Source of the DNA: Laetmonice hystrix
Lineage: Eukaryota
Length of the DNA: 64,000 nt
Reading direction: 5' to 3'
Assembly (NCBI GenBank): GCA_965235115.1
Contig: OZ249452.1
Coordinates: forward strand, 12,710,001-12,774,000
Shown here: piece by piece, positions 1 through 64,000 of the stretch
How the letters are laid out: every line of letters starts with the position of its first letter
Numbering within the stretch: the first letter of the stretch is position 1
Position numbers and translations under genes: made by a program
Notes under the pieces: model-generated
What the model saw: only the letters and a program-made list of their open reading frames with translations
The model's database searches: none
Told to the model about the DNA's origin: nothing

Positions 1-270
1 CAACGTTATGGTCTCCTCTTCCACACATTGTGTGTCCTCTAGTGGTCTTGTGAATTTGACACTCGGTTCTGTACAAAATCGAACATAAAAATTGGGATAC
101 CACACCAAAAAGGGTGAGCCACACCAGGAGAGTTTCTCTTAGGATACAGGTATACATTTGTACAGGTATGTTATAGCTAATGAGGCAATATTACATCCAT
201 ATACACTTACTAGTAAGGTTTACTCATGGATAATTAACAGGCATGCAAAGGAGGACTGTAGTTAGCATAC

Positions 271-537
271 CTTCTACAGTCAATTTTGCTGTAGTGGAAT
301 CCTCAGGAACCTTAGCCGTATAATCAGCCGTGTCATCCACCTTGGATGGTGTCAAGGTCAACCGATGCACTGTACCATCAGCGCTCACCTTGGTGCGTTT
401 GTCAGGCTTGATCTTTTTGCCATTTTTGAACCACTCAACTGGTTGATCAGGTTTGGAAAGTTCACACTCAAAGGTAACTGATTCATCTTCAGTGCATTTG
501 GTATCCTTGAGAGGTCTGGTAAACTTCACTGGGGCCT
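271..537 (-). CDS. Ig exon (last visible; gene continues below position 1)
   Basis: 267 nt, phase 1-1; donor GAAG|gtatgc. Confidence 0.92.
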
Positions 538-3500
538 CTGCATTAATAGGAAACATACAGCACTCAGGATAGGGTGAAGGACTGGGGGGGGGAACACTTT
601 ACAATAGGAGGTGACAAGTGGAAATATTGTTGCGGCCCAACAACAAATTAAATATGATGTCTGGACATAGGACTTTGGTCCCCATACTGTCAGTTCAATG
701 TAGGAGTATGAATGATGAAAAGTAATGATGTTTAGAGTCCATGCATTTATTTAGTACCGGGTACAATAGTATTATTGAAAGGATATCCTTCAATACCTTG
801 CACGGTTAGCTTTCCTGACGTGGTATGCTCGGAAACTTTGGCTGTGTACTCTGCCATGTCATTGACTTTAACTTGTGTCAAAGTTAACTGATGTTTTGTG
901 CCTTCAGCTGTCACTTTGGTGCGTTCGTCTGGCTTTATCTTTTTGCCATCTTTCAACCAGTCAACTGTTTTATCAGGTTTGGACAGTTCACAATCAAAGG
1001 TCACTGATTCGTCCTCTGTGCACTTTTTGTCCTTGAGAGGCACAGTGAAGGTCGCTGTTGCTTCTGTTACAAAGAATTGTAGGGATTCGGGATATGTTAT
1101 TTCTACACAATATAATATACTCGCAGCATCCGTTTATATTTTTACTACTGGCATGCACTTTCCAAACCAGATTTAAAATAAAAGTCTAATGGGTCTTAAA
1201 TTATAAATGGCAAACAAAATAAATAAATAAATAAATGAAAGCGTGACAATAAGTAGTATATGTCACAAAGGTTGCTACATAAAGTGTTAGTCTCACAGTT
1301 AAGCAGTATTATAAAGGACATTTATACCTTCCACCGTCAGATTGGCAGAACTCGCAGCATCTGGTGTTTTAACAGTATACTCGGCCGTGTCATCGATTTT
1401 AACTTGTGTCAAAGTTAACTGATGTTTTGTGCCTTCAGCTGTCACTTTGGTGCGTTCGTCTGGCTTTATCTTTTTGCCATCTTTCAACCAGTCAACCTTT
1501 TTATCAGGTTTGGACAGTTCACATTCAAAGGTCACTGATTCGTCCTCTGTGCACTTTTTGTCCTTGAGAGGCACAGTGAAGGTCGCTGTTGCTTCTGTTA
1601 CAAAGAATTGTGGGGTTCGGGATATGTTATTGCTATACAATATAATATACTCGCAGCATCCGTTAATATTTTTACTACTGGCATGCACTTTCCGATCCAG
1701 ATTTAAAATAAAAGTGTAATGGGTCTTAAATTATAAATGGCAAACAAAATAAATAAATAAATATATAATTGAAAGCATGACAATAAGTAGTATATGTCAC
1801 AAAGGTTGCTACATAAAGTGTTAGTTTCACAGTTAAGCAGTTTTATAAAGGACATTTATACCTTCCACCGTCAGATTTGCAGAACTCGCAGCATCCGGTG
1901 TTTTAACAGTATACTCGGCCGTGTCATCGACTTTGACTTGTGTCAAAGTTAACTGATGTTTTGTGCCTTCAGATGTCACTTTGGTGCATTTGTCTGGCTT
2001 TAACTTTTTGCCATCCTTCAACCAGTCAACCTTTTTATCAGGTTTGGACAGTTCACAATCAAAGGTCACTGATTCGTCCTCTGTGCACTTTTTGTCCTTG
2101 AGAGGTACAGTGAAGGTCGTTGCTGCTTCTGTTACAAAGAATTGTGGGGGTTCGGGATATGTTATTTCTATACAATATCATACACATACATTCACTATCG
2201 GCATGCACTTTCTGAACCAAAGTTGGGGTTAATGTCTAGTGGTTCTTATATTTAACAGCAAACAAAATAAATAAAAATAATGAGAAAAAGAAAAAGGTTT
2301 CTAAATTAATTGTTAATTTAAATAAGGAGTTTACACCATAATAGTAAGCATAACATTGTAGTAAGTTCTGCACACTTAAGCAGTATTATAAAGGACATTT
2401 ATACCTTCCACCGTCAGATTGGCAGAACTCGCAGCATCCGGTGTTTTAACAGTATACTCGGCCGTGTCATTGACTTTAACTTGTGTCAAAGTTAACTGAT
2501 GTTTTGTGCCTTCAGCTGTCACTTTGGTGCGTTTGTCTGGCTTTATCTGTTTGCCATCTTTCAACCAGTCAACTGTTTTATCAGGTTTGGACAGTTCACA
2601 ATCAAAGGTCACTGATTCGTGCTCTGTGCACTTTTTGTCCTTGAGAGGCACAGTGAAGGTCGCTGTTGCTTCTGTTACAAAGAATTGTAGGGATTCGGGA
2701 TATGTTATTTCTATACAATATAATATACTCGCAGCATCCGTTAATATTTTTACTACTGGCATGCACTTTCCGAACCAGATTTAAAATAAAAGTCTAATGG
2801 GTCTTAAATTAAAAATGGCAAAGAAAATAAATAAATCAATCAATCAAAGCATGACAATAAGTAGTGTATGTCACAAAGGTTGCTACATAAAGTGTTAGTT
2901 TCACAGTTAAGCGGTATTATAAAGGACATTTATACCTTCCACCGTCAGATTGGCAGAACTCGCAGCATCTGGTGTTTTAACAGTATACTCGGCCATGTCA
3001 TCGACTTTAACTTGTGTCAAAGTTAACTGATGTTTTGTGCCTTCAGCTGTCACTTTGGTGCGTTTGTCTGGCTTTATCTGTTTGCCATCCTTCAACCAGT
3101 CAACCTTTTTATCAGGTTTGGACAGTTCACAATCAAAGGTCACTGATTCGTCCTCTGTGCACTTTTTGTCCTTGAGAGGCACAGTGAAGGTCGCTGCTGC
3201 TTCTGTTACAAAGAATTGTGGGGGTTCGGGATATGTTATTGCTATACAATATAATATATATTTTTACTACTGGCATGCACTTTCCGAACCAGATTTAAAA
3301 TACAAGTCTAATGGGTCTTACATTAAATGGCAAACAAAATAAATAAATAAATAAATGAAAGCATGACAATAAGTAGTGTATGTCACAAAGGTTGCTACAT
3401 AAAGAGTTAGTTTCACAGTTAAGCAGTATTATAAAGGACATTTATACCTTCCACCGTCAGATTGGCAGAACTCGAAGCATCTGGTGTTTTAACAGTATAC

Positions 3501-6500
3501 TCGGCCATGTCATCGACTTTAACTTGTGTCAAAGTTAACTGATGTTTTGTGCCTTCAGCTGTCACTTTGGTGCGTTTGTCTGGCTTTATCTGTTTGCCAT
3601 CTTTCAACCAGTCAACCTTTTTATCAGGTTTGGACAGTTCACATTCAAAGGTCACTGATTCGTCCTCTGTGCACTTTTTGTCCTTGAGAGTTAAACTGAA
3701 GCTCGCTGCTGCTTCTGTTACAAAAAAACAATCCGATGTTGGGAACACTTATATTAGAGTTGGGACCTAGTAACATAAGGAACATATAAAAAAAAGAAAC
3801 TTAATACATTAATGGGAATATGGCCTATATAATTATATTAATTGGGGTTAACATAAATAATCTAAACGAAAAACTAAAATGTATGTACCATGCAAGTGTT
3901 TACATTTGAAACATAAGGTAAACTCAGGAAAACATGAATGGATTACATTACACATGGGGCACTTTCAGTAATATGATTTACTTGTTGGTTGACAAACTAG
4001 TACCTTCAACACTCAGACTGGCCGAAGTAAAGGCGCCAGATCCCTTAGCTGTGTATTCAGCTGTGTCTTCGACCTTTACTCCGGTTAAGGTCAACTGATG
4101 TTTAGCACCGTCCACTGTCATTTTTATGCGGTTATTGGGTTTAATTTTATTTCCATCCTTCAACCAATCAACCTCTTTATCAGGTTTTGACAGTTCACAT
4201 TCAAAGGTCACCGATTCGTCCTCTGTGCACTTTTTGTCCTTGAGAGGCAAAGTGAAGGTCGCTGAAGCTTCTGTTATGGAAATACACATTGGAATATCAG
4301 CTCTGGTGCAATGTCCATCAATCCCCGCTATCCCTGGGGTTCAGTACAGCATCGGTTAATAGTAAAGGTTAGAAACTTAAAAAATAAATAAATCTACAGC
4401 AAAGAAATCACAAGTCAAAAGCATCTTCTCTAGATACTTGCAGGAAAGGATTAAAAGGTCCGTGAAATCTTATGTGCTAGTAACTAAATAGTAATGATAA
4501 TGCGATGGACACTGGACAGTCTGGAGAGGGACCCTGTCTCTCATGTCGAGTCAGAAACTGTCATATAAAACTCTTGTGGATTTTGTTACCTGATTTGCTC
4601 AGCACACACAGTAAACACACACACAGACCCTGTCACACGATGTTGTGACTTCACCTACCGTTGACCAGATAGTCTTGCCTTTATGCCGATCTTTGACCTT
4701 GCGTTTTACATACCCCACTGAGGGCAGGTTTTGATGGGGTGGGAGTGGCCTCACAGGATCATAATGTGATAGCACATAATATTCTACACGGGAGGGTACA
4801 GAGAGAATCTCTCAGGAAACATTAACACATGAATAACAACGAAGGAAAACGCTGTTTCCTGCAAGAAGGCAACAGATGGTTTCCATGGACACCAGATGAC
4901 GTGTTTGTTGTCATGACGTCATGATTCCCCCAGGTTGGTGCGGAGTACTGCAGTAACCACTTACCCTCGACCCAAACCATAGCGGTGGAGCTGTCCCCAG
5001 GTACTTCAATGGTGAACTCCCCTTCGTCCTCTAGTTCTAAGTCCTTGATCGTCAGGCTGTGGACAGTATCGTCTGTTTTGAACTCGTACTTCTCATCAGC
5101 CGGGATTTCGTTGTCGTCTTTGAACCATGTGCCCTTGACGGGCTTTGAAACCTCTGCTTCAAGGGTGACAGTATCACCCTCTAGGGCAACGGTCTCTTGG
5201 AGAGGTTTGATAATAGACACGGGAATTTCTGAAAGGTCAGAGGGGTCAAGGTCACACACAAGGTCACACATACAAGGTTACAGATGACACGTTTAAACAC
5301 GTGGCAGTGTACCTCTCAAATCTATAGAGACACACAGTTTAACAGAGACATATTTAACGGTTGACAGACTGTGTGTGTAGAGGACAGACTGAGTACAGTT
5401 TGGAAAAGATGGTGCACTATTGCCAGTTACCATATTCATGACACCCCTATCAATCGACCAACAGTTTCGGAACCTACCTTCCACCCATAGTGGTGCCGAC
5501 GTGGTTTCCTTGGCAACAGTGGCGGTGTACTCCGCCTCCTCGCCGAGTTGTACGTCAGTTATGATCAAAGTATGTTTGGTTCCATCGACGATAATTTGAT
5601 GTCTATCGTCTGGTTTGATCTCTTTGGTATCCATGAACCATTTCACCGTTTGATTCGGCTTGGAAACCTCACATTTCAAGGTCACAGTTTGACCTTCAAT
5701 GGTTTCGGTCTCTTTCAACGGCACAGTGAAGACGACGGGGGTTTCTGTAACGTTGACAAACAAAACACGACAATGTACGGGTTGGTGGAAAGTACAGATA
5801 GTGGTGCCCTCCCAACACGGCAAACCATGCGGTGTACTTACAGGAAAAAAAGATGGCGGCCAAACTTAAGTGGTCCATCTAACAAAAAGCAATTCTCACC
5901 TGTGAAATAAAAGGCAGGCAACATGCAGAACACTTTCTGTCGAGGGCATACAGAAATCTGCTGAGCTTTATACAAGTTCTTTCTTTTGTGGTTTTTCTAA
6001 GACAAACGCAGTACCATTTCTTTTCATTCATATTTTAACCTTAAAATTCTGCAAGTTCATGCCTCCTGGTTCCCTGCCCTGCAAATGCATGGATGTAATT
6101 GAGTCACTGGCCAGATGCGTTTTACACACCTATTTTCACCTCGCGATCATGCAAACCAACAATGAGAATATAGTGAATGAACAATGCAAGATAACGCATG
6201 CAGTGATACTGAAATCAGTACAAATGGAACCTCACGTGCCATATACCTCAGGCGAACCGCCCTGCAAATATTTGTCCATTAATTCACTCCTCATTCTATG
6301 AGTCTCCGTTCTGCAACCTTTATAACATATTAGCAGGAAGGTAAGCTGAATATGGTGTGAGTCCCATTATTTAGCAATAACCGAGCGAAATCAAACTTGC
6401 TGCACCTGTATCTACTGTAACATGGACAGATTCTGAGGGTCATCCAGAATTAATATGATGGAAAATGTCTTTAAATTTGATTAAACGTATTGGATTTAAT

Positions 6501-9500
6501 GACATTTAACATGGTTGATGTCTTTAGCCTTTTATTTCTGGGCAGAAGAGCAACACGTTGAAGATAGCCCCAGACATTTTCAACCAAATCTATTCCCTAT
6601 GGAACGCCCTCAGAATCATAACTGAAACAACATCAAAGAGAATTCAATACCGTGCCGACACATTTCAATGTTTCATACCCTCAAGTGTTAATTTTGCACT
6701 CGTTGACTCTGGTCCGACCTTGGCCGTGTACTCAGCGACCTGTCTGGACGTTACGTCCTTCAGGGTCAACCGATGAACAGTGCCCTCCTTAGTGATCCGA
6801 CATTTTTCTGTGGACTTTAGAGGCTTTCCATCCTTAAACCATGTCACCTCAGCATCAGGTTTGTTCACCTCACACTCAAACACTGCCTCAGATTTCTCAG
6901 GAACACATTTGTCTGTCAGAGGCACAGTGAACTTAACTGGTGTCTCTGAAAACGAAATTACAATTTGGTTTAGGACTAGAACGCTAAAGCATTTGCGGGT
7001 TTGTCTTCAGGGAACTTGGTGGGAGGTTCTTTAAAATAGGATAGCGCTGGTGTTTAAACAGGGTTATAATGTAACACGTTCAGTGGGCAGTTGGTTTAGT
7101 GAAAAAGTGGAGGTTTGAAGTGGGGATCCAATTGTTTTAAATCGGTTAGGTGCTACTTACGGATACAATGTATCAGATATGGATATCTCTGGCTGGGAAT
7201 GCTGCAAGGTGACAACTAAATAAACATAACACATGTAAGTCTGGCATGTTAAGAATGACATTATGGGATGAATTGTGAACCTGAGCAGAACAAGGGAGAG
7301 TAAGTTCTGGGAAAGAATATTGGAAGATTCGGGGAATGATGCCATGGTGAACGAATTGATAAGAAACATCCATGAGGAATGAAACAGTAATGTAATGAGT
7401 TTGAAGGTTAGGGATGTAATTGCACTCCAACAGAAGGAATCTGTGTCTGCTGCAGAGCGTTTCCCTTTACACTGAGATGGGCACACAAGCCCAATTCAAC
7501 CAAAAAAACTTGTTTAAGTTTGGTTGGTTTTCTTCAGCCTTGCACAATCAGTGGAATTATATCAGAATATTCAAGAAACGTGTCCTGGCTCAATGTTCCT
7601 GGTCCAGAAGATAAAGCTAACTGACACACACTCCTTCTGTTTGAAGGCAGTAGATGATACAATGAATGAGATCCGGACGTGTTATAGAGACCATAACCTG
7701 GACAGATGTTAGTCAAACACCAAACACGGCGAATCCTGGTATTAGCATCTACAATCAAAGCTCACATCAATCCAATATATCTGAAATATAACAGAGATTT
7801 CCGTTTATAAAATAACGACTTTTCTTTAAGGTACTTACCTTTAACTGTCACTTTACATGATGTCTTGTTTCTCTCATCCAGTGCGGCCGTAAACTCGGTC
7901 ATATCGTCCATGGTAGCGTGTTTAATGATCAGTTTGTGAACTTTACCCTCCACGACGATCTCATACTTGTCGTCAGGTTTGATGACCTTGCCTTTCCTGG
8001 TCCATTTGACCTTGGCGTCAGGTTTGGATACCTCACATGTGAGCACCACTTCCTCGCCTTCATTGCAGGTGACATCCTTCAGTGGCGTGATGAATTTGAT
8101 AGCTACAGGGTTGGAGAAAGGGCGTTAGTTAGTACTATCTTAGCCGCTAGATGGCGTGTATTGGGCATATCAAGCGAGTCTTACATAGTCAGGTGTTGAA
8201 TCGTACATATATTTTCGTACACCCCTTGTATTAAAAATTCAAGTCATGATATCCATATATCTCTCCAAATAAAACTCTGAAAGGCAGTTCATATCCAATT
8301 AGGGCAAGTTTATGCTCTCTAATTTACGAGTCCCTTCCATGGAGTCTGTTCATAATCTGTGGATTATTTTGCCTATAGATGTCGCTATTATCGTTAGATG
8401 AACACGGTCCGTGGTATATGATGAATGGTGAGAATTCAGGAAAAGATTAACAAGAACTCAAGTTAACAAAACGGTCAGTTATATAACAAAGATCTCAAAC
8501 TACATTATCCACGTGTACCAGCAAACATTTATGACTACGGGGCTGACCATTTGAAATACAGGGGGGAGAGAAATCTATGGCTTCTCCTTATATACTACAA
8601 ACAAACTATAATATCTCTCATAATCAAGCAGGACCTTTTTTCCTCATGGATTTTAACTTCTTAACATATATCTTTAAAGCACATTTCTTCTGCACCTTCT
8701 AGTGATAACTTTAACCCCCCCCCCGTATCCAACGGTCCGCCCCCAAACACTATAGTTACCATGACGGCTGACGTTGACGGCGATGTATGCCTCAACACTC
8801 CTGTATCCAGCATGGCACGAATATTCGCCCTCGTCATCTTTTACTACGTCATGCACTATCAACACGTGCGAGGGAGCCTCCGACACAAACGTATACTTTC
8901 TACAATTCTCAGCGATAATTCCAATACCATCCAAACACCACTTCACGGGGCCGGTGGGCTTGGAGAGCTCAACGGCCAAGGCAAAGTCAGAGCCCTCGTC
9001 AACAGTTTTACCAACAAGAGGATGCGTGAAGAAAAGCTCTTCGTCCTCGTCAAGTCCGTCAGAATCGGAATGGTAAGGATCGTCCGTGTCATTATGGAAA
9101 CTCGCGAGTATGCGTTCAAGACTTGCGACTTTCATTCGTGGATTCAACCTACGCCCCTGGGGTTGCGAATCAAGGGTTGGTTCGGAGAGTGAATCCGATT
9201 CTGACCCGGATTCCAGAGAAATGGTTGTTCCCTCTGGGTCATGGTCTATTGATTGTGCTAACATTGTGTTGGAGGCTCGCAGGGGGTTCAGCAGCTCCAG
9301 GGTGGGTGAGGAGACAGGAGACGTGCTGGAGGATGGAGACGAGCTGCTGCAAGCTTTACCATGGAGGCAAGCATTAGAAATACATGCGACGTGGTCATCA
9401 AAACCAAAACAAAGCACGGAAAATCAAACAGGATCAGATCATCTTCATAAGGAATTATTTGTTTTAGTTTTAGAAATCAGAGAAAATTGTTATTGACATC

Positions 9501-12500
9501 GCTACCTTTTTAAAGATTCGGGGAATAACATGAGTCAGTAGATATATCGTGTGAAATGTTTTAAAATAAATGTTAGTAACTACTTCCTAACTATGTCTCA
9601 TTCCTGGATCACGTACCTTTCAAGACTTGACATATATTTGTAGTTCATGCATCAGTTATTCTTAAGAGCAATGACCACTAACTTAACCTGCATTCAGAAA
9701 GATCGGAATTTTAACTGTCAAAGCTTAACTTCATATTCCTTAACACTAGATCTGGCCTTTCAGCCTGTCTGTAATTTAAGCCGAGTCACTTAAAAGCAAA
9801 GCATAGGTTTACAATGCAAAGCTCCGTACCTGCAACACTTAACGTAATGGGACGCTGCGTCCCACATTCTCACAGGTTTAATATAGAATCAAGTGTAGCG
9901 TCATATACAGACCCTATCGATATCACTCGTAGTAATCTAATGGTAAATGTATGCAGTAATTAAGGCCTTAGTTATGAACGTTTATATATGCATAATGCAC
10001 GGTATCAAAGCGCTATGGATAAAGCAGGCTTGGTGTATACTGTGTGACAAGACTTCAGCTCCGTGTAAATTGTAATACTCTGTTTCTTGTTGATATTTTA
10101 ATCGAAATAAAAAGGCACTAGGTTGAATGACGCTCCCTTATAAAATTAAAGGACAGAAAAGGAAAGTTTTAGGTTGAAAAAGTAGAGGAGCAGGGCAGAT
10201 TGTGTGGAACAAGGTTTGCTATATCGATGGGAGAGGGATATTTGTGGCAAGTATCTGACCTTACACAGTGCACAACTCTATGTATAACTCTTGACATAGC
10301 ATTCATTTTTTATTATTTTATTGAAAAAAATGCAAACCAAAAACGTTGTTGGGTCCATCCGTAATGATATAACCGTCCTATATCTCTGATTTTCCACCAT
10401 TCTGGAACAGCTCTATTTATATGGGACTTTGCCACCCACGCAATCAGTCACCCGTGTTCTAACAGCCAATGCCTGCTCGTATTTAAAACTATTATATATA
10501 CGTCCTACCGGTAATCAGTTTGTAACGAGCTCAGTGATTGGCCCCCTGTACATGCGCAATACCATGCATATTGTTGTTTCTTAGTGCCTGGCCAATTATG
10601 CATTTCCTTAACTACCCATTCTCGTTCATACATACCAGAAGATTTTTATATCTTGCTTAGGCTTCTTTCTACCACTACCTGTTGTTCATTGGAAAATGGA
10701 ACAAGTAATTCAGTTTAACATTCAGAAAAAAATATCATGAAAGCAACTTGGTAATCATAATTAGTTATTCTACCTGTATTATTCTATATTTATGAGGCTA
10801 TTATTGTTATTATCTCACGATTATAAAATATTTATAAAACAACTCTTTACAGCCTTAATCCTATCTTTTGTACATCTGCAGTATATATCATTATGTATAA
10901 TTTCCTGGTTATCGTACACATTTGCCTATAAGCGGCCATAAGGCATAATCATGGCAAATTTTGAGCAGCGTTTCCTTCTTTTATAGCAAAGCAAAATAAA
11001 ATATTTTTAAAATGATAAAAAGAGGGGAAAGAAAGCTACCCAATGCATTCATAAATAAGAATGTCTTTGTTTCGTAGCGCCATCTTTATGATGTTAAAAT
11101 ATTATTCTATTAAAATAATGTTTTGATGATATTAGCTTTTATTTACCTTTTTTTCTAGGGCTCTTTGAAACCGAAGCCGGAGTTTGGAAACTCGCAGATG
11201 TTGAGGTGGTTTGGGACTTCCCTATAGTTGGACTCACAGAAGGTTTCCTTTTAGCTGATATGTACTGCATAGCACGTTGTTTGATGGCGTTTGCCTTCCC
11301 CGCCCTAGCATTGACGCGTGTGGGTGTTTGTGACCGGCTACCACCAGGTGGCGACAGTGTCTCCACTGATGTCGACTGGCCTTTGCTGAAGAACCCCATA
11401 CGGGCTGTAGTCGGTGAGAGTGATCTCGAACGCCGGTAGTCGGTCTTTGTGGTGGGACGCTGTGTACCACGTGACCCAGAATCCTCCCTCTGGGACCAAC
11501 CTGTGAGGTTACTAGTTGCACGCCTGAGTGACGTCTCTTCACTCCTTGAGGTGCCTCGGCTAGGCTCCTCCGGGTTCTCATCAATGCTAATATCATACAC
11601 TTTCCAATCAGAAACTGACAGCGTGCTGTCTGAGAGAGGTCTGGGTTTCCTAGCTGGTCCGAAGACGTTCACACTCAGCGGTTGACTTTCCGACCTTGAG
11701 AGCACAGGCCCTGCTGACTCTCCAGAGGTCATGTCCCTGAGGTCCAGGAGAGAGATAGCTCGATCTATAACGGATCTCAATGGAGGGAGTCTCTCCTGGG
11801 GCACAGCCTCTATGTCCTCCAGCTCATGCAACCGACTGATGTCCTGGAAACTCCTGGCTTTTGATTCTGTGTATCTGGACGATTCAGAGGACATTAACAG
11901 ATGTGAGTCGTGCTGTGATATTTTAGCCCAGTCAGATTGGGAAGCAGAGGCTTGTAAAGACAAGTCCCCTTCCATCCTTGTGTGATCTGTGAAGCCCTCC
12001 ATTTTAATTAACTCTTGTGGATTTTGTACCTCTATCCCCACTGGAGTGGTACTGGTAGACGAGCCCGTTAAGGAATCTGACTCTTTATGTGACATAACAT
12101 AATCTTCCGTCGTTACCTGATGCAGCAATGACGACTGCGCAGAGGGCGGTCTGTCATCTTGGGGCTTCGTCTGTGGTGACATGCCGCTATCTGCGCTTCT
12201 CAAACTCCTGTCAAACGTTGCATCGGCACGAACTGTACTGGACTCTTGAACCAAAGTGTACTCCATACGGCTAGGACTCTCCGCCTGCATTGTACCTTCA
12301 CAATGCCCTTTAAATGCCGAGTTTTCGACAATACTTTTGCTATCTACTCCTGTATCTACGCTGTGACCTGTATCATATCGCCCTTGTTCAACATGCTGAG
12401 CCCTATCAAAAACTTGTGTTTGCATTGTACCCTCATACCCTTTAAAAAGAATAATCTCAGAATTCAGAGTTGTTTCTGTAATGGACCTTTGTCCTGTAAC

Positions 12501-15500
12501 GTTACGGGCTTGGTGATTCATTGTGGCATCATTTCCTGAACCCTGTTCTAACACAGAAGCCCTGTTAACTAAGTCATATTTTGAGTCATATTTTGTGAAA
12601 CCAACACCTTCCTGCTTATTCAACTCAGTACACGCTATACCTCCTGCGCCTTTTGTATTCTCATCATCGGTTAGTGCTTTCTCTATATTTACAACAACCT
12701 TTCCACTTTCATGTGCACTATCTACCGGCGATACCTTTGTCCCAGTAACTTGGTCAAGAACAATTAGTGGTTGTTTTATCCCTGGTGATGTAAACTTCTT
12801 TGTGGTATCCTCACGAATATAACCCCATACCGTACCGCTTTGGTCTTGATTAAGGTTACTACTATCCTCTCCTGAAACTCCTTGAGTTACAGGCTGCAGT
12901 GCTTCAACATTCTGCCTTCCCTGATCATCTTTGATCTCATAACTTCCAACACCTTCTGTCCCTTCTTTGTGTAGAGGGTGAACCGATTTATGTTGTATTT
13001 CCTGTTCAAAGGTAGTTGTCGTGGTAACCAGAACAAGGTCATTGGTTGCGGGTATGGAAGGTGGTTCCACCCTCTGGTATTGTTCAACATCAGGACCTGG
13101 TACGTTGGTTTCCTTAACTAAACCGTCTTTTTCTTCTTCCTCATCATTTTCTCCCGACGTTACTATTTCTTGGCGATGGGAATTCATTGTGACATGACAG
13201 TCTGCTTCCTTAGACACCGGAGATAGACATGGTTTCTCTTCTAAAGTTTTGTTATGTGTCGGTTCCTCTCCTTGCTGCATGTCACCCTGACTCTCTGTTA
13301 TTTTAGTCGGTTCCACCGGTGGTGATCTCTCGGTACGACTGTTGTCCGATTCAGCTGTCGTTTCACCCTCTTCTTTGTATGCTTGTCTGGCCTTATCATC
13401 TGACTTGATGGGACTGGACTGCTCCGTGAGGATCCTTTGTGTTGATACTAAGACATACCCCTGTAAAACCTCTAAACAGCTCTCAGCGCCTTGTGGACCA
13501 CTGTCTCCTGGGACAAGACCCAAGTGTTGCTGGTTTGTGGTTGGTGAAGAAACCACAATGAAGTCATCCTCTTGGGTGGTCTCTTCACGCTGCACTGAAT
13601 GATCTGACTGATCTGTTTTCTGGATAGGTTGGGTTTCTGGGACTGCTGGAATCATTTCTCTGGTTACGAGTACGAAGTCATCGGTTTCAGTTCGCTCTGC
13701 AGGAGCGTGGATCGGCACTTCTGGGTGCCACTTGCAAGCAGGTTTGGCTGCTGTATCCTGAATGTCGCCTAAACTATAATATATAGGCCCAGGGTCTGCT
13801 GAATAGCTTTCACACTCCAGTCTTGTATCATCTTGGACGTCAAGCTGTACGTCTTCAGGAGTTACTGTCCCGCGGATTTTATCTGCGTGTAACTCATCCT
13901 GGATGTCTCTAGTGACTACAGATTCTTCAACCAAATTATATGGGCCTGTAGATTGCATACTGCCGCCTAAAACATGTAATGTGACTTGTTCCTCATTTGA
14001 TTCTTCAACCGAACTTTCCTCTCCACCAGGAGCTACAGATTCTACAACCAGCTGGCTTGCGTCTGTAGATGACACGCCTTCATCTGAAACTTGTAATGTG
14101 ACTCGTACCTCATTTGATTCTTCAACCGAAGTTTCCTCTTCACCAGGAGCTACAGATTCTTCAACCAGTTGACCTGCGTCTGTAGATGGCACGCCTTCAT
14201 CTGAAACCTGTAATGTGACTCGTTGCTCATTTGATTCTCCAACCGAAGTTTCCTCTCCACCAGGAGCTACTGATTCTTCAACCAGTTGATCTGCGTCTGT
14301 AGATGGCACGCTTTCACCTGAAACCTGTAATGTATCTTGTTCTTTGCCTGATTCCCTCACAGAGGGTTCCTCGCCATCAGGCTGCCTTACCCCATCTTTA
14401 GAGGCGACATGGGCTGAAATACGTTCTTTGACATGGGGATCAATGGCCTCAATGGCACTGTCACCCTTATCCACATCAAGATTGAAATCCGGGGTGCTCA
14501 GAACGGCTTCCTCTGCTGAAAGTGTTGGGGATGTTTCCTCCCAGCTTACTATGGGACTGCTTTCTTGCAAGTATGATGCATTCTGCTCAACCAGGTTATC
14601 CCCATCTACAGTATGTAAAGGTTCTGCCTTAGTTTGACTTGCTCCCTTTTGGATGTTCACTTCTGTAGCTTCCTCCAAAGGAGAAGCTATGTGAGCAGCG
14701 CTGGCTCTGGGCCATACTAGTCTTGTGCTTTCGGAAAACCCTTCTGAACTCAGCTTTTCGATTTTATCAGAGTTGTTGGAATACAGGCTTTCAGCTGGCG
14801 ATATATTTGCTTCAATGGCGTTAGTTGACTGAAGGTCATCTATTTGAGTTTCACTGCGAGTAACTGCAAAATAATATTCTTCATTGCTGACTGTCGGCAT
14901 TATGGCATGGTCCTCTTCATGGAAAGAATCATCCCACGGAGGGGATACTCGATGAAAGGTGCTTGGAATTCCTTGCTGAACTGAAATATGTACATCAGAA
15001 TATGTCTCTTTCTGTGGTGCTCCTTCAACTGGAACAATCGGAACAACGGGAACTGAGTTTCCTGGTTCTTTTTCAATCTCAACTTCCTTGGTTACTCTTA
15101 GATCCTCAATGCCCCTTTCGGGATCGACGGTTTGATCATTTATGAGCCTGTCAACATTGCCCTTGGCCTTGACCTTGACCCGTTTTCCCTCTACTATCTT
15201 CCAGTACCACTCCTCACTGGGGCTCTCTGCTTCCACAATCTCCCAGCATTCCTGCTCAGTAAAACCTCGTTCTGGGAATATGGCAACACGTTGTTCAGGG
15301 GACGCCTTGAAGATACAAACTGACCGAGGAACATTCAAATTCGAACTAACCTGTTTCAATGTAAGGTTCTCAAGGGTTTCCAGAGCATATTGCTGCGCGG
15401 GGGGCTTACCCATTGATAATTCCCCAATTTGAATTACGTTAATGAATTCATTTGACACCGTCCGAACGGATTCTCCTGTAAACATCTTCTTCTTACTTTC

Positions 15501-18500
15501 TTTACCTGAAAATAACCGCGCCCCTTCAACTCTGTCGCTCAATTTTTGACCCGATACAATCTCGTCAACCTTGTTCTCTGCTTCGATATGCGTTTCTATC
15601 ATGTCTGTATTGTCCGATTGAAGAATACCAAAAGTTTGGGACTGAACCGATTTGGCTGTTACCATTGATGAGGAACGTTTACCCAGATTTCGGTAGTGGG
15701 GACAGAGTTCAATAGATACGTGGTCATTTTCCTGCTTTACGTTATACAGCTCAAGATATTCAACGTAGCCTACCATCTCATCGCGATTTTCACAATAACA
15801 ATTTTCAAGAGGTTCGACCTGGAATTCACTCTCTCCCGAATCAATTATCCAAGAAGCGCGACTAACCTGAGGTTCCTGAACATGCTCTACTTCTACCTGA
15901 TCTGAAAAAGTTGTCTTTGAACGATTAATAACCTTGCCTGACAACAGATTCTGAATGTCATTAGCACCAATGTTAATAGGTTCTTTATCACTGTTGTGTA
16001 GGGACTGTGCTTCAGTCTGGAAGTGAGTGGTCACGTGACCCCTTGGTGAACTGGTGATGGGAGGTTCTTGGTGATTGTCCTTCTCCATGGAACTCCAATG
16101 GTCGACACGTTGAATTTGTAGATTGCCCGACATTTTATACATTTGTTTTCTTCCTGGTTCACGATGCCCATGCTTGGTACGCGTGGCTTCGCGGGACACT
16201 GAATCGTCTTTGATAAATTCTGCCTCGGATTCTAGGTTATCCATGAGTTTGTTGGAGAGGTAATGCATCGCCCGTTCTCCTTGACCATCATCTGACCGAT
16301 CAGGATGCTTTATATGCACGTTTAACTTGTCACTGATTTCTGAAATGGTCACTGAAGCCACACTCCTTTCTTGAGGTTCATTTGCATTTTTCTCCTGGGT
16401 CTCATCACACGAGACCAGGAAGGATTCAGAGAATTCTACACCATGACCCTGGATTTGTCGTCCGTGGCCATGAGGGGATTCCACTTGGTCACAACTGAAG
16501 GAACCATCATGGGTATCCGACTCAGATTTACTGCTGAGGTTCAGAGGTCCCTGGTTGCTTTCAAAGATTTCAGCATCTGATGACAGGTCAGCAAGGTTAT
16601 CTACAGCCCTTGGTTTCTTCACCTGACAAGGGGACCTTCCTCTTTCTGTGTCCTCATCACTTGCGGTTTCCTCAACCTTTTCAAGTGCACTGCTCTTTGA
16701 GGGACGCTGACTTTGCCCTTCACGCTCCTCATCAGTGACATCACTGTACTCACTGACCTCTTCAATGGTATACTGCCGATTCAGGACGACCTTGAGCATT
16801 TTCAGCTGAAGGTCAGTGCGGGGCGTTTCCTCATACGTTAGCAGTTGTGTGAGGTGGTCTGTCAGGTTGGCTGACCCCGGACTGGGTGTATCACTGGTTT
16901 CTAACTCCCAGGACAATGTACCTTCCTCCCAGGACAATGAACCTTCCCCAGAGGATGTAGATCCTTCAGAAGTAACTGGGCTTTCAGCGTCGTCCTGTGA
17001 CTGCGCCGTCCTTCCTTGTGTTTCGGTCTCTTCAACTGTGACGCTCTCACGTGACGTCTCCATGGAAACGTCACCACCAGGACGCGTGGCATCGACAGGC
17101 TTAATAGAGAAGTCACGTCTGTTTACGTACTCCACAGCTGGCCTATATAAGATTGGCTCCGGCGTTTCAGTTTCATTGGATGAGTATGACTGGTGAACAC
17201 GGTGAGAGGCAGGCAGGTTTCTGTCAGAAATACTTAGGGTTTTACCGTCCGCTTTGGGGACAATATTACTTAGAACATGACTTCTGAAAACTATTTCAGA
17301 ATCTGACGTTAATGTCTCTGCGAATTCCGGAGAGTCTAGCTCCTTTCCAGGGGATTCCTCTTCCACTGTGTTGAGGAAAGAAATGAAAAAATGGAAAACT
17401 CAGTATTTTGACACGATTACTGTTCGTGCAACCCAAACTCCCAGGTGAGAGCTATGCTCGGTGTTATAATAGAAATCAAATCGCAAGGACAAAAAGACCT
17501 CCACCTAACTAACTACTAACAGGAAATGATGGAAGAATAATAAACAGGATTCGTAAAGTCGATAGAAACTAAGGGTAAAGGTAGTGGTAACGCAGTGCTG
17601 GAAAACCGGAAACGGGGTCTTCAAGCAGGCTTTGTGACTTGTTTTGTCAGTTCTTTATTGAATTTTTGGTTTTATATTTGTGTGGTAGATACCTACCCAC
17701 CAATTTATTTTGAACGCTTTCAAATTATGATATTTAGATGATGTGTGAAAAAAATTATTAATGTTTTTATATCATTGGAGTCATTTCTTGTAACAGATAA
17801 ACGGGTACACATAATAATACCGTTTGGTTTTGTATTTCAACATATTCTAAAAACATTCTTTTAGAAATGATTTATTATTATATATTATGTAAAGCTAGGT
17901 CCAAATTGCACAGTCCCTTTGCAACCCAGTTCAGTTGTCGCTGGAATTTCGACGGTTATATTGCAGTTGTAAGGAGAAGCCTGAACTTATTTCCTGACAA
18001 TTAGAAGCGACGACCCAGCACCTTCCAAGTGTTAAAAAAGCTATGGTAAGCTCGCTGTTAGTGTAAACCATTATGTTGTTACATCCCAATCACCACTGTT
18101 TACAGTTATACTACGCTCCTAACCGCATCCCATACTCGTCCGCCCAGTTAATATAAGCCAACATCTTAAGACAAATGCATACTTTAGCATTACACGGATT
18201 TTGAAGTATAAGTCTTGTTTCATTAACATAATGGGTTCTTAATATTTTTTAATATGTTTTATCTACCATGATATTTTTGGTGTCCATAGAAGGCCACAAT
18301 TGTACTTATTTAAAGCAAGATTATCGTTAATTATTTGACTAATCCTGGAACTATTCAGATAAAATAAATACCAATATGCCTTTGATGGGATTCCTCACCT
18401 TCGACCTTGAGATAGGCCCCGGCCTCCTTGGCCCCTGCTCTGACAACATAATACCCCTCATCGATACCCGTGACGTCATAGACCCTCAAACACCTGGTGG

Positions 18501-21500
18501 CGCCACTGGTGGTGGTTTCAAATTTTTCACTGTCGTAAATCTGTATGCCGTCAATGTACCACGTGACCTGTGTGTCTGGTGGCGACACCTCACAGGTAAA
18601 GGCGGCAACTGAACGTTCCGATATCTCGGAGTCATTGGGAGTCCGAAGGAAAATGATGGGGTCATCTGGTAAAAACACAACCATGCAAACTCAACACAAC
18701 AAAATCTTATAAAACTACTTTTGGGGATCTTTTCTTTGGAAGTCTTGCAAAAGTACATGCTTGAAGTAATAATCAAACGCTAAACCAACGTGAACGTGCT
18801 AATGGTATTATACGGAAATCCAACCACAAAATTATATGTAAAGTAAATATGGGGAAAAACCAAAACTGAATTCAATGTAATTAACATGGTATCTAGTAGC
18901 ACACCATGCAGCAAACGACCTACCGCCTGTCTGAAACGCTCAATCGTAGTCCGTCTATAGGTCCTCCTGCTGAATGGTTGGACTAAAGTATGAAATGATT
19001 CTGATAAAGAAGGTTCCAGGAGTTCCAGGAGAGAGTTAACCTACCTTCCACCTTCAGTTTCCCTGTTGTCTTGACGTTCTTGGTCTTACAGGTGATGTCT
19101 CCGCTATCCTTCAGAAGTGTGTCCTTGATGATCAAAGTGTGTTTGCATCCGTCGTGGCTGAACTCGTACTTATCGCTCGGTTTGAGAGGAATGTTCTTCA
19201 TATACCACTTCACTTCAAACTCCTCATCGTTCAGTTCACACGTGAAGGTTGCTTCTGTGTGCTCAGGAGTTGTAACATCGTTCAGTTTGGCAGTGAACTC
19301 GGGCACCAAGGCTGAAAAAAAATCATGGATTGTCTTGAAATTCGAACATTGAGAGAGTGCTTCTTAATGATGAAAAATATGGGATAATATTGAAAAGTCA
19401 ACTTTAAAGAATTATCAAGACTTGTAACAGTAACGTTAAACATTACCAGGTTTGTCAATTAAGTCTCAAATTATAACCTAAAATGGATTTTTTTAAATGT
19501 GTTAGTATACGAGTTCTTTACCAAATACCTAGACCACGTGAACCCCCCCCCCCCTTACCCTTTAAGTACCAATTTCAGATCTCTTTAATGTAACTGTCTT
19601 TTCTCTATCTAATTACGGTTCCTTCACTACAGAGTAAAATAATAATGATAAAGACTTACGCTCCACAAAGAGCTTAGCTTTGCTCTCTGCCTTACGGAAG
19701 ACAGCCTTGACTTCGCCCTCATCGACTGGCCTTGCAATGTTAATACACAGTCTGTGAGTGAAGTCCTCAGCAAACACCTGGTATTTGGGACCTGGAACGA
19801 CCTTAGTGTCCTTGACAAACCAATCCAGGGGCATCTTCTTGTGGGTGACGTCACACTCAAAGATCCCGTTCTCTTTCTCTTTTATGTGTTGGTCCTCAAG
19901 TTCTCGGGTGAAACCGAACTGAAACAATCAGATTGAAAATGTTATCTTGACTTCGCACTTGCCCAGCTTGGCTAGCTGCTCAAGAAATGAGCATGCAGTG
20001 AGTTTGTCCTAACATATTTTACAAGCCCCCGTAGGTGAACCGCAATGCAGTGGCCAGCCCGGTTATTAGTCTATATAGATGAGTTTTAGTGACGACAACT
20101 TTGTCACACTACCCCCATGTCCTCATGAGAACCTCTAATGGCTGCTTTCAAATCAAATACTCACCTCAGCTTTTCCAAGAGGCAAGTCCTTTTCTTCAGG
20201 TTCTTCGACCTTCTTCTGTTTAGGCTGCCTCTGGTAAGCATCCTTGTCCTCCTCTGGCTCGACCTTCTCCTCCGCCGGTTCCTTCTTTGGTGATGGTCTC
20301 TTGGCCAAGTGGATGGAATCACGTTTCTTGCGTTCGTACCCCTCCCGCTCACGGTCCTCAGTGGGAACCTCTTCCTTGACTTCCTCTATTTGTTCTGGTG
20401 TTTTCTTCTCAACATGTCTGAGAGTATACTGAAGCTGTTCTGGGACATCCTCCTTGGTATCGTATTCAACCTTCCGAAGTTTCCCCCAGTCGACTTCCTC
20501 TACACCTTGATCTTTCACCTCATAGGTACTGAAATATGTTTTTTAATGATACATTTTATTATTTGATCATTGGACCACCTAAAATAAAATCACACCTAGG
20601 ACAAAATCACTCGAAAGTTCTCTGATCAGATCACTACCCTGTAGGATGAAATTACTCTAGAGTGTTCTGAACCTAGGATGAAATTACTCTAGAGTGTTCT
20701 GAACCTAGGATGAAATTACTCTAGAGTGTTCTGAACCTAGGATGAAATTACTCTAGAGTGTTCTGAACCTAGGACTAGAGCACTCTAAGAGTGTTCTGAA
20801 CCTAGGATGAAATTACTCTAGAGTGTTCTGAACGTAGGACTAGAGCACTCTAAGAGTGTTCTGAACCTAGGATGAAATCACTCTAGAGTGTTCTGATCCT
20901 AGGATGAAATCACTCTAGAGTGTTCTGATCCTAGGCGGATATCACTCTAGAGTGCTGATCCTAGGATGATATCACTCTAGAGTGAAAAATGAGGGTAGTT
21001 ATTTGATCCTGCTACACCTGTACTCACGTCTCTTTGAGTGCAGCCTTCCAGTCCTCAGCCTCCTCAGGTTTGTCGGTCACCATCAGTGTGGCGGGACAGG
21101 TGTCACTACCGAAGTCGTTCTCGATTGTAACCGTATACGTTCCAGCCTCCTTCTTGACAATTCCGTCGATCTCGAGGACGTGTTGCCCAGAAGGCTCGTC
21201 CAAGTACACCCTTGTTTTGGCGTCGTTTTTCATTTGTTTCCACTTGCCCTTAGACCACGTGACCTTCGGCGGGGGGTCTCCCTCGACCCGACAACGGAAG
21301 ATGAGCGTTTCTCCCTCCAGGATGGTACATTTGAGCGGTTTCTCGATGAAGGTCGGGGCGTGACCTTGGACGTTGAGATTGGCCTTGCATGAGTCTTCTC
21401 CACCTTGGTTTACGGCAACGACCTTGATTTCCCCGCCCATCTCTGAGAGGTCGTTGGTCAAGGTCATGTAGTACATCTTGGACCTGTCGTCGATCTCGAA

Positions 21501-24500
21501 CTGGATGTTTTCAGAGGGCTGGATCTCCTTGTCGTTCAGGAGCCACGTGACTGTCGGAGTCGGGAAGCCGGTGATCTTACATACGAACTTTCCTGGACCG
21601 TTGTTAGGAGCAACGGTGTCTTTGATTGGCTGGACAATCTTTGGAGGTTGTACAGCTGAAAGTGTGAAAGAATTCAGAATGAGAACAAATTAACCATATT
21701 ATATACGTTGCTCGACTTCATGATTTTAATTTCTTTTTTTTTTCATTGAATTTTTTTAAATTGGAATTCAAACCCTTTCAAAGTAGCATCGGCAGCTTTT
21801 AGGTGACATGCCTCGTCCTCATAGAATTGCCTTTATTCAAGCACTTCCGAAAAAAACTTCCAAACTTACCACTCCACTGTTATAAACTTATTTTTATCAA
21901 ACATATTTTAGGGCAAGGGGTGCGGGGCTCTGTAGCCCGTCTGCAACTGTATCAAAATACTATTCATATGAGCATATTTTAAAAAAATACACCTATTGCA
22001 AATAACATGTCTTCATTGCCCCTTGAAAAGGACTCGGCCTATCAAAAATCACAACTCTTAAGTTTTAAGCCACAGCGCTGACATTTAAGTTTATAGCTAG
22101 GCCCGTCCCCCTTACATATAGATACTAGTACAACATACATAAACAGGTGTCCTTACTGTAAACAGCTTTGTTTAACTTCTCCCTGGTTAAATAAAGAATT
22201 GAGTAGAAATCTAGAGCGTGTCTGCTTGGCGTTACAAGCACTTTGAGCGGTGAGTAGAGCAGCAGTCATTGCATGCTCATTGTGAATTCAGGACATGTAC
22301 GGAGAACATGAACTGGGTCTGACCGTGTCAGTGTAATCCTCTCCCACGGACGCCGACTGACTGAGTGTCATCTCCAGTCCGTAATAAAAAGAAACTTTTC
22401 AAAGTGTCAGTCTAAAGGCTTATGCTATTACGCCACGGGGCACAGGTACATTGTGACCCAGACCTCGGATCATATGGCCTCCCGCGGGGCAGTGTTGGAG
22501 AGATACCTGAACCAGGACAATCACCCATGGGGATATCTCCACAAAATTTGGTGATACGAATCCCTATACGTATCCATGTCCCTATCTCTTACCCCTCTCC
22601 CTGCTGTGGGGATTTTACTATAGGGGATGGTCGTTCAGCCGTAGCCGCACGTCGGGACCACCTGGGTTAAAGTCTCAGGTGAGTTCCCGAGCGAGGCGGA
22701 GGAGGGGGAGGTATATGTACTTACATACATACACAACAGACGCATGTCGACATAACATGACAGCGCTCACATTCCGCGCGTCCATCAGGTATAACACAAA
22801 CGCTGGCACAGAAACCGAAACGGGAACACAGCGTTCCTGTCGGATCCAACCCACCATACACGTCCCTCCCTCACACCTCGTTGTTCATGTTAAAAACTTT
22901 CAGTACTCACGAGTGATTTTAAGCCGGGCGCTCGCACTCATCTGACCGAGTGGGTTCTTGGCCCGGACGGTAATCATGCCTGCCTCTTCCTTCACGACTT
23001 TCTTGATGATGAGGGAGTGACGATCGCCATCATGCTCGTACACGATCCGGTCCGACGGTTCCAGTTTCACATCTTGTTGGAACCTGACAGACACACAGAC
23101 AGAAATTGTCAGTGAGGATCGTGGCTGTGAAAATCCTTGGCAACCTGCCTTACCTTTTAAGGCCGTGGATATTTGTACCTTGTTTAACTATCTCAGACCG
23201 TAAACCACAGATTTACCTGACCGTCATCTGATATTAGTTTTGATATTGCACAAATGTAAGGTATAGTTTGAGGTGAAGAGAATATTTCTACTTCAACTGT
23301 AGCGTCGGATCATTCCAAGAAAAGTTGACATTCCAAAGGAAGGTCAACCGTGACTGACAGGACCAGGTTAACCATAACTTCAGAGAAGATGATTGTAGAG
23401 AACAAGGTTCCTAAAGTTTATGCGATCTCATAACCTAACTTTTCTATGCAGCTATGTAATGTAAACAGCTCGACCTCTTCAGTTTTTGTTGAATAATATA
23501 GTATGATCGCATTGTTTTGTTATTAAATTAACTTTCATTCAGAATTTTGTTGCCTATGTTGCCTGTTTCTCCGTCCCTATGTGAAACAATTAATAGACTG
23601 TAATACTCTTGGCCTGATGCAAACTATGTAGGTTGTAGTTCGTTTGTCCCCGTTATTGGCCTCAGGCAGTCATGTTTACAAATAATGGGTCCCGTGCCCC
23701 CATTAAGTAGTAGGGGGTCAGTATAGTATTAGTGTCAATAAGCTGCCTTCAATCACGTGTTGTAACAAATTCACATTTACTGTAAAACCTCTACCTCAAT
23801 ACATGTTGCTGTTAATGTATGCCAGTTATAGGGACATACAGTAGTTATGGTGGCCAGTCAGAAAACAGCTCTCTTATACTTACAGAGGGATATTGTCTTG
23901 GACAAAAATAAAACACATGACCTTATTTTTTTTCTTTGTTTCCCCACTTTTGCATTCTGAGCAAGTTTTGACGAGGTAAATAACCGGTAGAATGGCTAGT
24001 AAACATTCCACATTCAACTTTTTACATTCTCAGGAACAATGTGATTTCAGTGCGCCATCCCCCGACAGTACGACAAACTACATAACTTAAACACGCCGGT
24101 CCTTTCTTGTCTGACAATTTTGAATTATAATATCTGATAACATAAGAACTTGTTTCTCACCATTCGACTGTAGGTTCGGGTTTTCCAAGCACCATTGTGT
24201 CAAACCGAATGTCAGCGTGCTCCAATGTATCCACATTATTGGGTTTCCGCAGGAACTTAGGAATTTCTTTCTTGACTGTAATTGAACAAATAAACAACTT
24301 ATAGCTCTAATAAAGAATACGCAACAAACATATTATGGTTTGACACTATTTACTTACACTGTGAAACAACTACAACTTTTTGGTTATTACTTTATTAGAG
24401 TAGTCCCCATAAATACCCCCATAATATAGTATTATTAAAAAATATTCTATGCAAGTCGTAAGCCTTACCCTTATAAATTATACCATAACACACACAAGTG

Positions 24501-27500
24501 ATTTTTTTCTTTTAAACAATTTTGGATAGACTTATTTAAGGAACCACCCCTCACCAGTGACGCTGAGTTTGGCCGTACAGCTGGCCTCGCCGGCCGCGTT
24601 CTTAGCGGTGACCTTGATCTCTCCCTCCTGTTCAGGGGTCACCTCGTCGATGAAGAGTGTGGCGTGATGCTCGCCGCGTGCCTGGCGGAAGTCCATCTCG
24701 ATCAGTTTGGTTGGCTCCAGCTTCGTGTCGCTCAGGTACCTGCCCCAGGCGAGGAGGGGGTAGACATGAGAATTGAGTATGCGATCATCGCCAAAAAGCA
24801 CTGCAACATGCCCCTTAATACAGGCCCGGTTTTTAGAAAAATGTTTTCGCCAACATTCGTCAGAAAAGTTGGCGAATCCAAAATCGCAACGTTCGTAAGC
24901 ATTCGCCGCTCAGTGAGATACTAGCTTTCGAATTGATTTTTGGGTGAGGAGGACAGCAACTTCCATCCCCCTCACAAAGTGAAAATCCGTAGTCCCACCC
25001 TTTCCTTACGGTTGACTTACCATGTTATTTCAGGGATGGGTTCTGCTTTCAGACTGCAGTCAAACCTTGCCCTCTGTCCCTCACGGAAGTCCTTGTCGTC
25101 GATAGTCCGAGTGAAGACTGGTTTCTCCAGTCGATCTGTGAGACCAAGTCATACACTGGAGGTTACACACGGCCTCTATACATTCAAGGTCCTATCTGAG
25201 CGGTTTCTATACATTGATCGTTTTAGTGTTGGTTTCTTGAGACAAAGACTAAAGGTTGGTGTCATTTAGTATTTCTAATCTATGTTTGTCACGATTTCAC
25301 TTAGCTTTAGTTTATTTACGTGCTAGATATATCGTCTACTCATAAATACTTTTTTGGTTGTCATGCACATAACAAATAACATTTGCTATTTTTTTCTTTG
25401 ATCTTCACTTAGTATCCTGGAATATTAGGTCAAGTTTTTCAATAGAAATGACTACAGAGAGTTTAGGATTGAAACGCGGCATAACGCAACGCCAAAACGC
25501 ATAACACGGATTGTGTGGGCATAGAGCTATAATTTTGTAATCCCAAGAACAAAAAGTTTTCATTAAAACATACTAGGGACATGGTGTGAGTGGAAAATAA
25601 ATTCATATTCGTAAACATGAAAAATGAAAATTGTAAAATAGTTATACCCACATTGGGTAACAAAAATGATAATCGTCGTAAAAATGTAAAAAATAAGGCC
25701 TAATATAGACGTACGAACCAAAGGGAAAACATGCCAATATGAACATGACTATCCTATTCAATATATCAAACCTATCTACTAAACAAAATTTCAAAAATAA
25801 AAAAGGTACTTTTTTATTTTGAACCAAAGAATCCTTGTCTAATGACTAAAGCATGCTGATATGATCGGTAAAAGGTAGAAGGTCGGCACATCCTTGTTTT
25901 ATTTTATATATACGTAGTTTACTTCGATCATAACACAAGACCATTAGATATACGACAGATCGGAATACAACATATCATCTTTTCTTCCCCTTCTGATTTA
26001 TTTTAATTAGGGGATGATTTCCTGAACTTTGTCACATTCTAAGTGTTTCTATTCAACTCCGTTTAACTGCACGTGAAGGAAGTGGGAATTTTAGTTGTCA
26101 AGGGTGAACTGTAAAATATGTACTGCAAATAAATAGGGACATGAGGCTAGCGATATCTGGTCTAATTGGTTTTATTCCAAGTAAATAAAGGCACTGAGTA
26201 AAAGGGGTTACTGAAAGCACCCTGTAATCCTTTACTCTGGATGGAACTTATTGTGATGAAGAAAAAAAACATTTAAAATTGCACAGAAACACAAATAAAA
26301 GACGAAAATGGAATTCAGCACAGGACAACTAAAGAGAAATCAAGCAAAGTTTGACCCTTCTTGTACTCCAGCGAGTCAAGTCTCAGCTTCTCAGTGCAAG
26401 AAGAGTCCAACTACAGAAACAGCACAAATGTACCCAGTGACACTAACGTACTCCATGACCCCTGGTCATGACCCACCTTTCTGTGGCTTGCCTTTCGGTT
26501 CCTCAGCTGGCTTGTCTGTGTTTGCAGGAGAGAGATTGACAATAAGCGGAGATCGGGAGACAGAGGAAAGGGCTGAGGTTATTCCATTGTGGTTCACGTG
26601 TTTTCATAACACAATTCTCGGGCAGAAACGAAATGAGGCACAGGCTTTAGAAAAGTCTATAAAAAATGACGTGTAAAGAGCTACAGTGTTATGGTCAAGA
26701 TTACTTCGTCTTCAAAACCTTATGATGCCAAAACGAGCAGTTTCATTTGAAAAACCACAAACCTTTTTGCAGCATAGACGAATATATTTTAATCTTTAGA
26801 AGGTAATGTTGTTATTGCAGCGGCCTGTATTATATTGGTCGGTGCTACAATATTACACCTGTGCACCATTATCGTTTCATACCCTTTACCACTATAAAGT
26901 AACCAGACCCCCAAGTAGGAATACTTCTGTAAGGATAGGCGTAAGAAGTGAGAAGGCGAGATAGATTGGAGGCTCATCTTCCAAGTCAGCCTCACAGCCG
27001 TTAAATTTCATCTTTAATACCAACAAGAAAAACAATCGGACCATATGAACAAGTAAAAGAGAATGATAACAATTATATTTGAAAAATATAATTACGAAAA
27101 ATTATGTAAAGAATTCAGCAGTTAATGTGGTCCTTGGCATGTGAGGCTGGCTTTACAATGTAAACATTTATGATACAAGACATTAAAGGCTATAAGCATA
27201 TAACCATTGATAAACTCCTATATAGTATGTCTATAGAGGGTTCATCAATATAGCACATCTATGTACATGATTAAACATTTGACTTAGAACTCGTAATATT
27301 AATCCTCTAGCATACAGCAAGCGTTTTTCTTTTCCAAAAGCATAAGCATCTCAAGCCCGCTTTGCCAATAAACCAAAGCCATCAGGTCAAAATTACCATG
27401 GCCAATAAGGATGATATTAAACTTTTAGAAGTACATGTCGCTTAAACCTGTACAGTATAGAGTAGGATATATATTTCACTAAAGATCATTAATGATTAAA

Positions 27501-30500
27501 AAGATATCTCTTGGTGCCGTGCCCCTTCCTTTGCTGCTTGTATCACATCTCGTAATAAACTTAACCCTGCAAGGAAGAAGGAAAGTCCAGATCATTTTTC
27601 CTGAAGTAGCACTGAAAAGATCACTTGACTTACCGGTAACGGTGATCGTTGCCTCGTGAACTGCCTCTCCAATGTTGTTCTTGGCGACGCACTTGTAAAC
27701 TCCGCCTTGTTTGGTGGTCACTTTGGGAATAGTCAAAGTGCTGACGTCACCCCTGGTAACGACCTTCAACTTCAGAGTCGGTGCCACTGCAGTGCCATCT
27801 CTGAAAAAAATGGCAATTTCATAATTAGGCATAGGTCATCAATTCTCAACTTTCTACTACTGTGCTTACAACAATCCTGATCGTGCTTATTTGATTTCAG
27901 CGTGATGAAACATGGAAGTCTACACTTACCTGTACCACGTGATCTGTGGGAGAGGTTTGCCCGTAAACTTGACCTTGAGCTGCAGCTGATCATTCTCCAC
28001 GAGAGTCTGGTGGGAAACCAACATCCGGTTACTTTCATATACAACCTCGGCTTGTCTAGCAGACATTGAGAATGTAGTCTCTTCACTGGGCCAAACACAA
28101 ACTTGTCTCTTTTCATCCTGAATTTATCAATGTACTACCTTACTAAGCTAAACATTTCAAAAATATCATTTAAGGCTGGAAATTTCACACTCACGTCCTC
28201 CTTGTAGACAGTGATGAATTCCGGATGTCCCTTCTTTTTGGGTTTCTCTGGGACTTTCTCTGGCGTCTCAGGGGACGGAGCCTTTGGTTTCTCCTCTGGT
28301 TTCCCCGCTTTGGGCTCTTCAACCTTCTGCGGGACCTCAGGTTCTGGTGCCTTTTCCGGTGTCTTTTCCTTTGGTTTACCTGGTTCTGGGGCAAGTTTGG
28401 TAAAAGAAGAATTAGTACATGAACTTGGATTCCCCTTTTGAAGTTGGGAAATTTATATTTAAATTGTTGCAAGGGATTCAAGTCGAATCCTGGCATTGAT
28501 CACATACCTTGAACAGTAACTCTAGCTTCATAGACGGCTTCTCCAACTTGGTTCTTAGCAACACATTTGTAGACGCCGCCTTGCTTCAAGGTAACCTTGG
28601 GGATGGTCAGCACACTGCTGTCCTGAGTTGTCACAATCTTGACCTTCAAACCTGGATGGACCTGGACCTCATCCCTGAGCCACTTGATCTGAGTCGGAGC
28701 TTTGCCGGTGAACTTGACCTTCAGCTCAAGTGGAGAATTCTCCAAGAGCTCCTAAAGAGGTTGTAAATTAATTATTTTAATTACTTTTTAAATTAAATTA
28801 TGAAAGATTACGAGAAAAGCTATGAGAAGAAACACGCTGAGTATGGTTCCTTTTATAAACACCACATCCTGCTAAAGATAGTACTGGTATCAATTTATAT
28901 GGATTAGTAATGAATCATGGCTGCAGAAAAAAATACACATACCACTTCTTCGTAAACCTCAGTAAATTCTGGGGTTCCTTTCTTCTTGGGCTTCTCCTCA
29001 GGTTTGGGCGCCTCAGGGGAAGGCTCTTTGAGCTTCTCTGGAGAAGGTTCCTTGGGCTTCTCCTCTGGTTTTCCAGGCTCTGGTTTAATTTCTTCTAGTG
29101 CCTTCTCTGGTGATTTCTCCTTTGGCTTCTCAGGTTCTGTGGAGTGGAAACATATTCACAAACGTTAATTAATCTTTCTGATACTGTGAGATTTAATGGT
29201 CAGTGTAATCTAATGCCTCCTCTGCCTTCAAAGGGTTTGAACTGTTGGCATTTTTGTCATTTGTCCAACTGCAATACTTGCAGATATATTTTTAAGACTC
29301 TTGAATGATTTTGTTTGCAAAGTATGATCATTCGCCACCCAGTTCTCCTTTTGACGTCACAATAGCATTTTTTGTGGCCTAGAATAAGAGTAGGCCTATA
29401 TCGAATTTACCTTTAACAATAACCAATGCTTCGTGTACAGCCTCTCCAACTTGGTTCTTGGCAACACATTTGTAGACGCCGCCTTGCTTCAAGGTAACCT
29501 TGGGGATGGTCAGTACACTGCTGTCCTGAGTTGTCACAATCTTGACCTTCAAACCTGGATGGACCTGGACCTCATCCCTGAGCCACTTGATCTGAGTCGG
29601 AGCTTTGCCGGTGAACTTGACCTTCAGCTCAAGTGGAGAATTCTCCAAGAGCTCCTAAAGAGGTTGTAAATTAATTATTTTAATTATTTGTCCAATTAAA
29701 TTACGGAAGAATACTAGAAACGCTACTAGAAGAAACACGCTGAGTATGATTACTTTTATAAACACCACATCCTGCTAAAGATAGTACTGGTATCAATTCA
29801 TATGGGTTAGTAATGAATCATGGCTGCAGGAGAAAATACACATACCACTTCTTCGTAAACCTCAGTAAATTCTGGGGTTCCCTTCTTCTTGGGCTTCTCC
29901 TCAGGTTTGGGTGCCTCAGGGGAAGGCTCTTTGAGCTTCTCTGGTGAAGGTTCCTTTGGCTTCTCCGGTGAAGGTTCCTTGGGCTTCTCTGCCGGTTCTT
30001 CAGGTACTGGTTTAACTTCCTCAGGTACTTTCTCTGGAGACTTTTCCTTTGGTTTCTCTGGTTCTGTGAGAAATGTGACACGTGCATATTTTAACTCTAA
30101 TTAATGTAATTCCTAAGTTGATTTGATATACTTTGTTTGACTTTTAAAATTGATTCACTACTGCAACTAATTTACTACCTCAACCATAACCGCCAAGGTA
30201 AATAAAGGTTTTCCTCAAACTTATTGTATTTATTCCTGGACATGATTACTCAAATTAAAGATGCCATAGCTTCATATCAGAAGAGAGCATTCAGAACATA
30301 CCTTGAACAGTAACCACTGCCTCATGTACAGCCTCTCCAACCTGGTTCTTGGCAACACATTTGTAGACGCCTCCTTGCTTCAAGGTAACCTTGGGGATAG
30401 TCAGCACACTGCTGTCCTGAGTTGTCACAATCTTTACCTTCAAACCTGGATGGACCTGGACCTCATCCCTGAGCCACTTGATCTGAGTTGGAGCCTTTCC

Positions 30501-33500
30501 AGTGAACTTAACTTTCAGTTCCAAACTTCTGTCAACTTGGAGATCCTGAAAAACAAAAATTCATTCGGTTTATTTTCTACTGCTCTATAATGAAATCCAT
30601 ATCAACATTTCTTGAGGGCTTCAAAATATAAACAAGGGTCTTCATTTACGTACTAAACATTTATACAAAACTTAAAAGAGAAGATTTAGATATAAATATT
30701 GAACATTAGATATTTACCACTTTCTCATAAACCTCCGTAAATTCTGGGGTTCCCTTTCTCTTGGGTTTCTCCTCAGGTTTGGGTGCCTCAGGGGAAGGCT
30801 CCTTGGGCTTTTCCGGTGAAGGTTCCTTGACAACTTCAGCTGGTTTCTCAGGTTCTACAATCTCCTGCACAGGTTCCTCAATGACAGGCTCTGGTACAGG
30901 CTCGGCTGGCTTCTCCTCAGGTTTAGGTTCCTCAGGTACAGGCTCTGCTGGTTGTTCAGGTTCAGGTTTCACCTCCTCAACCACAGGCTCTGGAACCTTT
31001 TCTGGTGATTTCTCCTTGGGTTTTTCAGGCTCTGTTAACAAAGTATTTCACCATGGAAAATTAAGTATCGAAATTAGATTCCTGGTAAGCTACTTTTATT
31101 GCTAACTTCGTTGTGTTTTTACCACTCTTTGTACTTCACATCTTACAAGAACTAAAACTTGAAAGGAAAACATACATACCTTGCACAATAACCTTGGACT
31201 CATAGACTGCTTCACCAATGTCATTCTTGGCAACACATTTGTACATGCCACCTTGCTTCAAGGTAACCTTGGGGATGGTCAACACACTGCTTTCCTGAGT
31301 TGTCACAATCTTGACCTTCAAACCCGGATGGACCGGAACCTCATCCCTGAACCACTTGATCTGAGTTGGAGCTTTTCCAGTGAACTTCACTGGAAGCTCC
31401 AGTTTCTCATCAACCATCATATCCTGTTTCAAAAATGTACCAGTGTTAGGACATAGGTAGTGCGAAATAGGACTTATATCTTAGTATGTATAATTGTGAC
31501 TAAATCAGTCCAAATATGCAATAGGCCTTGAGCAGTCCTAAAGTGCACTAAAAGTATATCTGCCTCCTTAAATGGAAAGCTACTTACCACTTCCTGGAAG
31601 ACTTCAGTAAACTCGGGAGTTCCCTTCTTCTTTGGCTTCTCCGGAATCTTCTCTGGAGATTTCTCTTTCGGTGCCTCCTCAGGTTTGGGTGCCTCAGGGG
31701 AAGGCTCCTTGGGCTTTTCCGGTGAAGGTTCCTTGACAACTTCAGCTGGTTTCTCAGGTTCTACAATCTCCTGCACAGGTTCTTCAACGACAGGCTCTGG
31801 TACAGGCTCGGCTCGCTTCTCCTCAGGTTTAGGTTCCTCAGGTACAGGCTCTGCTGGTTGTTCAGGTTCAGGTTTCACCTCCTCAACCACAGGCTCTGGA
31901 ACTTTCTCTGGTGATTTCTCTTTGGGCTTTTCAGGCTCTGTTAACAAAGTATTTTCCATCAAAAATTTAATACTGACTCAGATTTCTGAGTGGTTCTGGT
32001 AAGCTACTTCTGTTGTTAAAATCATTATTTTTCGCCCATGATTTCATTTAATATATTACAAGAAATAAGGTTGAACAGAAAACATACATACCTTGTACAA
32101 TAACCTTGGACTCATAGACTGCCTCACCAATGTCATTCTTGGCAACACATTTGTACATTCCACCTTGCTTCAAGGTAACCTTGGGGATGGTCAGCACACT
32201 GCTTTCCTGGGTTGTCACAATCTTGACCTTCAAACCCGGATGGACCGGAACCTCATCCCTGAACCACTTGATCTGAGTTGGAGCTTTTCCAGTGAACTTC
32301 ACCTGTAGCTCCAGTTTCTCATCAACCATCATATCCTGTTTCAAAAATGTGCCAGTGTTAGGACATGGGTAGTGCGAAAACGGACGTATATCTTAAATGT
32401 ATAACTGTGACTGAATCAGACCAAACATGCAATAGGCCTTGAACAGTCCTAAAGTGCACTAAAAATATATCTTCCTGCTTAAATAGAAAGCTACTTACCA
32501 CTTCCTGGAAGCCTTCAGTAAACTCGGGAGTTCCCTTCTTCTTTGGCTTCTCCGGAATCTTCTCTGGAGATTTCTCTTTCGGTGCCTCCTCAGGTTTGGG
32601 TGCCTCAGGGGAAGGCTCCTTGGGCTTTTCCGGTGAAGGTTCCTTGACAACTTCAGCTGGTTTCTCAGGTTCTACAATCTCCTGTACAGGTTCCTCAATG
32701 ACAGGCTCTGGTACAGGCTCAGCTGGCTTCTCCTCAGGTTTCGGTTCCTCAGGTACAGGCTCTGCTGGTTGTTCAGGTTCAGGTTTCACCTCCTCAACCA
32801 CAGGCTCTGGAACCTTCTCTGGTGATTTCTCTTTGGGCTTTTCAGGCTCTGTTAACAAAGTATTTTCCATGAAAAATTTAATATTGACTCAGATTTCTGA
32901 GTAGTTCCTGGTAAGCTACTTCTGTTGTTAAAATCATTATTTTTCGCCCATGATTTCATTTCATATATTACAAGAAATAAAGGTTGAACGGAAAACATAC
33001 ATACCTTGTACAATAACCTTGGACTCATAGACTGCCTCGCCAATGTCATTCTTGGCAACACATTTGTATATGCCACCTTGCTTTAAGGTAACCTTGGGGA
33101 TAGTCAGCACACTGCTTTCCTGAGTTGTCACAATCTTGACCTTCAAACCCGGATGGACCGGAACCTCATCCCTGAACCACTTGATCTGAGTTGGAGCTTT
33201 TCCAGTGAACTTCACTGGAAGCTCCAGTTTCTCATCAACCATCATATCCTGTTTCAAAAATGTGCCAGTGTTAGGACATGGGTAGTGCGAAATAGGACTT
33301 ATATCTTGGTATGTATAATTGTGACTGAATCAGTCCAAATCTGCAATAGGCCTTGAGCAGTCCTAAAGTGCACTAAAAATATACCTTCCTGCTTAAATGG
33401 AAAGCTACTTACCACTTCCTGGAAGACTTCAGTAAACTCGGGAGTTCCCTTCTTCTTTGGCTTCTCCGGAATCTTCTCTGGAGATTTCTCTTTCGGTGCC

Positions 33501-36500
33501 TCCTCAGGTTTGGGTGCCTCAGGGGAAGGCTCCTCTGGCTTTTCTGGTGAAGGTTCCTTGACAACTTCAGCTGGTTTCTCAGGTTCTACAATCTCCTGCA
33601 CAGGTTCTTCAATGACAGGCTCTGGTACAGGCTCGGCTGGCTTCTCCTCCGGTTTAGGTTCCTCAGGTACAGGCTCTGCTGGTTGTTCAGGTTCAGGTTT
33701 CACCTCCTCAACCACAGGCTCTGGAACCTTCTCTGGTGATTTCTCCTTGGGTTTTTCAGGCTCTGTTAACCAAGCATTTACCATGGAAAATTGAGTATCG
33801 AAATTAGATTTCTGGTAAGCTACTTTTATTGCTAACTTCTTTATGTTTTTACCACTCTCTGTACTTCACATCTTACAAGAGCTAAAACTTGAAAGGAAAA
33901 CACACATACCTTGCACAATAACCTTGGACTCATAGACTGCTTCACCAATGTCATTCTTGGCAACACATTTGTACATGCCACCTTGCTTCAAGGTAACCTT
34001 GGGGATAGTCAGCACACTGCTTTCCTGAGTTGTCACAATCTTGACCTTCAAGCCTGGATGGACCGGAACCTCATCCCTGAACCACTTGATCTGAGTTGGA
34101 GCTTTTCCAGTGAACTTCACTGGAAGCTCCAGTTTCTCATCAACCATCATATCCTGTTTCAAAAATGTGCCAGTGTTAGGACATGGGTAGTGCGAAAACG
34201 GACGTATATCTTAAATGTATAATTGTGACTGAATCAGACCAAACATGCAATAGGCCTTGAACAGTCCTAAAGTGCACTAAAATAAACCTTCCTGCTTAAA
34301 TGGAAAGCTACTTACCACTTCCTGGAAGACTTCAGTAAACTCGGGAGTTCCCTTCTTCTTTGGCTTCTCCGGAATCTTCTCTGGAGATTTCTCTTTCGGT
34401 GCCTCCTCAGGTTTGGGTGCCTCAGGGGAAGGCTCCTCTGGCTTTTCTGGTGAAGGTACCTTGACAACTTCAGCTGGTTTCTCAGGTTCTACAATCTCCT
34501 GCACAGGTTCTTCAAGGACAGGCTCTGGTACAGGCTCAGCTGGCTTCTCCTCAGGTTTAGGTTCCTCAGGTACAGGCTCTGCTGGTTGTTCAGGTTCAGG
34601 TTTCACCTCCTCAACCACAGGCTCTGGAACCTTCTCTGGTGATTTCTCTTTGGGCTTTTCAGGCTCTGTTAACAAAGTATTTTCCATGAAAATTTAATAT
34701 TGACTCAGATTTCTGAGTAGTTCCTGGTAAGCTACTTCTGTTGTTAAAATCATTATTTTTCGCCCATGATTTCATTTCATATATTACAAGAAATAAGGTT
34801 GAACAGAAAAGATACATACCTTGTACAATAACCTTGGACTCATAGACTGCCTCGCCAATGTCATTCTTGGCAACACATTTGTATATGCCACCTTGCTTCA
34901 AGGTAACCTTGAGGATAGTCAGCACACTGCTTTCCTGAGTTGTCACAATCTTGACCTTCAAACCCGGATGGACCGGAACCTCATCCCTGAACCACTTGAT
35001 CTGAGTTGGAGCTTTTCCAGTGAACTTCACTGGAAGCTCCAGTTTCTCATCAACCATCATATCCTGTTTCAAAAATGTGCCAGTGTTAGGACATGGGTAG
35101 TGCGAAATAGGACTTATATCTTAGTATGTATAATTGTGACTGAATCAGTCCAAATCTGCAATAGGCCTTGAGCAGTCCTAAAGTGCACTAAAAATATACC
35201 TTCCTGCTTAAATGGAAAGCTACTTACCACTTCCTGGAAGACTTCAGTAAACTCGGGAGTTCCCTTCTTCTTTGGCTTCTCCGGAATCTTCTCTGGAGAT
35301 TTCTCTTTCGGTGCCTCCTCAGGTTTGGGTGCCTCAGGGGAAGGCTCCTCTGGCTTTTCTGGTGAAGGTTCCTTGACAACTTCAGCTGGTTTCTCAGGTT
35401 CTACAATCTCCTGCACAGGTTCCTCAATGACAGTCTCTGGTACAGGCTCGGCTGGCTTCTCCTCAGGTTTAGGTTCCTCAGGTACAGGCTCTGCTGGTTG
35501 TTCAGGTTCAGGTTTCACCTCCTCAACCACAGGCTCTGGAACCTTCTCTGGTGATTTCTCCTTGGGTTTTTCAGGCTCTGCTAACAAAGCATTTACCATG
35601 GAAAATTGAGTATCGAAATTAGATTTCTGGTAAGCTACTTTTATTGCTAACTTCTTTATGTTTTTACCACTCTCTGTACTTCACATCTTACAAGAGCTAA
35701 AACTTGAAAGGAAAACACACATACCTTGCACAATAACCTTGGACTCATAGACTGCTTCTCCAATGTCATTCTTGGCAACACATTTGTACATGCCTCCTTG
35801 CTTCAAGGTAACCTTGGGGATAGTCAGCACACTGCTTTCCTGAGTTGTCACAATCTTGACCTTCAAGCCTGGATGGACCGGAACCTCATCCCTGAACCAC
35901 TTGATCTGAGTTGGAGCTTTTCCAGTGAACTTCACTGGAAGCTCCAGTTTCTCATCAACCATCATATCCTGTTTCAAAAATGTGCCAGTGTTAGGACATG
36001 GGTAGTGCGAAAACGGACGTATATCTAAAATGTATAATTGTGACTGAATCAGACCAAACATGCAATAGGCCTTGAACAGTCCTAAAGTGCACTAAAATAT
36101 ACCTTCCTGCTTAAATGGAAAGCTACTTACCACTTCCTGGAAGACTTCAGTAAACTCGGGAGTTCCCTTCTTCTTTGGCTTCTCCGGAATCTTCTCTGGA
36201 GATTTCTCTTTCGGTGCCTCCTCAGGTTTGGGTGCCTCAGGGGAAGGCTCCTCTGGCTTTTCTGGTGAAGGTTCCTTGACAACTTCAGCTGGTTTCTCAG
36301 GTTCTACAATCTCCTGCACAGGTTCTTCAATGACAGGCTCTGGTACAGGCTCAGCTGGCTTCTCCTCAGGTTTAGGTTCCTCAGGTACAGGCTCTGCTGG
36401 TTGTTCAGGTTCAGGTTTCACCTCCTCAACCACAGGCTCTGGACCCTTCTCTGGTGATTTCTCTTTGGGCTTTTCAGGCTCTGTTAACAAAGTATTTTCC

Positions 36501-39500
36501 ATGAAAAATTTATTATTGACTCAGATATCTGAGTAGTTCCTGGTAAGCTACTTCTGTTGTTAAAATCATTATTTTTCGCCCATGATTTCATTTCATATAT
36601 TACAAGAAATAAGGTTGAACAGAAAACATACATACCTTGTACAATAACCTTGGACTCATAGACTGCCTCGCCAATGTCATTCTTGGCAACACATTTGTAC
36701 AATCCACCTTGCTTCAAGGTAACCTTGGGGATAGTCAGCACACTGCTTTCCTGAGTTGTCACAATCTTGACCTTCAAACCCGGATGGACCGGAACCTCAT
36801 CCCTGAACCACTTGATCTGAGTTGGAGCTTTTCCAGTGAACTTCACTGAAAGCTCCAGTTTCTCATCAACCATCATATCCTGTTTCAAAAATGGACCAGT
36901 GTTAGGACATGTGTAGTGCGAAAACGGACGTATATCTTAAATGTATAATTGTGACTGAATCAGACCAAACATGCAATAGGCCTTGAACAGTCCTAAAGTG
37001 CACTAAAAATATACCTTCCTGCTTAAATAGAAAGCTACTTACCACTTCCTGGAAGACTTCAGTAAACTCGGGAGTTCCCTTCTTCTTTGGCTTCTCCGGA
37101 ATCTTCTCTGGAGATTTTTCTTTTGGTGCCTCCTCAGGTTTGGGTGCCTCAGGGGAAGGCTCCTTGGGCTTTTCCGGTGAAGGTTCCTTGACAACTTCAG
37201 CTGGTTTCTCAGGTTCTACAATCTCCTGCACAGGTTCCTCAATGACAGGCTCTGGTACAGGCTCAGCTGGCTTCTCCTCAGGTTTCGGTTCCTCAGGTAC
37301 AGGCTCTAGTAGTTGTTCAGGTTCAGGTTTCACCTCCTCAACCACAGGCTCTGGAACCTTCTCTGGTGATTTCTCTTTGGGCTTTTCAGGCTCTGTTAAC
37401 AAAATATTTAACATGGAAAATTTAATATTGACTCAGATTTATAAGTAGTTCCTGGTTAGCTACTTTTGTTGTTAAAATCATTATTTTTTTGCCAATGATT
37501 TTATTTCATATATTACAAGAAATAAGGTTGAACAGAAAACATACATACCTTGTACAATAACCTTGGACTCATAGACTGCCTCGCCAATGTCATTCTTAGC
37601 AACACATTTGTAAAGGCCTCCTTGCTTCGGCGAAACCTTGGGGATGGTCAGCACACTGCTGTCCTGAGTTGTCACAATCTTGACCTTCAAACCTGGATGG
37701 ACTGGAACCTCATCCCTGAACCACTTGATCTGAGTTGGAGCTTTTCCAGCGAACTTCACCTGTAGCTCCAGTTTCTCGTTGACAGTCATATCCTGTTTCA
37801 ACAATGTATCAATGTTAGCAAATTGGCAGTGCAAAATAGAATATATGTTAATGTGAATTATTGTAACTGAACCAGCCCAAATATGTCATGACCTTTAAAC
37901 AGTCCTAATGGTCACTAAAAATACAGGACAGCTTAATTGTTAAATAGCTTACCACTTCCTGGAAGACTTCAGTAAACTCGGGAGTTCCCTTTCTCTTTGG
38001 CTTCTCCGGAATCTTCTCTGGAGATTTAGATTTCTCTTTCGGTGCCTCCTCAGCTTCTGGTGCCTCAGGGGATGGCTCCTCGGGCTTCTCTGGTGAAGGT
38101 TCTTTTGGCTTCTCTGGTGAAGGTTCCTTGGGCTTCTCTGGTGAAGGTTCCTTGGGCTTCTCTGGTGAAGGTTCCTTGACCACCTCCTCTGGTTTCTGAG
38201 GTTCTACAATCTCCTGCACAGGTTCCTCAATGACAGGCTCTGGTACAGGCTCCGCTGGCTTCTCCTCAGGTTTCGGTTCCTCAGGTAGAGGCTCTGCTGG
38301 TTGTTCAGGTTCAGGTTCAGGTTGCACCTCCTCAACCACAGGCTCTGGAACCTTCTCTGGTGATTTCTCCTTGGGCTTTTCAGGCTCTGTTAACAAAGCA
38401 TTTACCAAGGAAACTTAATTATCAGGTCACATGCTTTGACAGGCCGAAATGTACTTCTTTTTCTTAAAATTGTTACTTTTTTTATTACCGTTATAGAAAT
38501 GAAGGCTGAAAGGAAAACATACATACCTTGCACAATAACCTTGGACTCATAGACTGCTTCACCAATGTCGTTCTTGGCAACACATTTGTATACACCACCT
38601 TGCTTCAAGGTAACCTTGGGGATGGTCAGCACACTGCTTTCCTGAGTTGTCACAATCTTGACCTTCAAACCTGGATGGACTGGAACCTCATCCCTGAACC
38701 ACTTGATCTGAGTTGGAGCTTTTCCAGCGAACTTCACCTGTAGCTCCAGTTTCTCATCAACAGTCATATCCTGTTTCAACAATGTATCAGTGTTAGGAAA
38801 TTGGCAGTGCAATATAGAATATATGTCAATGTGAATCACTGTAACTGAATCGTTCCAAATGTGTAATGGCTCTTAAACAGTCCTACTGGTCACTAAAAAT
38901 ATGCGACAGCTTAATATGGAATGTAACTTACCACTTCCTGGAAGACTTCAGTAAACTCGGGAGTTCCCTTCCTCTTTGGCTTCTCCGGAATCTTTTCAGG
39001 AGATTTAGATTTCTCTTTCGGTGCCTCCTCAGCTTCTGGTGCCTCAGGGGATGGCTCCTCCGGCTTCTCTGGTGAAGGTTCCTTGGGTTTCTCTGGAGAA
39101 GGTTCCTTGGGCTTCTCTGGAGAAGGTTCTTTCGGCTTCTCTGGAGAAGGTTCCTTGACCACCTCCTCTGGTTTCTCAGGTTCTACAATCTCCTGCACAG
39201 GTTCCTCAATGACAGGCTCTGGTACAGGCTCGGCTGGCTTCTCTTCAGGTTTCGGTTCCTCAGGTAGAGGTTCTGCTGGTTGTTCAGGTTCAGGTTTCAC
39301 CTCCTCAACCACAGGCTCTGGAACTTTCTCTGGTGATTTCTCCTTGGGCTTGCCAGGCTCTGTTAATAAAGCATTTACCATGGACACTTAAATATCAGGT
39401 CACATGCTTTAAAAGGCCTAAAATGACTTCTTTTTCTTAAAATTGTTACTTTTTTTTATTACCGTTATAGAAATGAAGGCTGAAAGGAAAACATACATAC

Positions 39501-42500
39501 CTTGCACAATAACCTTGGATTCATAGACTGCTTCACCAATGTCGTTCTTGGCAACACATTTGTAGACACCACCTTGCTTCGGCGTAACCTTGGGGATGGT
39601 CAGCATACTGCTTTCCTGAGTTGTCACAATCTTGACCTTCAAGCCTGGATGGACCGGAACCTCATCCCTGAACCACTTGATCTGAGTTGGAGCTTTTCCA
39701 GTAAACTTCACCTGTAGCTCCAGTTTCTCATCAACCGTCATATCCTGTTTCAAAAATGTATCAGTGTTAGGAAATTGGCAGTGAAAAATAGAATATATTT
39801 CAATGTGAATCATTGTAACTGAATCAGACCAAATGTGTAATGGCTCTTAAACAGTCCTACTGGTCACTAAAAATATGCGACAGCTTAAATGGAATGTAAC
39901 TTACCACTTCCTGGAAGACTTCAGTAAACTCGGGAGTTCCCTTCCTCTTTGGCTTCTCCGGAATCTTTTCTGGAGATTTAGATTTCTCTTTTGGTGCCTC
40001 CTCAGTTTCTGGTGCCTCAGGGGATGGCTCCTCCGGCTTCTCTGGAGAAGGTTCCTTGGGCTTCTCTGGTGAAGGTTCCTTGGGCTTCTCTGGAGAAGGT
40101 TCCTTGGGCTTCTCTGGTGAAGGTTCCTTGGGCTTCTCCGGTGAAGGTTCCTTGGGCTTTTCCGGTGAAGGTTCCTTGGGCTTCTCCGGTGAAGGTTCCT
40201 TGGGCTTCTCGGGAGAAGGTTCCTTGACCACCTCCTCTGGTTTCTCAGGTTCTACAATCTCCTGCACAGGTTCCTCAATGACAGGCTCTGGTACAGGCTC
40301 GGCTGGCTTCTCTTCAGGTTGTTCAGGTTCAGGTTTCACCTCCTCAACCACAGGCTCTGGAACTTTCTCTGGTGATTTCTCCTTGGGCTTGCCAGGCTCT
40401 GTTAATAAAGCATTTACCATGGACACTTAAATATCAGGTCACATGCTTTAAAAGGCCTAAAATGACTTCTTTTTCTTAAAATTGTTAATTTTTTATTACC
40501 GTTATAGGAATGAAGGCTGAAAAGAAAAACTACATACCTTGCACAATAACCTTGGACTCATAGACTGCTTCACCAATGTCGTTCTTGGCAACACATTTGT
40601 AGACACCTCCTTGCTTCGGCGTAACCTTGGGGATGGTCAGCACACTGCTGTCCTGAGTTGTCACAATCTTGACCTTCAAACCTGGATGGACCGGAACCTC
40701 ATCCCTGAACCACTTGATCTGAGTTGGAGCTTTTCCAGTGAACTTCACTGGAAGCTCCAGTTTCTCATCAACAGTCATATCCTGTTTCAATAATGTATCA
40801 ATGTTAGGAAATTGGCACGGAAAAATAGAATATATGTTAATGTGAATCATTGTAACTGAATCAGCCCAAATGTGTAATGACTTTTAAACCGTCCTAATGG
40901 TCACTAAAAATACAGGACAGCTTAATTGTTAAGTAACTTACCACTTCCTGGAAGACTTCAGTAAACTCGGGAGTTCCCTTTCTCTTTGGCTTCTCCGGAA
41001 TCTTTTCAGGAGATTTAGATTTCTCTTTCGGTGCCTCCACAGCTTCTGGTGCCTCAGGGGATGGCTCCTCCGGCTTCTCCGGTGAAGGTTCCTTTGGCTT
41101 CTCTGGTGAAGGTTCCTTGGGCTTCTCTGGTGAAGGTTCCTTGGGCTTCTCTGGTGAAGGTTCCTTGGGCTTCTCTGGAGAAGGTTCCTTGGGCTTCTCT
41201 GGTGAAGGTTCCTTGGGCTTCTCTGGAGAAGGTTCCTTGGGCTTCTCCGGTGAAGGTTCCTTTGGCTTCTCTGGAGAAGGTTCCTTGACAACCTCCGCTG
41301 GTTTCTCTGGTTCTACAATCTCCTGCACAGGTTCCTCAATGACAGGCTCTGGTACAGGTTCGGCTGGCTTCTCTTCAGGTTTCGGTTCCTCAGGTAGAGG
41401 CTCTGCTGGTTGTTCAGGTTCAGGTTTCACCTCCTCAACCACAGGCTCTGGAACCTTCTCTGGTGATTTCTCCTTGGGCTTGCCAGGCTCTGTTACAAAG
41501 CATTTACCACGGACACTTAAATATCAGGTCACATGCTTTAAAAGGCCTAAAATGATTTCTTTTTTTTAAATTGTTACTTTTTTATTACCGTTATATGAAT
41601 GAAGGTTGAAAGGAAAACATACATACCTTGCACAATAACCTTGGATTCATAGACTGCGTCACCAATGTCGTTCTTGGCAACACATTTGTAGACACCTCCT
41701 TGCTTCAGCGTAACCTTGGGGATGGTCAGCACACTGCTTTCCTGAGTTGTCACAATTTTGACCTTCAAACCTGGATGGACCGGAACCTCATCCCTGAACC
41801 ACTTGATCTGAGTCGGAGCTTTTCCAGTGAACTTCACCTGTAGCTCCAGTTTCTCATTGACAGTCATATCCTGGAATGAGGGTGAAATGTTAAAATTGCA
41901 AGGGTTATGGTACACTGAACATAAAGTTAATCTTTATATAAATCTAATGATTAATACAAAAAAATATAAATCAAATGGCAGGTGACATACCACTTCCTGG
42001 AAGACTTCAGTGAACTCGGGAGTGCCCTTTCTCTTTGGCTTCTCCGGAATCTTTTCAGGAGATTTAGATTTCTCCTTAGGTGCTTCCTCAGGTTTCGGTG
42101 CCTCAGGGGATGGTTCTTCAGGCTTTTCAGGAGAAGGTTCCTTGGGCTTCTCTGGTGATGGTTCCTTGGGCTTTTCAGGAGAAGGTTCCTTGGGCTTTTC
42201 AGGCGAAGGCTCCTTTTTCTCCTCGGGCGCAACTTCTGGCACAACCTCTTCTGGGGTCTTTTCAGGAGACTTTTCAGGTGTTCTTTTTGGTGATGCTGGG
42301 TCAGTGTCAGAAAAGTTACATAATACATTAGGAGGGCTGATAAGCGGCTGATGATAACTGGCGTATTTTCTGTTTACTTTCAGTAGTTGTATATCTTGCA
42401 TTCTATAAATTCCTTTTATTGAATAATTAATGGTATATGATCCAAATTTAACAGTTATCCACTTGACACTTTACAATATGATACTAATCCGACTTACCAA

Positions 42501-45500
42501 TGACTTTCAGTGTTGCTGTGCACGTGTCCTCGCCAGCAGGATTCTTAGCCACAAACTTAAATGTTGCTGTGTCTTCGGGTTGAGCCTTTTCAATGGTCAA
42601 CCCCAAATGGACTTCTCCGGCAACATCCTTAGTGTCTACCTTTATATGGTCATCCTTCTCCACTGGTTGGTCATCCTTGCACACAGTTATATCAGGTTTA
42701 GGAAGCCCCTTGGCACGGACACCATACTTGACTGGTTGATCTTCCTTGACCTCTTTGTTCATGGGCCTCAAAGTGAACTTCGCAGGTTCCATTTTTTCAC
42801 AGACGGTGACGGTAGCAGAGTGCTCTGCTTGGCCAAACTTGTTGGTGGCAACAGTTCTGTATGTGCCGGACATCTGCTTGGTGACTCCCGTGATAGTCAG
42901 TGTGCACTGTTCGTCCACTCGGGTTATCTTGTTCTTGAAGGTTGGTTTCAGTTCTATAGTGTCGCGGTACCATTTGACCTCTGGCTCAGGTTTTCCAATG
43001 ACCTTACTTTTCAGGATCAGTGTCTTTTTCTGCTCCAGCGTCTATGAAAAAGCGATAAATCTCAATCAAAACTGAACTCTTCACTACGTCATAAATTTAA
43101 GACATATTAAATTTAGGAGAATCTTCCCTTTCCTTACTCTTGTCCCTGTATCAATGCATTCAATTCTTCTTTGAGTTATCCATATCTATTGCCTGGTATG
43201 TGTGAATGTGTATAAAAATAGCATTGTTTGTATTGTGCATGAAGTTATTTTATTTTACTCTAGAACCTAATAATAAAACTAGATGACTTGTATGCTGCTA
43301 CTCACCACACTCTCATACACCTCGACGAACTGTGGTTCGTTGGTTTTCTTCGGTTCCACATCCAGCATGAACGTGCAGGAAACCTCTCCGAACGGATTTC
43401 TTGCGATGACTTGATATTCACCAACATCATTAGGTGTGACCTCAGTGATTTCTAGATGGTGAAGGTCATATTTGAAGGTCACCCTGTAACGTCCTTCAGG
43501 TTTGATTTCCTCTCCGTTGTAGAACCAGGTGACGTCAGGAGTGGGTTCACCAATCACTTGACAACTGAAGTTTGCAGTCTGACCATCAGTAACCTTACTG
43601 TTCTTGGGTTTGATGACAAACTCCGGAGCCGTACCCTGGGGTTCCTCAGGTGCAGGAGCTTCAGGCTCTGCTCAGGACAGAACCAGAACGCTGTCATTTC
43701 AGACTGATAACGACAGACATCTACCTCAGGGTTGTGCTAAATTATCTTGTTCCCAGGACCCAGTTCGTAAAAACTTAAGATCTTGCTTAAGTTTTAACCT
43801 GAAGGCTTCTGATTGGCTGGTCTTGTAAATTGAGGGATCTATTGTTTCCAGGTCCAAACAGGAAACAGGTTATGTATAGGGATAAATCAATACGACCTCT
43901 GCTAATATTAGACTCTATGCACAGTTAAAAACATTGGAAACATTTTTTTCTTACTGGAGTACGGCACTATCGTTTCGGGAGGGGGAAGGTTCAGGGGGGG
44001 GGGGGGGGTTGAACCCCCCTCCCTTGGCAGTCATCTTTTCTGTTTTTCCCTATAGAACTTTCTGTATTCATCCTGGTGCCCCCCTTAGCAAATACTACCC
44101 CTGAATCCCAACCCCCCTATAAAACTACAGAAACGTGAATACGTCTAAATACCCTTTACATGGAGAAATCAAAATATCAAACTACTACGGCACAGATATA
44201 GTGTACCTAGGACGCTGACGTAGACAGTAAAAGTATCCGAGCCCACTGGGTTGGTGATGGTTACGGTGTATGGAGCCTCATCCGTTTTCTGAGCGTCAGT
44301 AATCACCAAGGTAACCGTATCCATGGTGCTGTCCATCTGGTACTTGTCGCTAGGGGTGAGCGTGGTGTCTGGAGTAGACCAGGTCGGTTGTGGTTGGGGG
44401 ACTCCCTCGTATGTACACGTTATGGTGACCGTCTCACTTTGCATCACAGTGATCGACTCCGGGCCACTCAGGAACCGAGGGCCCTGGGGAGCTGCAGGGT
44501 CAACAGGAGCTTGGCATTTAGAGTTATGATTTAAATTGGGTTTTATAGTTCAGCAACAGCTAAAGTCTGAGTGAGGCGGCCAGATTTATTGGAGGACATG
44601 ACTGGAGTATCCGGGGAAATCACCGACCTGACGGCAAGTATCTGATAGACTTCCTCACAAGTGGCTCAAGGGGGAATCGATTCCGGAAACTTGTGACACT
44701 GGGCCACAGCCGTTCTAACAAATTTCAAGACAGGTGTTTTATGATATCTGCCGATTCTAATGTGAAACCAGGCACATATTGTCTGGAGCCAAATACAGTA
44801 AACTTGGAGAAGCGGTGTCGACTTTTTAAAGTTCGGGTTAGGTCCTCAATTATAATATTTTGCCCTCTTTTCTTTTGTTTTCATAATAATCTAATATAAT
44901 ATGAAGGTTGGAGGTAGGGGGTGGGGTGGATGCGTGGATCATGCCTATTGAAAGGATGTTTACGGATGAGAGAATAGTAGCACTAAAGTACTGGGATATC
45001 ATCACAGTATTGTAAAGCCTTTTGTAACACTAAGTCAAGAAGTTAGTTTGCGGAGACATTGAGTCTAATAACATGCGTTTCAAGGATATAAATTATGGAT
45101 AAAGAGATACAGAGAATACATCCACTTACTTACCAATCCCTAAATACAACTACCGGGTAACAATCGTAGCCGTGATGTCCGTAAATACACGCATATTTTT
45201 TTTTATCGTGGCCCCAAATATGAGACAAGCTGATGCTTACTTCCAAAAATATGGTCCAAAATGCCAAGTGTTTACCAAACCAGAGATTTACGTATGGTTC
45301 TTTACGCTTGCTTTGTTTACATTCCGAAATTTACATTTCCTTTTCTCAGAATTGTGCCCACTGCCAGATTGGGTACACGAATACAGGTCTTCATAAATAT
45401 CCGGGTGGGATACTGGTTGTTTCTTGGGGTGTCTTCAATGGGATATCTTCTATATTCCTTCAAGTCCTACTGGATGAAATTTTGTTTTTAATTATTTCTT

Positions 45501-48500
45501 GTTGCTGATCTTAACACTTAGATACTTAAGGAAAAGGGCACCTGCAAAGCTTGAAACTCTTGGTCCTGTTTTTGAAAGTTTTATCAAGATCTTAAATTTC
45601 ATTAAAAAAGGTCGTGCTCCTACTATGTCTACACATGCAAAGATCATTAGCTATTATCAAGAAATAACACAGTAACAAATAAAGTCGATTCACGATTCAC
45701 GATTTGAAGACTTGTTTTTCTAAACACTGAAATGTTGAACTGCAAAGCTTAAAGCTCTGTTCCTTTCGCTACACATGCAAAATACAATACATTTTGAAAC
45801 TTTAAAATATAAGACAATAAAAAAGTCAAACGAGCAAACATCCAATAAAAATAGCATTAATCTTTATTGCTTACAAAAATCAGTAACAACTGTTGCTGGC
45901 AGCAATGAACACATGTTATGAGTTGCCATGGTTACAAGTCAACACGTCGCCCAACCACCATGCTATGTTTCCTTGGAAACAAGAGGATGCAAAAAAATTT
46001 ATAAAGGTCAAGCATGGGAACATCACACTGCACATAGCCACACTGTACGTCTACATCTAAAAACCAAGGTTTGGAACCCACAGCCCGAGGAGGTGGACAA
46101 TTCGTTCATGCCCTACCAATATCTAAAAAAAACCTTTCAAAGGAAGCTCAACTCAACTGTGTAAGCTCCCGCCTTTGAAGACTACTAACTAAACCTGTAC
46201 AATCTAGCCCGAATTGGGATATGCACCGCTTGGATCATGATATTATCTATATAAAAATCAGTGACCGCATAAACAGGAGTGAAATGGGAGTGCAACACTA
46301 CATCAGGTGAGATGTGATTCATTATAGTACAATTAACAATCAGGGAGGAAATCAGGAGTAAAATACATCTAAATATCATGTTAGAATATGTACACGAGTA
46401 AAAGGAACTACAATGGGTCGATATGAAAAGATCAAAAATAAGACGCACCAACAACCATAACAATGACTAACTGGCCATCAAGTGACTCGTAAAGAAGAAT
46501 CATGTAATTAATATACATAAAAACCTTAATGGTAACGTAAATAAGTACAAAAATATTACATCACTTCAGTTATCTATAAATTACTTATAACGGAAGTAGT
46601 CCATCTTTAATCTTCACATTTAATGGGACATCAGCAATTGTGTTCCGGCCAACACATGCAGACTCTTGTAAACTGTGCCAATCAAAGCAATGAAACTGAA
46701 ATATTGGTAAGAGATTTATGATATTTAAACAAGTATACCAAATAAAAAATAAGGCCAGTGTTTTACTAAGTCAACACCTCCCGTAAAGCCACAGGTGTGA
46801 GGACCCATCCGAAACACAACATAAGTAAATTAATACTGCCTTATTCCCAGTTTTGGTGCCAATACGTTTTTGACTCATCCAAGCCTTTATACCAGGATCT
46901 GAGAATTCTATTGGGAGTTTTCTCCAACGTCGAACAGCAGAGGGATCTCTCCTGACTTCTCCTCTGATATCAGTCAAAGCTTGAAAGCTGAGCGTAGGTC
47001 AGGCACAATCCAGTATGATTAAACGCTATGACGTCATATATTACGTCACATTACGTTATTACGTCATATAGCAACAAAAATGTGGCAAATCCAACACCGT
47101 ATGACGTCATTCCATGCAAACACACACCCGGGACGATGAACAACAGAAAATGAAATCTCAAACACACCATAGAATGGGAATGATTCGGAATGGCCAAGTA
47201 TCCTGAATTAACTATGAGTGGAATGGCATGTCTGCATGCTAATCCCTTTTCTTACCGTTTTATTTTGTTCTTTCTTATGATTGATTTTATTAATTTATTA
47301 ATTCCTTTGCTCGCGATTTTAATTATTTCAAATTTCAATGAATGCTGTTCTAAGAGCCACATTGAGTTGTAGCTTTGAGGATGAAACCTTTTAAGTTTCA
47401 CCGCATGGAATGAACAACGAAACGAACACCTCAGCAGTTCGTATCGTATCATTAATTGCTTCATCAGTCATTATTATGTATTTTAGAAAATGCTGCGTCA
47501 AGGCTGCTGCAAATGATAGTGTCACCACCTAGCGTTGAGCGACCAGCATGAGCATGAAGAGGACAAGACACAGGACGGAAACCATTATTATAAAGAAAGG
47601 CAGAAAACAATCGGAGGCCCGCAGCAAGTTTAGAATTAGCACGCAACTGACTGCAGAATATACAAGGGCAGAAATTTGAACTTTTGGAGGAGGTTCTCGC
47701 TCGTCCTCACATGTACCTGTAATCAAGACAAAAAACTTCTAAATAATGAGAAAAATAACGTCCAATCAGGTCACGAGTTTCTCGGCAGTCCGAGGCTGAG
47801 GCCTTGAATGTTGAAAAATCTGGCAAACACATCTTAGCTGTACCCTACGTACTTAATTATCATACAGGGAATTCATTAATTAATTACAGACATGACTTAA
47901 ATTATACAACAAAATGAAAGGCATTGCCTAGATTAGTTGTCCTAAGACACGGAACCTTATCCATAGCATCTAATAAGGAGTTATTCCAAAAAGGTATAAA
48001 TAAACAGAAATAATTGAGCTACAGAATTCATCAAAAAGATAGCTTAAACTCTAGGGATTCCTTAGCGAGCGTACTACGCAGTTTTTAAACTACATAGTTA
48101 GAAGAGGAGCAATTAAATAGAGGACCGATTTTATTTTGTTTGGCAATGTATGAGAGAAGTCCACGTATCCGTTAAGGGTTTAGTGTTGCTATTCTCCACT
48201 AAATTATTTGGATAATTACAAAACTAGAGTTTACTAAATGGAATCATTAAAAGCAAGTGGATTATTGTAGATACCTTTGACACTAAAAATAGGGGCGAAT
48301 TCTATCCTATTTTCATTTCGGGCACTAAAAACTTTGTTATTCCCTCATCTCAAAACTAGCCTTTATTGGATCCGGCCAATGTTGGTTAGTCGTTTATTAT
48401 AGCCATCTTGGGCTGCTAACATGCTGTAATGTCTAACAGCCGAAATGGGTTCATTCAACCTTGAGATGACCTTCATGAAACCTTTGCCCCAATTAAAGTG

Positions 48501-51500
48501 GGGTGTGTCGTCATGAACTCTGACCCATTTGACCTGATCATGACCCAATTACATTAATTTCACATGCTGACGTTCTAGGACGGGTTACCTGGCAACCACA
48601 TGCACTTAGAGATCACTCATTGGTGCAACAAACACTCGACATTCAGCAGAAGTAGATAACACATGCTGTTAAAAATTGAATTCATTCATCCCTCTCTGAG
48701 ATTATTAGGGCTGGCGATCTCTAACATATAAATCCAGAAATTCCAAGAAAAATTACCAACATATTTACAAACCGACCAATCATGCCGTACTATTTTCATG
48801 ATTAATTATTTGATTATGAACCGTACTTTATCCCTATAGCGCACATGCTGGTGATCCTGGCTTTTTGATAACATCTTACATCCGCTGACCTTGAGTTTAT
48901 TCTCTGATGCAAGTCCTGACATGTAGCAGTTTGTATGGCTAAGAGGTATGGTGTAAAACTACCCATTGGTTATAAAATCATATTGAGGGTAGACCCTGTA
49001 CATGCTTGACAGACAGCTACAAGGTTTCACGATGCAAGGGGAGTCATTCAAGTTGATCTTCAGGTAACCTTGGGGCTAAATATACATCCTTACTGTATTG
49101 CTGACAAAGCAGGGTTGCTATGGGAACAGGTAGGATGTGATCCAGCCCTAAATAGGTTGCCATGACTACCATGCTGAGGAGGACACACAGCAAGTGTGAA
49201 ACAAATTCCCACAAACCTTGTGGAATCAGATTTGCTGAGGTTATGGCCTCTCCTGCCACATTCCGTGCACGACATGTATATGTCATCTCTGTGTCATCGA
49301 TCGTGACGCGAGTGATCGTCATGGTGGTTCGTTCCTCCACACGGGTCATCCGGTACTTTTCAGACTCCGGTATATCCATACCAGACACAAGCCATGTTGT
49401 CTCGGGTTCAGGCTTTCCGGTCGCCTTACACACCAAGGTCACGTCATCGTTCAAGGTCACTGGAGTGTCCTTGAGAGGTTGTGTAAATCTGGGTAGTTCA
49501 AACTCGATGTAGACACCACAGGTTGAAGAGATAGTGCCCGAGTCAGTGGTGACCGTGATGGTGTATTCACCTTCGTCATCCAGATCAGAGTCCGGAATCA
49601 CCAAGGTGAAGGTCAAGTCATCCGTCTGCGATTGGCTGTAACCAAGCAACGCACTCTACAAACGCTTGTCAAACACGCAGACAAAGGGGACGGCAATGAA
49701 GAACCGATACTTGAAATGTTATATCACTGTAGATATCGCAAAATATTGTTATACAGTGTTCAACGACAACTTCAAGAAGACATCTGAAAATTATACAACT
49801 TAAAAGTAAGTACTTATAGGTTTGCACTCTAGTGGTGGCCACATACATGTATCTGTCTCCGACGACCTCTTCCGAGTCCTTGAGCCAGCTGACCGTAACC
49901 TCCTCTTGGGTGGATACCTGAGAGGTGAGGGTGATGGTTTCTCCCACGGTCACGTGAACCGTCTCCAGGGCACGCAGGAAGGTCAACCCCTCCGGGCCGA
50001 TCTCTGTCACCTCCAGCTGAACACAAACACACAACAAAACAAATCATGAAGGACAAACACAACCACACAACAAAACAAATCATGGAGGACAAACGCAAAC
50101 ACACAACACAGCGAGATATTCCCCCATGGTAAAATTCCCATGAAACTGGGGGTTAGGGGGAGGGCTATGGACAGAAATAAGTATTTCGATTCGAGGTTTG
50201 ACATTAAGATGCCAATTTAGAATGGAAAGGAATGCTCAGGAACTTGAGCTTTATCATAGATGAGAAACTTCCTGACAAGGCATTTTTTTCAAGATTCAAA
50301 CCAAGTGCTGTGTGAACACAAAATAATATAACATATCTCACTCCCACTATTTTTAACTGCCTTGAAATCTGTGCCGTTGCCATGACAGTTTCCATAGCAA
50401 CCTTACCTCCTTGGTCCTCATTTCCTTGACGACCTGCCTGGCCTGCATCCCACGGAAGGCTGCCTGAATCTTAACGGCGGCATCTTCCCGTGTATCATCG
50501 TCTGTGATCTCAGTCACCAACAGGCTCTCGTCCGCGAAGGTTTCTATTCCAACAAAAAGTCATACTCGAGTCATGTCAAGGAAAACACTATGTGCTCTCA
50601 GAAATCGATCACAATCTAGTTACGTTATGTCACTATGAAATATACTTCACAGGAATAAACATGAAGAGTTGCCGTCGTTCTTTTTGTTCAACTACCTGTT
50701 ATCAATTACATTATCATGCTCAACAAGTGAAAATGCAAGAATTTAAGGCAAATATAGTTTAACTCGGACAACGCCAAACTCATACATATCACTATCAGAA
50801 CACGAATAGACATGCTTTCAGAAAGTAATAGTGTTTGCACTCAAACTGAAGTGATTCATAGTATGCAACAGAGTCAATAACTTTGGTAAAAAAAGGCAAA
50901 CATGCATAGCACACTCAATGTTCACAATCATGATGCTATTATGTCACTTCTAATCATTTCATCAAATATTTGGCAACATGACATGCAATTTTCGTTTGCA
51001 AACTATCCTTGTAAAATTGTAAGAATCCATGTGTTCTTACCCTGCATCTTACAGCTTAACCAAATACGAATCTATTAGAACAGGCATACAATATTTGGTC
51101 CAAAAATGTGTTATATATAAAAAAAATTTGCTTTTTTTCAAAATATGTGACGGATTTGACTGACATAATTTCAAGAAATATTATGCAAAAAAGTGACACA
51201 CCCTGATTCAGCATTTGAACTTTGACCCTATACTTTTCTTAACCCTTGGTCCTGTAGGTACTTTATGTTTATGTTTCGATGCATTCGTGTATAACTGAAG
51301 AGAACAACATGCAATTAGTGACACACACTTACCATCCACAATAAGGATAGCGTTTCTCTCCTGGATTCCGCCAGCATTGCTGGCCTCTACAGTGTACACC
51401 CCGGCATCCTCCGGGAACGCTTCCGGGAGATACAGAGAGTGCATCCCATCATCTCCTTCCTCGATACGGTAAATCTCAGGGTCATGCACGGGTTCACCCT

Positions 51501-54500
51501 CAAAATACCACACAACTTTAGGTGGGGGCGTGCCAGCGACACGACACACGAAACGGGCAGGCTCACCTTCCCGAACATGTACGTCCTGTGGGGCCTCCAA
51601 GAAGATGGCTGATCCCTGAAACAGTTCACAACGATTCTGAAGTCTCCTCTCACTGGCCAACAAAGATCCTTTACTCATAAGGGGTTCACACACTCGCTAA
51701 AGGGCACAGGCTTATATAGACAAGAGGGATTACAGTTGCCATACTGAAGTAAGAAAAGGTCCAGGAGTTACAGCAGGTTTTAAAAGGCTACTTGGTCTGT
51801 ACGACTACGGACAAGGATTTGCCAATCAAAACTAAGAAATGCACAAAGCAAAATAATAGTAAATGTATCAGGTTAAAAAAGAGTGTATAACTCTTCCTTC
51901 AAATAATGACCACACAAAGTAACATGTTAGAATCTGATTTCGTAATTTGTGCCAGGTTACAACATGCAGACAAAACAAACCTCTTCCACTCGGGATATTC
52001 GACGCAGGTCTTGTGGTCCTGAACGCCTTGCCCTAGCACTCGGCTCATGCTTAGCCTCACTTTCATTTTCACTATCACCTGCGTCTCTGTCAGCCTCGCT
52101 CTGGTCTGCAGCCTCACTTTCAGATTTAGCCACGTTTTCGGCATCAATGTCTCCTTTAGTTTCACCATTACTGTGACGTTCCAAACCAGAGTCTTCAACT
52201 GCGGCTTTGTCCAGTTGAGACTCCTCAACTAAACTCTGCTTGAATAAATCCGGGTCGTTTTCAATCTCGACTGAAGATTTTGTTTTTATTTCAAAGAATC
52301 TTTGTGAAACAGATAAATCTTGGGACGCCATCGTGTGATCAGGTGGAGAATTAACCTGTTGTAAATCTGCCCCGTGATCGGAGTCACTTTCTGAAAACGC
52401 CCAAACTTTTGTTTTTACTTTAGCATCTCCATCACCAGATGTAGGACTTTCAGAGTATGTCCGTAGTTGAGCAAGTTTGACCTGCAGAGGTTCTGACTCT
52501 ACAGGAATCAACACAGCATGCAATGGCTCAGGTTCAGGCGGGTAGTTCTCATCGTGGCCGCCAGGCGGAGCCTCTGCGTGACCATTTGGTGTCGGAGCAG
52601 ACAATTCACTAAAACTAGCGGCATGCAGCGTCTCATGCTCCGGGCTTACCTCTACCGTCTCTGTAGTCATTTGTCTATAATGGGAAAATGCAAAGGTTTC
52701 GTCAAACAAATAATATACAGCTACTTTAGACATATTATAAGAAATCTTTTAGCGTACCAGTACTTCCTTTACAATAAGAAAAGTGTTTCTACGAAATTTC
52801 TTCTTATCATTTTTAGAGCTACTCAATTCATGTCAGTAGACTATTTGAACCCATGACATTCCGGGTCAATTATTATGTATGGTTACAATCAAGTTCAGTG
52901 TTAGAAGCATCTTCTACTGTGCGTAAGTTTAGTATTAGATGAACACGAAGCAGTAACAAGTGGTCACCCCCACCCCTGAGTACTCAAAGGTTGATATGAT
53001 AATCCAAACTCTTTAAAATGGCAAAGAGCTGAATACTTTATATATCAGATTCATATATTATGGAGATATAAAACATCCAGAAATTGTTCTTTGGTTTTGG
53101 TTTTCAATTTTTTTTCATTCCTGTTCTTTTCCAAGGAGCTTACTTTACTTCAGATGCATCTCGCTTCTTGAGTATGCTTCGGAAGTCCTTTTGTACTGGT
53201 CCAGGATGTTGGACAGGTCCAGTGTTACTCCTGCCGGAATTAGTAAAATAAGTCACAGCAAAAACACGACATGCTCCACACAACCATAACCCCAACACGG
53301 GTGAAAAGTACAAAAACATATCAAAATCAATACAAACACCCAAAGGGTTATGAGTACTTTATTATTATTTCTACATCACTACCAAAGCCAGATGAAACAA
53401 AGTTTCTTAGGAGCGATTAGAAAACGAAAGCATAAGTATTATGATCAGTTTAAAAGCAAACCAAAGGCAGAAGTATTATGATCAGTTAGCTAAAAGTAAG
53501 TTCACTGATTTTATACATCTATGTACACGTGAAATCCTGGGAACAGTATAAATACTTGGCATGTCGTCCTCTGACTCCTTTTTTTTCTCTCTCCTACGTA
53601 CCCCTTATCAGATTACGAATACGGTTTTTGATTAATCTTAAGGCGTTACTCGAATTTAATAGCCGGCAGCACCTAAAGTTAATCTCCCGTTTCTCCTGCC
53701 TAGAAAACAGCAGTACTTACTTGTCGGCTGATTTTAGTACGTTTCTGAAGTCAACCTGTTCAGTTCTATCAGGTCTCGGTGCGGCCTTTCTCCTGCCATG
53801 AAAACAGGGCTTAACTTTCCATTTCTCATTCTTAAAGAGTTAACTAACCCCGCAATTAACAGTGATGTATCTGTAGGCAAAGTTCTAACCTTCTTTTCAT
53901 CACCACCAAATCTGTTTTGTAAAATCGGGCAGCTATCAAGTCCTAACCAGTTCTTAAAGATGACCAGTTCATAAGGATCTATTTTGCTTGAGGTTCTACA
54001 TTAAAGTGTTGTGTGTAGTTTACATAATAATATTTGGTATGGATCAGTACAGTTAATACTATAAACTACACCCTGAGAACAACACTCAAACAACAAGTAA
54101 TGTGCCATGCTTAAAACTAGATATCAAAGTGCGAACAGCGGCGTGGTCACGTGGCATGCATAAACAGATTCCCGGGCCACAATCGGAGACGTTTCCGAGA
54201 AGATTGTACATCTTCAGGGAAAACTCTTAAGTTATAAGAGAAGCTCAAAATGAAAGTAACTCACGGAACAGTCTGCATATTATACATGCCGTACAAACAA
54301 ACTTACATTTCTGTTGTCGACGTCAACGTCTCTCTCAGGTCCTGTTTGGTTTCAGTGACACCTGGTGACGAGGATTAGAACCAGTATATAAGTACAAGCA
54401 AGAATGCCTCTATGAGTTTAATGCCCATAATACCTCAAGATTTACAACTTTTTCTCCTAAACCTTTTTAGCCCAGTTATGCAAATCTAATACTGAGCTAG

Positions 54501-57500
54501 CTTAATAAAATTGAGGAAAATATCCCCAAAATTTGGAAACGATTAAAATCAACTCTACAATTGCCAATAATTATAAGAAATATTTAATACAGTCGAAAAT
54601 TCTAAGATTCACCACAAACGACCAAAATGCTTCTTTCAGACAAACCCTTTGATAAAGCTGAAGTTTTAGGGTTTCATTGTATGAATCAAAACAGGTAGCA
54701 GGATAACCAAATGATTTTCCATAGAAAAAAATCACAGAGAAAATTTGTCAATCTGTTATAGAGACATCCTTTTCCTTAAATTCGAAAGTTCGAAACTGCC
54801 CATGACTGAAATCTCAAAGGTGCAAAATGTATCAACAGAAGTTCCAACAAATAACTCTGACACTTAGAAAAACATGTGTCAGCAGTTTTCTCCATAAAAG
54901 TTCAAATCAAAAATGGTAAAATCGTGAATGACTATGATCAGATAATGGCACTAAAAGACAAAATTATAAGGGCTCTCCTAACAATATATTCACGTGATCA
55001 GTATCAAAACTTACTCAAAAATAAAAAAAGCAACTGGAGGATTTTATATAAGCCTTGCAGAACCATGCTGAAGCTTATGACAACGATTCTGCATTCCTCA
55101 GTTTCTTTCCTTGAGTTCATGACATAAATATTTTAACAAGGGAACATTTCCGTAACATAGGTTTTAGTAGAACAAGTGACGGACCAGACTGGGATTGTGA
55201 GGACAGGACATGCTACTCGTACAAGCACTGGGGGTAGAGCATACGGGGCAGCGAAATAAGACAAAATTAAACCAACCCCCACCTACAAAAATAATAAATT
55301 ACCTTTTAGTCAGTGGCAAATTTATGCATAAATAACCAAAATGGTCAAAAGGATATTCTATCCCCTCCCCCCGTTTCCTTTCATTTGCATACTTCTTATG
55401 AACCACGAAACATGCTTTGCAACCAGTGAAAAGTTGAGTTCCACGAAAACATTTTGAAGATCTTTTTCTTCAAATTGCACCCACTACCTAATTCAAAACC
55501 ATTCTTGATATCAGCACCAAACTGCAACAATAGAAAGAGCACGAAGATTGTCCTTCTTTCGGAAAGACCAAACCTAAATATAGCCTAAAACCTACCATGT
55601 TGTCAAAACGCATGAGCCTAAATGAAAACGACGCCCAATTTCTATGACTTTTTTTCTACAATATCCTGAGATATATGAAGATTTTGAAACTGACACTCTT
55701 TATTATTGATGCAATAAGGTAGCCCGTTCCATTACGACGGAAAAACGCACAATCTAGAGGTACCATTCAAGGTATGTAGTAAAAGAAAAGACTCTTTTTT
55801 TCATTAGATGCAAGTGCTATATAAAACCCGTGCTGCCATCTAAAACAAAGGTGGCATCACCTTTGTAGTTTGCAAAAGATGTGCAATTGATAGAGTGCAA
55901 ATTGGAAGATGACACACCAAATCAATGAAGAGATATCTATACTTCCCTCCTGTTGACCCAGCTACTTGATAACCTTGGCTAAAATAACTTAAATTGGGTT
56001 GCGGGACAGCAAGACATCACTACAAGGAGAGGTCGAGAGGATAGACAAGATTCGGACAGCGCAGCGCAAAAACAAATAAATAAAACAAATAAACAATGTG
56101 AATAATTGTAATATATGCAAGCCTACAATGCCTGCTTCAATATGGAAAATACTGATCTCACGTTCAGTTGGTCCAGAAAGCTTTTATTATAAACACACGA
56201 ATTGTGTCACTGCATAACTTCCTTTAGAATTCAATCTTTTTTCCATCATTATGACCTTACAAAAGCTTCCTTGGTACTTCACTGACTCGAAAAGATCACA
56301 TTTTCCCACTGCAATTTTATTCCTCGCCAATGCGCATAATGAACATAAATAGTGAAATTAATACAAAAAGGTTGCGATGAGTTTTGTTCTCAGCAGTGTT
56401 CATACTGGTTGCTGAACACGTAAACCGCTCTGCTGTAAACAAGGAATCCCTCACTGACACAGCCACAAGTAAATGTGTTTCTGTTACAATCGTAGCTGTA
56501 TCAGTGGGAATGATCAGAAAACAATCAGTATATTAGGGAGAGTAGTGGTTAGTATAGTAGTCAGGAGAGGAGATGACAAGGTTGAGACTGATCAGATGAT
56601 TGGGAGTTTTAACGTCACGTGACTGATGACGTCAGAGGTTACGTCAGAGGATACGTCAGCCATGACTGATACATTGTAACAGTTTCACACCTCCTCAAAA
56701 CAACTGCTCCACTTCAAGTTCACCGGATACATTTATCTGGTATCACCAGACTGCCAATTACCAACGTGTTCGCATGAGAGTTGTTAAACATACATTTATT
56801 TATACATGTCAGAATCTATAGCAAAACAAAGAGTAACCGATTCTTCACTTATGTACCGTGATCATCACACATTGTAAATGTACAGTGTAACATACAATGA
56901 TGACAATGGTTGTATCATACTCACGGTTGACGATCAGGGACACTGACATGGTCAGTTCACCCAAGTCATTACGAGCAACGATTTTGTAGCTGCCGGCGTC
57001 CTGTGGCTCCACCTGGTGGACGGTTAGAACAACATGGTAGGTGGACTCGTCCTCCTGGACGTCGATCTGGTAGCGACCTTCTTGGTTCTCCAGCACAACG
57101 TCATTGTGACTCCAGACAATCTGTGGCAACGGAAAAACATCATTTTGGGGGCTGGGCAGGTTCAACTTAAAATCTTACAAATGGATCATACAGGGAACTT
57201 TTAACCACTGTAAATACAATTAACAAATGGATTTTGTCAAGTCATACCTCCGGTTTGGGACTGCCAAGGATCACTGTGTCAAAGACGACTGTGTCTCCTT
57301 CATTGGCAGTCTGTGCTTTCGGCTTCGACACCACTGATGGCGCTACACCCTCTTCCTTTGGTTCTTCAGGGGCTGCAAGGTAAAATCACAGCTCATATGA
57401 TATGCAATAAAGTGAACACATATAATAGAGATTGTAGTGCATCTCTCAACACCTACCGAGCAAATATATCTCTTATAATGACAACTTTTCACTAAATTAC

Positions 57501-60500
57501 CTCCTGTATATAAGACATATTTTAATAATTGATATTTTGCACAGGTATTAAAATATTCGTCATACATCTTACACAAAGGTATCTCCTGGCGTTTTTCAAT
57601 TTCAAATTTCAGAATTTCGCTATCAATTCATAATCTTAAATAGTAGGACTGCAGAAAACTACTCCTAAAATCTTAACAACGGTTTAATTACAGCATAAAT
57701 ATCTGTGGTTTGAATTGGATTATGAAATATTCTGGGTATAGGGTATGTGACTGGTTAAGTACTGGCATACACAGAGTAAGTCAAGTGTCTATAAATGTAC
57801 CACATCAAAATTAATAATTCTGGTCAATTAGTCAAATAAAAGCCAGTAAAACCATGCAAATGCAGAGCCAATTTGGGAGGTACCTTCAGACTACCAGACA
57901 AGTCATGGTTCACTCACCCTCCAGGACAATAAGTTCAGCTGAACACATTGCCGTTCCTGACAAGTTTTTCGCAACACACGTATACCTTCCTGTGTCCTCT
58001 GGGAAAACTTCTTTAATAATCAGTGAGCATTGGTTGTCGTCATCGTAAAACTGGAGAAAGTCTGGGGATGGCTCGAGCAAAATACTGTCCCGGAACCAGG
58101 CAACATTAGGTTTAGGGTTCCCAGAGATGGAGCATTCAAAACGGGCCAGGTCGCCATCATGCATGTACAGACTCCTCAAGGGTTGCAGGAATTGAGGACC
58201 TTCAGGATGTCCAACGACGTCTTCCTCTATGAAATGATGGCAATTCCAATGCATTTTTTAAATACAAAAGTTATGTTAGTTTCACACAACTCATGCACAT
58301 GCTAAGGTTTTGAGATCTCCCCCAGGAAACGTATATACTTTATAAAGTAACTCACAAATAGTATGTCACCCTGTGACATACGTGTTCTATAATGATCAGC
58401 TCAGAATTTTTGTCACATAAATATAAATGTTAAAATCATGACAATTCCCTACACCTCAAGAAAACGTCCCCTTACTTGTTTCTGCAGGGATGTCTTCAAT
58501 AGCTCGAGTAAGCTGCCTCTCCACCAGTCTGTTGTACTCTTCCTTCTCCTTTAGAAAACTTCCAGGCACCCATCCCTCTTTATTATTGAAAGCTTTCTTT
58601 ACAAGCCACCAATCATCCTGGGAGTCATCTAACACCTCCACTTTCTCTCCTTCATGGAGCGACATGACCTCGTCTGACTCGGGATCATAGGAACTTATCG
58701 CTATGAAACAAAGTCGATCATCCACATTGAAGTCGGAGCCAGCTGCGCTTAGATTGCTCCGGGAGTGTGAAGACCCTTTGTCCATGTCATGGAGTGAGTT
58801 AACAGAAGGTGCTGACACTGATATATTATCTGGTTCATCGACCTGAGGTTCTGCCACAGCGTGTGTGATAATGCTCTCCGTACGATCCAATGTCTTACGG
58901 CTCTCTGTCAGATCAGTGTTGGTGGAGACTTGGGTATGTTGTTCCAGGGATACGTCTCCGCGGTGACTGAGCTCCATCTTGATGGTTTTCACCTCTGTCA
59001 CTTTTGTCTGGAGTGTCACCTCCTCGATGACTTGTGCCTCTTCTGTTTTGTAAATCTTATCGCTCTCAAACTGGATTCCTGCAAGGTGTCCCGGAGAGGT
59101 GGACTCAGTGAAGACCATGTCGGGACGGAGTGTCACCTCAAACGTTGGGTCCATGTAGTTGCCCGGAATGGCGACGACCTGTTGCTCTGCCTGTATGCTG
59201 TACTCTTCCTCACTGTCGTCGGCAAACGACGTTGTCATCTCAGGCATTTCTCGTTCTTCTTCCCTAACAACCATCTGCTTCACCTGCTCAGCCTTGAACT
59301 GGTCACTTTTGATGGTGGGATGGGGAATAACTGTGACACTTGTTGTCTCGAAGACGAAAGGGTCTGATTTACTTATCTTAATCTCTTGGTATCTTTCCTT
59401 GATGAAGGACGGCCTTCCGTCAGCTCCCACCTCCTCATGGATCTCCCGGTAGTGCCTGGAGTTCTCCCTTCTTGGAATCAGCTGAGACATCATCGTGCTA
59501 TCTTCACGGATGTTTTCTGACTCTATGACCTGTACATTGCCTTCCTGTATGGTTTCTCGTGTAATGTTGGCACTACCATTTTGAATGACACTTGTTTCGG
59601 ACTCGGCGACGTCTGTTCCTGTCTGACTGTGGGCCAAATGAAGGCTCTTGTCTTCCTCCTCTTCCTCTGATTCCGTTGATTCGGAGTCTTCAGACTCACT
59701 TCTCCAAACAATGGGGACCTTTTTAACAACCTCTTCCCTCCCCTGTAACGTTTCTGTTGTTTTTCTTGACTCCTGTTTGACTGTCACCTCCATAGTATCT
59801 GCCGTGGAGGAGATGATTTCAATTTCACCCTCTTCCACACCTTCGTCCTCTTCTTCTTCTTCTGGAAGTTTAAGCTGGGGAACTTGGATCTTTCTTTCAA
59901 TCATTGGAACATCCTCTTCCAATACGTCTTCTTTTTCTTCCTCTTCGGAATCTGTTGCCTCATCACTATCAGATTCTAATTCCATCTCGTTTGCTCTCTG
60001 AGTAACTACTGTGGTTTCTGTAGCCTTCATTATGTCTGAGCCTTCCACGAGAACAGAGGTAGTGCTATGCTGTGTAATTTCTGAAGACATTGACTCGAAC
60101 TCCTCACTCTCCTCGTTTGGAAGATTAAGTTTCGGAATCTCTATCTTCCTTTCAACCCTTTCCAATTCTTCCTCCAGGATTTCATCTTCAGATTCTGAGT
60201 CCTCGTCACTCCCCAGTTCATCCTCAATCCCCACCGAACTTTGGATAGATACCTCCATCCCTTTACCTTTCTCTACGTTTTCTCCTGGAAGGCATGCAGG
60301 AAAGTCACACATAACCAAAAATAAAACCATGCTTAATTAATCAAGAGTAATAATAAGGAAAGCATTCAAAGATACATTAAAACCAAAGGTGTTTTAATTC
60401 TTCAAACATCTCCTTGGGAATCAGATTTTACTAGCCTAGGAGTAGTTTCATTTAAAGTTTTTTCGACGTTTTTCTAAAGACGTCTAAAATAAATATTTCT

Positions 60501-63500
60501 ACTCTGAAAATAACGTTGAATGGCCTGTAATCAAGCCACGGGCAGCCCCCAAAGTGAAAAGATTCTTCCAATTGTGCCAATTAAGGGGAGGTAGTCATGT
60601 TTTGCCATTTACCGGTGGCGCTACTGCCGATCGACAAAACACCTTTTCGCTGACAATCCCCCCCCCCCGAATTTCTCTAACCAAAACCTAATTACCCTTA
60701 GGCTATTGTACCCCAACAGAAATGTTTCAAAATGATAATACAATTAATTCAAGTAAGATATTAAAGATCTGGACATGCTCTTCCAAAGGTTGTTCTAAAT
60801 GAGCCATACAGGAAACATATTCATTCAGTAGCACACAGTAAGATCGTCCAAACCGAAGTCTCCCACAGACAGGAGAAGAACATGCTATTAGAGATAGCCT
60901 GAGAGCTATATCCTGGAGCTAACCTACCTTGTATGACCATTGTTTGAACCTGTTCAGTAACGTCTGTCGTCATCTCCGCCGAGTCGACAACATCTTGGGT
61001 GATTCTGACAAGGTAAATGGGGCAGTTTCTGTAGATCCATGGAGTGTTCTTGTTGAAGTACAGTTTCAACCAGACGAGTGCAATCAAGGCCAAAAGGCCA
61101 CACACAAAAAAAATAACCGTGCCAAAAGCTGTTAGCCAAAGTGCATTTTGTGAATTCTATTCCACTTTTAACTGTTTGACAATAAATTGAGAACCTTGGC
61201 AATGCTTCGTTAAATTTATTATTATAGAATACTCGACGGTATCGGAGAACTTCGAGTTGCTAAACTACATCCTATGTGTTCCCTAAGTCTACCAGGTTGG
61301 TAAATACAATCAGTAGATAAATTTAAAAGCAACTTACTGCATCTGAATTTGGGCCTCCTCCACTGAAACAACACAATATGATATAATGAAACGTTTGCCT
61401 ATCTATCCAAGTTTCAAAAGTCTCCCTAAATCTTCAAATTTGAGATGAAATATTGGCCTCTGTTCAGTACTGTATTACGGTTATCTGGCTCGTGTCATAA
61501 GACATCGTTTTTTGTCTATCTTTTTCTTCTGTTTCCGAAAACATAAATAATCTCATTTTTTTAATATATACGTAGGCAGCTGAGTTTCGCAGCTGTTACA
61601 GAATAAAGCAAGCACAAAATGAGTAAGAGAACCAGCAGTATTTACAGAGGCATGTGTAATATTCATTTCCAGGGGAAGCTTGATAAACCAGGACAATGAG
61701 GTCGTATTAAACTTTTTGTTTTAGCTCTCCAGTTTTTTTACGCACATTAAAACGTGATATAAGTGCTTGTAGTGTATTAAAAAGGAATATTTATATGTGA
61801 TAGGGGAGAGCAATGTATTAGACACGTAGTGCAGAGCAGCGCACACATATATTCTAACAATCTAAGTCAGATTCACACTTGATTGCTGAAATGAAGCATG
61901 CTTTGCATAAAAGAGAGAAAACACGTTCGAAACAATAATAAATAATGCACACAGTGTATGTAATAGAACCTAAAGACATGACATGCCACAAATTCATCAC
62001 AACTTGAACACCACAAAAGGTGACAGAAACTCATCAACATGAATAACAAGGCACAAGACATACGAAACGAAAGAGCAAATCACACACAGCAAAATTGTCC
62101 GTCTTTGCAACTGATCGGACTTGGTGGCGAATATCCTGTCCCACACAGGTTATTTACAAATTTCAGTTTCAAATGAGAGATTCAGTTACATCAATTTTGT
62201 ACACTGGCTGAACGTTTTCCCATACACGGTATACTTATTAGATGCGTGGGGAAAGAGAAATATTTCTGGAATTGGAATAGGGAACAGATATTTTGCATGC
62301 TGCCAAGTATGGTTATGCTGAGTAGAATGAAAGCTGCACAAATAAGGAAGGTTAACAGAGATATCATGGATGTTGTAGCAATGGAGAAAATATAAATACG
62401 AAATAAAGATCAACATGAAACATCGCATAAAGGGCCAAAAATCAAGTCCTTGAAAGTCTGATGAGAAAGATAATATTTTATCTGTCACGTAGCTTTCAAG
62501 ACGAAACGGCTTCATTTTTAGCCCGGAATGTAAAAACAAGATCAGAATCTTTCAGACATGAGAATTGACTGGCGAAAAATATCAGCTGTTGACTTATCAA
62601 CGGGTTTCACGGTTAGAAAAAAGCGGTAATCCGCCAATCCGTAGGCAACTCTCATGTCTGATACTGTCTCTATTTATTGCAAATGGCAGAAACTGTAAGA
62701 CAAAAACCAACTGAAAGCGTTGTCAGATGTTTGGTTGCCTTCATTTCTGTGTGAATTTAATACTTTAATAATTTAATCAAATATATTGCAATGACCCGAT
62801 ACTTCGGAAAAGTCTGTTCTTTCTCAACCAAACTATGTACAGCGCTCCAGCGTCATGTGCGAACACGAGCGCAATGAAATGTATTATTGTAAGAAGCAAC
62901 TGAAATGTAAATAGCGCGAAGGATTATGCACAAGTATATGTGAGGGGGGCTGCAAATGGCTGCGTCGCCAACACTTGAGAAGAATTCAAAATGAACATAA
63001 CGTTCATAACATGAACTGGTAAACAATGCTCATGACACATTCCAGCAAATACCAATCAGAATAACAATAACTGACTTTCCAGGCCAATCAGACAATAGCA
63101 TAGATTGTTCAGATTGTTCTGGATTCCTTTTACCAATCACAAAAACAGTCTCTGAAATAAACCATGCTCTCTCAATCTCAGAAACTCTATATTATAAAGA
63201 AATGAATTGATCTAATTCATGCTAAAATAAACAAGTCAGCTGTACGCTGATAAACATCTACAATCTCGTAGTCGCTCTACCAGAAAAACCAACATCAGAT
63301 CCAGTTGTAAATCTAACAAATTTATAGAACGAACAATAAACCATGCTTCCTCCATGCCCATAATGTGTACCTTGCTGGACAGGTGTTTCAGGTGCCTTCT
63401 GAACGATTTCTTCACTTGTTATGGCCTCGTGTGTCATCTTAGTGACCTCCTCTGGTGAAACACCTTCGGTTGTGTAGGTGACAGTTTCTTCTGTTGTTTC

Positions 63501-64000
63501 AGGGGCCATTTCTCCCTCCTGGGTAATGACTTTAGTTGTGACCTTCTTAGTGACAGTGGCCTGCTGGGCGAAGTCGATGGTTTCTTCAGGCTGGACACCT
63601 TCAGTTGTGTAGGTGACAGTTTCTTCTGTTGTTTCAGGGGCCATTTCACCCTCCTGGGTGATAACTTTAGTTGTGACCTTCTTAGTAACAGTGGCCTGCT
63701 GGGTGAAGTCCATGGTTTCTTCAGGCTGGACACCTTCAGTTGTGTAGGTGACAGTTTCTTCTGTTGTTTCAGGGGCCATTTCACCCTCCTGGGTGATAAC
63801 TTTAGTTGTGACCTTCTTAGTGACAGTGGCCTGCTGGGTGAAGTCCATGGTTTCTTCAGGCTGGACACCTTCGGTTGTGTAGGTGACAGTTTCTTCTGTT
63901 GTTTCAGGGGGCATTTCTCCCTCCTGGGTAATGACTTTAGTTGTGACCTTCTTAGTGACAGTGGCCTGCTGGGTGAAGTCCATGGTTTCTTCAGGCTGGA
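271..64000 (-). CDS. TTN: Giant titin/connectin-like multi-Ig muscle protein gene (partial, open at both window ends; 75-exon in-frame chain)
   Basis: About 45 I-set Ig domains, PEVK-like linkers and an N2A-like KGKW module. Intron phases match from 63371 down to 271. Titin-family assignment is strong; strict orthology to vertebrate TTN is inference. Confidence 0.85.
797..1063 (-). CDS. Ig exon, array copy
   Basis: 267 nt, phase 1-1. Confidence 0.92.
1328..1594 (-). CDS. Ig exon, array copy
   Basis: 267 nt, phase 1-1. Confidence 0.92.
1862..2128 (-). CDS. Ig exon, array copy
   Basis: 267 nt, phase 1-1. Confidence 0.92.
2405..2671 (-). CDS. Ig exon, array copy
   Basis: 267 nt, phase 1-1. 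Confidence 0.92.
2936..3202 (-). CDS. Ig exon, array copy
   Basis: 267 nt, phase 1-1. Confidence 0.92.
3448..3714 (-). CDS. Ig exon, array copy
   Basis: 267 nt, phase 1-1. Confidence 0.92.
4004..4270 (-). CDS. Ig exon (diverged member of the tandem array)
   Basis: 267 nt, phase 1-1. Confidence 0.92.
4965..5228 (-). CDS. Ig exon
   Basis: 264 nt, phase 1-1. Confidence 0.92.
5478..5744 (-). CDS. Ig exon
   Basis: 267 nt, phase 1-1. Confidence 0.92.
6679..6945 (-). CDS. Ig exon
   Basis: 267 nt, phase 1-1. Confidence 0.92.
7839..8102 (-). CDS. Ig exon
   Basis: 264 nt, phase 1-1. Confidence 0.92.
8760..9353 (-). CDS. 594-nt exon: Ser/Asp-rich linker plus divergent Ig
   Basis: CATG|gtaact donor; acceptor taaag|CT inferred from phase 1 (less certain). 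Confidence 0.72.
11147..17365 (-). CDS. Giant 6219-nt exon, disordered E/S/T/D-rich (2073 codons); read-through gives a stop at 11139-11141
   Basis: ctttcctcaacacag|TG acceptor; AAAG|gtaaat donor; phase 1-1; ORF 11139-17366. Confidence 0.85.
13920..14345. repeat. 117-bp (39-aa) coding tandem repeat, about 3.5 copies, inside the giant exon
   Basis: VTLQVSDEGVPSTDAGQLVEESVAPGEEETSVEESNEVR unit; tgtaatgtgact recurs at 117-bp spacing. Confidence 0.9.
18399..18665 (-). CDS. Ig exon (I83-like position)
   Basis: 267 nt, phase 1-1. Confidence 0.9.
19045..19311 (-). CDS. Ig exon (I82-like position)
   Basis: 267 nt, phase 1-1. Confidence 0.92.
19660..19918 (-). CDS. Ig exon (I81-like position)
   Basis: 259 nt, phase 0->1. 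Confidence 0.9.
20165..20528 (-). CDS. Unique charged sequence exon (UN2A position)
   Basis: catatttcag|T...GAG|gtgagt; phase 2->0. Confidence 0.88.
20595..20984. repeat. Intronic ~32-bp minisatellite (taggatgaaattactctagagtgttctgaacc), about 11 copies
   Basis: Direct tandem copies with two 33-bp variant units. Confidence 0.95.
21028..21655 (-). CDS. Two-Ig exon; second Ig carries the KGKW signature (titin I80 / MyBP-C C1 type)
   Basis: VTWSKGKWKQM ... EDWKAALKET; phase 1->2. Confidence 0.92.
22911..23083 (-). CDS. Ig C-half exon
   Basis: 173 nt, phase 2->1. Confidence 0.88.
24161..24275 (-). CDS. Ig N-half exon (KKEIPKFLRKP...PTVEW)
   Basis: 115 nt, phase 1->2; not in ORF track. Confidence 0.88.
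24555..24739 (-). CDS. Ig C-half exon
   Basis: 185 nt, phase 2->1. Confidence 0.88.
25021..25135 (-). CDS. Ig N-half exon (RLEKPVFTR...PEITW)
   Basis: 115 nt, phase 1->2. Confidence 0.88.
26477..26515 (-). CDS. 39-nt linker micro-exon (D)KPAEEPKGKPQK
   Basis: ctctctcctgcaaacacag|AC...AAAG|gtgggt; phase 1-1. Confidence 0.7.
27634..27800 (-). CDS. Ig exon, unit 16, second part
   Basis: 167 nt, phase 2->1; 77+167=244. Confidence 0.88.
27930..28006 (-). CDS. Ig exon, unit 16, first part (TLVENDQ...QITWYR)
   Basis: 77 nt, phase 0->2. Confidence 0.85.
28195..28385 (-). CDS. PEVK-like linker exon, unit 16
   Basis: 191 nt, phase 1->0; ends GHPEFITVYKED. Confidence 0.85.
28508..28751 (-). CDS. 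Ig exon, unit 15
   Basis: 244 nt, phase 0->1. Confidence 0.9.
28943..29136 (-). CDS. PEVK-like linker exon, unit 15
   Basis: 194 nt, phase 1->0. Confidence 0.85.
29411..29654 (-). CDS. Ig exon, unit 14
   Basis: 244 nt, phase 0->1. Confidence 0.9.
29846..30063 (-). CDS. PEVK-like linker exon, unit 14
   Basis: 218 nt, phase 1->0; ORF track shows the wrong frame here. Confidence 0.85.
30302..30545 (-). CDS. Ig exon, unit 13
   Basis: 244 nt, phase 0->1. Confidence 0.9.
30718..31031 (-). CDS. PEVK-like linker exon, unit 13
   Basis: 314 nt, phase 1->0. Confidence 0.88.
31180..31423 (-). CDS. Ig exon, unit 12
   Basis: 244 nt, phase 0->1. Confidence 0.9.
31588..31937 (-). CDS. PEVK-like linker exon, unit 12
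   Basis: 350 nt, phase 1->0. Confidence 0.88.
32092..32335 (-). CDS. Ig exon, unit 11
   Basis: 244 nt, phase 0->1. Confidence 0.9.
32499..32848 (-). CDS. PEVK-like linker exon, unit 11
   Basis: 350 nt, phase 1->0. Confidence 0.88.
33005..33248 (-). CDS. Ig exon, unit 10
   Basis: 244 nt, phase 0->1. Confidence 0.9.
33413..33762 (-). CDS. PEVK-like linker exon, unit 10
   Basis: 350 nt, phase 1->0. Confidence 0.88.
33910..34153 (-). CDS. Ig exon, unit 9
   Basis: 244 nt, phase 0->1. Confidence 0.9.
34316..34665 (-). CDS. PEVK-like linker exon, unit 9
   Basis: 350 nt, phase 1->0. Confidence 0.88.
34820..35063 (-). CDS. Ig exon, unit 8
   Basis: 244 nt, phase 0->1. Confidence 0.9.
35228..35577 (-). 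CDS. PEVK-like linker exon, unit 8
   Basis: 350 nt, phase 1->0. Confidence 0.88.
35725..35968 (-). CDS. Ig exon, unit 7
   Basis: 244 nt, phase 0->1. Confidence 0.9.
36131..36480 (-). CDS. PEVK-like linker exon, unit 7
   Basis: 350 nt, phase 1->0. Confidence 0.88.
36636..36879 (-). CDS. Ig exon, unit 6
   Basis: 244 nt, phase 0->1. Confidence 0.9.
37043..37392 (-). CDS. PEVK-like linker exon, unit 6
   Basis: 350 nt, phase 1->0. Confidence 0.88.
37549..37792 (-). CDS. Ig exon, unit 5
   Basis: 244 nt, phase 0->1. Confidence 0.9.
37953..38386 (-). CDS. PEVK-like linker exon, unit 5
   Basis: 434 nt, phase 1->0. Confidence 0.88.
38527..38770 (-). CDS. Ig exon, unit 4
   Basis: 244 nt, phase 0->1. 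Confidence 0.9.
38932..39359 (-). CDS. PEVK-like linker exon, unit 4
   Basis: 428 nt, phase 1->0. Confidence 0.88.
39501..39744 (-). CDS. Ig exon, unit 3
   Basis: 244 nt, phase 0->1. Confidence 0.9.
39905..40398 (-). CDS. PEVK-like linker exon, unit 3
   Basis: 494 nt, phase 1->0; 8x KEPSPEKP. Confidence 0.88.
40538..40781 (-). CDS. Ig exon, unit 2
   Basis: 244 nt, phase 0->1. Confidence 0.9.
40942..41489 (-). CDS. PEVK-like linker exon, unit 2
   Basis: 548 nt, phase 1->0; 9x KEPSPEKP. Confidence 0.88.
41627..41870 (-). CDS. Ig exon, unit 1
   Basis: 244 nt, phase 0->1. Confidence 0.9.
41991..42295 (-). CDS. PEVK-like linker exon, unit 1
   Basis: phase 1->0; ends PEFTEVFQEV. Confidence 0.8.
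42498..43041 (-). CDS. Two-Ig exon
   Basis: ttttcatag|ACG...ATTG|gtaagt; phase 0->1. Confidence 0.9.
43306..43667 (-). CDS. Ig exon plus A strand of the next Ig
   Basis: GAG-CAG tandem acceptor; donor GTG|gtgagt; phase 1->0. Confidence 0.88.
44207..44491 (-). CDS. Ig exon
   Basis: gaccctgcag|CT...CTAG|gtacac; phase 1-1. Confidence 0.9.
47029..47109. promoter_or_regulatory. Cluster of CRE-like bZIP motifs
   Basis: TGACGTCA at 47029 and 47102; TTACGTCA at 47041 and 47059; TTACGTTA at 47051; function is inference only. Confidence 0.35.
47259..47299 (-). terminator. Cluster of three AATAAA hexamers (candidate poly(A) signal for the alternative terminal exon)
   Basis: Plus-strand TTTATT at 47259, 47286 and 47294; GT-rich tract further downstream at about 47115-47170. 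Confidence 0.45.
47529..47716 (-). CDS. Candidate alternative terminal exon encoding hydrophobic membrane tail anchor
   Basis: ttttttgtcttgattacag|GT acceptor in phase 1; 61 aa with a 24-residue uncharged segment, then QR-stop; three AATAAA downstream. Confidence 0.55.
49217..49635 (-). CDS. Ig C-terminal half plus one full Ig exon
   Basis: ggttacag|C...CAAG|gtttgt; phase 2->1. Confidence 0.9.
49847..50016 (-). CDS. Ig N-terminal half exon
   Basis: gtgttcag|CTG...ACAT|gtatgt; phase 0->2. Confidence 0.85.
50407..50543 (-). CDS. 137-nt exon with IQ calmodulin-binding motif (AAVKIQAAFRGMQARQ)
   Basis: ttggaatag|AA...GAG|gtaagg; phase 1->0; matches IQxxxRGxxxR; not in ORF track. Confidence 0.88.
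51333..51615 (-). CDS. Ig exon
   Basis: IFLEAPQD...FVCRVAGTPPPKVVWY...DAGVYTVEASN; phase 0->1. Confidence 0.92.
51981..52674 (-). CDS. 694-nt acidic disordered exon ending QDLRRISRVEE
   Basis: cccattatag|A...GAG|gtttgt; phase 2->0. Confidence 0.85.
53144..53230 (-). CDS. 87-nt micro-exon SNTGPVQHPGPVQKDFRSILKKRDASEV (DFRxxL motif)
   Basis: aattccggcag|G...GTAAA|gtaagc; phase 2-2. Confidence 0.82.
53721..53792 (-). CDS. 72-nt micro-exon RKAAPRPDRTEQVDFRNVLKSAD (DFRxxL motif)
   Basis: ttttcatggcag|G...ACAA|gtaagt; phase 2-2. Confidence 0.82.
54307..54361 (-). CDS. 55-nt micro-exon VTETKQDLRETLTSTTE
   Basis: cgtcaccag|GT...AAAT|gtaagt; phase 1->2. Confidence 0.72.
56925..57120 (-). CDS. Ig C-terminal half exon (IVWSHN...DAGSYKIVARN)
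   Basis: gccacag|ATT...AACC|gtgagt; phase 0->1. Confidence 0.9.
57248..57372 (-). CDS. Ig N-terminal half exon (APSVVSKPKAQ...ILGSPKPE)
   Basis: ccttgcag|CC...GAG|gtatga; phase 1->0; not in ORF track. Confidence 0.88.
57918..58226 (-). CDS. Ig exon
   Basis: PQFLQPL...FECSISGNPKPNVAWF...DTGRYTCVAKN; phase 1-1. Confidence 0.92.
58476..60284 (-). CDS. 1809-nt exon: acidic Glu/Ser-rich region plus C-terminal SH3 domain
   Basis: ccttccag|GA...ACAA|gtaagg, phase 1-1; SH3 signature AISSYDP...WWLV...EGWVPGSFL at about 58545-58713. Confidence 0.9.
60928..61004 (-). CDS. 77-nt exon ITQDVVDSAEMTTDVTEQVQTMVIQ
   Basis: ccttgtcag|A...CAAG|gtaggt; phase 2->1. Confidence 0.8.
61338..61362 (-). CDS. 25-nt micro-exon (V)EEAQIQM(Q)
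   Basis: gttgtttcag|TGGAGG...ATGCA|gtaagt; phase 1->2 bridges the flanking exons exactly. Confidence 0.75.
63371..64000 (-). CDS. Exon (5' end outside window): Thr/Glu/Val-rich 45-aa tandem repeats
   Basis: ORF 63258-63983; donor CAAG|gtacac, phase 1. Confidence 0.85.
63440..64000. repeat. 135-bp (45-aa) coding tandem repeat, at least 4 copies, runs off the window
   Basis: catggtttct at 63711, 63846 and 63981. Confidence 0.95.

What the first reader, a model, noticed from the sequence alone, without database searches (positions are those of the whole stretch)
11138..17365. 6.2-kb exon whose donor, stop codon and poly(A) signal overlap: internal cassette or Novex-like terminal exon
Seen in sequence: the 2073-codon exon ends AAA G|GT AAA TAA AAG. 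GTAAAT is a donor hexamer also used at 29411 and 30718. Splicing there keeps phase 1 into the downstream Ig exons. Reading through adds GK-stop, and the stop lies within AATAAA (plus strand 11138-11143). Two more AATAAA sit at 10309 and 10317 in the exon-free 1.8 kb below. The exon is symmetric and so also skippable. Established: vertebrate titin makes a truncated Novex-3 isoform from a multi-kb alternative terminal exon. Inference: one site could give three outcomes (skip, include, terminate).
Basis: partly seen in the sequence, partly recalled or inferred. Interest (0 to 1): 0.7.

Follow-up and report, generated by a model that had tools for sequence, protein, structure and literature searches.

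The report
Truncating end module of titin-like gene
A 6.2-kb exon in the middle of a giant titin-like muscle gene of a marine invertebrate is real and appears to end a shortened version of the protein, much like vertebrate Novex-3 or fly kettin, but it does so by splicing to a small, previously unnoticed last exon rather than through the overlapping poly(A) signal.

Summary
The sequence facts hold. A 6,219-nt, phase 1-1 open exon lies on the minus strand at 17365-11147. It ends AAAG|GTAAATAAA, so the donor, a GK-stop read-through and an AATAAA overlap.

One public run of the same sample (X4) covers only exons and carries exon-exon joints, so it behaves as RNA. It shows three things:
- The GTAAAT donor is used, but it joins an unnoticed acceptor at 10678, not 9353. 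This mini-exon adds GSGRKKPKQDIKIFWYV-stop. It runs on unspliced at least to 10429, towards twin AATAAA at 10322-10309.
- A second contig keeps the 468-nt last intron. It gives GK-stop and reads through the overlapping AATAAA.
- A 1.3-kb contig joins 19045 to 8102. It skips the big exon, the mini-exon and two neighbouring exons.

No 11147->9353 joint was seen. The exon is therefore most likely the body of an alternative 3'-terminal module, analogous to Novex-3 or kettin, rather than an internal cassette.

It encodes a 228-kDa acidic, domain-free region with a basic tail. Its first third and last 260 residues are conserved in the one relative available. It shows no similarity to vertebrate Novex-3. 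The 5' junction and the exact poly(A) site remain inferred. I rate it a new member of a known kind, of moderate interest.

The parts
19045..19311 (-). I-set Ig exon A (267 nt, phase 1-1). Its donor (GT at 19044-19043) is the one seen joined to 8102 in the skipping transcript.
   Evidence: Pfam I-set, E 2.3e-14. Sequence read. The loose end of X4 contig 25 matches 19047-19076 exactly.
18399..18665 (-). I-set Ig exon B (267 nt, phase 1-1), directly upstream of the big exon. It is skipped in the 19045->8102 transcript and is a possible first exon of the alternative module.
   Evidence: Pfam I-set, E 6.2e-11. Splice sites read. The skip is shown. Its link to the big exon is inferred only.
11147..17365 (-). 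Big exon of 6219 nt (2073 codons), phase 1-1. It encodes a 228-kDa acidic (pI 4.7) S/E/T-rich region without a Pfam domain, ending in a basic S/T-rich tail of about 260 aa.
   Evidence: ORF and translation. No Pfam family. Composition. Residues 18-736 and the last 258 aa are conserved in the relative's ORFs P0002 and P0001. X4 RNA-like contigs lie at 11144-11247 and 12253-12800. Of the 15 allelic differences listed, 10 are synonymous.
13916..14381 (-). Internal tandem repeat of 117 nt (39 aa), about 3.1-3.6 copies, inside the big exon.
   Evidence: Tandem Repeats Finder, 86-92% matches. The repeat is visible in the translation.
11141..11146 (-). Donor GTAAAT of the big exon, used in RNA.
   Evidence: X4 joint 10675->11144, 'CT..AC, cut +3'. 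On the minus strand this is GT at 11146-11145 and AG at 10680-10679.
11139..11147 (-). Read-through codons GGT AAA TAA (G-K-stop), used when the last intron is retained.
   Evidence: Sequence. X4 contig 28 runs unbroken from 10651 to 11173. The relative's ORF also ends ...SPRKKQGK-stop.
11138..11143 (-). AATAAA overlapping the stop. It is present, but use as a poly(A) signal is not shown.
   Evidence: Sequence. The RNA-like contig 28 reads through it to 10651.
10679..11146 (-). Last intron of 468 nt, 27.6% GC. It is removed in one RNA contig path and retained in another.
   Evidence: The joint contig and contig 28 in X4. Composition.
10300..10678 (-). Hidden 3'-terminal mini-exon. Its coding part 10678-10626 adds GSGRKKPKQDIKIFWYV and a TGA at 10628-10626, followed by a 3' UTR. 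RNA is seen down to 10429. The end near 10300 is inferred.
   Evidence: X4 joint and contig 27 (10429-10680), which is unbroken across the possible donor at 10636. Translation. No X4 contig lies in 9303-10304.
10309..10322 (-). Twin AATAAA (10322-10317 and 10314-10309), with a U-rich stretch upstream and a GU-rich TGTGCACTGTGT about 45 nt downstream. This is the probable poly(A) signal of the truncated isoform.
   Evidence: Sequence. Use is inferred from where the X4 coverage stops.
8760..9353 (-). Next downstream exon (594 nt, phase 1-1), with a disordered part followed by an I-set Ig. It is skipped in the transcript seen. Only one 150-nt X4 contig lies on it.
   Evidence: Pfam I-set, E 1.4e-5. 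Sequence. X4 contig 26 at 9109-9258. A syntenic 241-aa I-set ORF exists in the relative.
7839..8102 (-). Ig exon (264 nt, phase 1-1) that receives the 19045 donor in the long, skipping isoform.
   Evidence: X4 contig 25 is laid on 7839-8104 with its upstream part matching 19047-19076. Pfam I-set, E 1.9e-9.

Best explanation
The 6.2-kb exon is the body of an alternative 3'-terminal module in a giant titin/sallimus-like muscle gene of a lophotrochozoan-type invertebrate.

When the module is chosen, an upstream phase-1 Ig exon splices to the acceptor at 17365. This step is inferred. The exon adds 2073 residues of unique, acidic, apparently disordered sequence with a conserved basic, Ser/Thr-rich tail.

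Its weak GTAAAT donor then has two fates:
- It splices across a 468-nt intron to a small last exon at 10678. This exon adds 17 residues, a TGA and a 3' UTR. The splice is shown.
- It is not spliced, and the message then reads G-K-stop. This form is also shown.

Both forms probably end at the twin AATAAA near 10315. This is inferred.

When the module is not chosen, the donor at 19045 splices straight to 8102 and the protein continues into the distal Ig arrays. This is shown.

The gene therefore makes a truncated isoform with two alternative C-termini beside the full-length one. The decision is a splice-site choice at the upstream donor, coupled to use of an internal poly(A) site.
For: - Run X4 behaves as RNA. 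Its contigs lie only on exons and carry exon-exon joints, whereas X1-X3 of the same sample also cover the introns.
- The X4 joint is GT(11146-11145)..AG(10680-10679). Contig 27 (10429-10680) continues past the stop without a break. Contig 28 (10651-11173) keeps the intron. Contig ends at 11144 and 10680 are exactly where the two paths stop sharing letters.
- X4 contig 25 (1328 nt) joins 19045 to 8102. Its loose end matches 19047-19076 exactly.
- The spliced frame gives ...SPRKKGSGRKKPKQDIKIFWYV-stop.
- Twin AATAAA with U-rich and GU-rich flanks lie at 10322-10309. No X4 contig lies between 10304 and 9259.
- The exon is coding and under constraint:
  - It is open for 2073 codons.
  - Residues 18-736 are 40-44% identical and the last 258 residues 54% identical to ORFs in the same gene position in the one relative.
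  - Ten of 15 listed allelic differences are synonymous, and the only coding indel is 12 nt.
- There is no ATG before residue 102 although conservation starts at residue 18, so the exon must be entered by splicing.
- The exon sits mid-gene. Ig exons on the same strand run from about 12.43 to 12.89 Mb of contig C29, on both sides of it.
Against: - All RNA evidence comes from Logan contigs of one run whose type is not on record. Contigs cannot show transcript ends, and their depths are poor measures (tool warning).
- The joint contig has only 25 letters on its shorter side.
- X4 coverage is shown only to 10429, because an allelic 29-nt indel breaks the contig. The poly(A) site is therefore inferred.
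- X4 also has a hole inside the exon (11307-12141), so holes elsewhere prove little.
- The junction into 17365 was not seen.
- Conservation of the mini-exon could not be tested, because no DNA is held for the relative.
Confidence: 0.75

Rival explanations
1. Internal cassette. The big exon is spliced 11147->9353 (or 8102) and simply inserts 2073 residues into the full-length protein. The 10678 exon would be a minor or nonsense-decay by-product.
For: - The exon is symmetric (phase 1-1), and 9353 and 8102 accept phase 1 in frame.
- The contig upstream of the donor has more depth (284) than the two paths seen leaving it together (146 + 77). This leaves room for a third path.
- Only one sample was seen.
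Against: - No 11147->9353 or 11147->8102 joint was listed, although both sides lay in the stretch laid.
- The 9353 exon carries a single 150-nt contig, and its acceptor is weak (..ggtaaag|C).
- The 10678 exon contig continues 200 nt beyond its stop without a branch.
- The last 260 residues form a conserved basic tail that ends exactly at the donor in both species, as expected of a C-terminus.
Confidence: 0.12
2. Composite terminal exon. The donor is read through, translation stops at TAA 11141-11139, and the overlapping AATAAA (11143-11138) directs cleavage near 11120, leaving an almost absent 3' UTR.
For: - The three signals overlap.
- A read-through RNA form exists (contig 28).
- The relative's ORF also ends G-K-stop.
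Against: - The read-through contig continues unbroken for about 490 nt past the AATAAA to 10651 and merges with the mini-exon contig.
- The sequence downstream of 11138 is A/T-rich, with no GU-rich element.
- Given the donor hexamer, the AATAAA has a chance probability of about 0.03, and G-K-stop follows any phase-1 GTAA(A/G)T donor about one time in five.
- Contigs would hide a minor poly(A) end, so occasional use is not excluded.
Confidence: 0.08
3. The joints are not evidence of transcripts. X4 would be DNA or a mixed library, and the 468-nt skip and the 19045->8102 join would be assembly artefacts or a processed pseudogene elsewhere.
For: - The run type is not on record.
- The joint contig is short (side 25).
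- The tool warns about short sides.
Against: - Both joints fall exactly on canonical GT..AG sites that keep phase 1.
- One of them uses the donor predicted beforehand.
- X4 lacks the introns that X1-X3 cover.
- The tail is single-copy in the genome, so there is no processed copy.
Confidence: 0.05

Closest known systems
Novex-3 isoform of vertebrate titin (TTN exon 48)
   Same: - Both are multi-kb alternative exons of over 2000 codons in the proximal part of a giant Ig-rich muscle gene.
- Inclusion brings a stop codon and a poly(A) signal and gives a truncated isoform.
- Full-length isoforms skip the exon (PMC13649281; here).
   Different: - Exon 48 holds six Ig domains between its insertion sequences and carries its own stop (PMC13649281).
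- Here no Ig or other Pfam domain is found.
- No sequence similarity to anything outside one close relative is found.
- The stop lies in a separate 3' mini-exon or in the retained last intron.
- The resemblance is one of layout, not shown homology.
Kettin, the short isoform of Drosophila sallimus (sls)
   Same: - It is an invertebrate titin-like gene that makes a short N-terminal isoform through an early alternative stop, beside long isoforms (PMC9886281, PMC11081514).
- The gene here likewise has long Ig-rich open frames upstream of the window and an SH3 exon and PEVK-like Ig arrays upstream of the exon.
   Different: - From my own knowledge, kettin ends soon after its Ig-linker region, without a 2000-residue unique extension.
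- Orthology of this gene to sls was not tested here.
Alternative last exons with terminal-intron retention (general class of coupled splicing and polyadenylation)
   Same: - The choice between an internal terminal module and downstream exons is made by a splice-site choice.
- The last intron is spliced in one form and kept in the other, giving two C-termini on one poly(A) site.
   Different: Nothing unusual for the class, except the size of the penultimate exon and the fact that its donor, the read-through stop and an AATAAA overlap.

Membership tests
Novex-3-type truncating terminal exon of a titin-like gene | Lies inside a giant Ig-rich muscle gene, with Ig exons on both sides | tested here: met
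   I-set exons lie at 18399-19311 upstream and 7839-9353 downstream. The Ig exon cluster spans C29 from 12.43 to 12.89 Mb around the window.
Novex-3-type truncating terminal exon of a titin-like gene | Multi-kb exon encoding isoform-specific sequence | tested here: met
   6219 nt, 2073 codons, single copy in the genome.
Novex-3-type truncating terminal exon of a titin-like gene | Inclusion ends the reading frame and the transcript (own stop and poly(A) signal) | tested here: inconclusive
   A stop is reached in both RNA forms, at TGA 10628-10626 or TAA 11141-11139. However, the stop lies outside the exon proper, and the poly(A) end near 10300 is inferred, not seen.
Novex-3-type truncating terminal exon of a titin-like gene | Skipped in full-length isoforms | tested here: met
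   X4 contig 25 joins 19045 to 8102.
Novex-3-type truncating terminal exon of a titin-like gene | Sequence or domain homology to TTN exon 48 (six Ig domains with insertion sequences) | tested here: not met
   No Pfam family at E <= 0.01. An exhaustive search of 1.84 billion representatives with the last 1200 aa found one unnamed relative only. There were no PDB or Atlas matches. No direct alignment to the TTN exon 48 sequence was made.
Novex-3-type truncating terminal exon of a titin-like gene | C-terminal region binds obscurin or other partners at the Z/I-band | not testable with these tools
   No partner is known. The tail has conserved short motifs only.
Cassette (internal, skippable) exon | Seen spliced on both sides to flanking coding exons | tested here: not met
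   The donor was seen joined only to the terminal mini-exon at 10678, and no joint to 9353 or 8102 was listed. The 5' junction was not observed. Absence in contigs of one run is weak evidence.
Composite terminal exon (donor read-through with intronic polyadenylation) | Transcripts read through the donor | tested here: met
   X4 contig 28 spans 11173-10651 unspliced.
Composite terminal exon (donor read-through with intronic polyadenylation) | Cleavage at a poly(A) signal inside the intron (here AATAAA 11143-11138) | tested here: inconclusive
   The contig reads through the signal to the next exon. Contigs cannot show ends, so minor use is not excluded.

The most novel reading that the evidence does not exclude
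The mini-exon at 10678 may be a shared, phase-1 'terminator' that any upstream Ig exon can splice to. Exon ends 19045, 18399 and 11147 all finish ..AAG in phase 1. The gene could then make a graded series of truncated proteins, all ending GSGRKKPKQDIKIFWYV, with or without the 228-kDa unique region. The hint is that the mini-exon contig has far more k-mer depth (618) than the two paths seen entering it (146 + 77). This could equally be 3' bias. A second novel reading is that a Novex-3-like truncated titin with a unique extension of about 2000 residues is ancestral to bilaterians rather than a vertebrate invention.
Probability: 0.15. Interest if true: 0.6.

Novelty: new member of a known kind. 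Interest (0 to 1): 0.4.

Why it matters
Truncated titin isoforms (Novex-3, kettin) anchor at the Z-disc without reaching the thick filament, and they tune stiffness and signalling. This finding would show that an annelid- or mollusc-type animal builds the same kind of short isoform. It does so with an unrelated 228-kDa acidic extension and a conserved basic tail. That points to repeated evolution, or great age, of this way of dividing titin's work.

It also gives a concrete gene model for annotation: a hidden terminal exon, two C-termini and a skip junction. Automatic gene models built from open reading frames would likely miss the 53-nt coding part of the mini-exon. They might wrongly thread the 6.2-kb exon into the full-length protein.

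Tried and rejected
- Function of the unique region. Pfam found nothing, PDB sequences nothing, and the ESM Atlas gave no score of 0.9 or more for the tail or the conserved N-part. AlphaFold2 on a two-sequence alignment of residues 500-745 gave pLDDT 28, which is uninformative and says nothing about fold.
- Relatives. The exhaustive search and two word-based searches found ORFs of one ENA assembly only. Its DNA is not held, so conservation of the mini-exon, donor and AATAAA could not be tested.
- The 5' junction. A search with the first 120 residues for transcript-derived fragments was blank.
- Paralogue in the same genome. None was found.
- Stand-alone nested gene with its own promoter. I rejected this because conservation begins at residue 18 and the first ATG is at about residue 102.
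- Possible donor CTG|GTATGT at 10636 inside the mini-exon. I rejected it as a major site because contig 27 is unbroken across it, and it would leave phase 2.
- Depths from contigs were used only as hints, following the tool's warning.
Full report
**Observation**

The minus strand carries an open frame of 2075 codons at 17366-11139. Reading the ends directly gives the following:
- The acceptor is ...ctcaacacag|T, with AG at 17367-17366.
- The 3' end is AAA AAA G|GT AAA TAA AAG.
- The exon is therefore 17365-11147, 6219 nt or 2073 codons, in phase 1 at both ends.
- GTAAAT lies at 11146-11141, TAA at 11141-11139 and AATAAA at 11143-11138.
- Two more AATAAA lie at 10322-10317 and 10314-10309.
- G|GTAAAT also follows open frames at 29411 and 30718.

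An open frame of this length cannot be chance (about e^-99.5). The triple overlap is weaker evidence. Given a phase-1 GTAAAT donor in these AT-rich introns, a stop at the third codon has a probability of about 0.22 and AATAAA about 0.03.

**Setting**

- The flanking minus-strand ORFs are I-set Ig domains.
- An SH3 exon lies at 58456-60330.
- 24-nt tandem repeats recur about every kilobase between 38 and 42 kb.
- The window is G000:C29:12710001-12774000.
- I-set matches on the same strand run from about 12.43 to 12.89 Mb.
- The exon therefore sits in the middle of a giant titin/sallimus-like gene, with about 160 kb of N-terminal exons upstream of it.
- Earlier notes of the scan call the animal annelid- or mollusc-like. 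I did not test this.

**RNA evidence**

Four runs of one sample hold the stretch. Laid on 7800-12800, X1-X3 cover introns and exons alike, so they are DNA.

X4 has 59 million letters of contigs and behaves differently. Its contigs lie at 7839-8104, 9109-9258, 10429-11247 and 12253-12800. It has nothing in 8134-8968 or 9303-10304, and it carries exon-exon joints. I therefore treat it as RNA, although its type is not on record. It shows three things.

1. **The donor is used, but it joins a hidden acceptor.**
   - One contig skips 468 letters. Its ends are CT..AC after a shift of 3, which on the minus strand is GT at 11146-11145 and AG at 10680-10679.
   - The predicted donor is thus used, but it joins an acceptor that nobody had noted (...ttccaatgaacaacag|GTAGTGG), not 9353.
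   - In phase 1 the new exon reads GSGRKKPKQDIKIFWYV, then TGA at 10628-10626.
   - Contig 27 (10429-10680) continues 200 nt beyond that stop without a branch. This includes the possible donor at 10636.
   - It ends where an allelic 29-nt indel, seen in X1-X3, breaks the graph.

2. **A second form keeps the intron.** Contig 28 (10651-11173) keeps the 468-nt intron. This form reads G-K-stop and passes straight through the overlapping AATAAA.

3. **The whole module can be skipped.**
   - Contig 25 (1328 nt) lies on 7839-8104. It continues upstream with letters that match 19047-19076 exactly.
   - This is a 19045->8102 junction, in phase 1 on both sides.
   - It skips Ig exon B (18665-18399), the big exon, the mini-exon and the exon 9353-8760.

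The contig boundaries are what a de Bruijn graph would give for a spliced/unspliced bubble. Contig 29 ends at 11144 and contig 27 starts at 10680, exactly where the two paths stop sharing letters. Neighbouring contigs overlap by 30 letters. This explains the joint's short 'side' of 25 and argues against an artefact.

No 11147->9353 joint was listed, although both sides were within the stretch laid. The tool warns that contig depths are poor measures and that holes prove nothing. X4 does have a hole inside the exon itself (11307-12141). I therefore use depths only as hints:
- 146 for the spliced path against 77 for the retained path.
- 618 on the mini-exon.
- 48 on the long-isoform contig.
- 7 on the 9353 exon.

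**Is the exon coding, and how is it entered?**

An exhaustive search of 1.84 billion representatives with the last 1200 residues found one protein, P0001. It is 54% identical over the last 258 residues and ends ...SPRKKQGK.

P0001 comes from a 529-kb contig of an ENA assembly, and the layout there is the same:
- very large ORFs;
- a gap of 2.2 kb;
- a 241-residue I-set ORF;
- then Ig exons.

A second ORF there, P0002, matches residues 18-736 of the exon at 40-44%. The middle of the exon is not recognisably conserved. It contains a 39-residue repeat in about 3.5 copies.

Conserved tail blocks are:
- LPPLRSVIDRAISLLDLRD
- NVFGPAxKPRPLSDS
- DYRRSRSLSP..MGFFxKGQSxSVETL
- RAGKANAIKQRAMQYISA
- SKSPRKK

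Within the species, 10 of 15 listed allelic differences in the tail are synonymous. Ten lie at third codon positions (P = 0.0085). The only coding indel is 12 nt, whereas non-coding indels are 1, 1, 2, 8 and 29 nt.

Conservation starts at residue 18 and the first ATG is near residue 102. The exon must therefore be entered by splicing from upstream coding exons. This rules out a nested stand-alone gene. Which donor feeds it (18399 or 19045) was not seen. A last search for transcript-derived fragments was blank.

**What the exon encodes**

- A 228-kDa, acidic (pI 4.7) polypeptide rich in Ser, Glu and Thr. Its last 261 residues are basic (pI 10.3) and 27% Ser/Thr.
- No Pfam family, no solved relative and no Atlas look-alike.
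- A structure prediction of the best-conserved part had pLDDT 28, which tells nothing.
- The tail is single-copy in the genome.

**Mechanism proposed**

The gene chooses, at the donor of an upstream Ig exon, between two acceptors:
- the strong acceptor of the big exon (a long pyrimidine run before 17365);
- the acceptor at 8102.

The first choice commits the transcript to an internal end. The weak GTAAAT donor (A at +5) is either spliced to the mini-exon or left unspliced. Both forms meet a stop and run towards the twin AATAAA at 10322-10309. These have a U-rich stretch upstream and a GU-rich element about 45 nt downstream.

Shown:
- use of the donor;
- the mini-exon;
- the retained form;
- the skip.

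Inferred:
- the 5' junction;
- the poly(A) site;
- the proportions of the forms.

**Comparison with known systems**

[quoted passage not shown] It adds over 2000 residues, with six Ig domains between insertion sequences (PMC13649281).
- Drosophila sls makes a short isoform, kettin, through an early alternative stop (PMC9886281, PMC11081514).
- The present case has the same layout and the same likely consequence, an N-terminal titin fragment that cannot reach the distal part.
- Its unique region has no Ig domain and no detectable similarity to anything but one close relative.
- Its stop lies in a separate mini-exon or in the retained intron.
- It therefore works like Novex-3 or kettin. It is not shown to be homologous to either.

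**Verdict**

  - Skip and termination are real.
  - The internal-cassette outcome has no support.
  - Use of the overlapping poly(A) signal has no support.
  - The '1.8 kb below' holds the true terminal exon.
- It is a new member of a known kind, of moderate interest.
- The scan had also listed this same stretch in another reading (s1-353763). It had noted another possible truncating exon 21 kb downstream (s1-330581), which I did not test beyond seeing the ORF.

Noticed in passing
window 13916-14381 (-): A 117-nt (39-residue) unit is repeated about 3.1-3.6 times at 86-92% identity inside the big exon (EESVAPGGEETSVEESNE.RVTLQVSDEGVPSTDA.QLV). This looks like a recent in-frame expansion of the disordered region.
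   Followed up: partly
window 11523, 10400, 10801: Allelic indels appear in the DNA runs of the same sample: 12 nt (in frame) in the coding tail, 29 nt in the putative 3' UTR and an 8-nt insertion in the last intron. The 29-nt indel is where the RNA contig of the mini-exon breaks off.
   Followed up: partly
window 9440 (X2 loose end) and 9355 (end of X3 contig 21): A DNA contig of run X2 leaves the reference at 9440 with letters found nowhere in the window. This may be a structural variant or a haplotype-specific insertion in the intron just upstream of the 9353 exon.
   Followed up: no
window 7839 (-): The 1328-nt RNA-like contig stops exactly at the donor of exon 8102-7839. This suggests a branch, meaning alternative splicing or a variant, directly downstream.
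   Followed up: no
relative's ORFs P0002:1107-1138 and P0001:549-580: In the related species the 32-residue tail motif SRAGKANxIKQRAMQYISAQKKPSPKVDRT occurs twice at 94% identity, once inside the upstream ORF and once in the tail. This is a recent internal duplication of the best-conserved motif. The motif is a basic amphipathic stretch that might bind calmodulin or a similar partner, which is my own guess.
   Followed up: partly
G000:C29:20.96-21.17 Mb (-): A second giant Ig-rich locus lies on the same chromosome. Many I-set matches fall in one 4153-residue open frame, which may be a twitchin/projectin-like gene.
   Followed up: no
L003:1353-1724 (-) = G000:C29:12688352-12688723: This is the Ig exon noted earlier by the scan (s1-330581). 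Its frame runs on to a stop (...CEVTVDSAYSHQYAIYNNTPYAL-stop) 21 kb downstream of the window start. It could be a second truncation point of the same gene.
   Followed up: no
window 20642-20984: A 32-nt unit is repeated about 10.7 times (89% matches) between Ig ORFs upstream of the finding.
   Followed up: no

What the first reader, a model, noticed from the sequence alone, without database searches (positions are those of the whole stretch)
27634..42295. 16-unit 'beads-on-springs' array: PEVK-like linker alternating with one near-identical Ig
Seen in sequence: each unit is a P/E/V/K-rich exon (191-548 nt, phase 1->0) that also encodes the Ig A strand (PEFTEVFQEV), plus a 244-nt Ig exon (phase 0->1). 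Single exons cannot be skipped in frame; only whole units can, or a unit can be rejoined to another unit's Ig. Established: vertebrate titin keeps PEVK as one block after N2A, separate from the tandem Igs. Here PEVK-like springs are interleaved with Igs and lie upstream of the N2A-like module. Inference: spring length could be adjusted in whole-unit steps by splicing or copy-number variation.
Basis: partly seen in the sequence, partly recalled or inferred. Interest (0 to 1): 0.7.

Follow-up and report, generated by a model that had tools for sequence, protein, structure and literature searches.

The report
Spring-and-Ig repeat array, worm titin
A giant titin-like muscle gene of a marine worm contains 16 tandem copies of a two-exon unit (a floppy, proline/glutamate-rich linker plus one Ig domain). 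The array is real, spliced and expressed, and it grows and shrinks quickly in evolution, but alternating Ig and PEVK-like segments are, to my recollection, already described in worm and amphioxus titins.

Summary
On the minus strand, 42295-27634 holds 16 units. Each is a P/E/V/K-rich exon of 191-548 nt (phase 1 to 0, ending PEFTEVFQEV|GT) plus a 244-nt I-set Ig exon (phase 0 to 1); the sixteenth Ig is split 77+167. Spliced, the array gives an open 3,159-residue chain.

- Pfam places the Ig exon at I-set positions 13-90, so the linker exon's last ten residues are the A strand.
- Ig exons are under purifying selection (dN/dS 0.07-0.24).
- Spliced contigs of one run with no intron coverage (so RNA) use the predicted junctions exactly.
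- This Ig type and this linker occur nowhere else in the 627-Mb genome.

A close relative carries about 13 units between the same flanks. More distant relatives keep the "linker + A strand" exon but have two or three Igs per linker. Copies 7-8 and 9-10 are 99% identical, so amplification is recent.

It is most likely an entropic-spring segment of an annelid I-band titin. Alternating Ig and PEVK-like segments are, from my memory of Ohtsuka 2011, reported for amphioxus connectin and the Neanthes 4000K protein. I therefore rate it a new member of a known kind. Whole-unit splicing remains untested. The N2A label has no sequence support.

The parts
43306..43667 (-). Upstream proto-unit, exon 1 (362 nt, phase 1 to 0): short P/E linker + one complete Ig + EPKKTNE + A strand PQFVEVYESV|GTGAGT
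   Evidence: the acceptor cag|AGCCTGAAGC is very like those of array units 5-13 (cag|AGCCTGAAAA)
42498..43041 (-). Upstream proto-unit, exon 2 (544 nt, phase 0 to 1): Ig-a (strands B-G) + a complete Ig-b. This is the exon that is tandemly amplified in relatives L001/L002
41627..42295 (-). Unit 1: linker exon 42295-41991 (305 nt); Ig exon 41870-41627 (244 nt)
40538..41489 (-). Unit 2: linker exon 41489-40942 (548 nt, nine 24-nt repeats); Ig exon 40781-40538
39501..40398 (-). Unit 3: linker exon 40398-39905 (494 nt, eight 24-nt repeats); Ig exon 39744-39501
38527..39359 (-). Unit 4: linker exon 39359-38932 (428 nt); Ig exon 38770-38527
37549..38386 (-). Unit 5: linker exon 38386-37953 (434 nt); Ig exon 37792-37549
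36636..37392 (-). Unit 6: linker exon 37392-37043 (350 nt); Ig exon 36879-36636
   Evidence: the Ig6-to-linker7 junction fits RNA contig record 28
35725..36480 (-). Unit 7: linker exon 36480-36131 (350 nt); Ig exon 35968-35725
34820..35577 (-). Unit 8: linker exon 35577-35228 (350 nt; tandem acceptor ttagcag); Ig exon 35063-34820
33910..34665 (-). Unit 9: linker exon 34665-34316 (350 nt); Ig exon 34153-33910. Units 9-10 are a 99.1% copy of units 7-8
33005..33762 (-). Unit 10: linker exon 33762-33413 (350 nt); Ig exon 33248-33005
32092..32848 (-). Unit 11: linker exon 32848-32499 (350 nt; A strand has V to G, PEFTEGFQEV); Ig exon 32335-32092
31180..31937 (-). Unit 12: linker exon 31937-31588 (350 nt); Ig exon 31423-31180
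   Evidence: RNA joint 31031|31180
30302..31031 (-). Unit 13: linker exon 31031-30718 (314 nt); Ig exon 30545-30302
29411..30063 (-). Unit 14: linker exon 30063-29846 (218 nt); Ig exon 29654-29411 (donor GTAAAT). No RNA contig was laid here
28508..29136 (-). Unit 15: linker exon 29136-28943 (194 nt); Ig exon 28751-28508
27634..28385 (-). Unit 16 (oldest, divergent): linker exon 28385-28195 (191 nt); Ig split into 28006-27930 (77 nt) and 27800-27634 (167 nt)
   Evidence: both introns are confirmed by RNA contig record 25, joints 28006|28195 and 27800|27930
41072..41287 (-). 24-nt tandem repeat (9 copies, 94% matches) inside linker exon 2; encodes the octapeptide PEKPKEPS
40035..40226 (-). 24-nt tandem repeat (8 copies, 95% matches) inside linker exon 3

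Best explanation
This is an extensible I-band segment of a titin/connectin-type muscle gene. Other notes of this scan call the animal a marine annelid; I did not test that.

Shown:
- Sixteen tandem genomic units of about 0.75-1.1 kb each encode a 53-172-residue linker followed by one I-set Ig domain.
- The linker is aromatic-free and acidic (27% P, 28% E, 17% K, 9% V).
- The Ig's A strand is carried on the linker exon.
- The exons are spliced at canonical sites and expressed.
- The Ig exons are under purifying selection.
- The array grew by recent tandem duplication of one-unit and two-unit (1.8 kb) blocks, and by expansion of a 24-nt repeat inside linker exons.
- Its edges are positionally orthologous to a related species, while its middle is species-specific.

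Inferred:
- The linkers act as entropic springs. Their summed contour length is about 640 nm, against about 70 nm for the 16 folded Igs.
- The Igs act as folded spacers and as a high-force reserve.
- Because every unit is phase 1 to phase 1 overall, unequal crossing-over or whole-unit exon skipping changes spring length in frame.
For: - Exon anatomy and phases.
- Open 3,159-aa spliced frame with 81% P+E+V+K linkers.
- I-set match at model positions 13-90, with no Pfam family for the linkers.
- The best solved relatives are titin I65-I70 and I67-I69.
- dN/dS is 0.07-0.24.
- X4 contigs lie only on exons. They carry joints 27800|27930, 28006|28195 and 31031|31180, plus linker-to-Ig and Ig-to-linker joints of the unit 6-12 family.
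- Both exon types are unique to this locus in the genome.
- Units 7-8 and 9-10 differ at 17 bases and 2 gap columns over 1,815 bp. Between sub-families the introns are 67-84% identical and the Ig exons 82-95% (82-89% against units 13-15, 90-95% between units 1-5 and 6-12).
- A related contig has about 13 units between the same flanking Ig exons. Its first Ig is closest to our unit 1 (91%), and one of its three retrieved Ig ORFs (P0004, position on the contig not determined) is closest to our units 13-15 (89-92%).
- The 'linker + A strand' exon, with a phase-1 acceptor and a phase-0 donor, is conserved in three further loci that have two or three Igs per linker.
- The array Ig is most like Ig-a, the upstream Ig cut by the same intron (38-51% identity versus 21-36% for other Igs).
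- In Drosophila, inclusion of Sls PEVK exons tracks and sets sarcomere and I-band length: PMC12063666.
Against: - No mechanical or localisation data exist.
- The tissue of the RNA run is unknown.
- No RNA contig was laid on linker 14, Ig 14, linker 15 or the 3' end of linker 13. Contigs show presence, not absence, but full inclusion of all 16 units is therefore unproven.
- The linker has no detectable sequence homology to vertebrate PEVK. A profile search of 1.84 billion proteins found one related ORF only, so 'PEVK-like' is a statement about composition.
- The copy number rests on one assembly. DNA contigs of the same sample break inside the repeats and do not span the array.
Confidence: 0.75

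Rival explanations
1. The array is a regulated cassette system. Muscles include different numbers of whole units, or join a linker exon to a later unit's Ig exon, to set spring length. It extends the best explanation rather than excluding it.
For: - Every linker exon is 2 mod 3 and every Ig exon is 1 mod 3, so only whole-unit changes keep the frame.
- The nearest solved relatives are Igs of titin's I-band tandem-Ig region, I65-I70.
- PEVK exon choice in Drosophila Sls is specific to muscle type.
- No RNA contig covers unit 14 or linker 15.
Against: - Every RNA joint seen is compatible with adjacent-exon splicing. The 'goes back' joints are explained by units outside the laid stretch.
- No skipping joint was reported.
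- The uncovered exons cannot all be skipped in frame while Ig 13 and Ig 15 are both present, so the gap looks technical.
- There is only one small RNA run, kept as contigs.
Confidence: 0.3
2. The array is a kettin-type thin-filament binder. Each Ig-plus-linker module would bind one actin protomer, so the array would stiffen or measure the thin filament rather than act as a spring.
For: - Kettin is 35 Igs separated by short linkers and binds actin at one module per protomer (PMC2196178).
- DFRxxL actin-binding-type motifs were noted upstream in the same gene by another agent (unchecked).
Against: - Linker lengths vary from 53 to 172 residues between neighbouring units, which does not fit a fixed actin period.
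- Relatives have one, two or three Igs per linker.
- The linkers carry a net charge of about -10 per 100 residues and have no aromatic residues. This is a poor match for binding acidic actin.
Confidence: 0.08
3. The count of 16 is partly an assembly artefact, or several units are dead exons that are never included.
For: - Units 7-8 and 9-10 are 99.1% identical.
- Short-word contigs of the source sample break inside the repeats.
- No RNA contig covers unit 14.
Against: - All copies differ from one another, and the longest identical run between the two youngest blocks is 299 bp.
- All 32 acceptor and donor pairs are intact and the frame is open throughout.
- dN/dS is 0.07 even within the youngest family.
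- Summed word depth on the linker 5' block shared by 12 units is about 6-12 times that of the unique flank in three DNA runs. The tool warns that this figure is not a copy number.
- An independent assembly of a relative has about 13 units.
Confidence: 0.07

Closest known systems
'Ig-PEVK region' of amphioxus connectin and of the Neanthes (polychaete) 4000K connectin-like protein (Ohtsuka et al. 2011, J Mol Biol 409:415). The reference is confirmed. Its content is from my memory of the abstract and could not be read.
   Same: It is an I-band region of an invertebrate titin in which Ig domains alternate with PEVK-like segments. If the genome is a polychaete's, this array may be the genomic counterpart or an orthologue.
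   Different: I could not compare sequences. The following may go beyond what was published, but I cannot verify that: the exon design (A strand on the linker exon, phases 1-0-1), the 99% identical two-unit duplications, the change of unit count between species, and the variants with one, two or three Igs per linker.
Drosophila Sallimus/kettin (I-band titin)
   Same: It has Ig domains separated by linkers, and PEVK exons whose inclusion is muscle-specific and sets sarcomere and I-band length (PMC2196178; PMC12063666).
   Different: Kettin linkers are short and bind actin one module per protomer. The Sls PEVK sequence lies in a few large exons, not interleaved one-to-one with near-identical Igs.
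Vertebrate titin I-band (differentially spliced tandem Ig + PEVK)
   Same: The Ig type matches: the best solved hit is titin I65-I70. The spring is rich in P, E, V and K. The human I-band also grew by tandem duplication of Ig blocks that are used for isoforms (PMC12198301).
   Different: In vertebrates the PEVK region is one block of many small exons, separate from the Igs (established knowledge). Natural neighbouring Igs are divergent, for example I27/I28 at 24% identity, whereas neighbours here are 90-100% identical. No sequence homology of the linker was detected.
Split-Ig exon array of a second titin-like gene, 8.3 Mb away on the same chromosome (scan note s1-353731, unchecked)
   Same: It is also a tandem array in an annelid titin-like gene in which introns cut inside Ig domains, so that each exon carries linker plus parts of an Ig.
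   Different: There the intron sits in a glycine codon within the Ig, and each exon is half-Ig/linker/half-Ig. Here the intron follows the A strand and there are two exons per unit.

Membership tests
Titin/connectin-family I-band spring region | Tandem I-set Ig domains of titin type | tested here: met
   PF07679 matches at E 6e-15 to 1e-15 for single Ig exons. The best solved matches are titin I65-I70 and I67-I69.
Titin/connectin-family I-band spring region | A disordered segment dominated by P, E, V and K | tested here: met
   The linker exons are 81% P+E+V+K. The linkers have no F, W, Y, M or C and match no Pfam family.
Titin/connectin-family I-band spring region | Sequence homology of the linker to vertebrate PEVK (PPAK/polyE) modules | tested here: not met
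   A profile of 17 linker sequences searched against 1.84 billion representative proteins found one ORF of a close relative only. The internal repeat is an octapeptide, not a module of about 28 residues.
Titin/connectin-family I-band spring region | Position between the Z-disc part and the A-band/kinase part of one giant gene | not tested
   Only other agents' notes place a Z-disc-like region upstream in the same gene. Within the window the array is flanked by I-set exons on both sides.
Titin/connectin-family I-band spring region | Expression in muscle and extension on stretch | not testable with these tools
   Expression as spliced RNA is shown. The tissue and the mechanics are unknown.
Ig-PEVK region (Neanthes 4000K / amphioxus connectin) | Regular alternation of an Ig domain with a PEVK-like segment | tested here: met
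   Sixteen consecutive units.
Ig-PEVK region (Neanthes 4000K / amphioxus connectin) | Sequence similarity to the published 4000K or amphioxus segments | not testable with these tools
   The published sequences and the paper are not held. The searchable protein sets returned only unnamed ENA/JGI ORFs.
Kettin-type actin-binding Ig-linker modules | Short linkers of roughly constant length, giving one module per actin protomer | tested here: not met
   Linkers are 53-172 residues and vary between neighbours. The kettin description is from PMC2196178.
Titin N2A element (for the module said to lie downstream) | A unique sequence between Igs that is recognisably related to UN2A | tested here: inconclusive
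   The layout Ig-Ig-unique-Ig-Ig-Ig exists at 21689-18358. The 129-aa unique ORF has no Pfam hit and no solved relative (best E 0.34, a designed protein).

The most novel reading that the evidence does not exclude
The array is a fast-evolving spring that varies in copy number, and whose neighbouring Ig domains are 90-100% identical. This breaks the rule that neighbouring tandem domains diverge to avoid long-lived misfolding. The long, acidic, S/T-P-rich linkers, possibly phosphorylated, would be what lets identical neighbours coexist. Unit number, set by unequal crossing-over or by whole-unit splicing, would tune passive stiffness between populations or between muscles.
Probability: 0.2. Interest if true: 0.6.

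Novelty: new member of a known kind. Interest (0 to 1): 0.4.

Why it matters

It shows how such springs evolve:
- One conserved exon design, linker plus A strand, is followed by one, two or three Igs.
- That design is amplified independently in different lineages.
- Array edges are conserved and array centres turn over.

It also offers a natural test case for two open questions. The first is whether spring length is tuned in quantal steps. The second is how near-identical neighbouring Ig domains escape the misfolding seen for engineered identical titin tandems. The basic architecture itself is not new for invertebrate titins.

Tried and rejected
- Back-splicing or exon shuffling. The 'goes back' joints of the RNA run (32334 to 31587 and 32848 to 32092) looked like this at first. 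I rejected it. The laid stretch ended at 33000, and one joint fits the ordinary Ig6-to-linker7 junction exactly. The other fits the unit 7-12 family apart from a few bases.
- Skipping of unit 14. Zero RNA depth over 28801-30200 is not evidence. The uncovered exons cannot all be skipped in frame, and contigs show presence only.
- Distant homologues of the linker. A word-index search and an exhaustive profile search found only P0001.
- The Ig exon as query found only three ORFs, all from one related ENA sample; each lies on the same 31.9-kb contig, one of them also on a second, 7.1-kb contig. DNA of that sample could not be fetched.
- Literature. 'Ig-PEVK', '4000K', 'Neanthes + connectin' and 'PEVK + obliquely striated' gave nothing usable. 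Ohtsuka 2011 and Fukuzawa 2001 are not held.
- The idea that long linkers simply prevent domain-swap misfolding is not backed by what I read. Simulations found that linkers up to 20 residues can favour swapped misfolds (PMC4862688). I keep it only as an open question.
- Structure prediction of a spliced unit was not attempted, because spliced sequences are not contiguous window sequences.
- Taxon. I did not verify 'annelid'. It comes from other agents' notes.


Full report
**Observation.** The gene runs on the minus strand. A six-frame scan found 15 copies of PEFTEV between 42020 and 28972, spaced about 900-1,100 bp apart. Each is followed exactly ten codons after the P by a consensus donor (GTAAGT, GTATGT or GTAAAT).

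Working back in frame to the acceptor (cag|AGCCTG... or cag|AACC...) gives linker exons of 305, 548, 494, 428, 434, 350 (seven times), 314, 218 and 194 nt. Each is followed by a 244-nt exon bounded by AG and GT. A sixteenth, divergent unit has a 191-nt linker exon (28385-28195, ending HPEFITVYKED|GTGAGT). Its Ig is cut by one extra intron into 77 + 167 = 244 nt and ends at 27634.

All linker exons are 2 mod 3 and all Ig exons are 1 mod 3. Joined, the 33 exons give 9,480 nt with no stop codon, encoding 3,159 residues.

**What the exons encode.** The 244-nt exon is an I-set Ig, matching PF07679 at E about 1e-15. It aligns only to model positions 13-90 of 90. A complete single-exon Ig just upstream begins model position 1 at its own 'PEF'. 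The nearest solved structures are titin I65-I70 and I67-I69.

The rest of each linker exon (53-172 residues, 1,688 in all) is 27% P, 28% E, 17% K and 9% V. It has no F, W, Y, M or C, carries a net charge of about -10 per 100 residues, and matches no Pfam family. Length differences between units come mostly from a 24-nt repeat encoding PEKPKEPS, present in 1 to about 10 copies. Of 89 serines in the linkers, 84 are followed by proline.

**Is it real and used?** Among the paralogous Ig exons dN/dS is 0.07-0.24, and variable sites by codon position are 20/10/44. Between sub-families the Ig exons are 82-95% identical (82-89% against units 13-15, 90-95% between units 1-5 and 6-12), while the introns are 67-84% identical.

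Four public runs of one sample hold the stretch. Three behave as genomic DNA. The fourth, X4, has contigs only on exons, with zero depth on introns and on the flank. Its contigs carry joints with CT..AC ends, which read GT..AG on the coding strand, at 27800|27930, 28006|28195 and 31031|31180. These are exactly the predicted introns. X4 also carries linker-to-Ig and Ig-to-linker joints of the unit 6-12 family.

Two of those joints were reported as 'goes back'. I traced this to the laid stretch ending at 33000. One fits the ordinary Ig6-to-linker7 junction exactly. So the exons are expressed and spliced as predicted. No RNA contig lay on linker 14, Ig 14, linker 15 or the 3' end of linker 13. 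Those exons cannot all be skipped in frame while Ig 13 and Ig 15 are present, and contigs show presence only, so I draw no conclusion from the gap.

**Assembly.** The genome is 627 Mb in 35 contigs. Both the Ig type and the linker type occur only in this array, so there is no second haplotig or paralogous array. All copies are distinguishable. The two youngest blocks, units 7-8 and 9-10, differ at 17 bases and 2 gap columns over 1,815 bp, and their longest identical run is 299 bp. Short-word DNA contigs break inside the repeats and do not span the array. The exact count of 16 therefore rests on the assembly, though it is plausible.

**History.** Identity matrices define four groups: units 1-5, units 6-12, units 13-15 and unit 16. 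Intron types alternate within units 5-12, which points to duplication in two-unit steps.

A 31.9-kb contig of a related organism (ENA ERZ26222911) has Ig exons 86-89% identical in protein. Between the same flanking Ig ORFs it carries about 13 alternating units of a no-family ORF and an 81-aa Ig ORF. The linker ORFs are long at the 5' end (277, 274 and 258 aa), uniform in the middle (171 aa, four times) and short at the 3' end. Its first Ig is closest to our unit 1 (91%). A second of the three Ig ORFs retrieved from this sample (P0004, whose position on the contig I did not determine) is closest to our units 13-15 (89-92%). The third, a cluster of nine member sequences, is equally distant from all of our units 1-12. 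This suggests that the array edges are orthologous and the centre turns over independently. A second, 7.1-kb contig of that sample has different linker-ORF lengths (265, 258, 258 and 214 aa).

Using the upstream two-Ig exon as bait, I found more distant relatives whose DNA could be read.
- In L001 and L002 the tandem unit is a 170-nt P/E/V/K exon (...EPKEKTPEKSPEKEPVVEEV...LEFIEVYEEM|GT; phase-1 acceptor, phase-0 donor) followed by the two-Ig exon. This unit recurs at least 9-10 times.
- In L003 and L004 a PEPE-rich exon ending PPVFTEVYQDTV|GT precedes a two-Ig exon, which is followed by a further Ig exon.

The 'linker + A strand' exon is thus conserved, while the number of Igs per linker is lineage-specific (one, two or three).

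In the window, the same intron position and phases occur once just upstream of the array, in exons 43667-43306 and 43041-42498. The array Ig is most like that exon's first Ig, at 38-51% identity against 21-36% for other Igs. Unit 16 is the closest of all. This fits an origin from such a proto-unit, with the 3' end of the array being the oldest part.

**Mechanism.** The steps above are shown. What follows is inferred. The linkers are disordered entropic springs with a summed contour length of about 640 nm, against about 70 nm for 16 folded Igs. The Igs act as spacers and as a reserve at high force. The phase 1-to-1 unit makes unequal crossing-over and whole-unit skipping frame-neutral.

Precedent exists in Drosophila, where inclusion of Sls PEVK exons is muscle-specific and changes sarcomere and I-band length. 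The same paper says lophotrochozoans have two titins with mixed features (PMC12063666).

A kettin-like actin-ruler role is unlikely. Kettin has short linkers and binds actin at one module per protomer (PMC2196178), whereas these linkers are long, acidic and variable in length.

**Comparison and novelty.** From memory, the abstract of Ohtsuka et al. 2011 describes an 'Ig-PEVK region' in amphioxus connectin similar to that of the Neanthes 4000K protein. I confirmed that the reference exists but could not read it. If my memory is right, the architecture is known for exactly this animal group. I therefore file the array as a new member of a known kind.

The linker shows no detectable homology to anything beyond one close relative, so 'PEVK-like' refers to composition only.

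One feature deserves attention. Neighbouring Igs are 90-100% identical, whereas natural titin neighbours are divergent (I27/I28 are 24% identical), and identical engineered neighbours form long-lived misfolds (PMC4660218). Whether the long linkers relieve this is open. Simulations with linkers of up to 20 residues point the other way (PMC4862688).

**Verdict.** The array is real, expressed and evolving quickly. Interest is moderate, at 0.4.

Noticed in passing
window 43667-43306 and 43041-42498 (minus strand): A single 'proto-unit' lies just upstream of the array and uses the same intron position and phases (362 nt, 2 mod 3; 544 nt, 1 mod 3). Its A strand PQFVEVYESV is split from a two-Ig exon. 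That two-Ig exon is the unit amplified in relatives L001/L002.
   Followed up: yes
L001:1-12300 and L002:5700-20630: A more distant relative carries at least 9-10 tandem units of a 170-nt P/E/V/K exon ending LEFIEVYEEM|GT plus a two-Ig exon. That is one linker per two Igs. The array is present on two contigs of one sample.
   Followed up: partly
L003:4700-14700; L004:764-2300: In still more distant relatives a PEPE-rich linker exon ending PPVFTEVYQDTV|GT precedes a two-Ig exon and then a further Ig exon, so about three Igs follow each linker. L004 comes from a JGI metagenome.
   Followed up: partly
window 27634-42295, linker exons: 84 of 89 serines and 19 of 21 threonines in the linkers are followed by proline, and SPEK occurs 67 times. 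This is a very high density of candidate proline-directed phosphorylation sites and could modulate spring stiffness.
   Followed up: no
window 28801-30200 and 30601-30800: The RNA-like run X4 has no contig on linker 14, Ig 14, linker 15 or the 3' end of linker 13, although Ig 13, Ig 15 and unit 16 are covered. The cause is probably technical, but it is worth checking with long-read cDNA.
   Followed up: partly
window 35577-35583 (minus strand): The linker-exon acceptor of unit 8 is a tandem ttag|cag acceptor. Use of the upstream AG would add one codon. The other units have aacag.
   Followed up: no
window 32499-32528: Unit 11 alone has a V-to-G change inside the A strand (PEFTEGFQEV).
   Followed up: no
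window 20156-20542 (minus strand): A 129-aa E/K-rich unique ORF lies between Ig exons, in the layout Ig-Ig-unique-Ig-Ig-Ig. It has no Pfam family and no solved relative. This is the 'N2A-like' module of another note.
   Followed up: partly
window 27001-28600: The DNA runs of the one sample disagree at many single bases here: X1 matches the assembly, while X2 and X3 carry the other letter. There is also a 3-base deletion at 27182. This suggests that two haplotypes or two individuals were sequenced.
   Followed up: no

What the first reader, a model, noticed from the sequence alone, without database searches (positions are those of the whole stretch)
53144..54361. DFRxxL actin-binding-type motifs, each on its own micro-exon
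Seen in sequence: three micro-exons encode KQDLRETL (55 nt), QVDFRNVLK (72 nt) and QKDFRSILKKRD (87 nt). The two DFRxxL exons are symmetric (phase 2-2), so they can be skipped independently. Established: DFRxxL repeats are the thin-filament-binding motifs of smooth-muscle MLCK (e.g. QVDFRSVL) and also occur in molluscan twitchin. DFRSILKKRD also resembles the MyBP-C M-domain DFSSLLKKRD. Inference: the actin-binding valency of a titin-like filament may be tuned by splicing.
Basis: partly seen in the sequence, partly recalled or inferred. Interest (0 to 1): 0.8.

Follow-up and report, generated by a model that had tools for sequence, protein, structure and literature searches.

The report
MLCK-type actin-binding motifs on optional micro-exons
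A giant titin-like muscle gene of an invertebrate carries DFRxxL motifs, the kind that anchor myosin light-chain kinase to actin filaments, on tiny exons that are conserved in distant relatives and left out of the one transcript seen, so the number of motifs is probably set by splicing.

Summary
On the minus strand, three micro-exons with AG/GT borders sit between two Ig exons of a giant SH3/Ig/PEVK-type muscle gene:
- A, 54361-54307, 55 nt, DLRETL.
- B, 53792-53721, 72 nt, QVDFRNVLK.
- C, 53230-53144, 87 nt, QKDFRSILKKRD.

All junction phases fit. B and C are symmetric (phase 2-2).

The only RNA-like run has one contig that joins Ig2b to A, then to a 25-nt exon, then to Ig3. Exon A is therefore real, and B and C are skipped in that contig. 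No read shows B or C included.

B and C are still real coding exons. Four relatives whose introns no longer align keep the module at the same place:
- L034 has 78- and 84-nt phase-2 exons.
- L032 and L001 each have one 87-nt phase-2 exon.
- L008 has six tandem D[FW]RxxL[KR]K motifs in one long exon.

D, R and L are invariant in all 12 units. A profile of these units hits exactly the three actin-binding motifs of rabbit smooth-muscle MLCK (26.4 bits; the best of 1000 shuffles scored 5.7).

With A, B and C all included, the motifs lie 25 residues apart, against 28-29 in MLCK. Actin binding and tissue-specific inclusion remain untested.

I rate this a new variant of a known kind, with moderate to high interest.

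The parts
58476..60330 (-). Large acidic exon that ends in an SH3 domain. The upstream border was not determined; 60330 is the ORF limit. The donor follows 58476.
   Evidence: Pfam SH3_1 at E 3e-11. X4 contig 22 ends at 58476 and continues into the start of the next exon. More than 190 exon-bounded homologues were found in other animals.
57918..58226 (-). Ig1 exon (I-set), 309 nt.
   Evidence: Splice sites read. The X4 loose end at 58476 equals the first bases of this exon. Orthologous I-set exons follow the SH3 exon in L001, L002, L005, L007, L008, L032 and L033.
57248..57372 (-). Ig2a exon, the first half of the second Ig domain, 125 nt.
   Evidence: X4 contig 19 covers it and joins 57248 to 57120. 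Upstream, the same contig joins to an exon that ends at 60929, skipping the SH3 and Ig1 exons.
56925..57120 (-). Ig2b exon, the second half of the second Ig domain, 196 nt, ending in phase 1.
   Evidence: The X4 contig 19 joint 56922/54358 (cut +3) joins 56925 to 54361. blastn matches L034 1262-1451 at 66% identity.
54307..54361 (-). Micro-exon A, 55 nt, phase 1 to 2. It carries a degenerate DXRXXL motif (DLRETL).
   Evidence: It is spliced on both sides in X4 contig 19, depth 45. Same-phase orthologues of 43-49 nt occur in L007 (DFRTQL), L032 (DFRDGL), L001 (EFTTQL) and L034 (no DxR).
53721..53792 (-). Micro-exon B, 72 nt, phase 2-2, motif QVDFRNVLK. It is an optional cassette.
   Evidence: Canonical ag|...|gtaagt borders. 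It is skipped in X4 contig 19, and X4 does not hold this stretch. The orthologue is L034 6238-6315, 78 nt, same phase, EQKDFRSILK. Shuffle null.
53144..53230 (-). Micro-exon C, 87 nt, phase 2-2, motif QKDFRSILKKRD. It is an optional cassette.
   Evidence: Canonical ag|...|gtaagc borders. It is skipped in X4 contig 19. Orthologues are L001 13920-14006 (87 nt), L032 19390-19476 (87 nt) and L034 7005-7088 (84 nt), all phase 2-2 with D[FY]RxxL[KR].
52650..52674 (-). 25-nt micro-exon (QMTTETVE), phase 2 to 0. It is the short form produced by an internal GTAAGC donor.
   Evidence: X4 contig 19 joins 54307 to 52674. At 52649 it leaves the stretch for sequence equal to the start of the Ig3 exon at 51615. 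Orthologous 26-49-nt exons are in L008, L001, L034 and L032.
51981..52649 (-). Optional acidic extension, the long form of the previous exon (694 nt in total, same frame as the 25-nt form). It ends in QDLRRISRVEE before a GTTTGT donor.
   Evidence: It is an open frame that keeps phase with the Ig3 acceptor. It is not in the X4 contig. The equivalent extension in L008 carries six tandem D[FW]RxxL[KR]K motifs. The extensions in L001 and L008 end in a DFR-like motif before a GTTTG donor; the L034 extension does not.
51320..51615 (-). Ig3 exon (I-set). It starts at 51615; the downstream border is approximate.
   Evidence: Pfam I-set at E 3e-20. The start equals the X4 loose end. It is 73% identical to P0151/L034.

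Best explanation
The stretch is the linker between the second and third Ig domains downstream of the SH3 domain of a giant titin/connectin-like muscle protein. The linker is a conserved module of short linear motifs with the consensus Q-x-D-F-R-x-x-L-[KR]-K. This is the same motif type as the DFRxxL/DXRXXL repeats that tether smooth-muscle and non-muscle myosin light-chain kinase to F-actin, one motif per actin subunit.

In this genome the module is split over micro-exons:
- A carries a degenerate motif and is present in the transcript seen.
- B and C each carry one perfect motif. They are frame-neutral cassettes and are skipped in that transcript.

Including B and C would give three motifs spaced exactly 25 residues apart.

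Shown here:
- the exon structure;
- the splicing of A and the skipping of B and C;
- conservation of the cassettes and of the D, R and L positions in relatives whose introns have diverged beyond alignment;
- recognition of the rabbit MLCK motifs by a profile of these units.

Inferred:
- the motifs bind the thin filament;
- muscles that include B and/or C get a titin-like filament with more actin contacts, which would mean more drag, stiffness or anchoring in the I-band.
For: - Exon chain and phases.
- RNA: the X4 contig joins Ig2b, A, the 25-nt exon and Ig3, so A is real and B, C and the acidic extension are skipped. X4 does not hold the B-C stretch.
- Conservation: an 87-nt phase-2 DFR exon in L001 and in L032; 78- and 84-nt phase-2 exons in L034; six tandem motifs at 24-35-residue spacing in the homologous long exon of L008. 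Only the Ig exons of L034 still align to the window at DNA level.
- Alignment A1 of 12 units has D, R and L invariant and variable flanks.
- The A1 profile scores rabbit smMLCK N75 at 26.4 bits, with three hits on its three motifs; the best of 1000 shuffles scored 5.7 (sequence from PMC4586593).
- Chance is excluded by the shuffle null.
Against: - No read or contig shows B or C included in this species. Only one RNA-like run, of unknown tissue, exists.
- Actin binding was not and could not be tested here.
- Homology with MLCK, as opposed to convergence on a six-residue motif, is not established. Searches with the L008 array found no relatives.
- The motif of exon A is not conserved. In the closest relative, the motif in C is DYR rather than DFR.
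- Spacing is 25 residues here, not 28-29.
Confidence: 0.6

Rival explanations
1. B and C are real, conserved, optional coding exons, but the Q-x-DFRxxL-KK motif docks a partner other than actin. Candidates are myosin, calmodulin (an IQ exon lies just downstream), or a kinase or phosphatase. On this reading the likeness to the MLCK motif is convergent.
For: - Only six to nine residues are shared with MLCK, and no wider homology was found.
- The units always carry a basic pair after the L, which only the second MLCK motif approximates.
- C resembles the cMyBP-C segment around Ser302. That segment is reported to act on myosin as well (PMC8921245), although the score is weak.
- L034 keeps an IQ-type exon next to the module.
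Against: - The profile of the units picks out all three functional MLCK motifs and nothing else in N75.
- The regular 24-35-residue spacing suits a periodic partner such as F-actin, as in MLCK.
- The host is a thin-filament-adjacent I-band-type protein.
Confidence: 0.22
2. In this species B and C are no longer used. They would be relic exons that persist in the intron while only A and the 25-nt exon are spliced.
For: The single RNA-like data set has zero depth over both exons and a well-supported contig (depth 45) that skips them.
Against: - Both keep open frames, the correct phase, a pyrimidine tract with AG, GTAAG donors and perfect motifs.
- The heterozygous variants listed across the intron (about 37 sites) include none inside B or C. 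This is only modest evidence, because 15 rows were not shown.
- Orthologues survive in species whose introns are unalignable.
- Assembled contigs drop minor isoforms, and the tissue is unknown.
Confidence: 0.1
3. The motifs are chance matches in intron sequence, and the splice-like borders are fortuitous.
For: Seven DFRxx[LIVM] matches on this strand in 264 kb is about what chance gives.
Against: - A motif-bearing symmetric candidate exon appeared 2 times in 2000 shuffles, and two are observed.
- Same-phase orthologous exons, or a motif array, are present in all four relatives with enough sequence.
Confidence: 0.01

Closest known systems
DFRxxL / DXRXXL actin-binding repeats of vertebrate smooth-muscle and non-muscle myosin light-chain kinase (MYLK)
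   Same: - The core is the same: D-[FV]-R-x-x-L, often preceded by Q-V or Q-K and followed by basic residues.
- The copies are tandem at a regular spacing: 28-29 residues in MLCK, 25 here and 24-35 in relatives.
- They lie in a disordered linker next to Ig domains of a titin/MLCK-superfamily protein.
- The number of motifs differs between isoforms: 3 in short MLCK, 5 in long MLCK.

Sources.
   Different: - The host is a giant SH3/Ig/PEVK protein, not MLCK.
- Motif number would be set by cassette-exon skipping rather than by alternative promoters.
- Each motif has its own micro-exon here.
- The basic pair after L is nearly invariant.
- Actin binding is untested.
- MLCK-family kinase exons lie 119 kb and 270 kb downstream on the same strand. 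Whether they share a transcript with this exon chain is unknown.
DFRxxL motif reported in molluscan (Mytilus) twitchin (recalled from memory, not verified in the library searched)
   Same: It is an invertebrate giant muscle protein of the titin family carrying the MLCK-type motif in an inter-Ig linker. That motif has been implicated in a regulated link to the thin filament.
   Different: - Twitchin is an Fn3/Ig/kinase protein. The present module lies in an SH3/Ig/PEVK I-band-type region upstream of an Fn3-rich region.
- Here there are several motifs, on optional micro-exons.
- No paper mentioning this was found.
Cardiac MyBP-C M-domain segment around Ser302 (FSSLLKKRDS)
   Same: Exon C reads F-R-S-I-L-K-K-R-D-A against F-S-S-L-L-K-K-R-D-S (peptide printed in PMC8921245). 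Both lie in a disordered linker between Ig domains of a sarcomeric protein.
   Different: - The defining Arg of the motif is Ser in MyBP-C.
- The profile score is only 8.9 bits and is reached by 8 of 1000 shuffles.
- No tri-helix bundle was examined here.
- This is a lead, not a membership.
Nebulin simple repeats and kettin/Sallimus Ig-linker modules (thin-filament rulers and binders with one module per actin; from general knowledge)
   Same: A repeated short module with a period that matches actin subunits, in a giant filamentous muscle protein. In nebulin, module number varies by exon skipping.
   Different: The motif (SDxxYK in nebulin) and the module length (about 35 residues in nebulin) are unrelated. 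Those modules are long constitutive arrays, whereas here there are one to three (or six) copies in a single linker.

Membership tests
MLCK-type DXRXXL/DFRxxL actin-binding repeats | Core consensus D-[F/V]-R-x-x-L | tested here: met
   B reads DFRNVL and C reads DFRSIL. A reads DLRETL, which fits DXRXXL. D, R and L are invariant in the 12 orthologous units. The definition comes from PMC2196421 and PMC2185581.
MLCK-type DXRXXL/DFRxxL actin-binding repeats | Two or more tandem copies at a regular spacing of about 28-29 residues | tested here: met
   With A, B and C included, the D-to-D spacing is 25 and 25 residues. It is 24 in L032, 26 in L001 and 24-35 in the six-copy array of L008. This is slightly shorter than in MLCK.
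MLCK-type DXRXXL/DFRxxL actin-binding repeats | Sequence likeness to bona fide MLCK motifs beyond the bare hexamer | tested here: met
   The profile of A1 scores rabbit smMLCK N75 at 26.4 bits, with domains at residues 1-7, 24-41 and 47-63, which are its three motifs. The 1000 shuffles had mean -1.4 and maximum 5.7.
MLCK-type DXRXXL/DFRxxL actin-binding repeats | Direct binding to F-actin, about one motif per actin subunit, lost on mutation of D, F and R | not testable with these tools
   This needs co-sedimentation or imaging.
MLCK-type DXRXXL/DFRxxL actin-binding repeats | Host protein is an MLCK (kinase with a calmodulin-regulated segment and a telokin Ig) | tested here: inconclusive
   Within the window the host is an SH3/Ig/PEVK giant. 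MLCK-family kinase exons lie on the same strand 119 kb and 270 kb downstream, beyond an Fn3-rich region. Continuity of the transcript was not shown.
Alternatively spliced cassette micro-exons | Canonical splice sites, open frame and a length divisible by three in the phase of the flanking exons | tested here: met
   B is 72 nt and C is 87 nt, both phase 2-2, with a pyrimidine tract plus AG and a GTAAG donor.
Alternatively spliced cassette micro-exons | A transcript that skips them | tested here: met
   X4 contig 19 joins 54307 directly to 52674.
Alternatively spliced cassette micro-exons | A transcript that includes them | tested here: inconclusive
   No RNA-like contig covers B or C. Only one such run exists, its tissue is unknown, and contigs drop minor isoforms.
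Alternatively spliced cassette micro-exons | Conservation as exons in other species | tested here: met
   Orthologous phase-2 exons occur in L034 (78 and 84 nt), L032 (87 nt) and L001 (87 nt), in all cases between the Ig2 and Ig3 exons.
MyBP-C M-domain | Regulatory segment with the LLKKRDS-type site followed by a tri-helix bundle between two Ig domains | tested here: inconclusive
   Exon C matches 7 of 10 residues of the published peptide, but the profile score is weak (8.9 bits, 8 of 1000 shuffles). PDB searches returned nothing relevant. No tri-helix bundle was looked for.

The most novel reading that the evidence does not exclude
The Q-x-DFRxxL-KK unit is an ancient thin-filament-docking motif shared by descent among I-band titin-like proteins, MLCK and perhaps the MyBP-C M-domain. 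In invertebrate titin-like genes its copy number would be a regulated variable. It is set by micro-exon cassettes in some lineages and by an alternative 5' splice site that removes a whole six-motif array in others. Different muscles could then dial the actin drag or anchoring of their elastic filament.
Probability: 0.3. Interest if true: 0.75.

Novelty: new variant of a known kind. Interest (0 to 1): 0.6.

Why it matters
How invertebrate titin-like filaments engage the thin filament, and how muscles tune passive stiffness and viscous drag, is only partly understood. This finding offers a defined, conserved, optional module of MLCK-type actin-binding motifs at a fixed position in the protein.

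It gives concrete peptides and exon junctions to test. It suggests that the MLCK actin tether is older and more widespread in the titin superfamily than the kinase itself. It also provides a natural series for relating motif valency to filament binding: 0-1, 2 or 3 motifs by exon choice, and 6 in one relative.

Tried and rejected
- RNA support. Two run searches found only four runs, all from one sample. The one RNA-like run, X4, shows skipping only.
- Homologues of the motif array. The search for homologous proteins with the L008 array found nothing among 383 candidates. The ESM Atlas gave no usable hit. PDB searches with exon C, with the L008 array and with profile A1 returned nothing relevant.
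- Gene identity through the SH3 domain. The PDB gives only generic SH3 hits.
- Closest relative. P0001 is 74% identical in the SH3 exon, but no DNA was available and its cluster has one member. P0006 also had no DNA.
- Uninformative loci. L002-L006, L009 and L033 end too soon after the Ig exons. A DVRHTL match at L034 2318 has no splice sites and was rejected.
- Wider genome context. The gene upstream of the window and the region around the second kinase were therefore not scanned.
- Twitchin. No paper on the reported twitchin DFRxxL motif was found in the library.
- The organism's phylum could not be determined with the tools given.
Full report
**Observation**

The gene lies on the minus strand. 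Reading the reverse complement of 53100-54420 shows three small open segments.
- A is 54361-54307, 55 nt, and contains KQDLRETL.
- B is 53792-53721, 72 nt, and contains EQVDFRNVLK.
- C is 53230-53144, 87 nt, and contains QKDFRSILKKRD.

Each is preceded by a pyrimidine-rich tract and AG, and each is followed by GTAAG.

**Gene context**

Going 5' to 3' on the minus strand, the window holds the following.
- A repeat-rich exon near 63983-63258.
- A large acidic exon that ends in an SH3 domain (to 58476; Pfam SH3_1 at E 3e-11).
- An I-set Ig exon (58226-57918).
- A second Ig domain split in two exons (57372-57248 and 57120-56925).
- The three micro-exons.
- An exon that starts at 52674.
- A third Ig exon, starting at 51615.
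- More Ig exons, and a 6.2-kb open exon.

The window is G000:C29:12710001-12774000. Further downstream on the same strand, about 90 kb is dense in Fn3 and Ig signatures (12.68-12.595 Mb). It ends at kinase exons at 12,591,1xx, whose best PDB match is the MLCK family, followed by twitchin and titin. A second MLCK-like kinase lies at 12,440,xxx.

The locus is therefore titin-like in layout. Whether all of it is one transcription unit was not established.

**Phase logic**

- Ig2b ends with one spare base.
- A (55 nt) takes two bases to finish that codon and leaves two.
- B and C each take one base and leave two, so both are symmetric.
- The exon at 52674 takes one base.

A is not symmetric. It keeps frame only together with the 25-nt exon that follows.

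**RNA evidence**

Two searches found only four public runs that hold this DNA, all from one sample. Three behave as genomic DNA. The fourth, X4, has spliced contigs and is evidently RNA.

One X4 contig (648 nt, depth 45) reads as follows:
- 57372-57248, joined to 57120-56925;
- joined to 54361-54307, which is exon A;
- joined to 52674-52650;
- it then leaves the stretch for letters that equal the start of the Ig3 exon at 51615.

This gives four results.
- Exon A is a real, spliced exon.
- B and C are skipped in this transcript.
- The exon at 52674 is used in a 25-nt short form through an internal GTAAGC donor.
- The 669-nt acidic continuation (52649-51981) is also left out. It would keep frame if its GTTTGT donor were used.

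X4 has zero depth over B and C and is not a holder of the B-C stretch. The upstream end of the same contig maps to an exon that ends at 60929. The dominant X4 isoform therefore also skips the SH3 and Ig1 exons, while weaker X4 contigs join SH3 to Ig1. Alternative splicing in this region is thus shown directly, but inclusion of B or C is not.

**Are B and C real exons?**

Chance was tested first. In the 1632-nt intron between A and the 25-nt exon, B and C are the only candidates with all of these features: a pyrimidine tract plus AG, a GT[AG]AG donor, a length divisible by three, and an open frame in the required phase. Dinucleotide shuffles give 0.21 such candidates on average, with P(>=2)=0.04. 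A candidate that also carries D-x-R-x-x-L arose 2 times in 2000 shuffles.

Conservation was tested next. A search with the SH3 region found over 190 exon-bounded homologues from other animals, and DNA around several of them could be fetched. The results are listed here.

| Locus | Likeness to window | What lies between the Ig2 and Ig3 exons |
|---|---|---|
| L034 | Ig3 73% identical; introns no longer align | 78-nt phase-2 exon (EQKDFRSILK), 84-nt phase-2 exon (DYRQHLKKRD), then a 34-nt exon with the same internal GTAAGC donor and an acidic extension |
| L032 | SH3 region 53% | 43-nt A-type exon (DFRDGL), 87-nt phase-2 exon (QVDFRANLK), 49-nt exon |
| L001 | SH3 region 48% | 49-nt A-type exon (EFTTQL), 87-nt phase-2 exon (QKDFRGLLRK), 34-nt exon plus extension |
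| L007 | SH3 region 46% | 49-nt A-type exon (DFRTQL); the contig then ends |
| L008 | SH3 region 45% | No micro-exons; the long form of the homologous exon carries six tandem D[FW]RxxL[KR]K motifs, 24-35 residues apart, behind a 26-nt short form with an internal donor |

All four relatives with enough sequence have the module. An alignment of the 12 cassette or array units has D, R and L invariant, F in 10 of 12, a basic residue after L in all 12 and at the second position in most, and otherwise free flanks. This is the signature of a short linear motif under selection in a disordered linker.

**What the motif is**

The published definition is DFRXXL, or more broadly DXRXXL (PMC2196421; PMC2185581).
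- There are three copies in short MLCK and five in long MLCK.
- The copies are 28-29 residues apart.
- They bind F-actin, at one short MLCK (three motifs) per three actin monomers.
- Mutating the motifs decreases myofilament association.

[quoted passage not shown] A profile built only from the 12 invertebrate units scores that sequence at 26.4 bits. Its three domain hits fall exactly on the three MLCK motifs, while 1000 shuffles of N75 reach at most 5.7 bits.

With A, B and C all included, the window's motifs start 25 and 25 residues apart. The corresponding spacing is 24 in L032 and 26 in L001. The units meet the sequence-level criteria of the family. Binding itself was not testable here.

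**Mechanism proposed**

The linker between Ig2 and Ig3 is a thin-filament docking strip. The basal isoform carries only the degenerate A motif. Including B and/or C would add one full motif each without disturbing the frame.

In some lineages the same result comes from choosing the long form of the next exon instead of the short form (L008). Vertebrate MLCK achieves a similar change of valency, three motifs against five, by alternative promoters.

The exon logic and the motif identity are shown. Actin as the partner, and a physiological role in stiffness, drag or anchoring, are inferences by analogy.

**Rivals**

- The partner may not be actin. The constant basic pair after L, the IQ exon just downstream (first-stage note s1-353807; Pfam IQ, weak, on the orthologous L034 exon) and the likeness of C to the cMyBP-C segment around Ser302 (peptide in PMC8921245) leave room for calmodulin or myosin. 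The MyBP-C score is weak, however: 8.9 bits, reached by 8 of 1000 shuffles.
- B and C may be unused relics in this species. Intact frames, splice sites and motifs argue against this. So does the lack of listed heterozygous variants inside them, among about 37 listed in the intron (15 rows were not shown, so this is only modest evidence).
- Pure chance is excluded.

**Novelty**

The motif type is known from MLCK. From memory, it has also been reported in Mytilus twitchin, but I could not verify this in the library.

I found no description of this motif as a conserved module in the SH3-bearing I-band region of an invertebrate titin-like protein. I also found none of motifs that each sit on their own optional micro-exon, or of a whole array removable through an alternative donor. 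I rate it a new variant of a known kind.

**Limits**

- The phylum of the organism and of the relatives is unknown.
- The gene's ends are unknown.
- Only one RNA-like data set, of unknown tissue, exists.
- The homology search for the motif array is limited by its length filters.
- The scan's earlier notes on this window are by first readers and unchecked. I used them only as pointers.

Noticed in passing
window 60929-61148 and 57372: The dominant X4 transcript contig (depth 45) joins an exon that ends at 60929 directly to 57372. It therefore skips the whole SH3 exon and the Ig1 exon. Weaker X4 contigs (depth 7-12) join SH3 to Ig1. The SH3-Ig1 block is thus itself optional.
   Followed up: partly
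window 52674-51981; L001 about 15393-16219; L034 8141-9063; L008 14433-15010: A conserved alternative 5' splice site. A 25-34-nt short form ends at an internal GTAAG[CA] donor. A long, in-frame, acidic or motif-rich form ends at an unusual GTTTG donor in the window, L001 and L008. In those three the long form ends in a DFR-like motif (QDLRRIS, HQFRALH, KDFRSAL).
   Followed up: partly
window 55277-55457: A 182-nt unspliced X4 contig (depth 13.8) lies inside the intron between Ig2b and exon A. It could be an unannotated exon, a retained fragment or a repeat expressed elsewhere.
   Followed up: no
window 51981-52030: The long acidic form ends with ARRSGPQDLRRISRVEE. It has two basophilic-kinase-type sites (RRS, RRIS) next to a degenerate motif. 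This recalls the RRIS site of the cMyBP-C M-domain (from memory) and suggests phosphorylation control.
   Followed up: no
G000:C29:12,595,000-12,680,000, 12,591,1xx (L010) and 12,440,xxx (L011): Downstream on the same strand there are at least 60 Fn3 signatures with Ig domains, followed by an MLCK-family kinase. A second MLCK-like kinase lies 150 kb further on. This is either a titin-like A-band part of the same gene or adjacent twitchin/MLCK-type genes.
   Followed up: partly
P0001 residues 20-27 (closest relative's SH3 exon; no DNA available): The orthologous SH3 exon of the closest relative begins with VVDFRRSLE. This is a further DFRxxL-type motif that is absent at that position in the window.
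   Followed up: no
window 52675-54306: Haplotype contigs of the same individual differ at about 2% of intron positions, with several small indels. The organism is therefore highly heterozygous.
   Followed up: no
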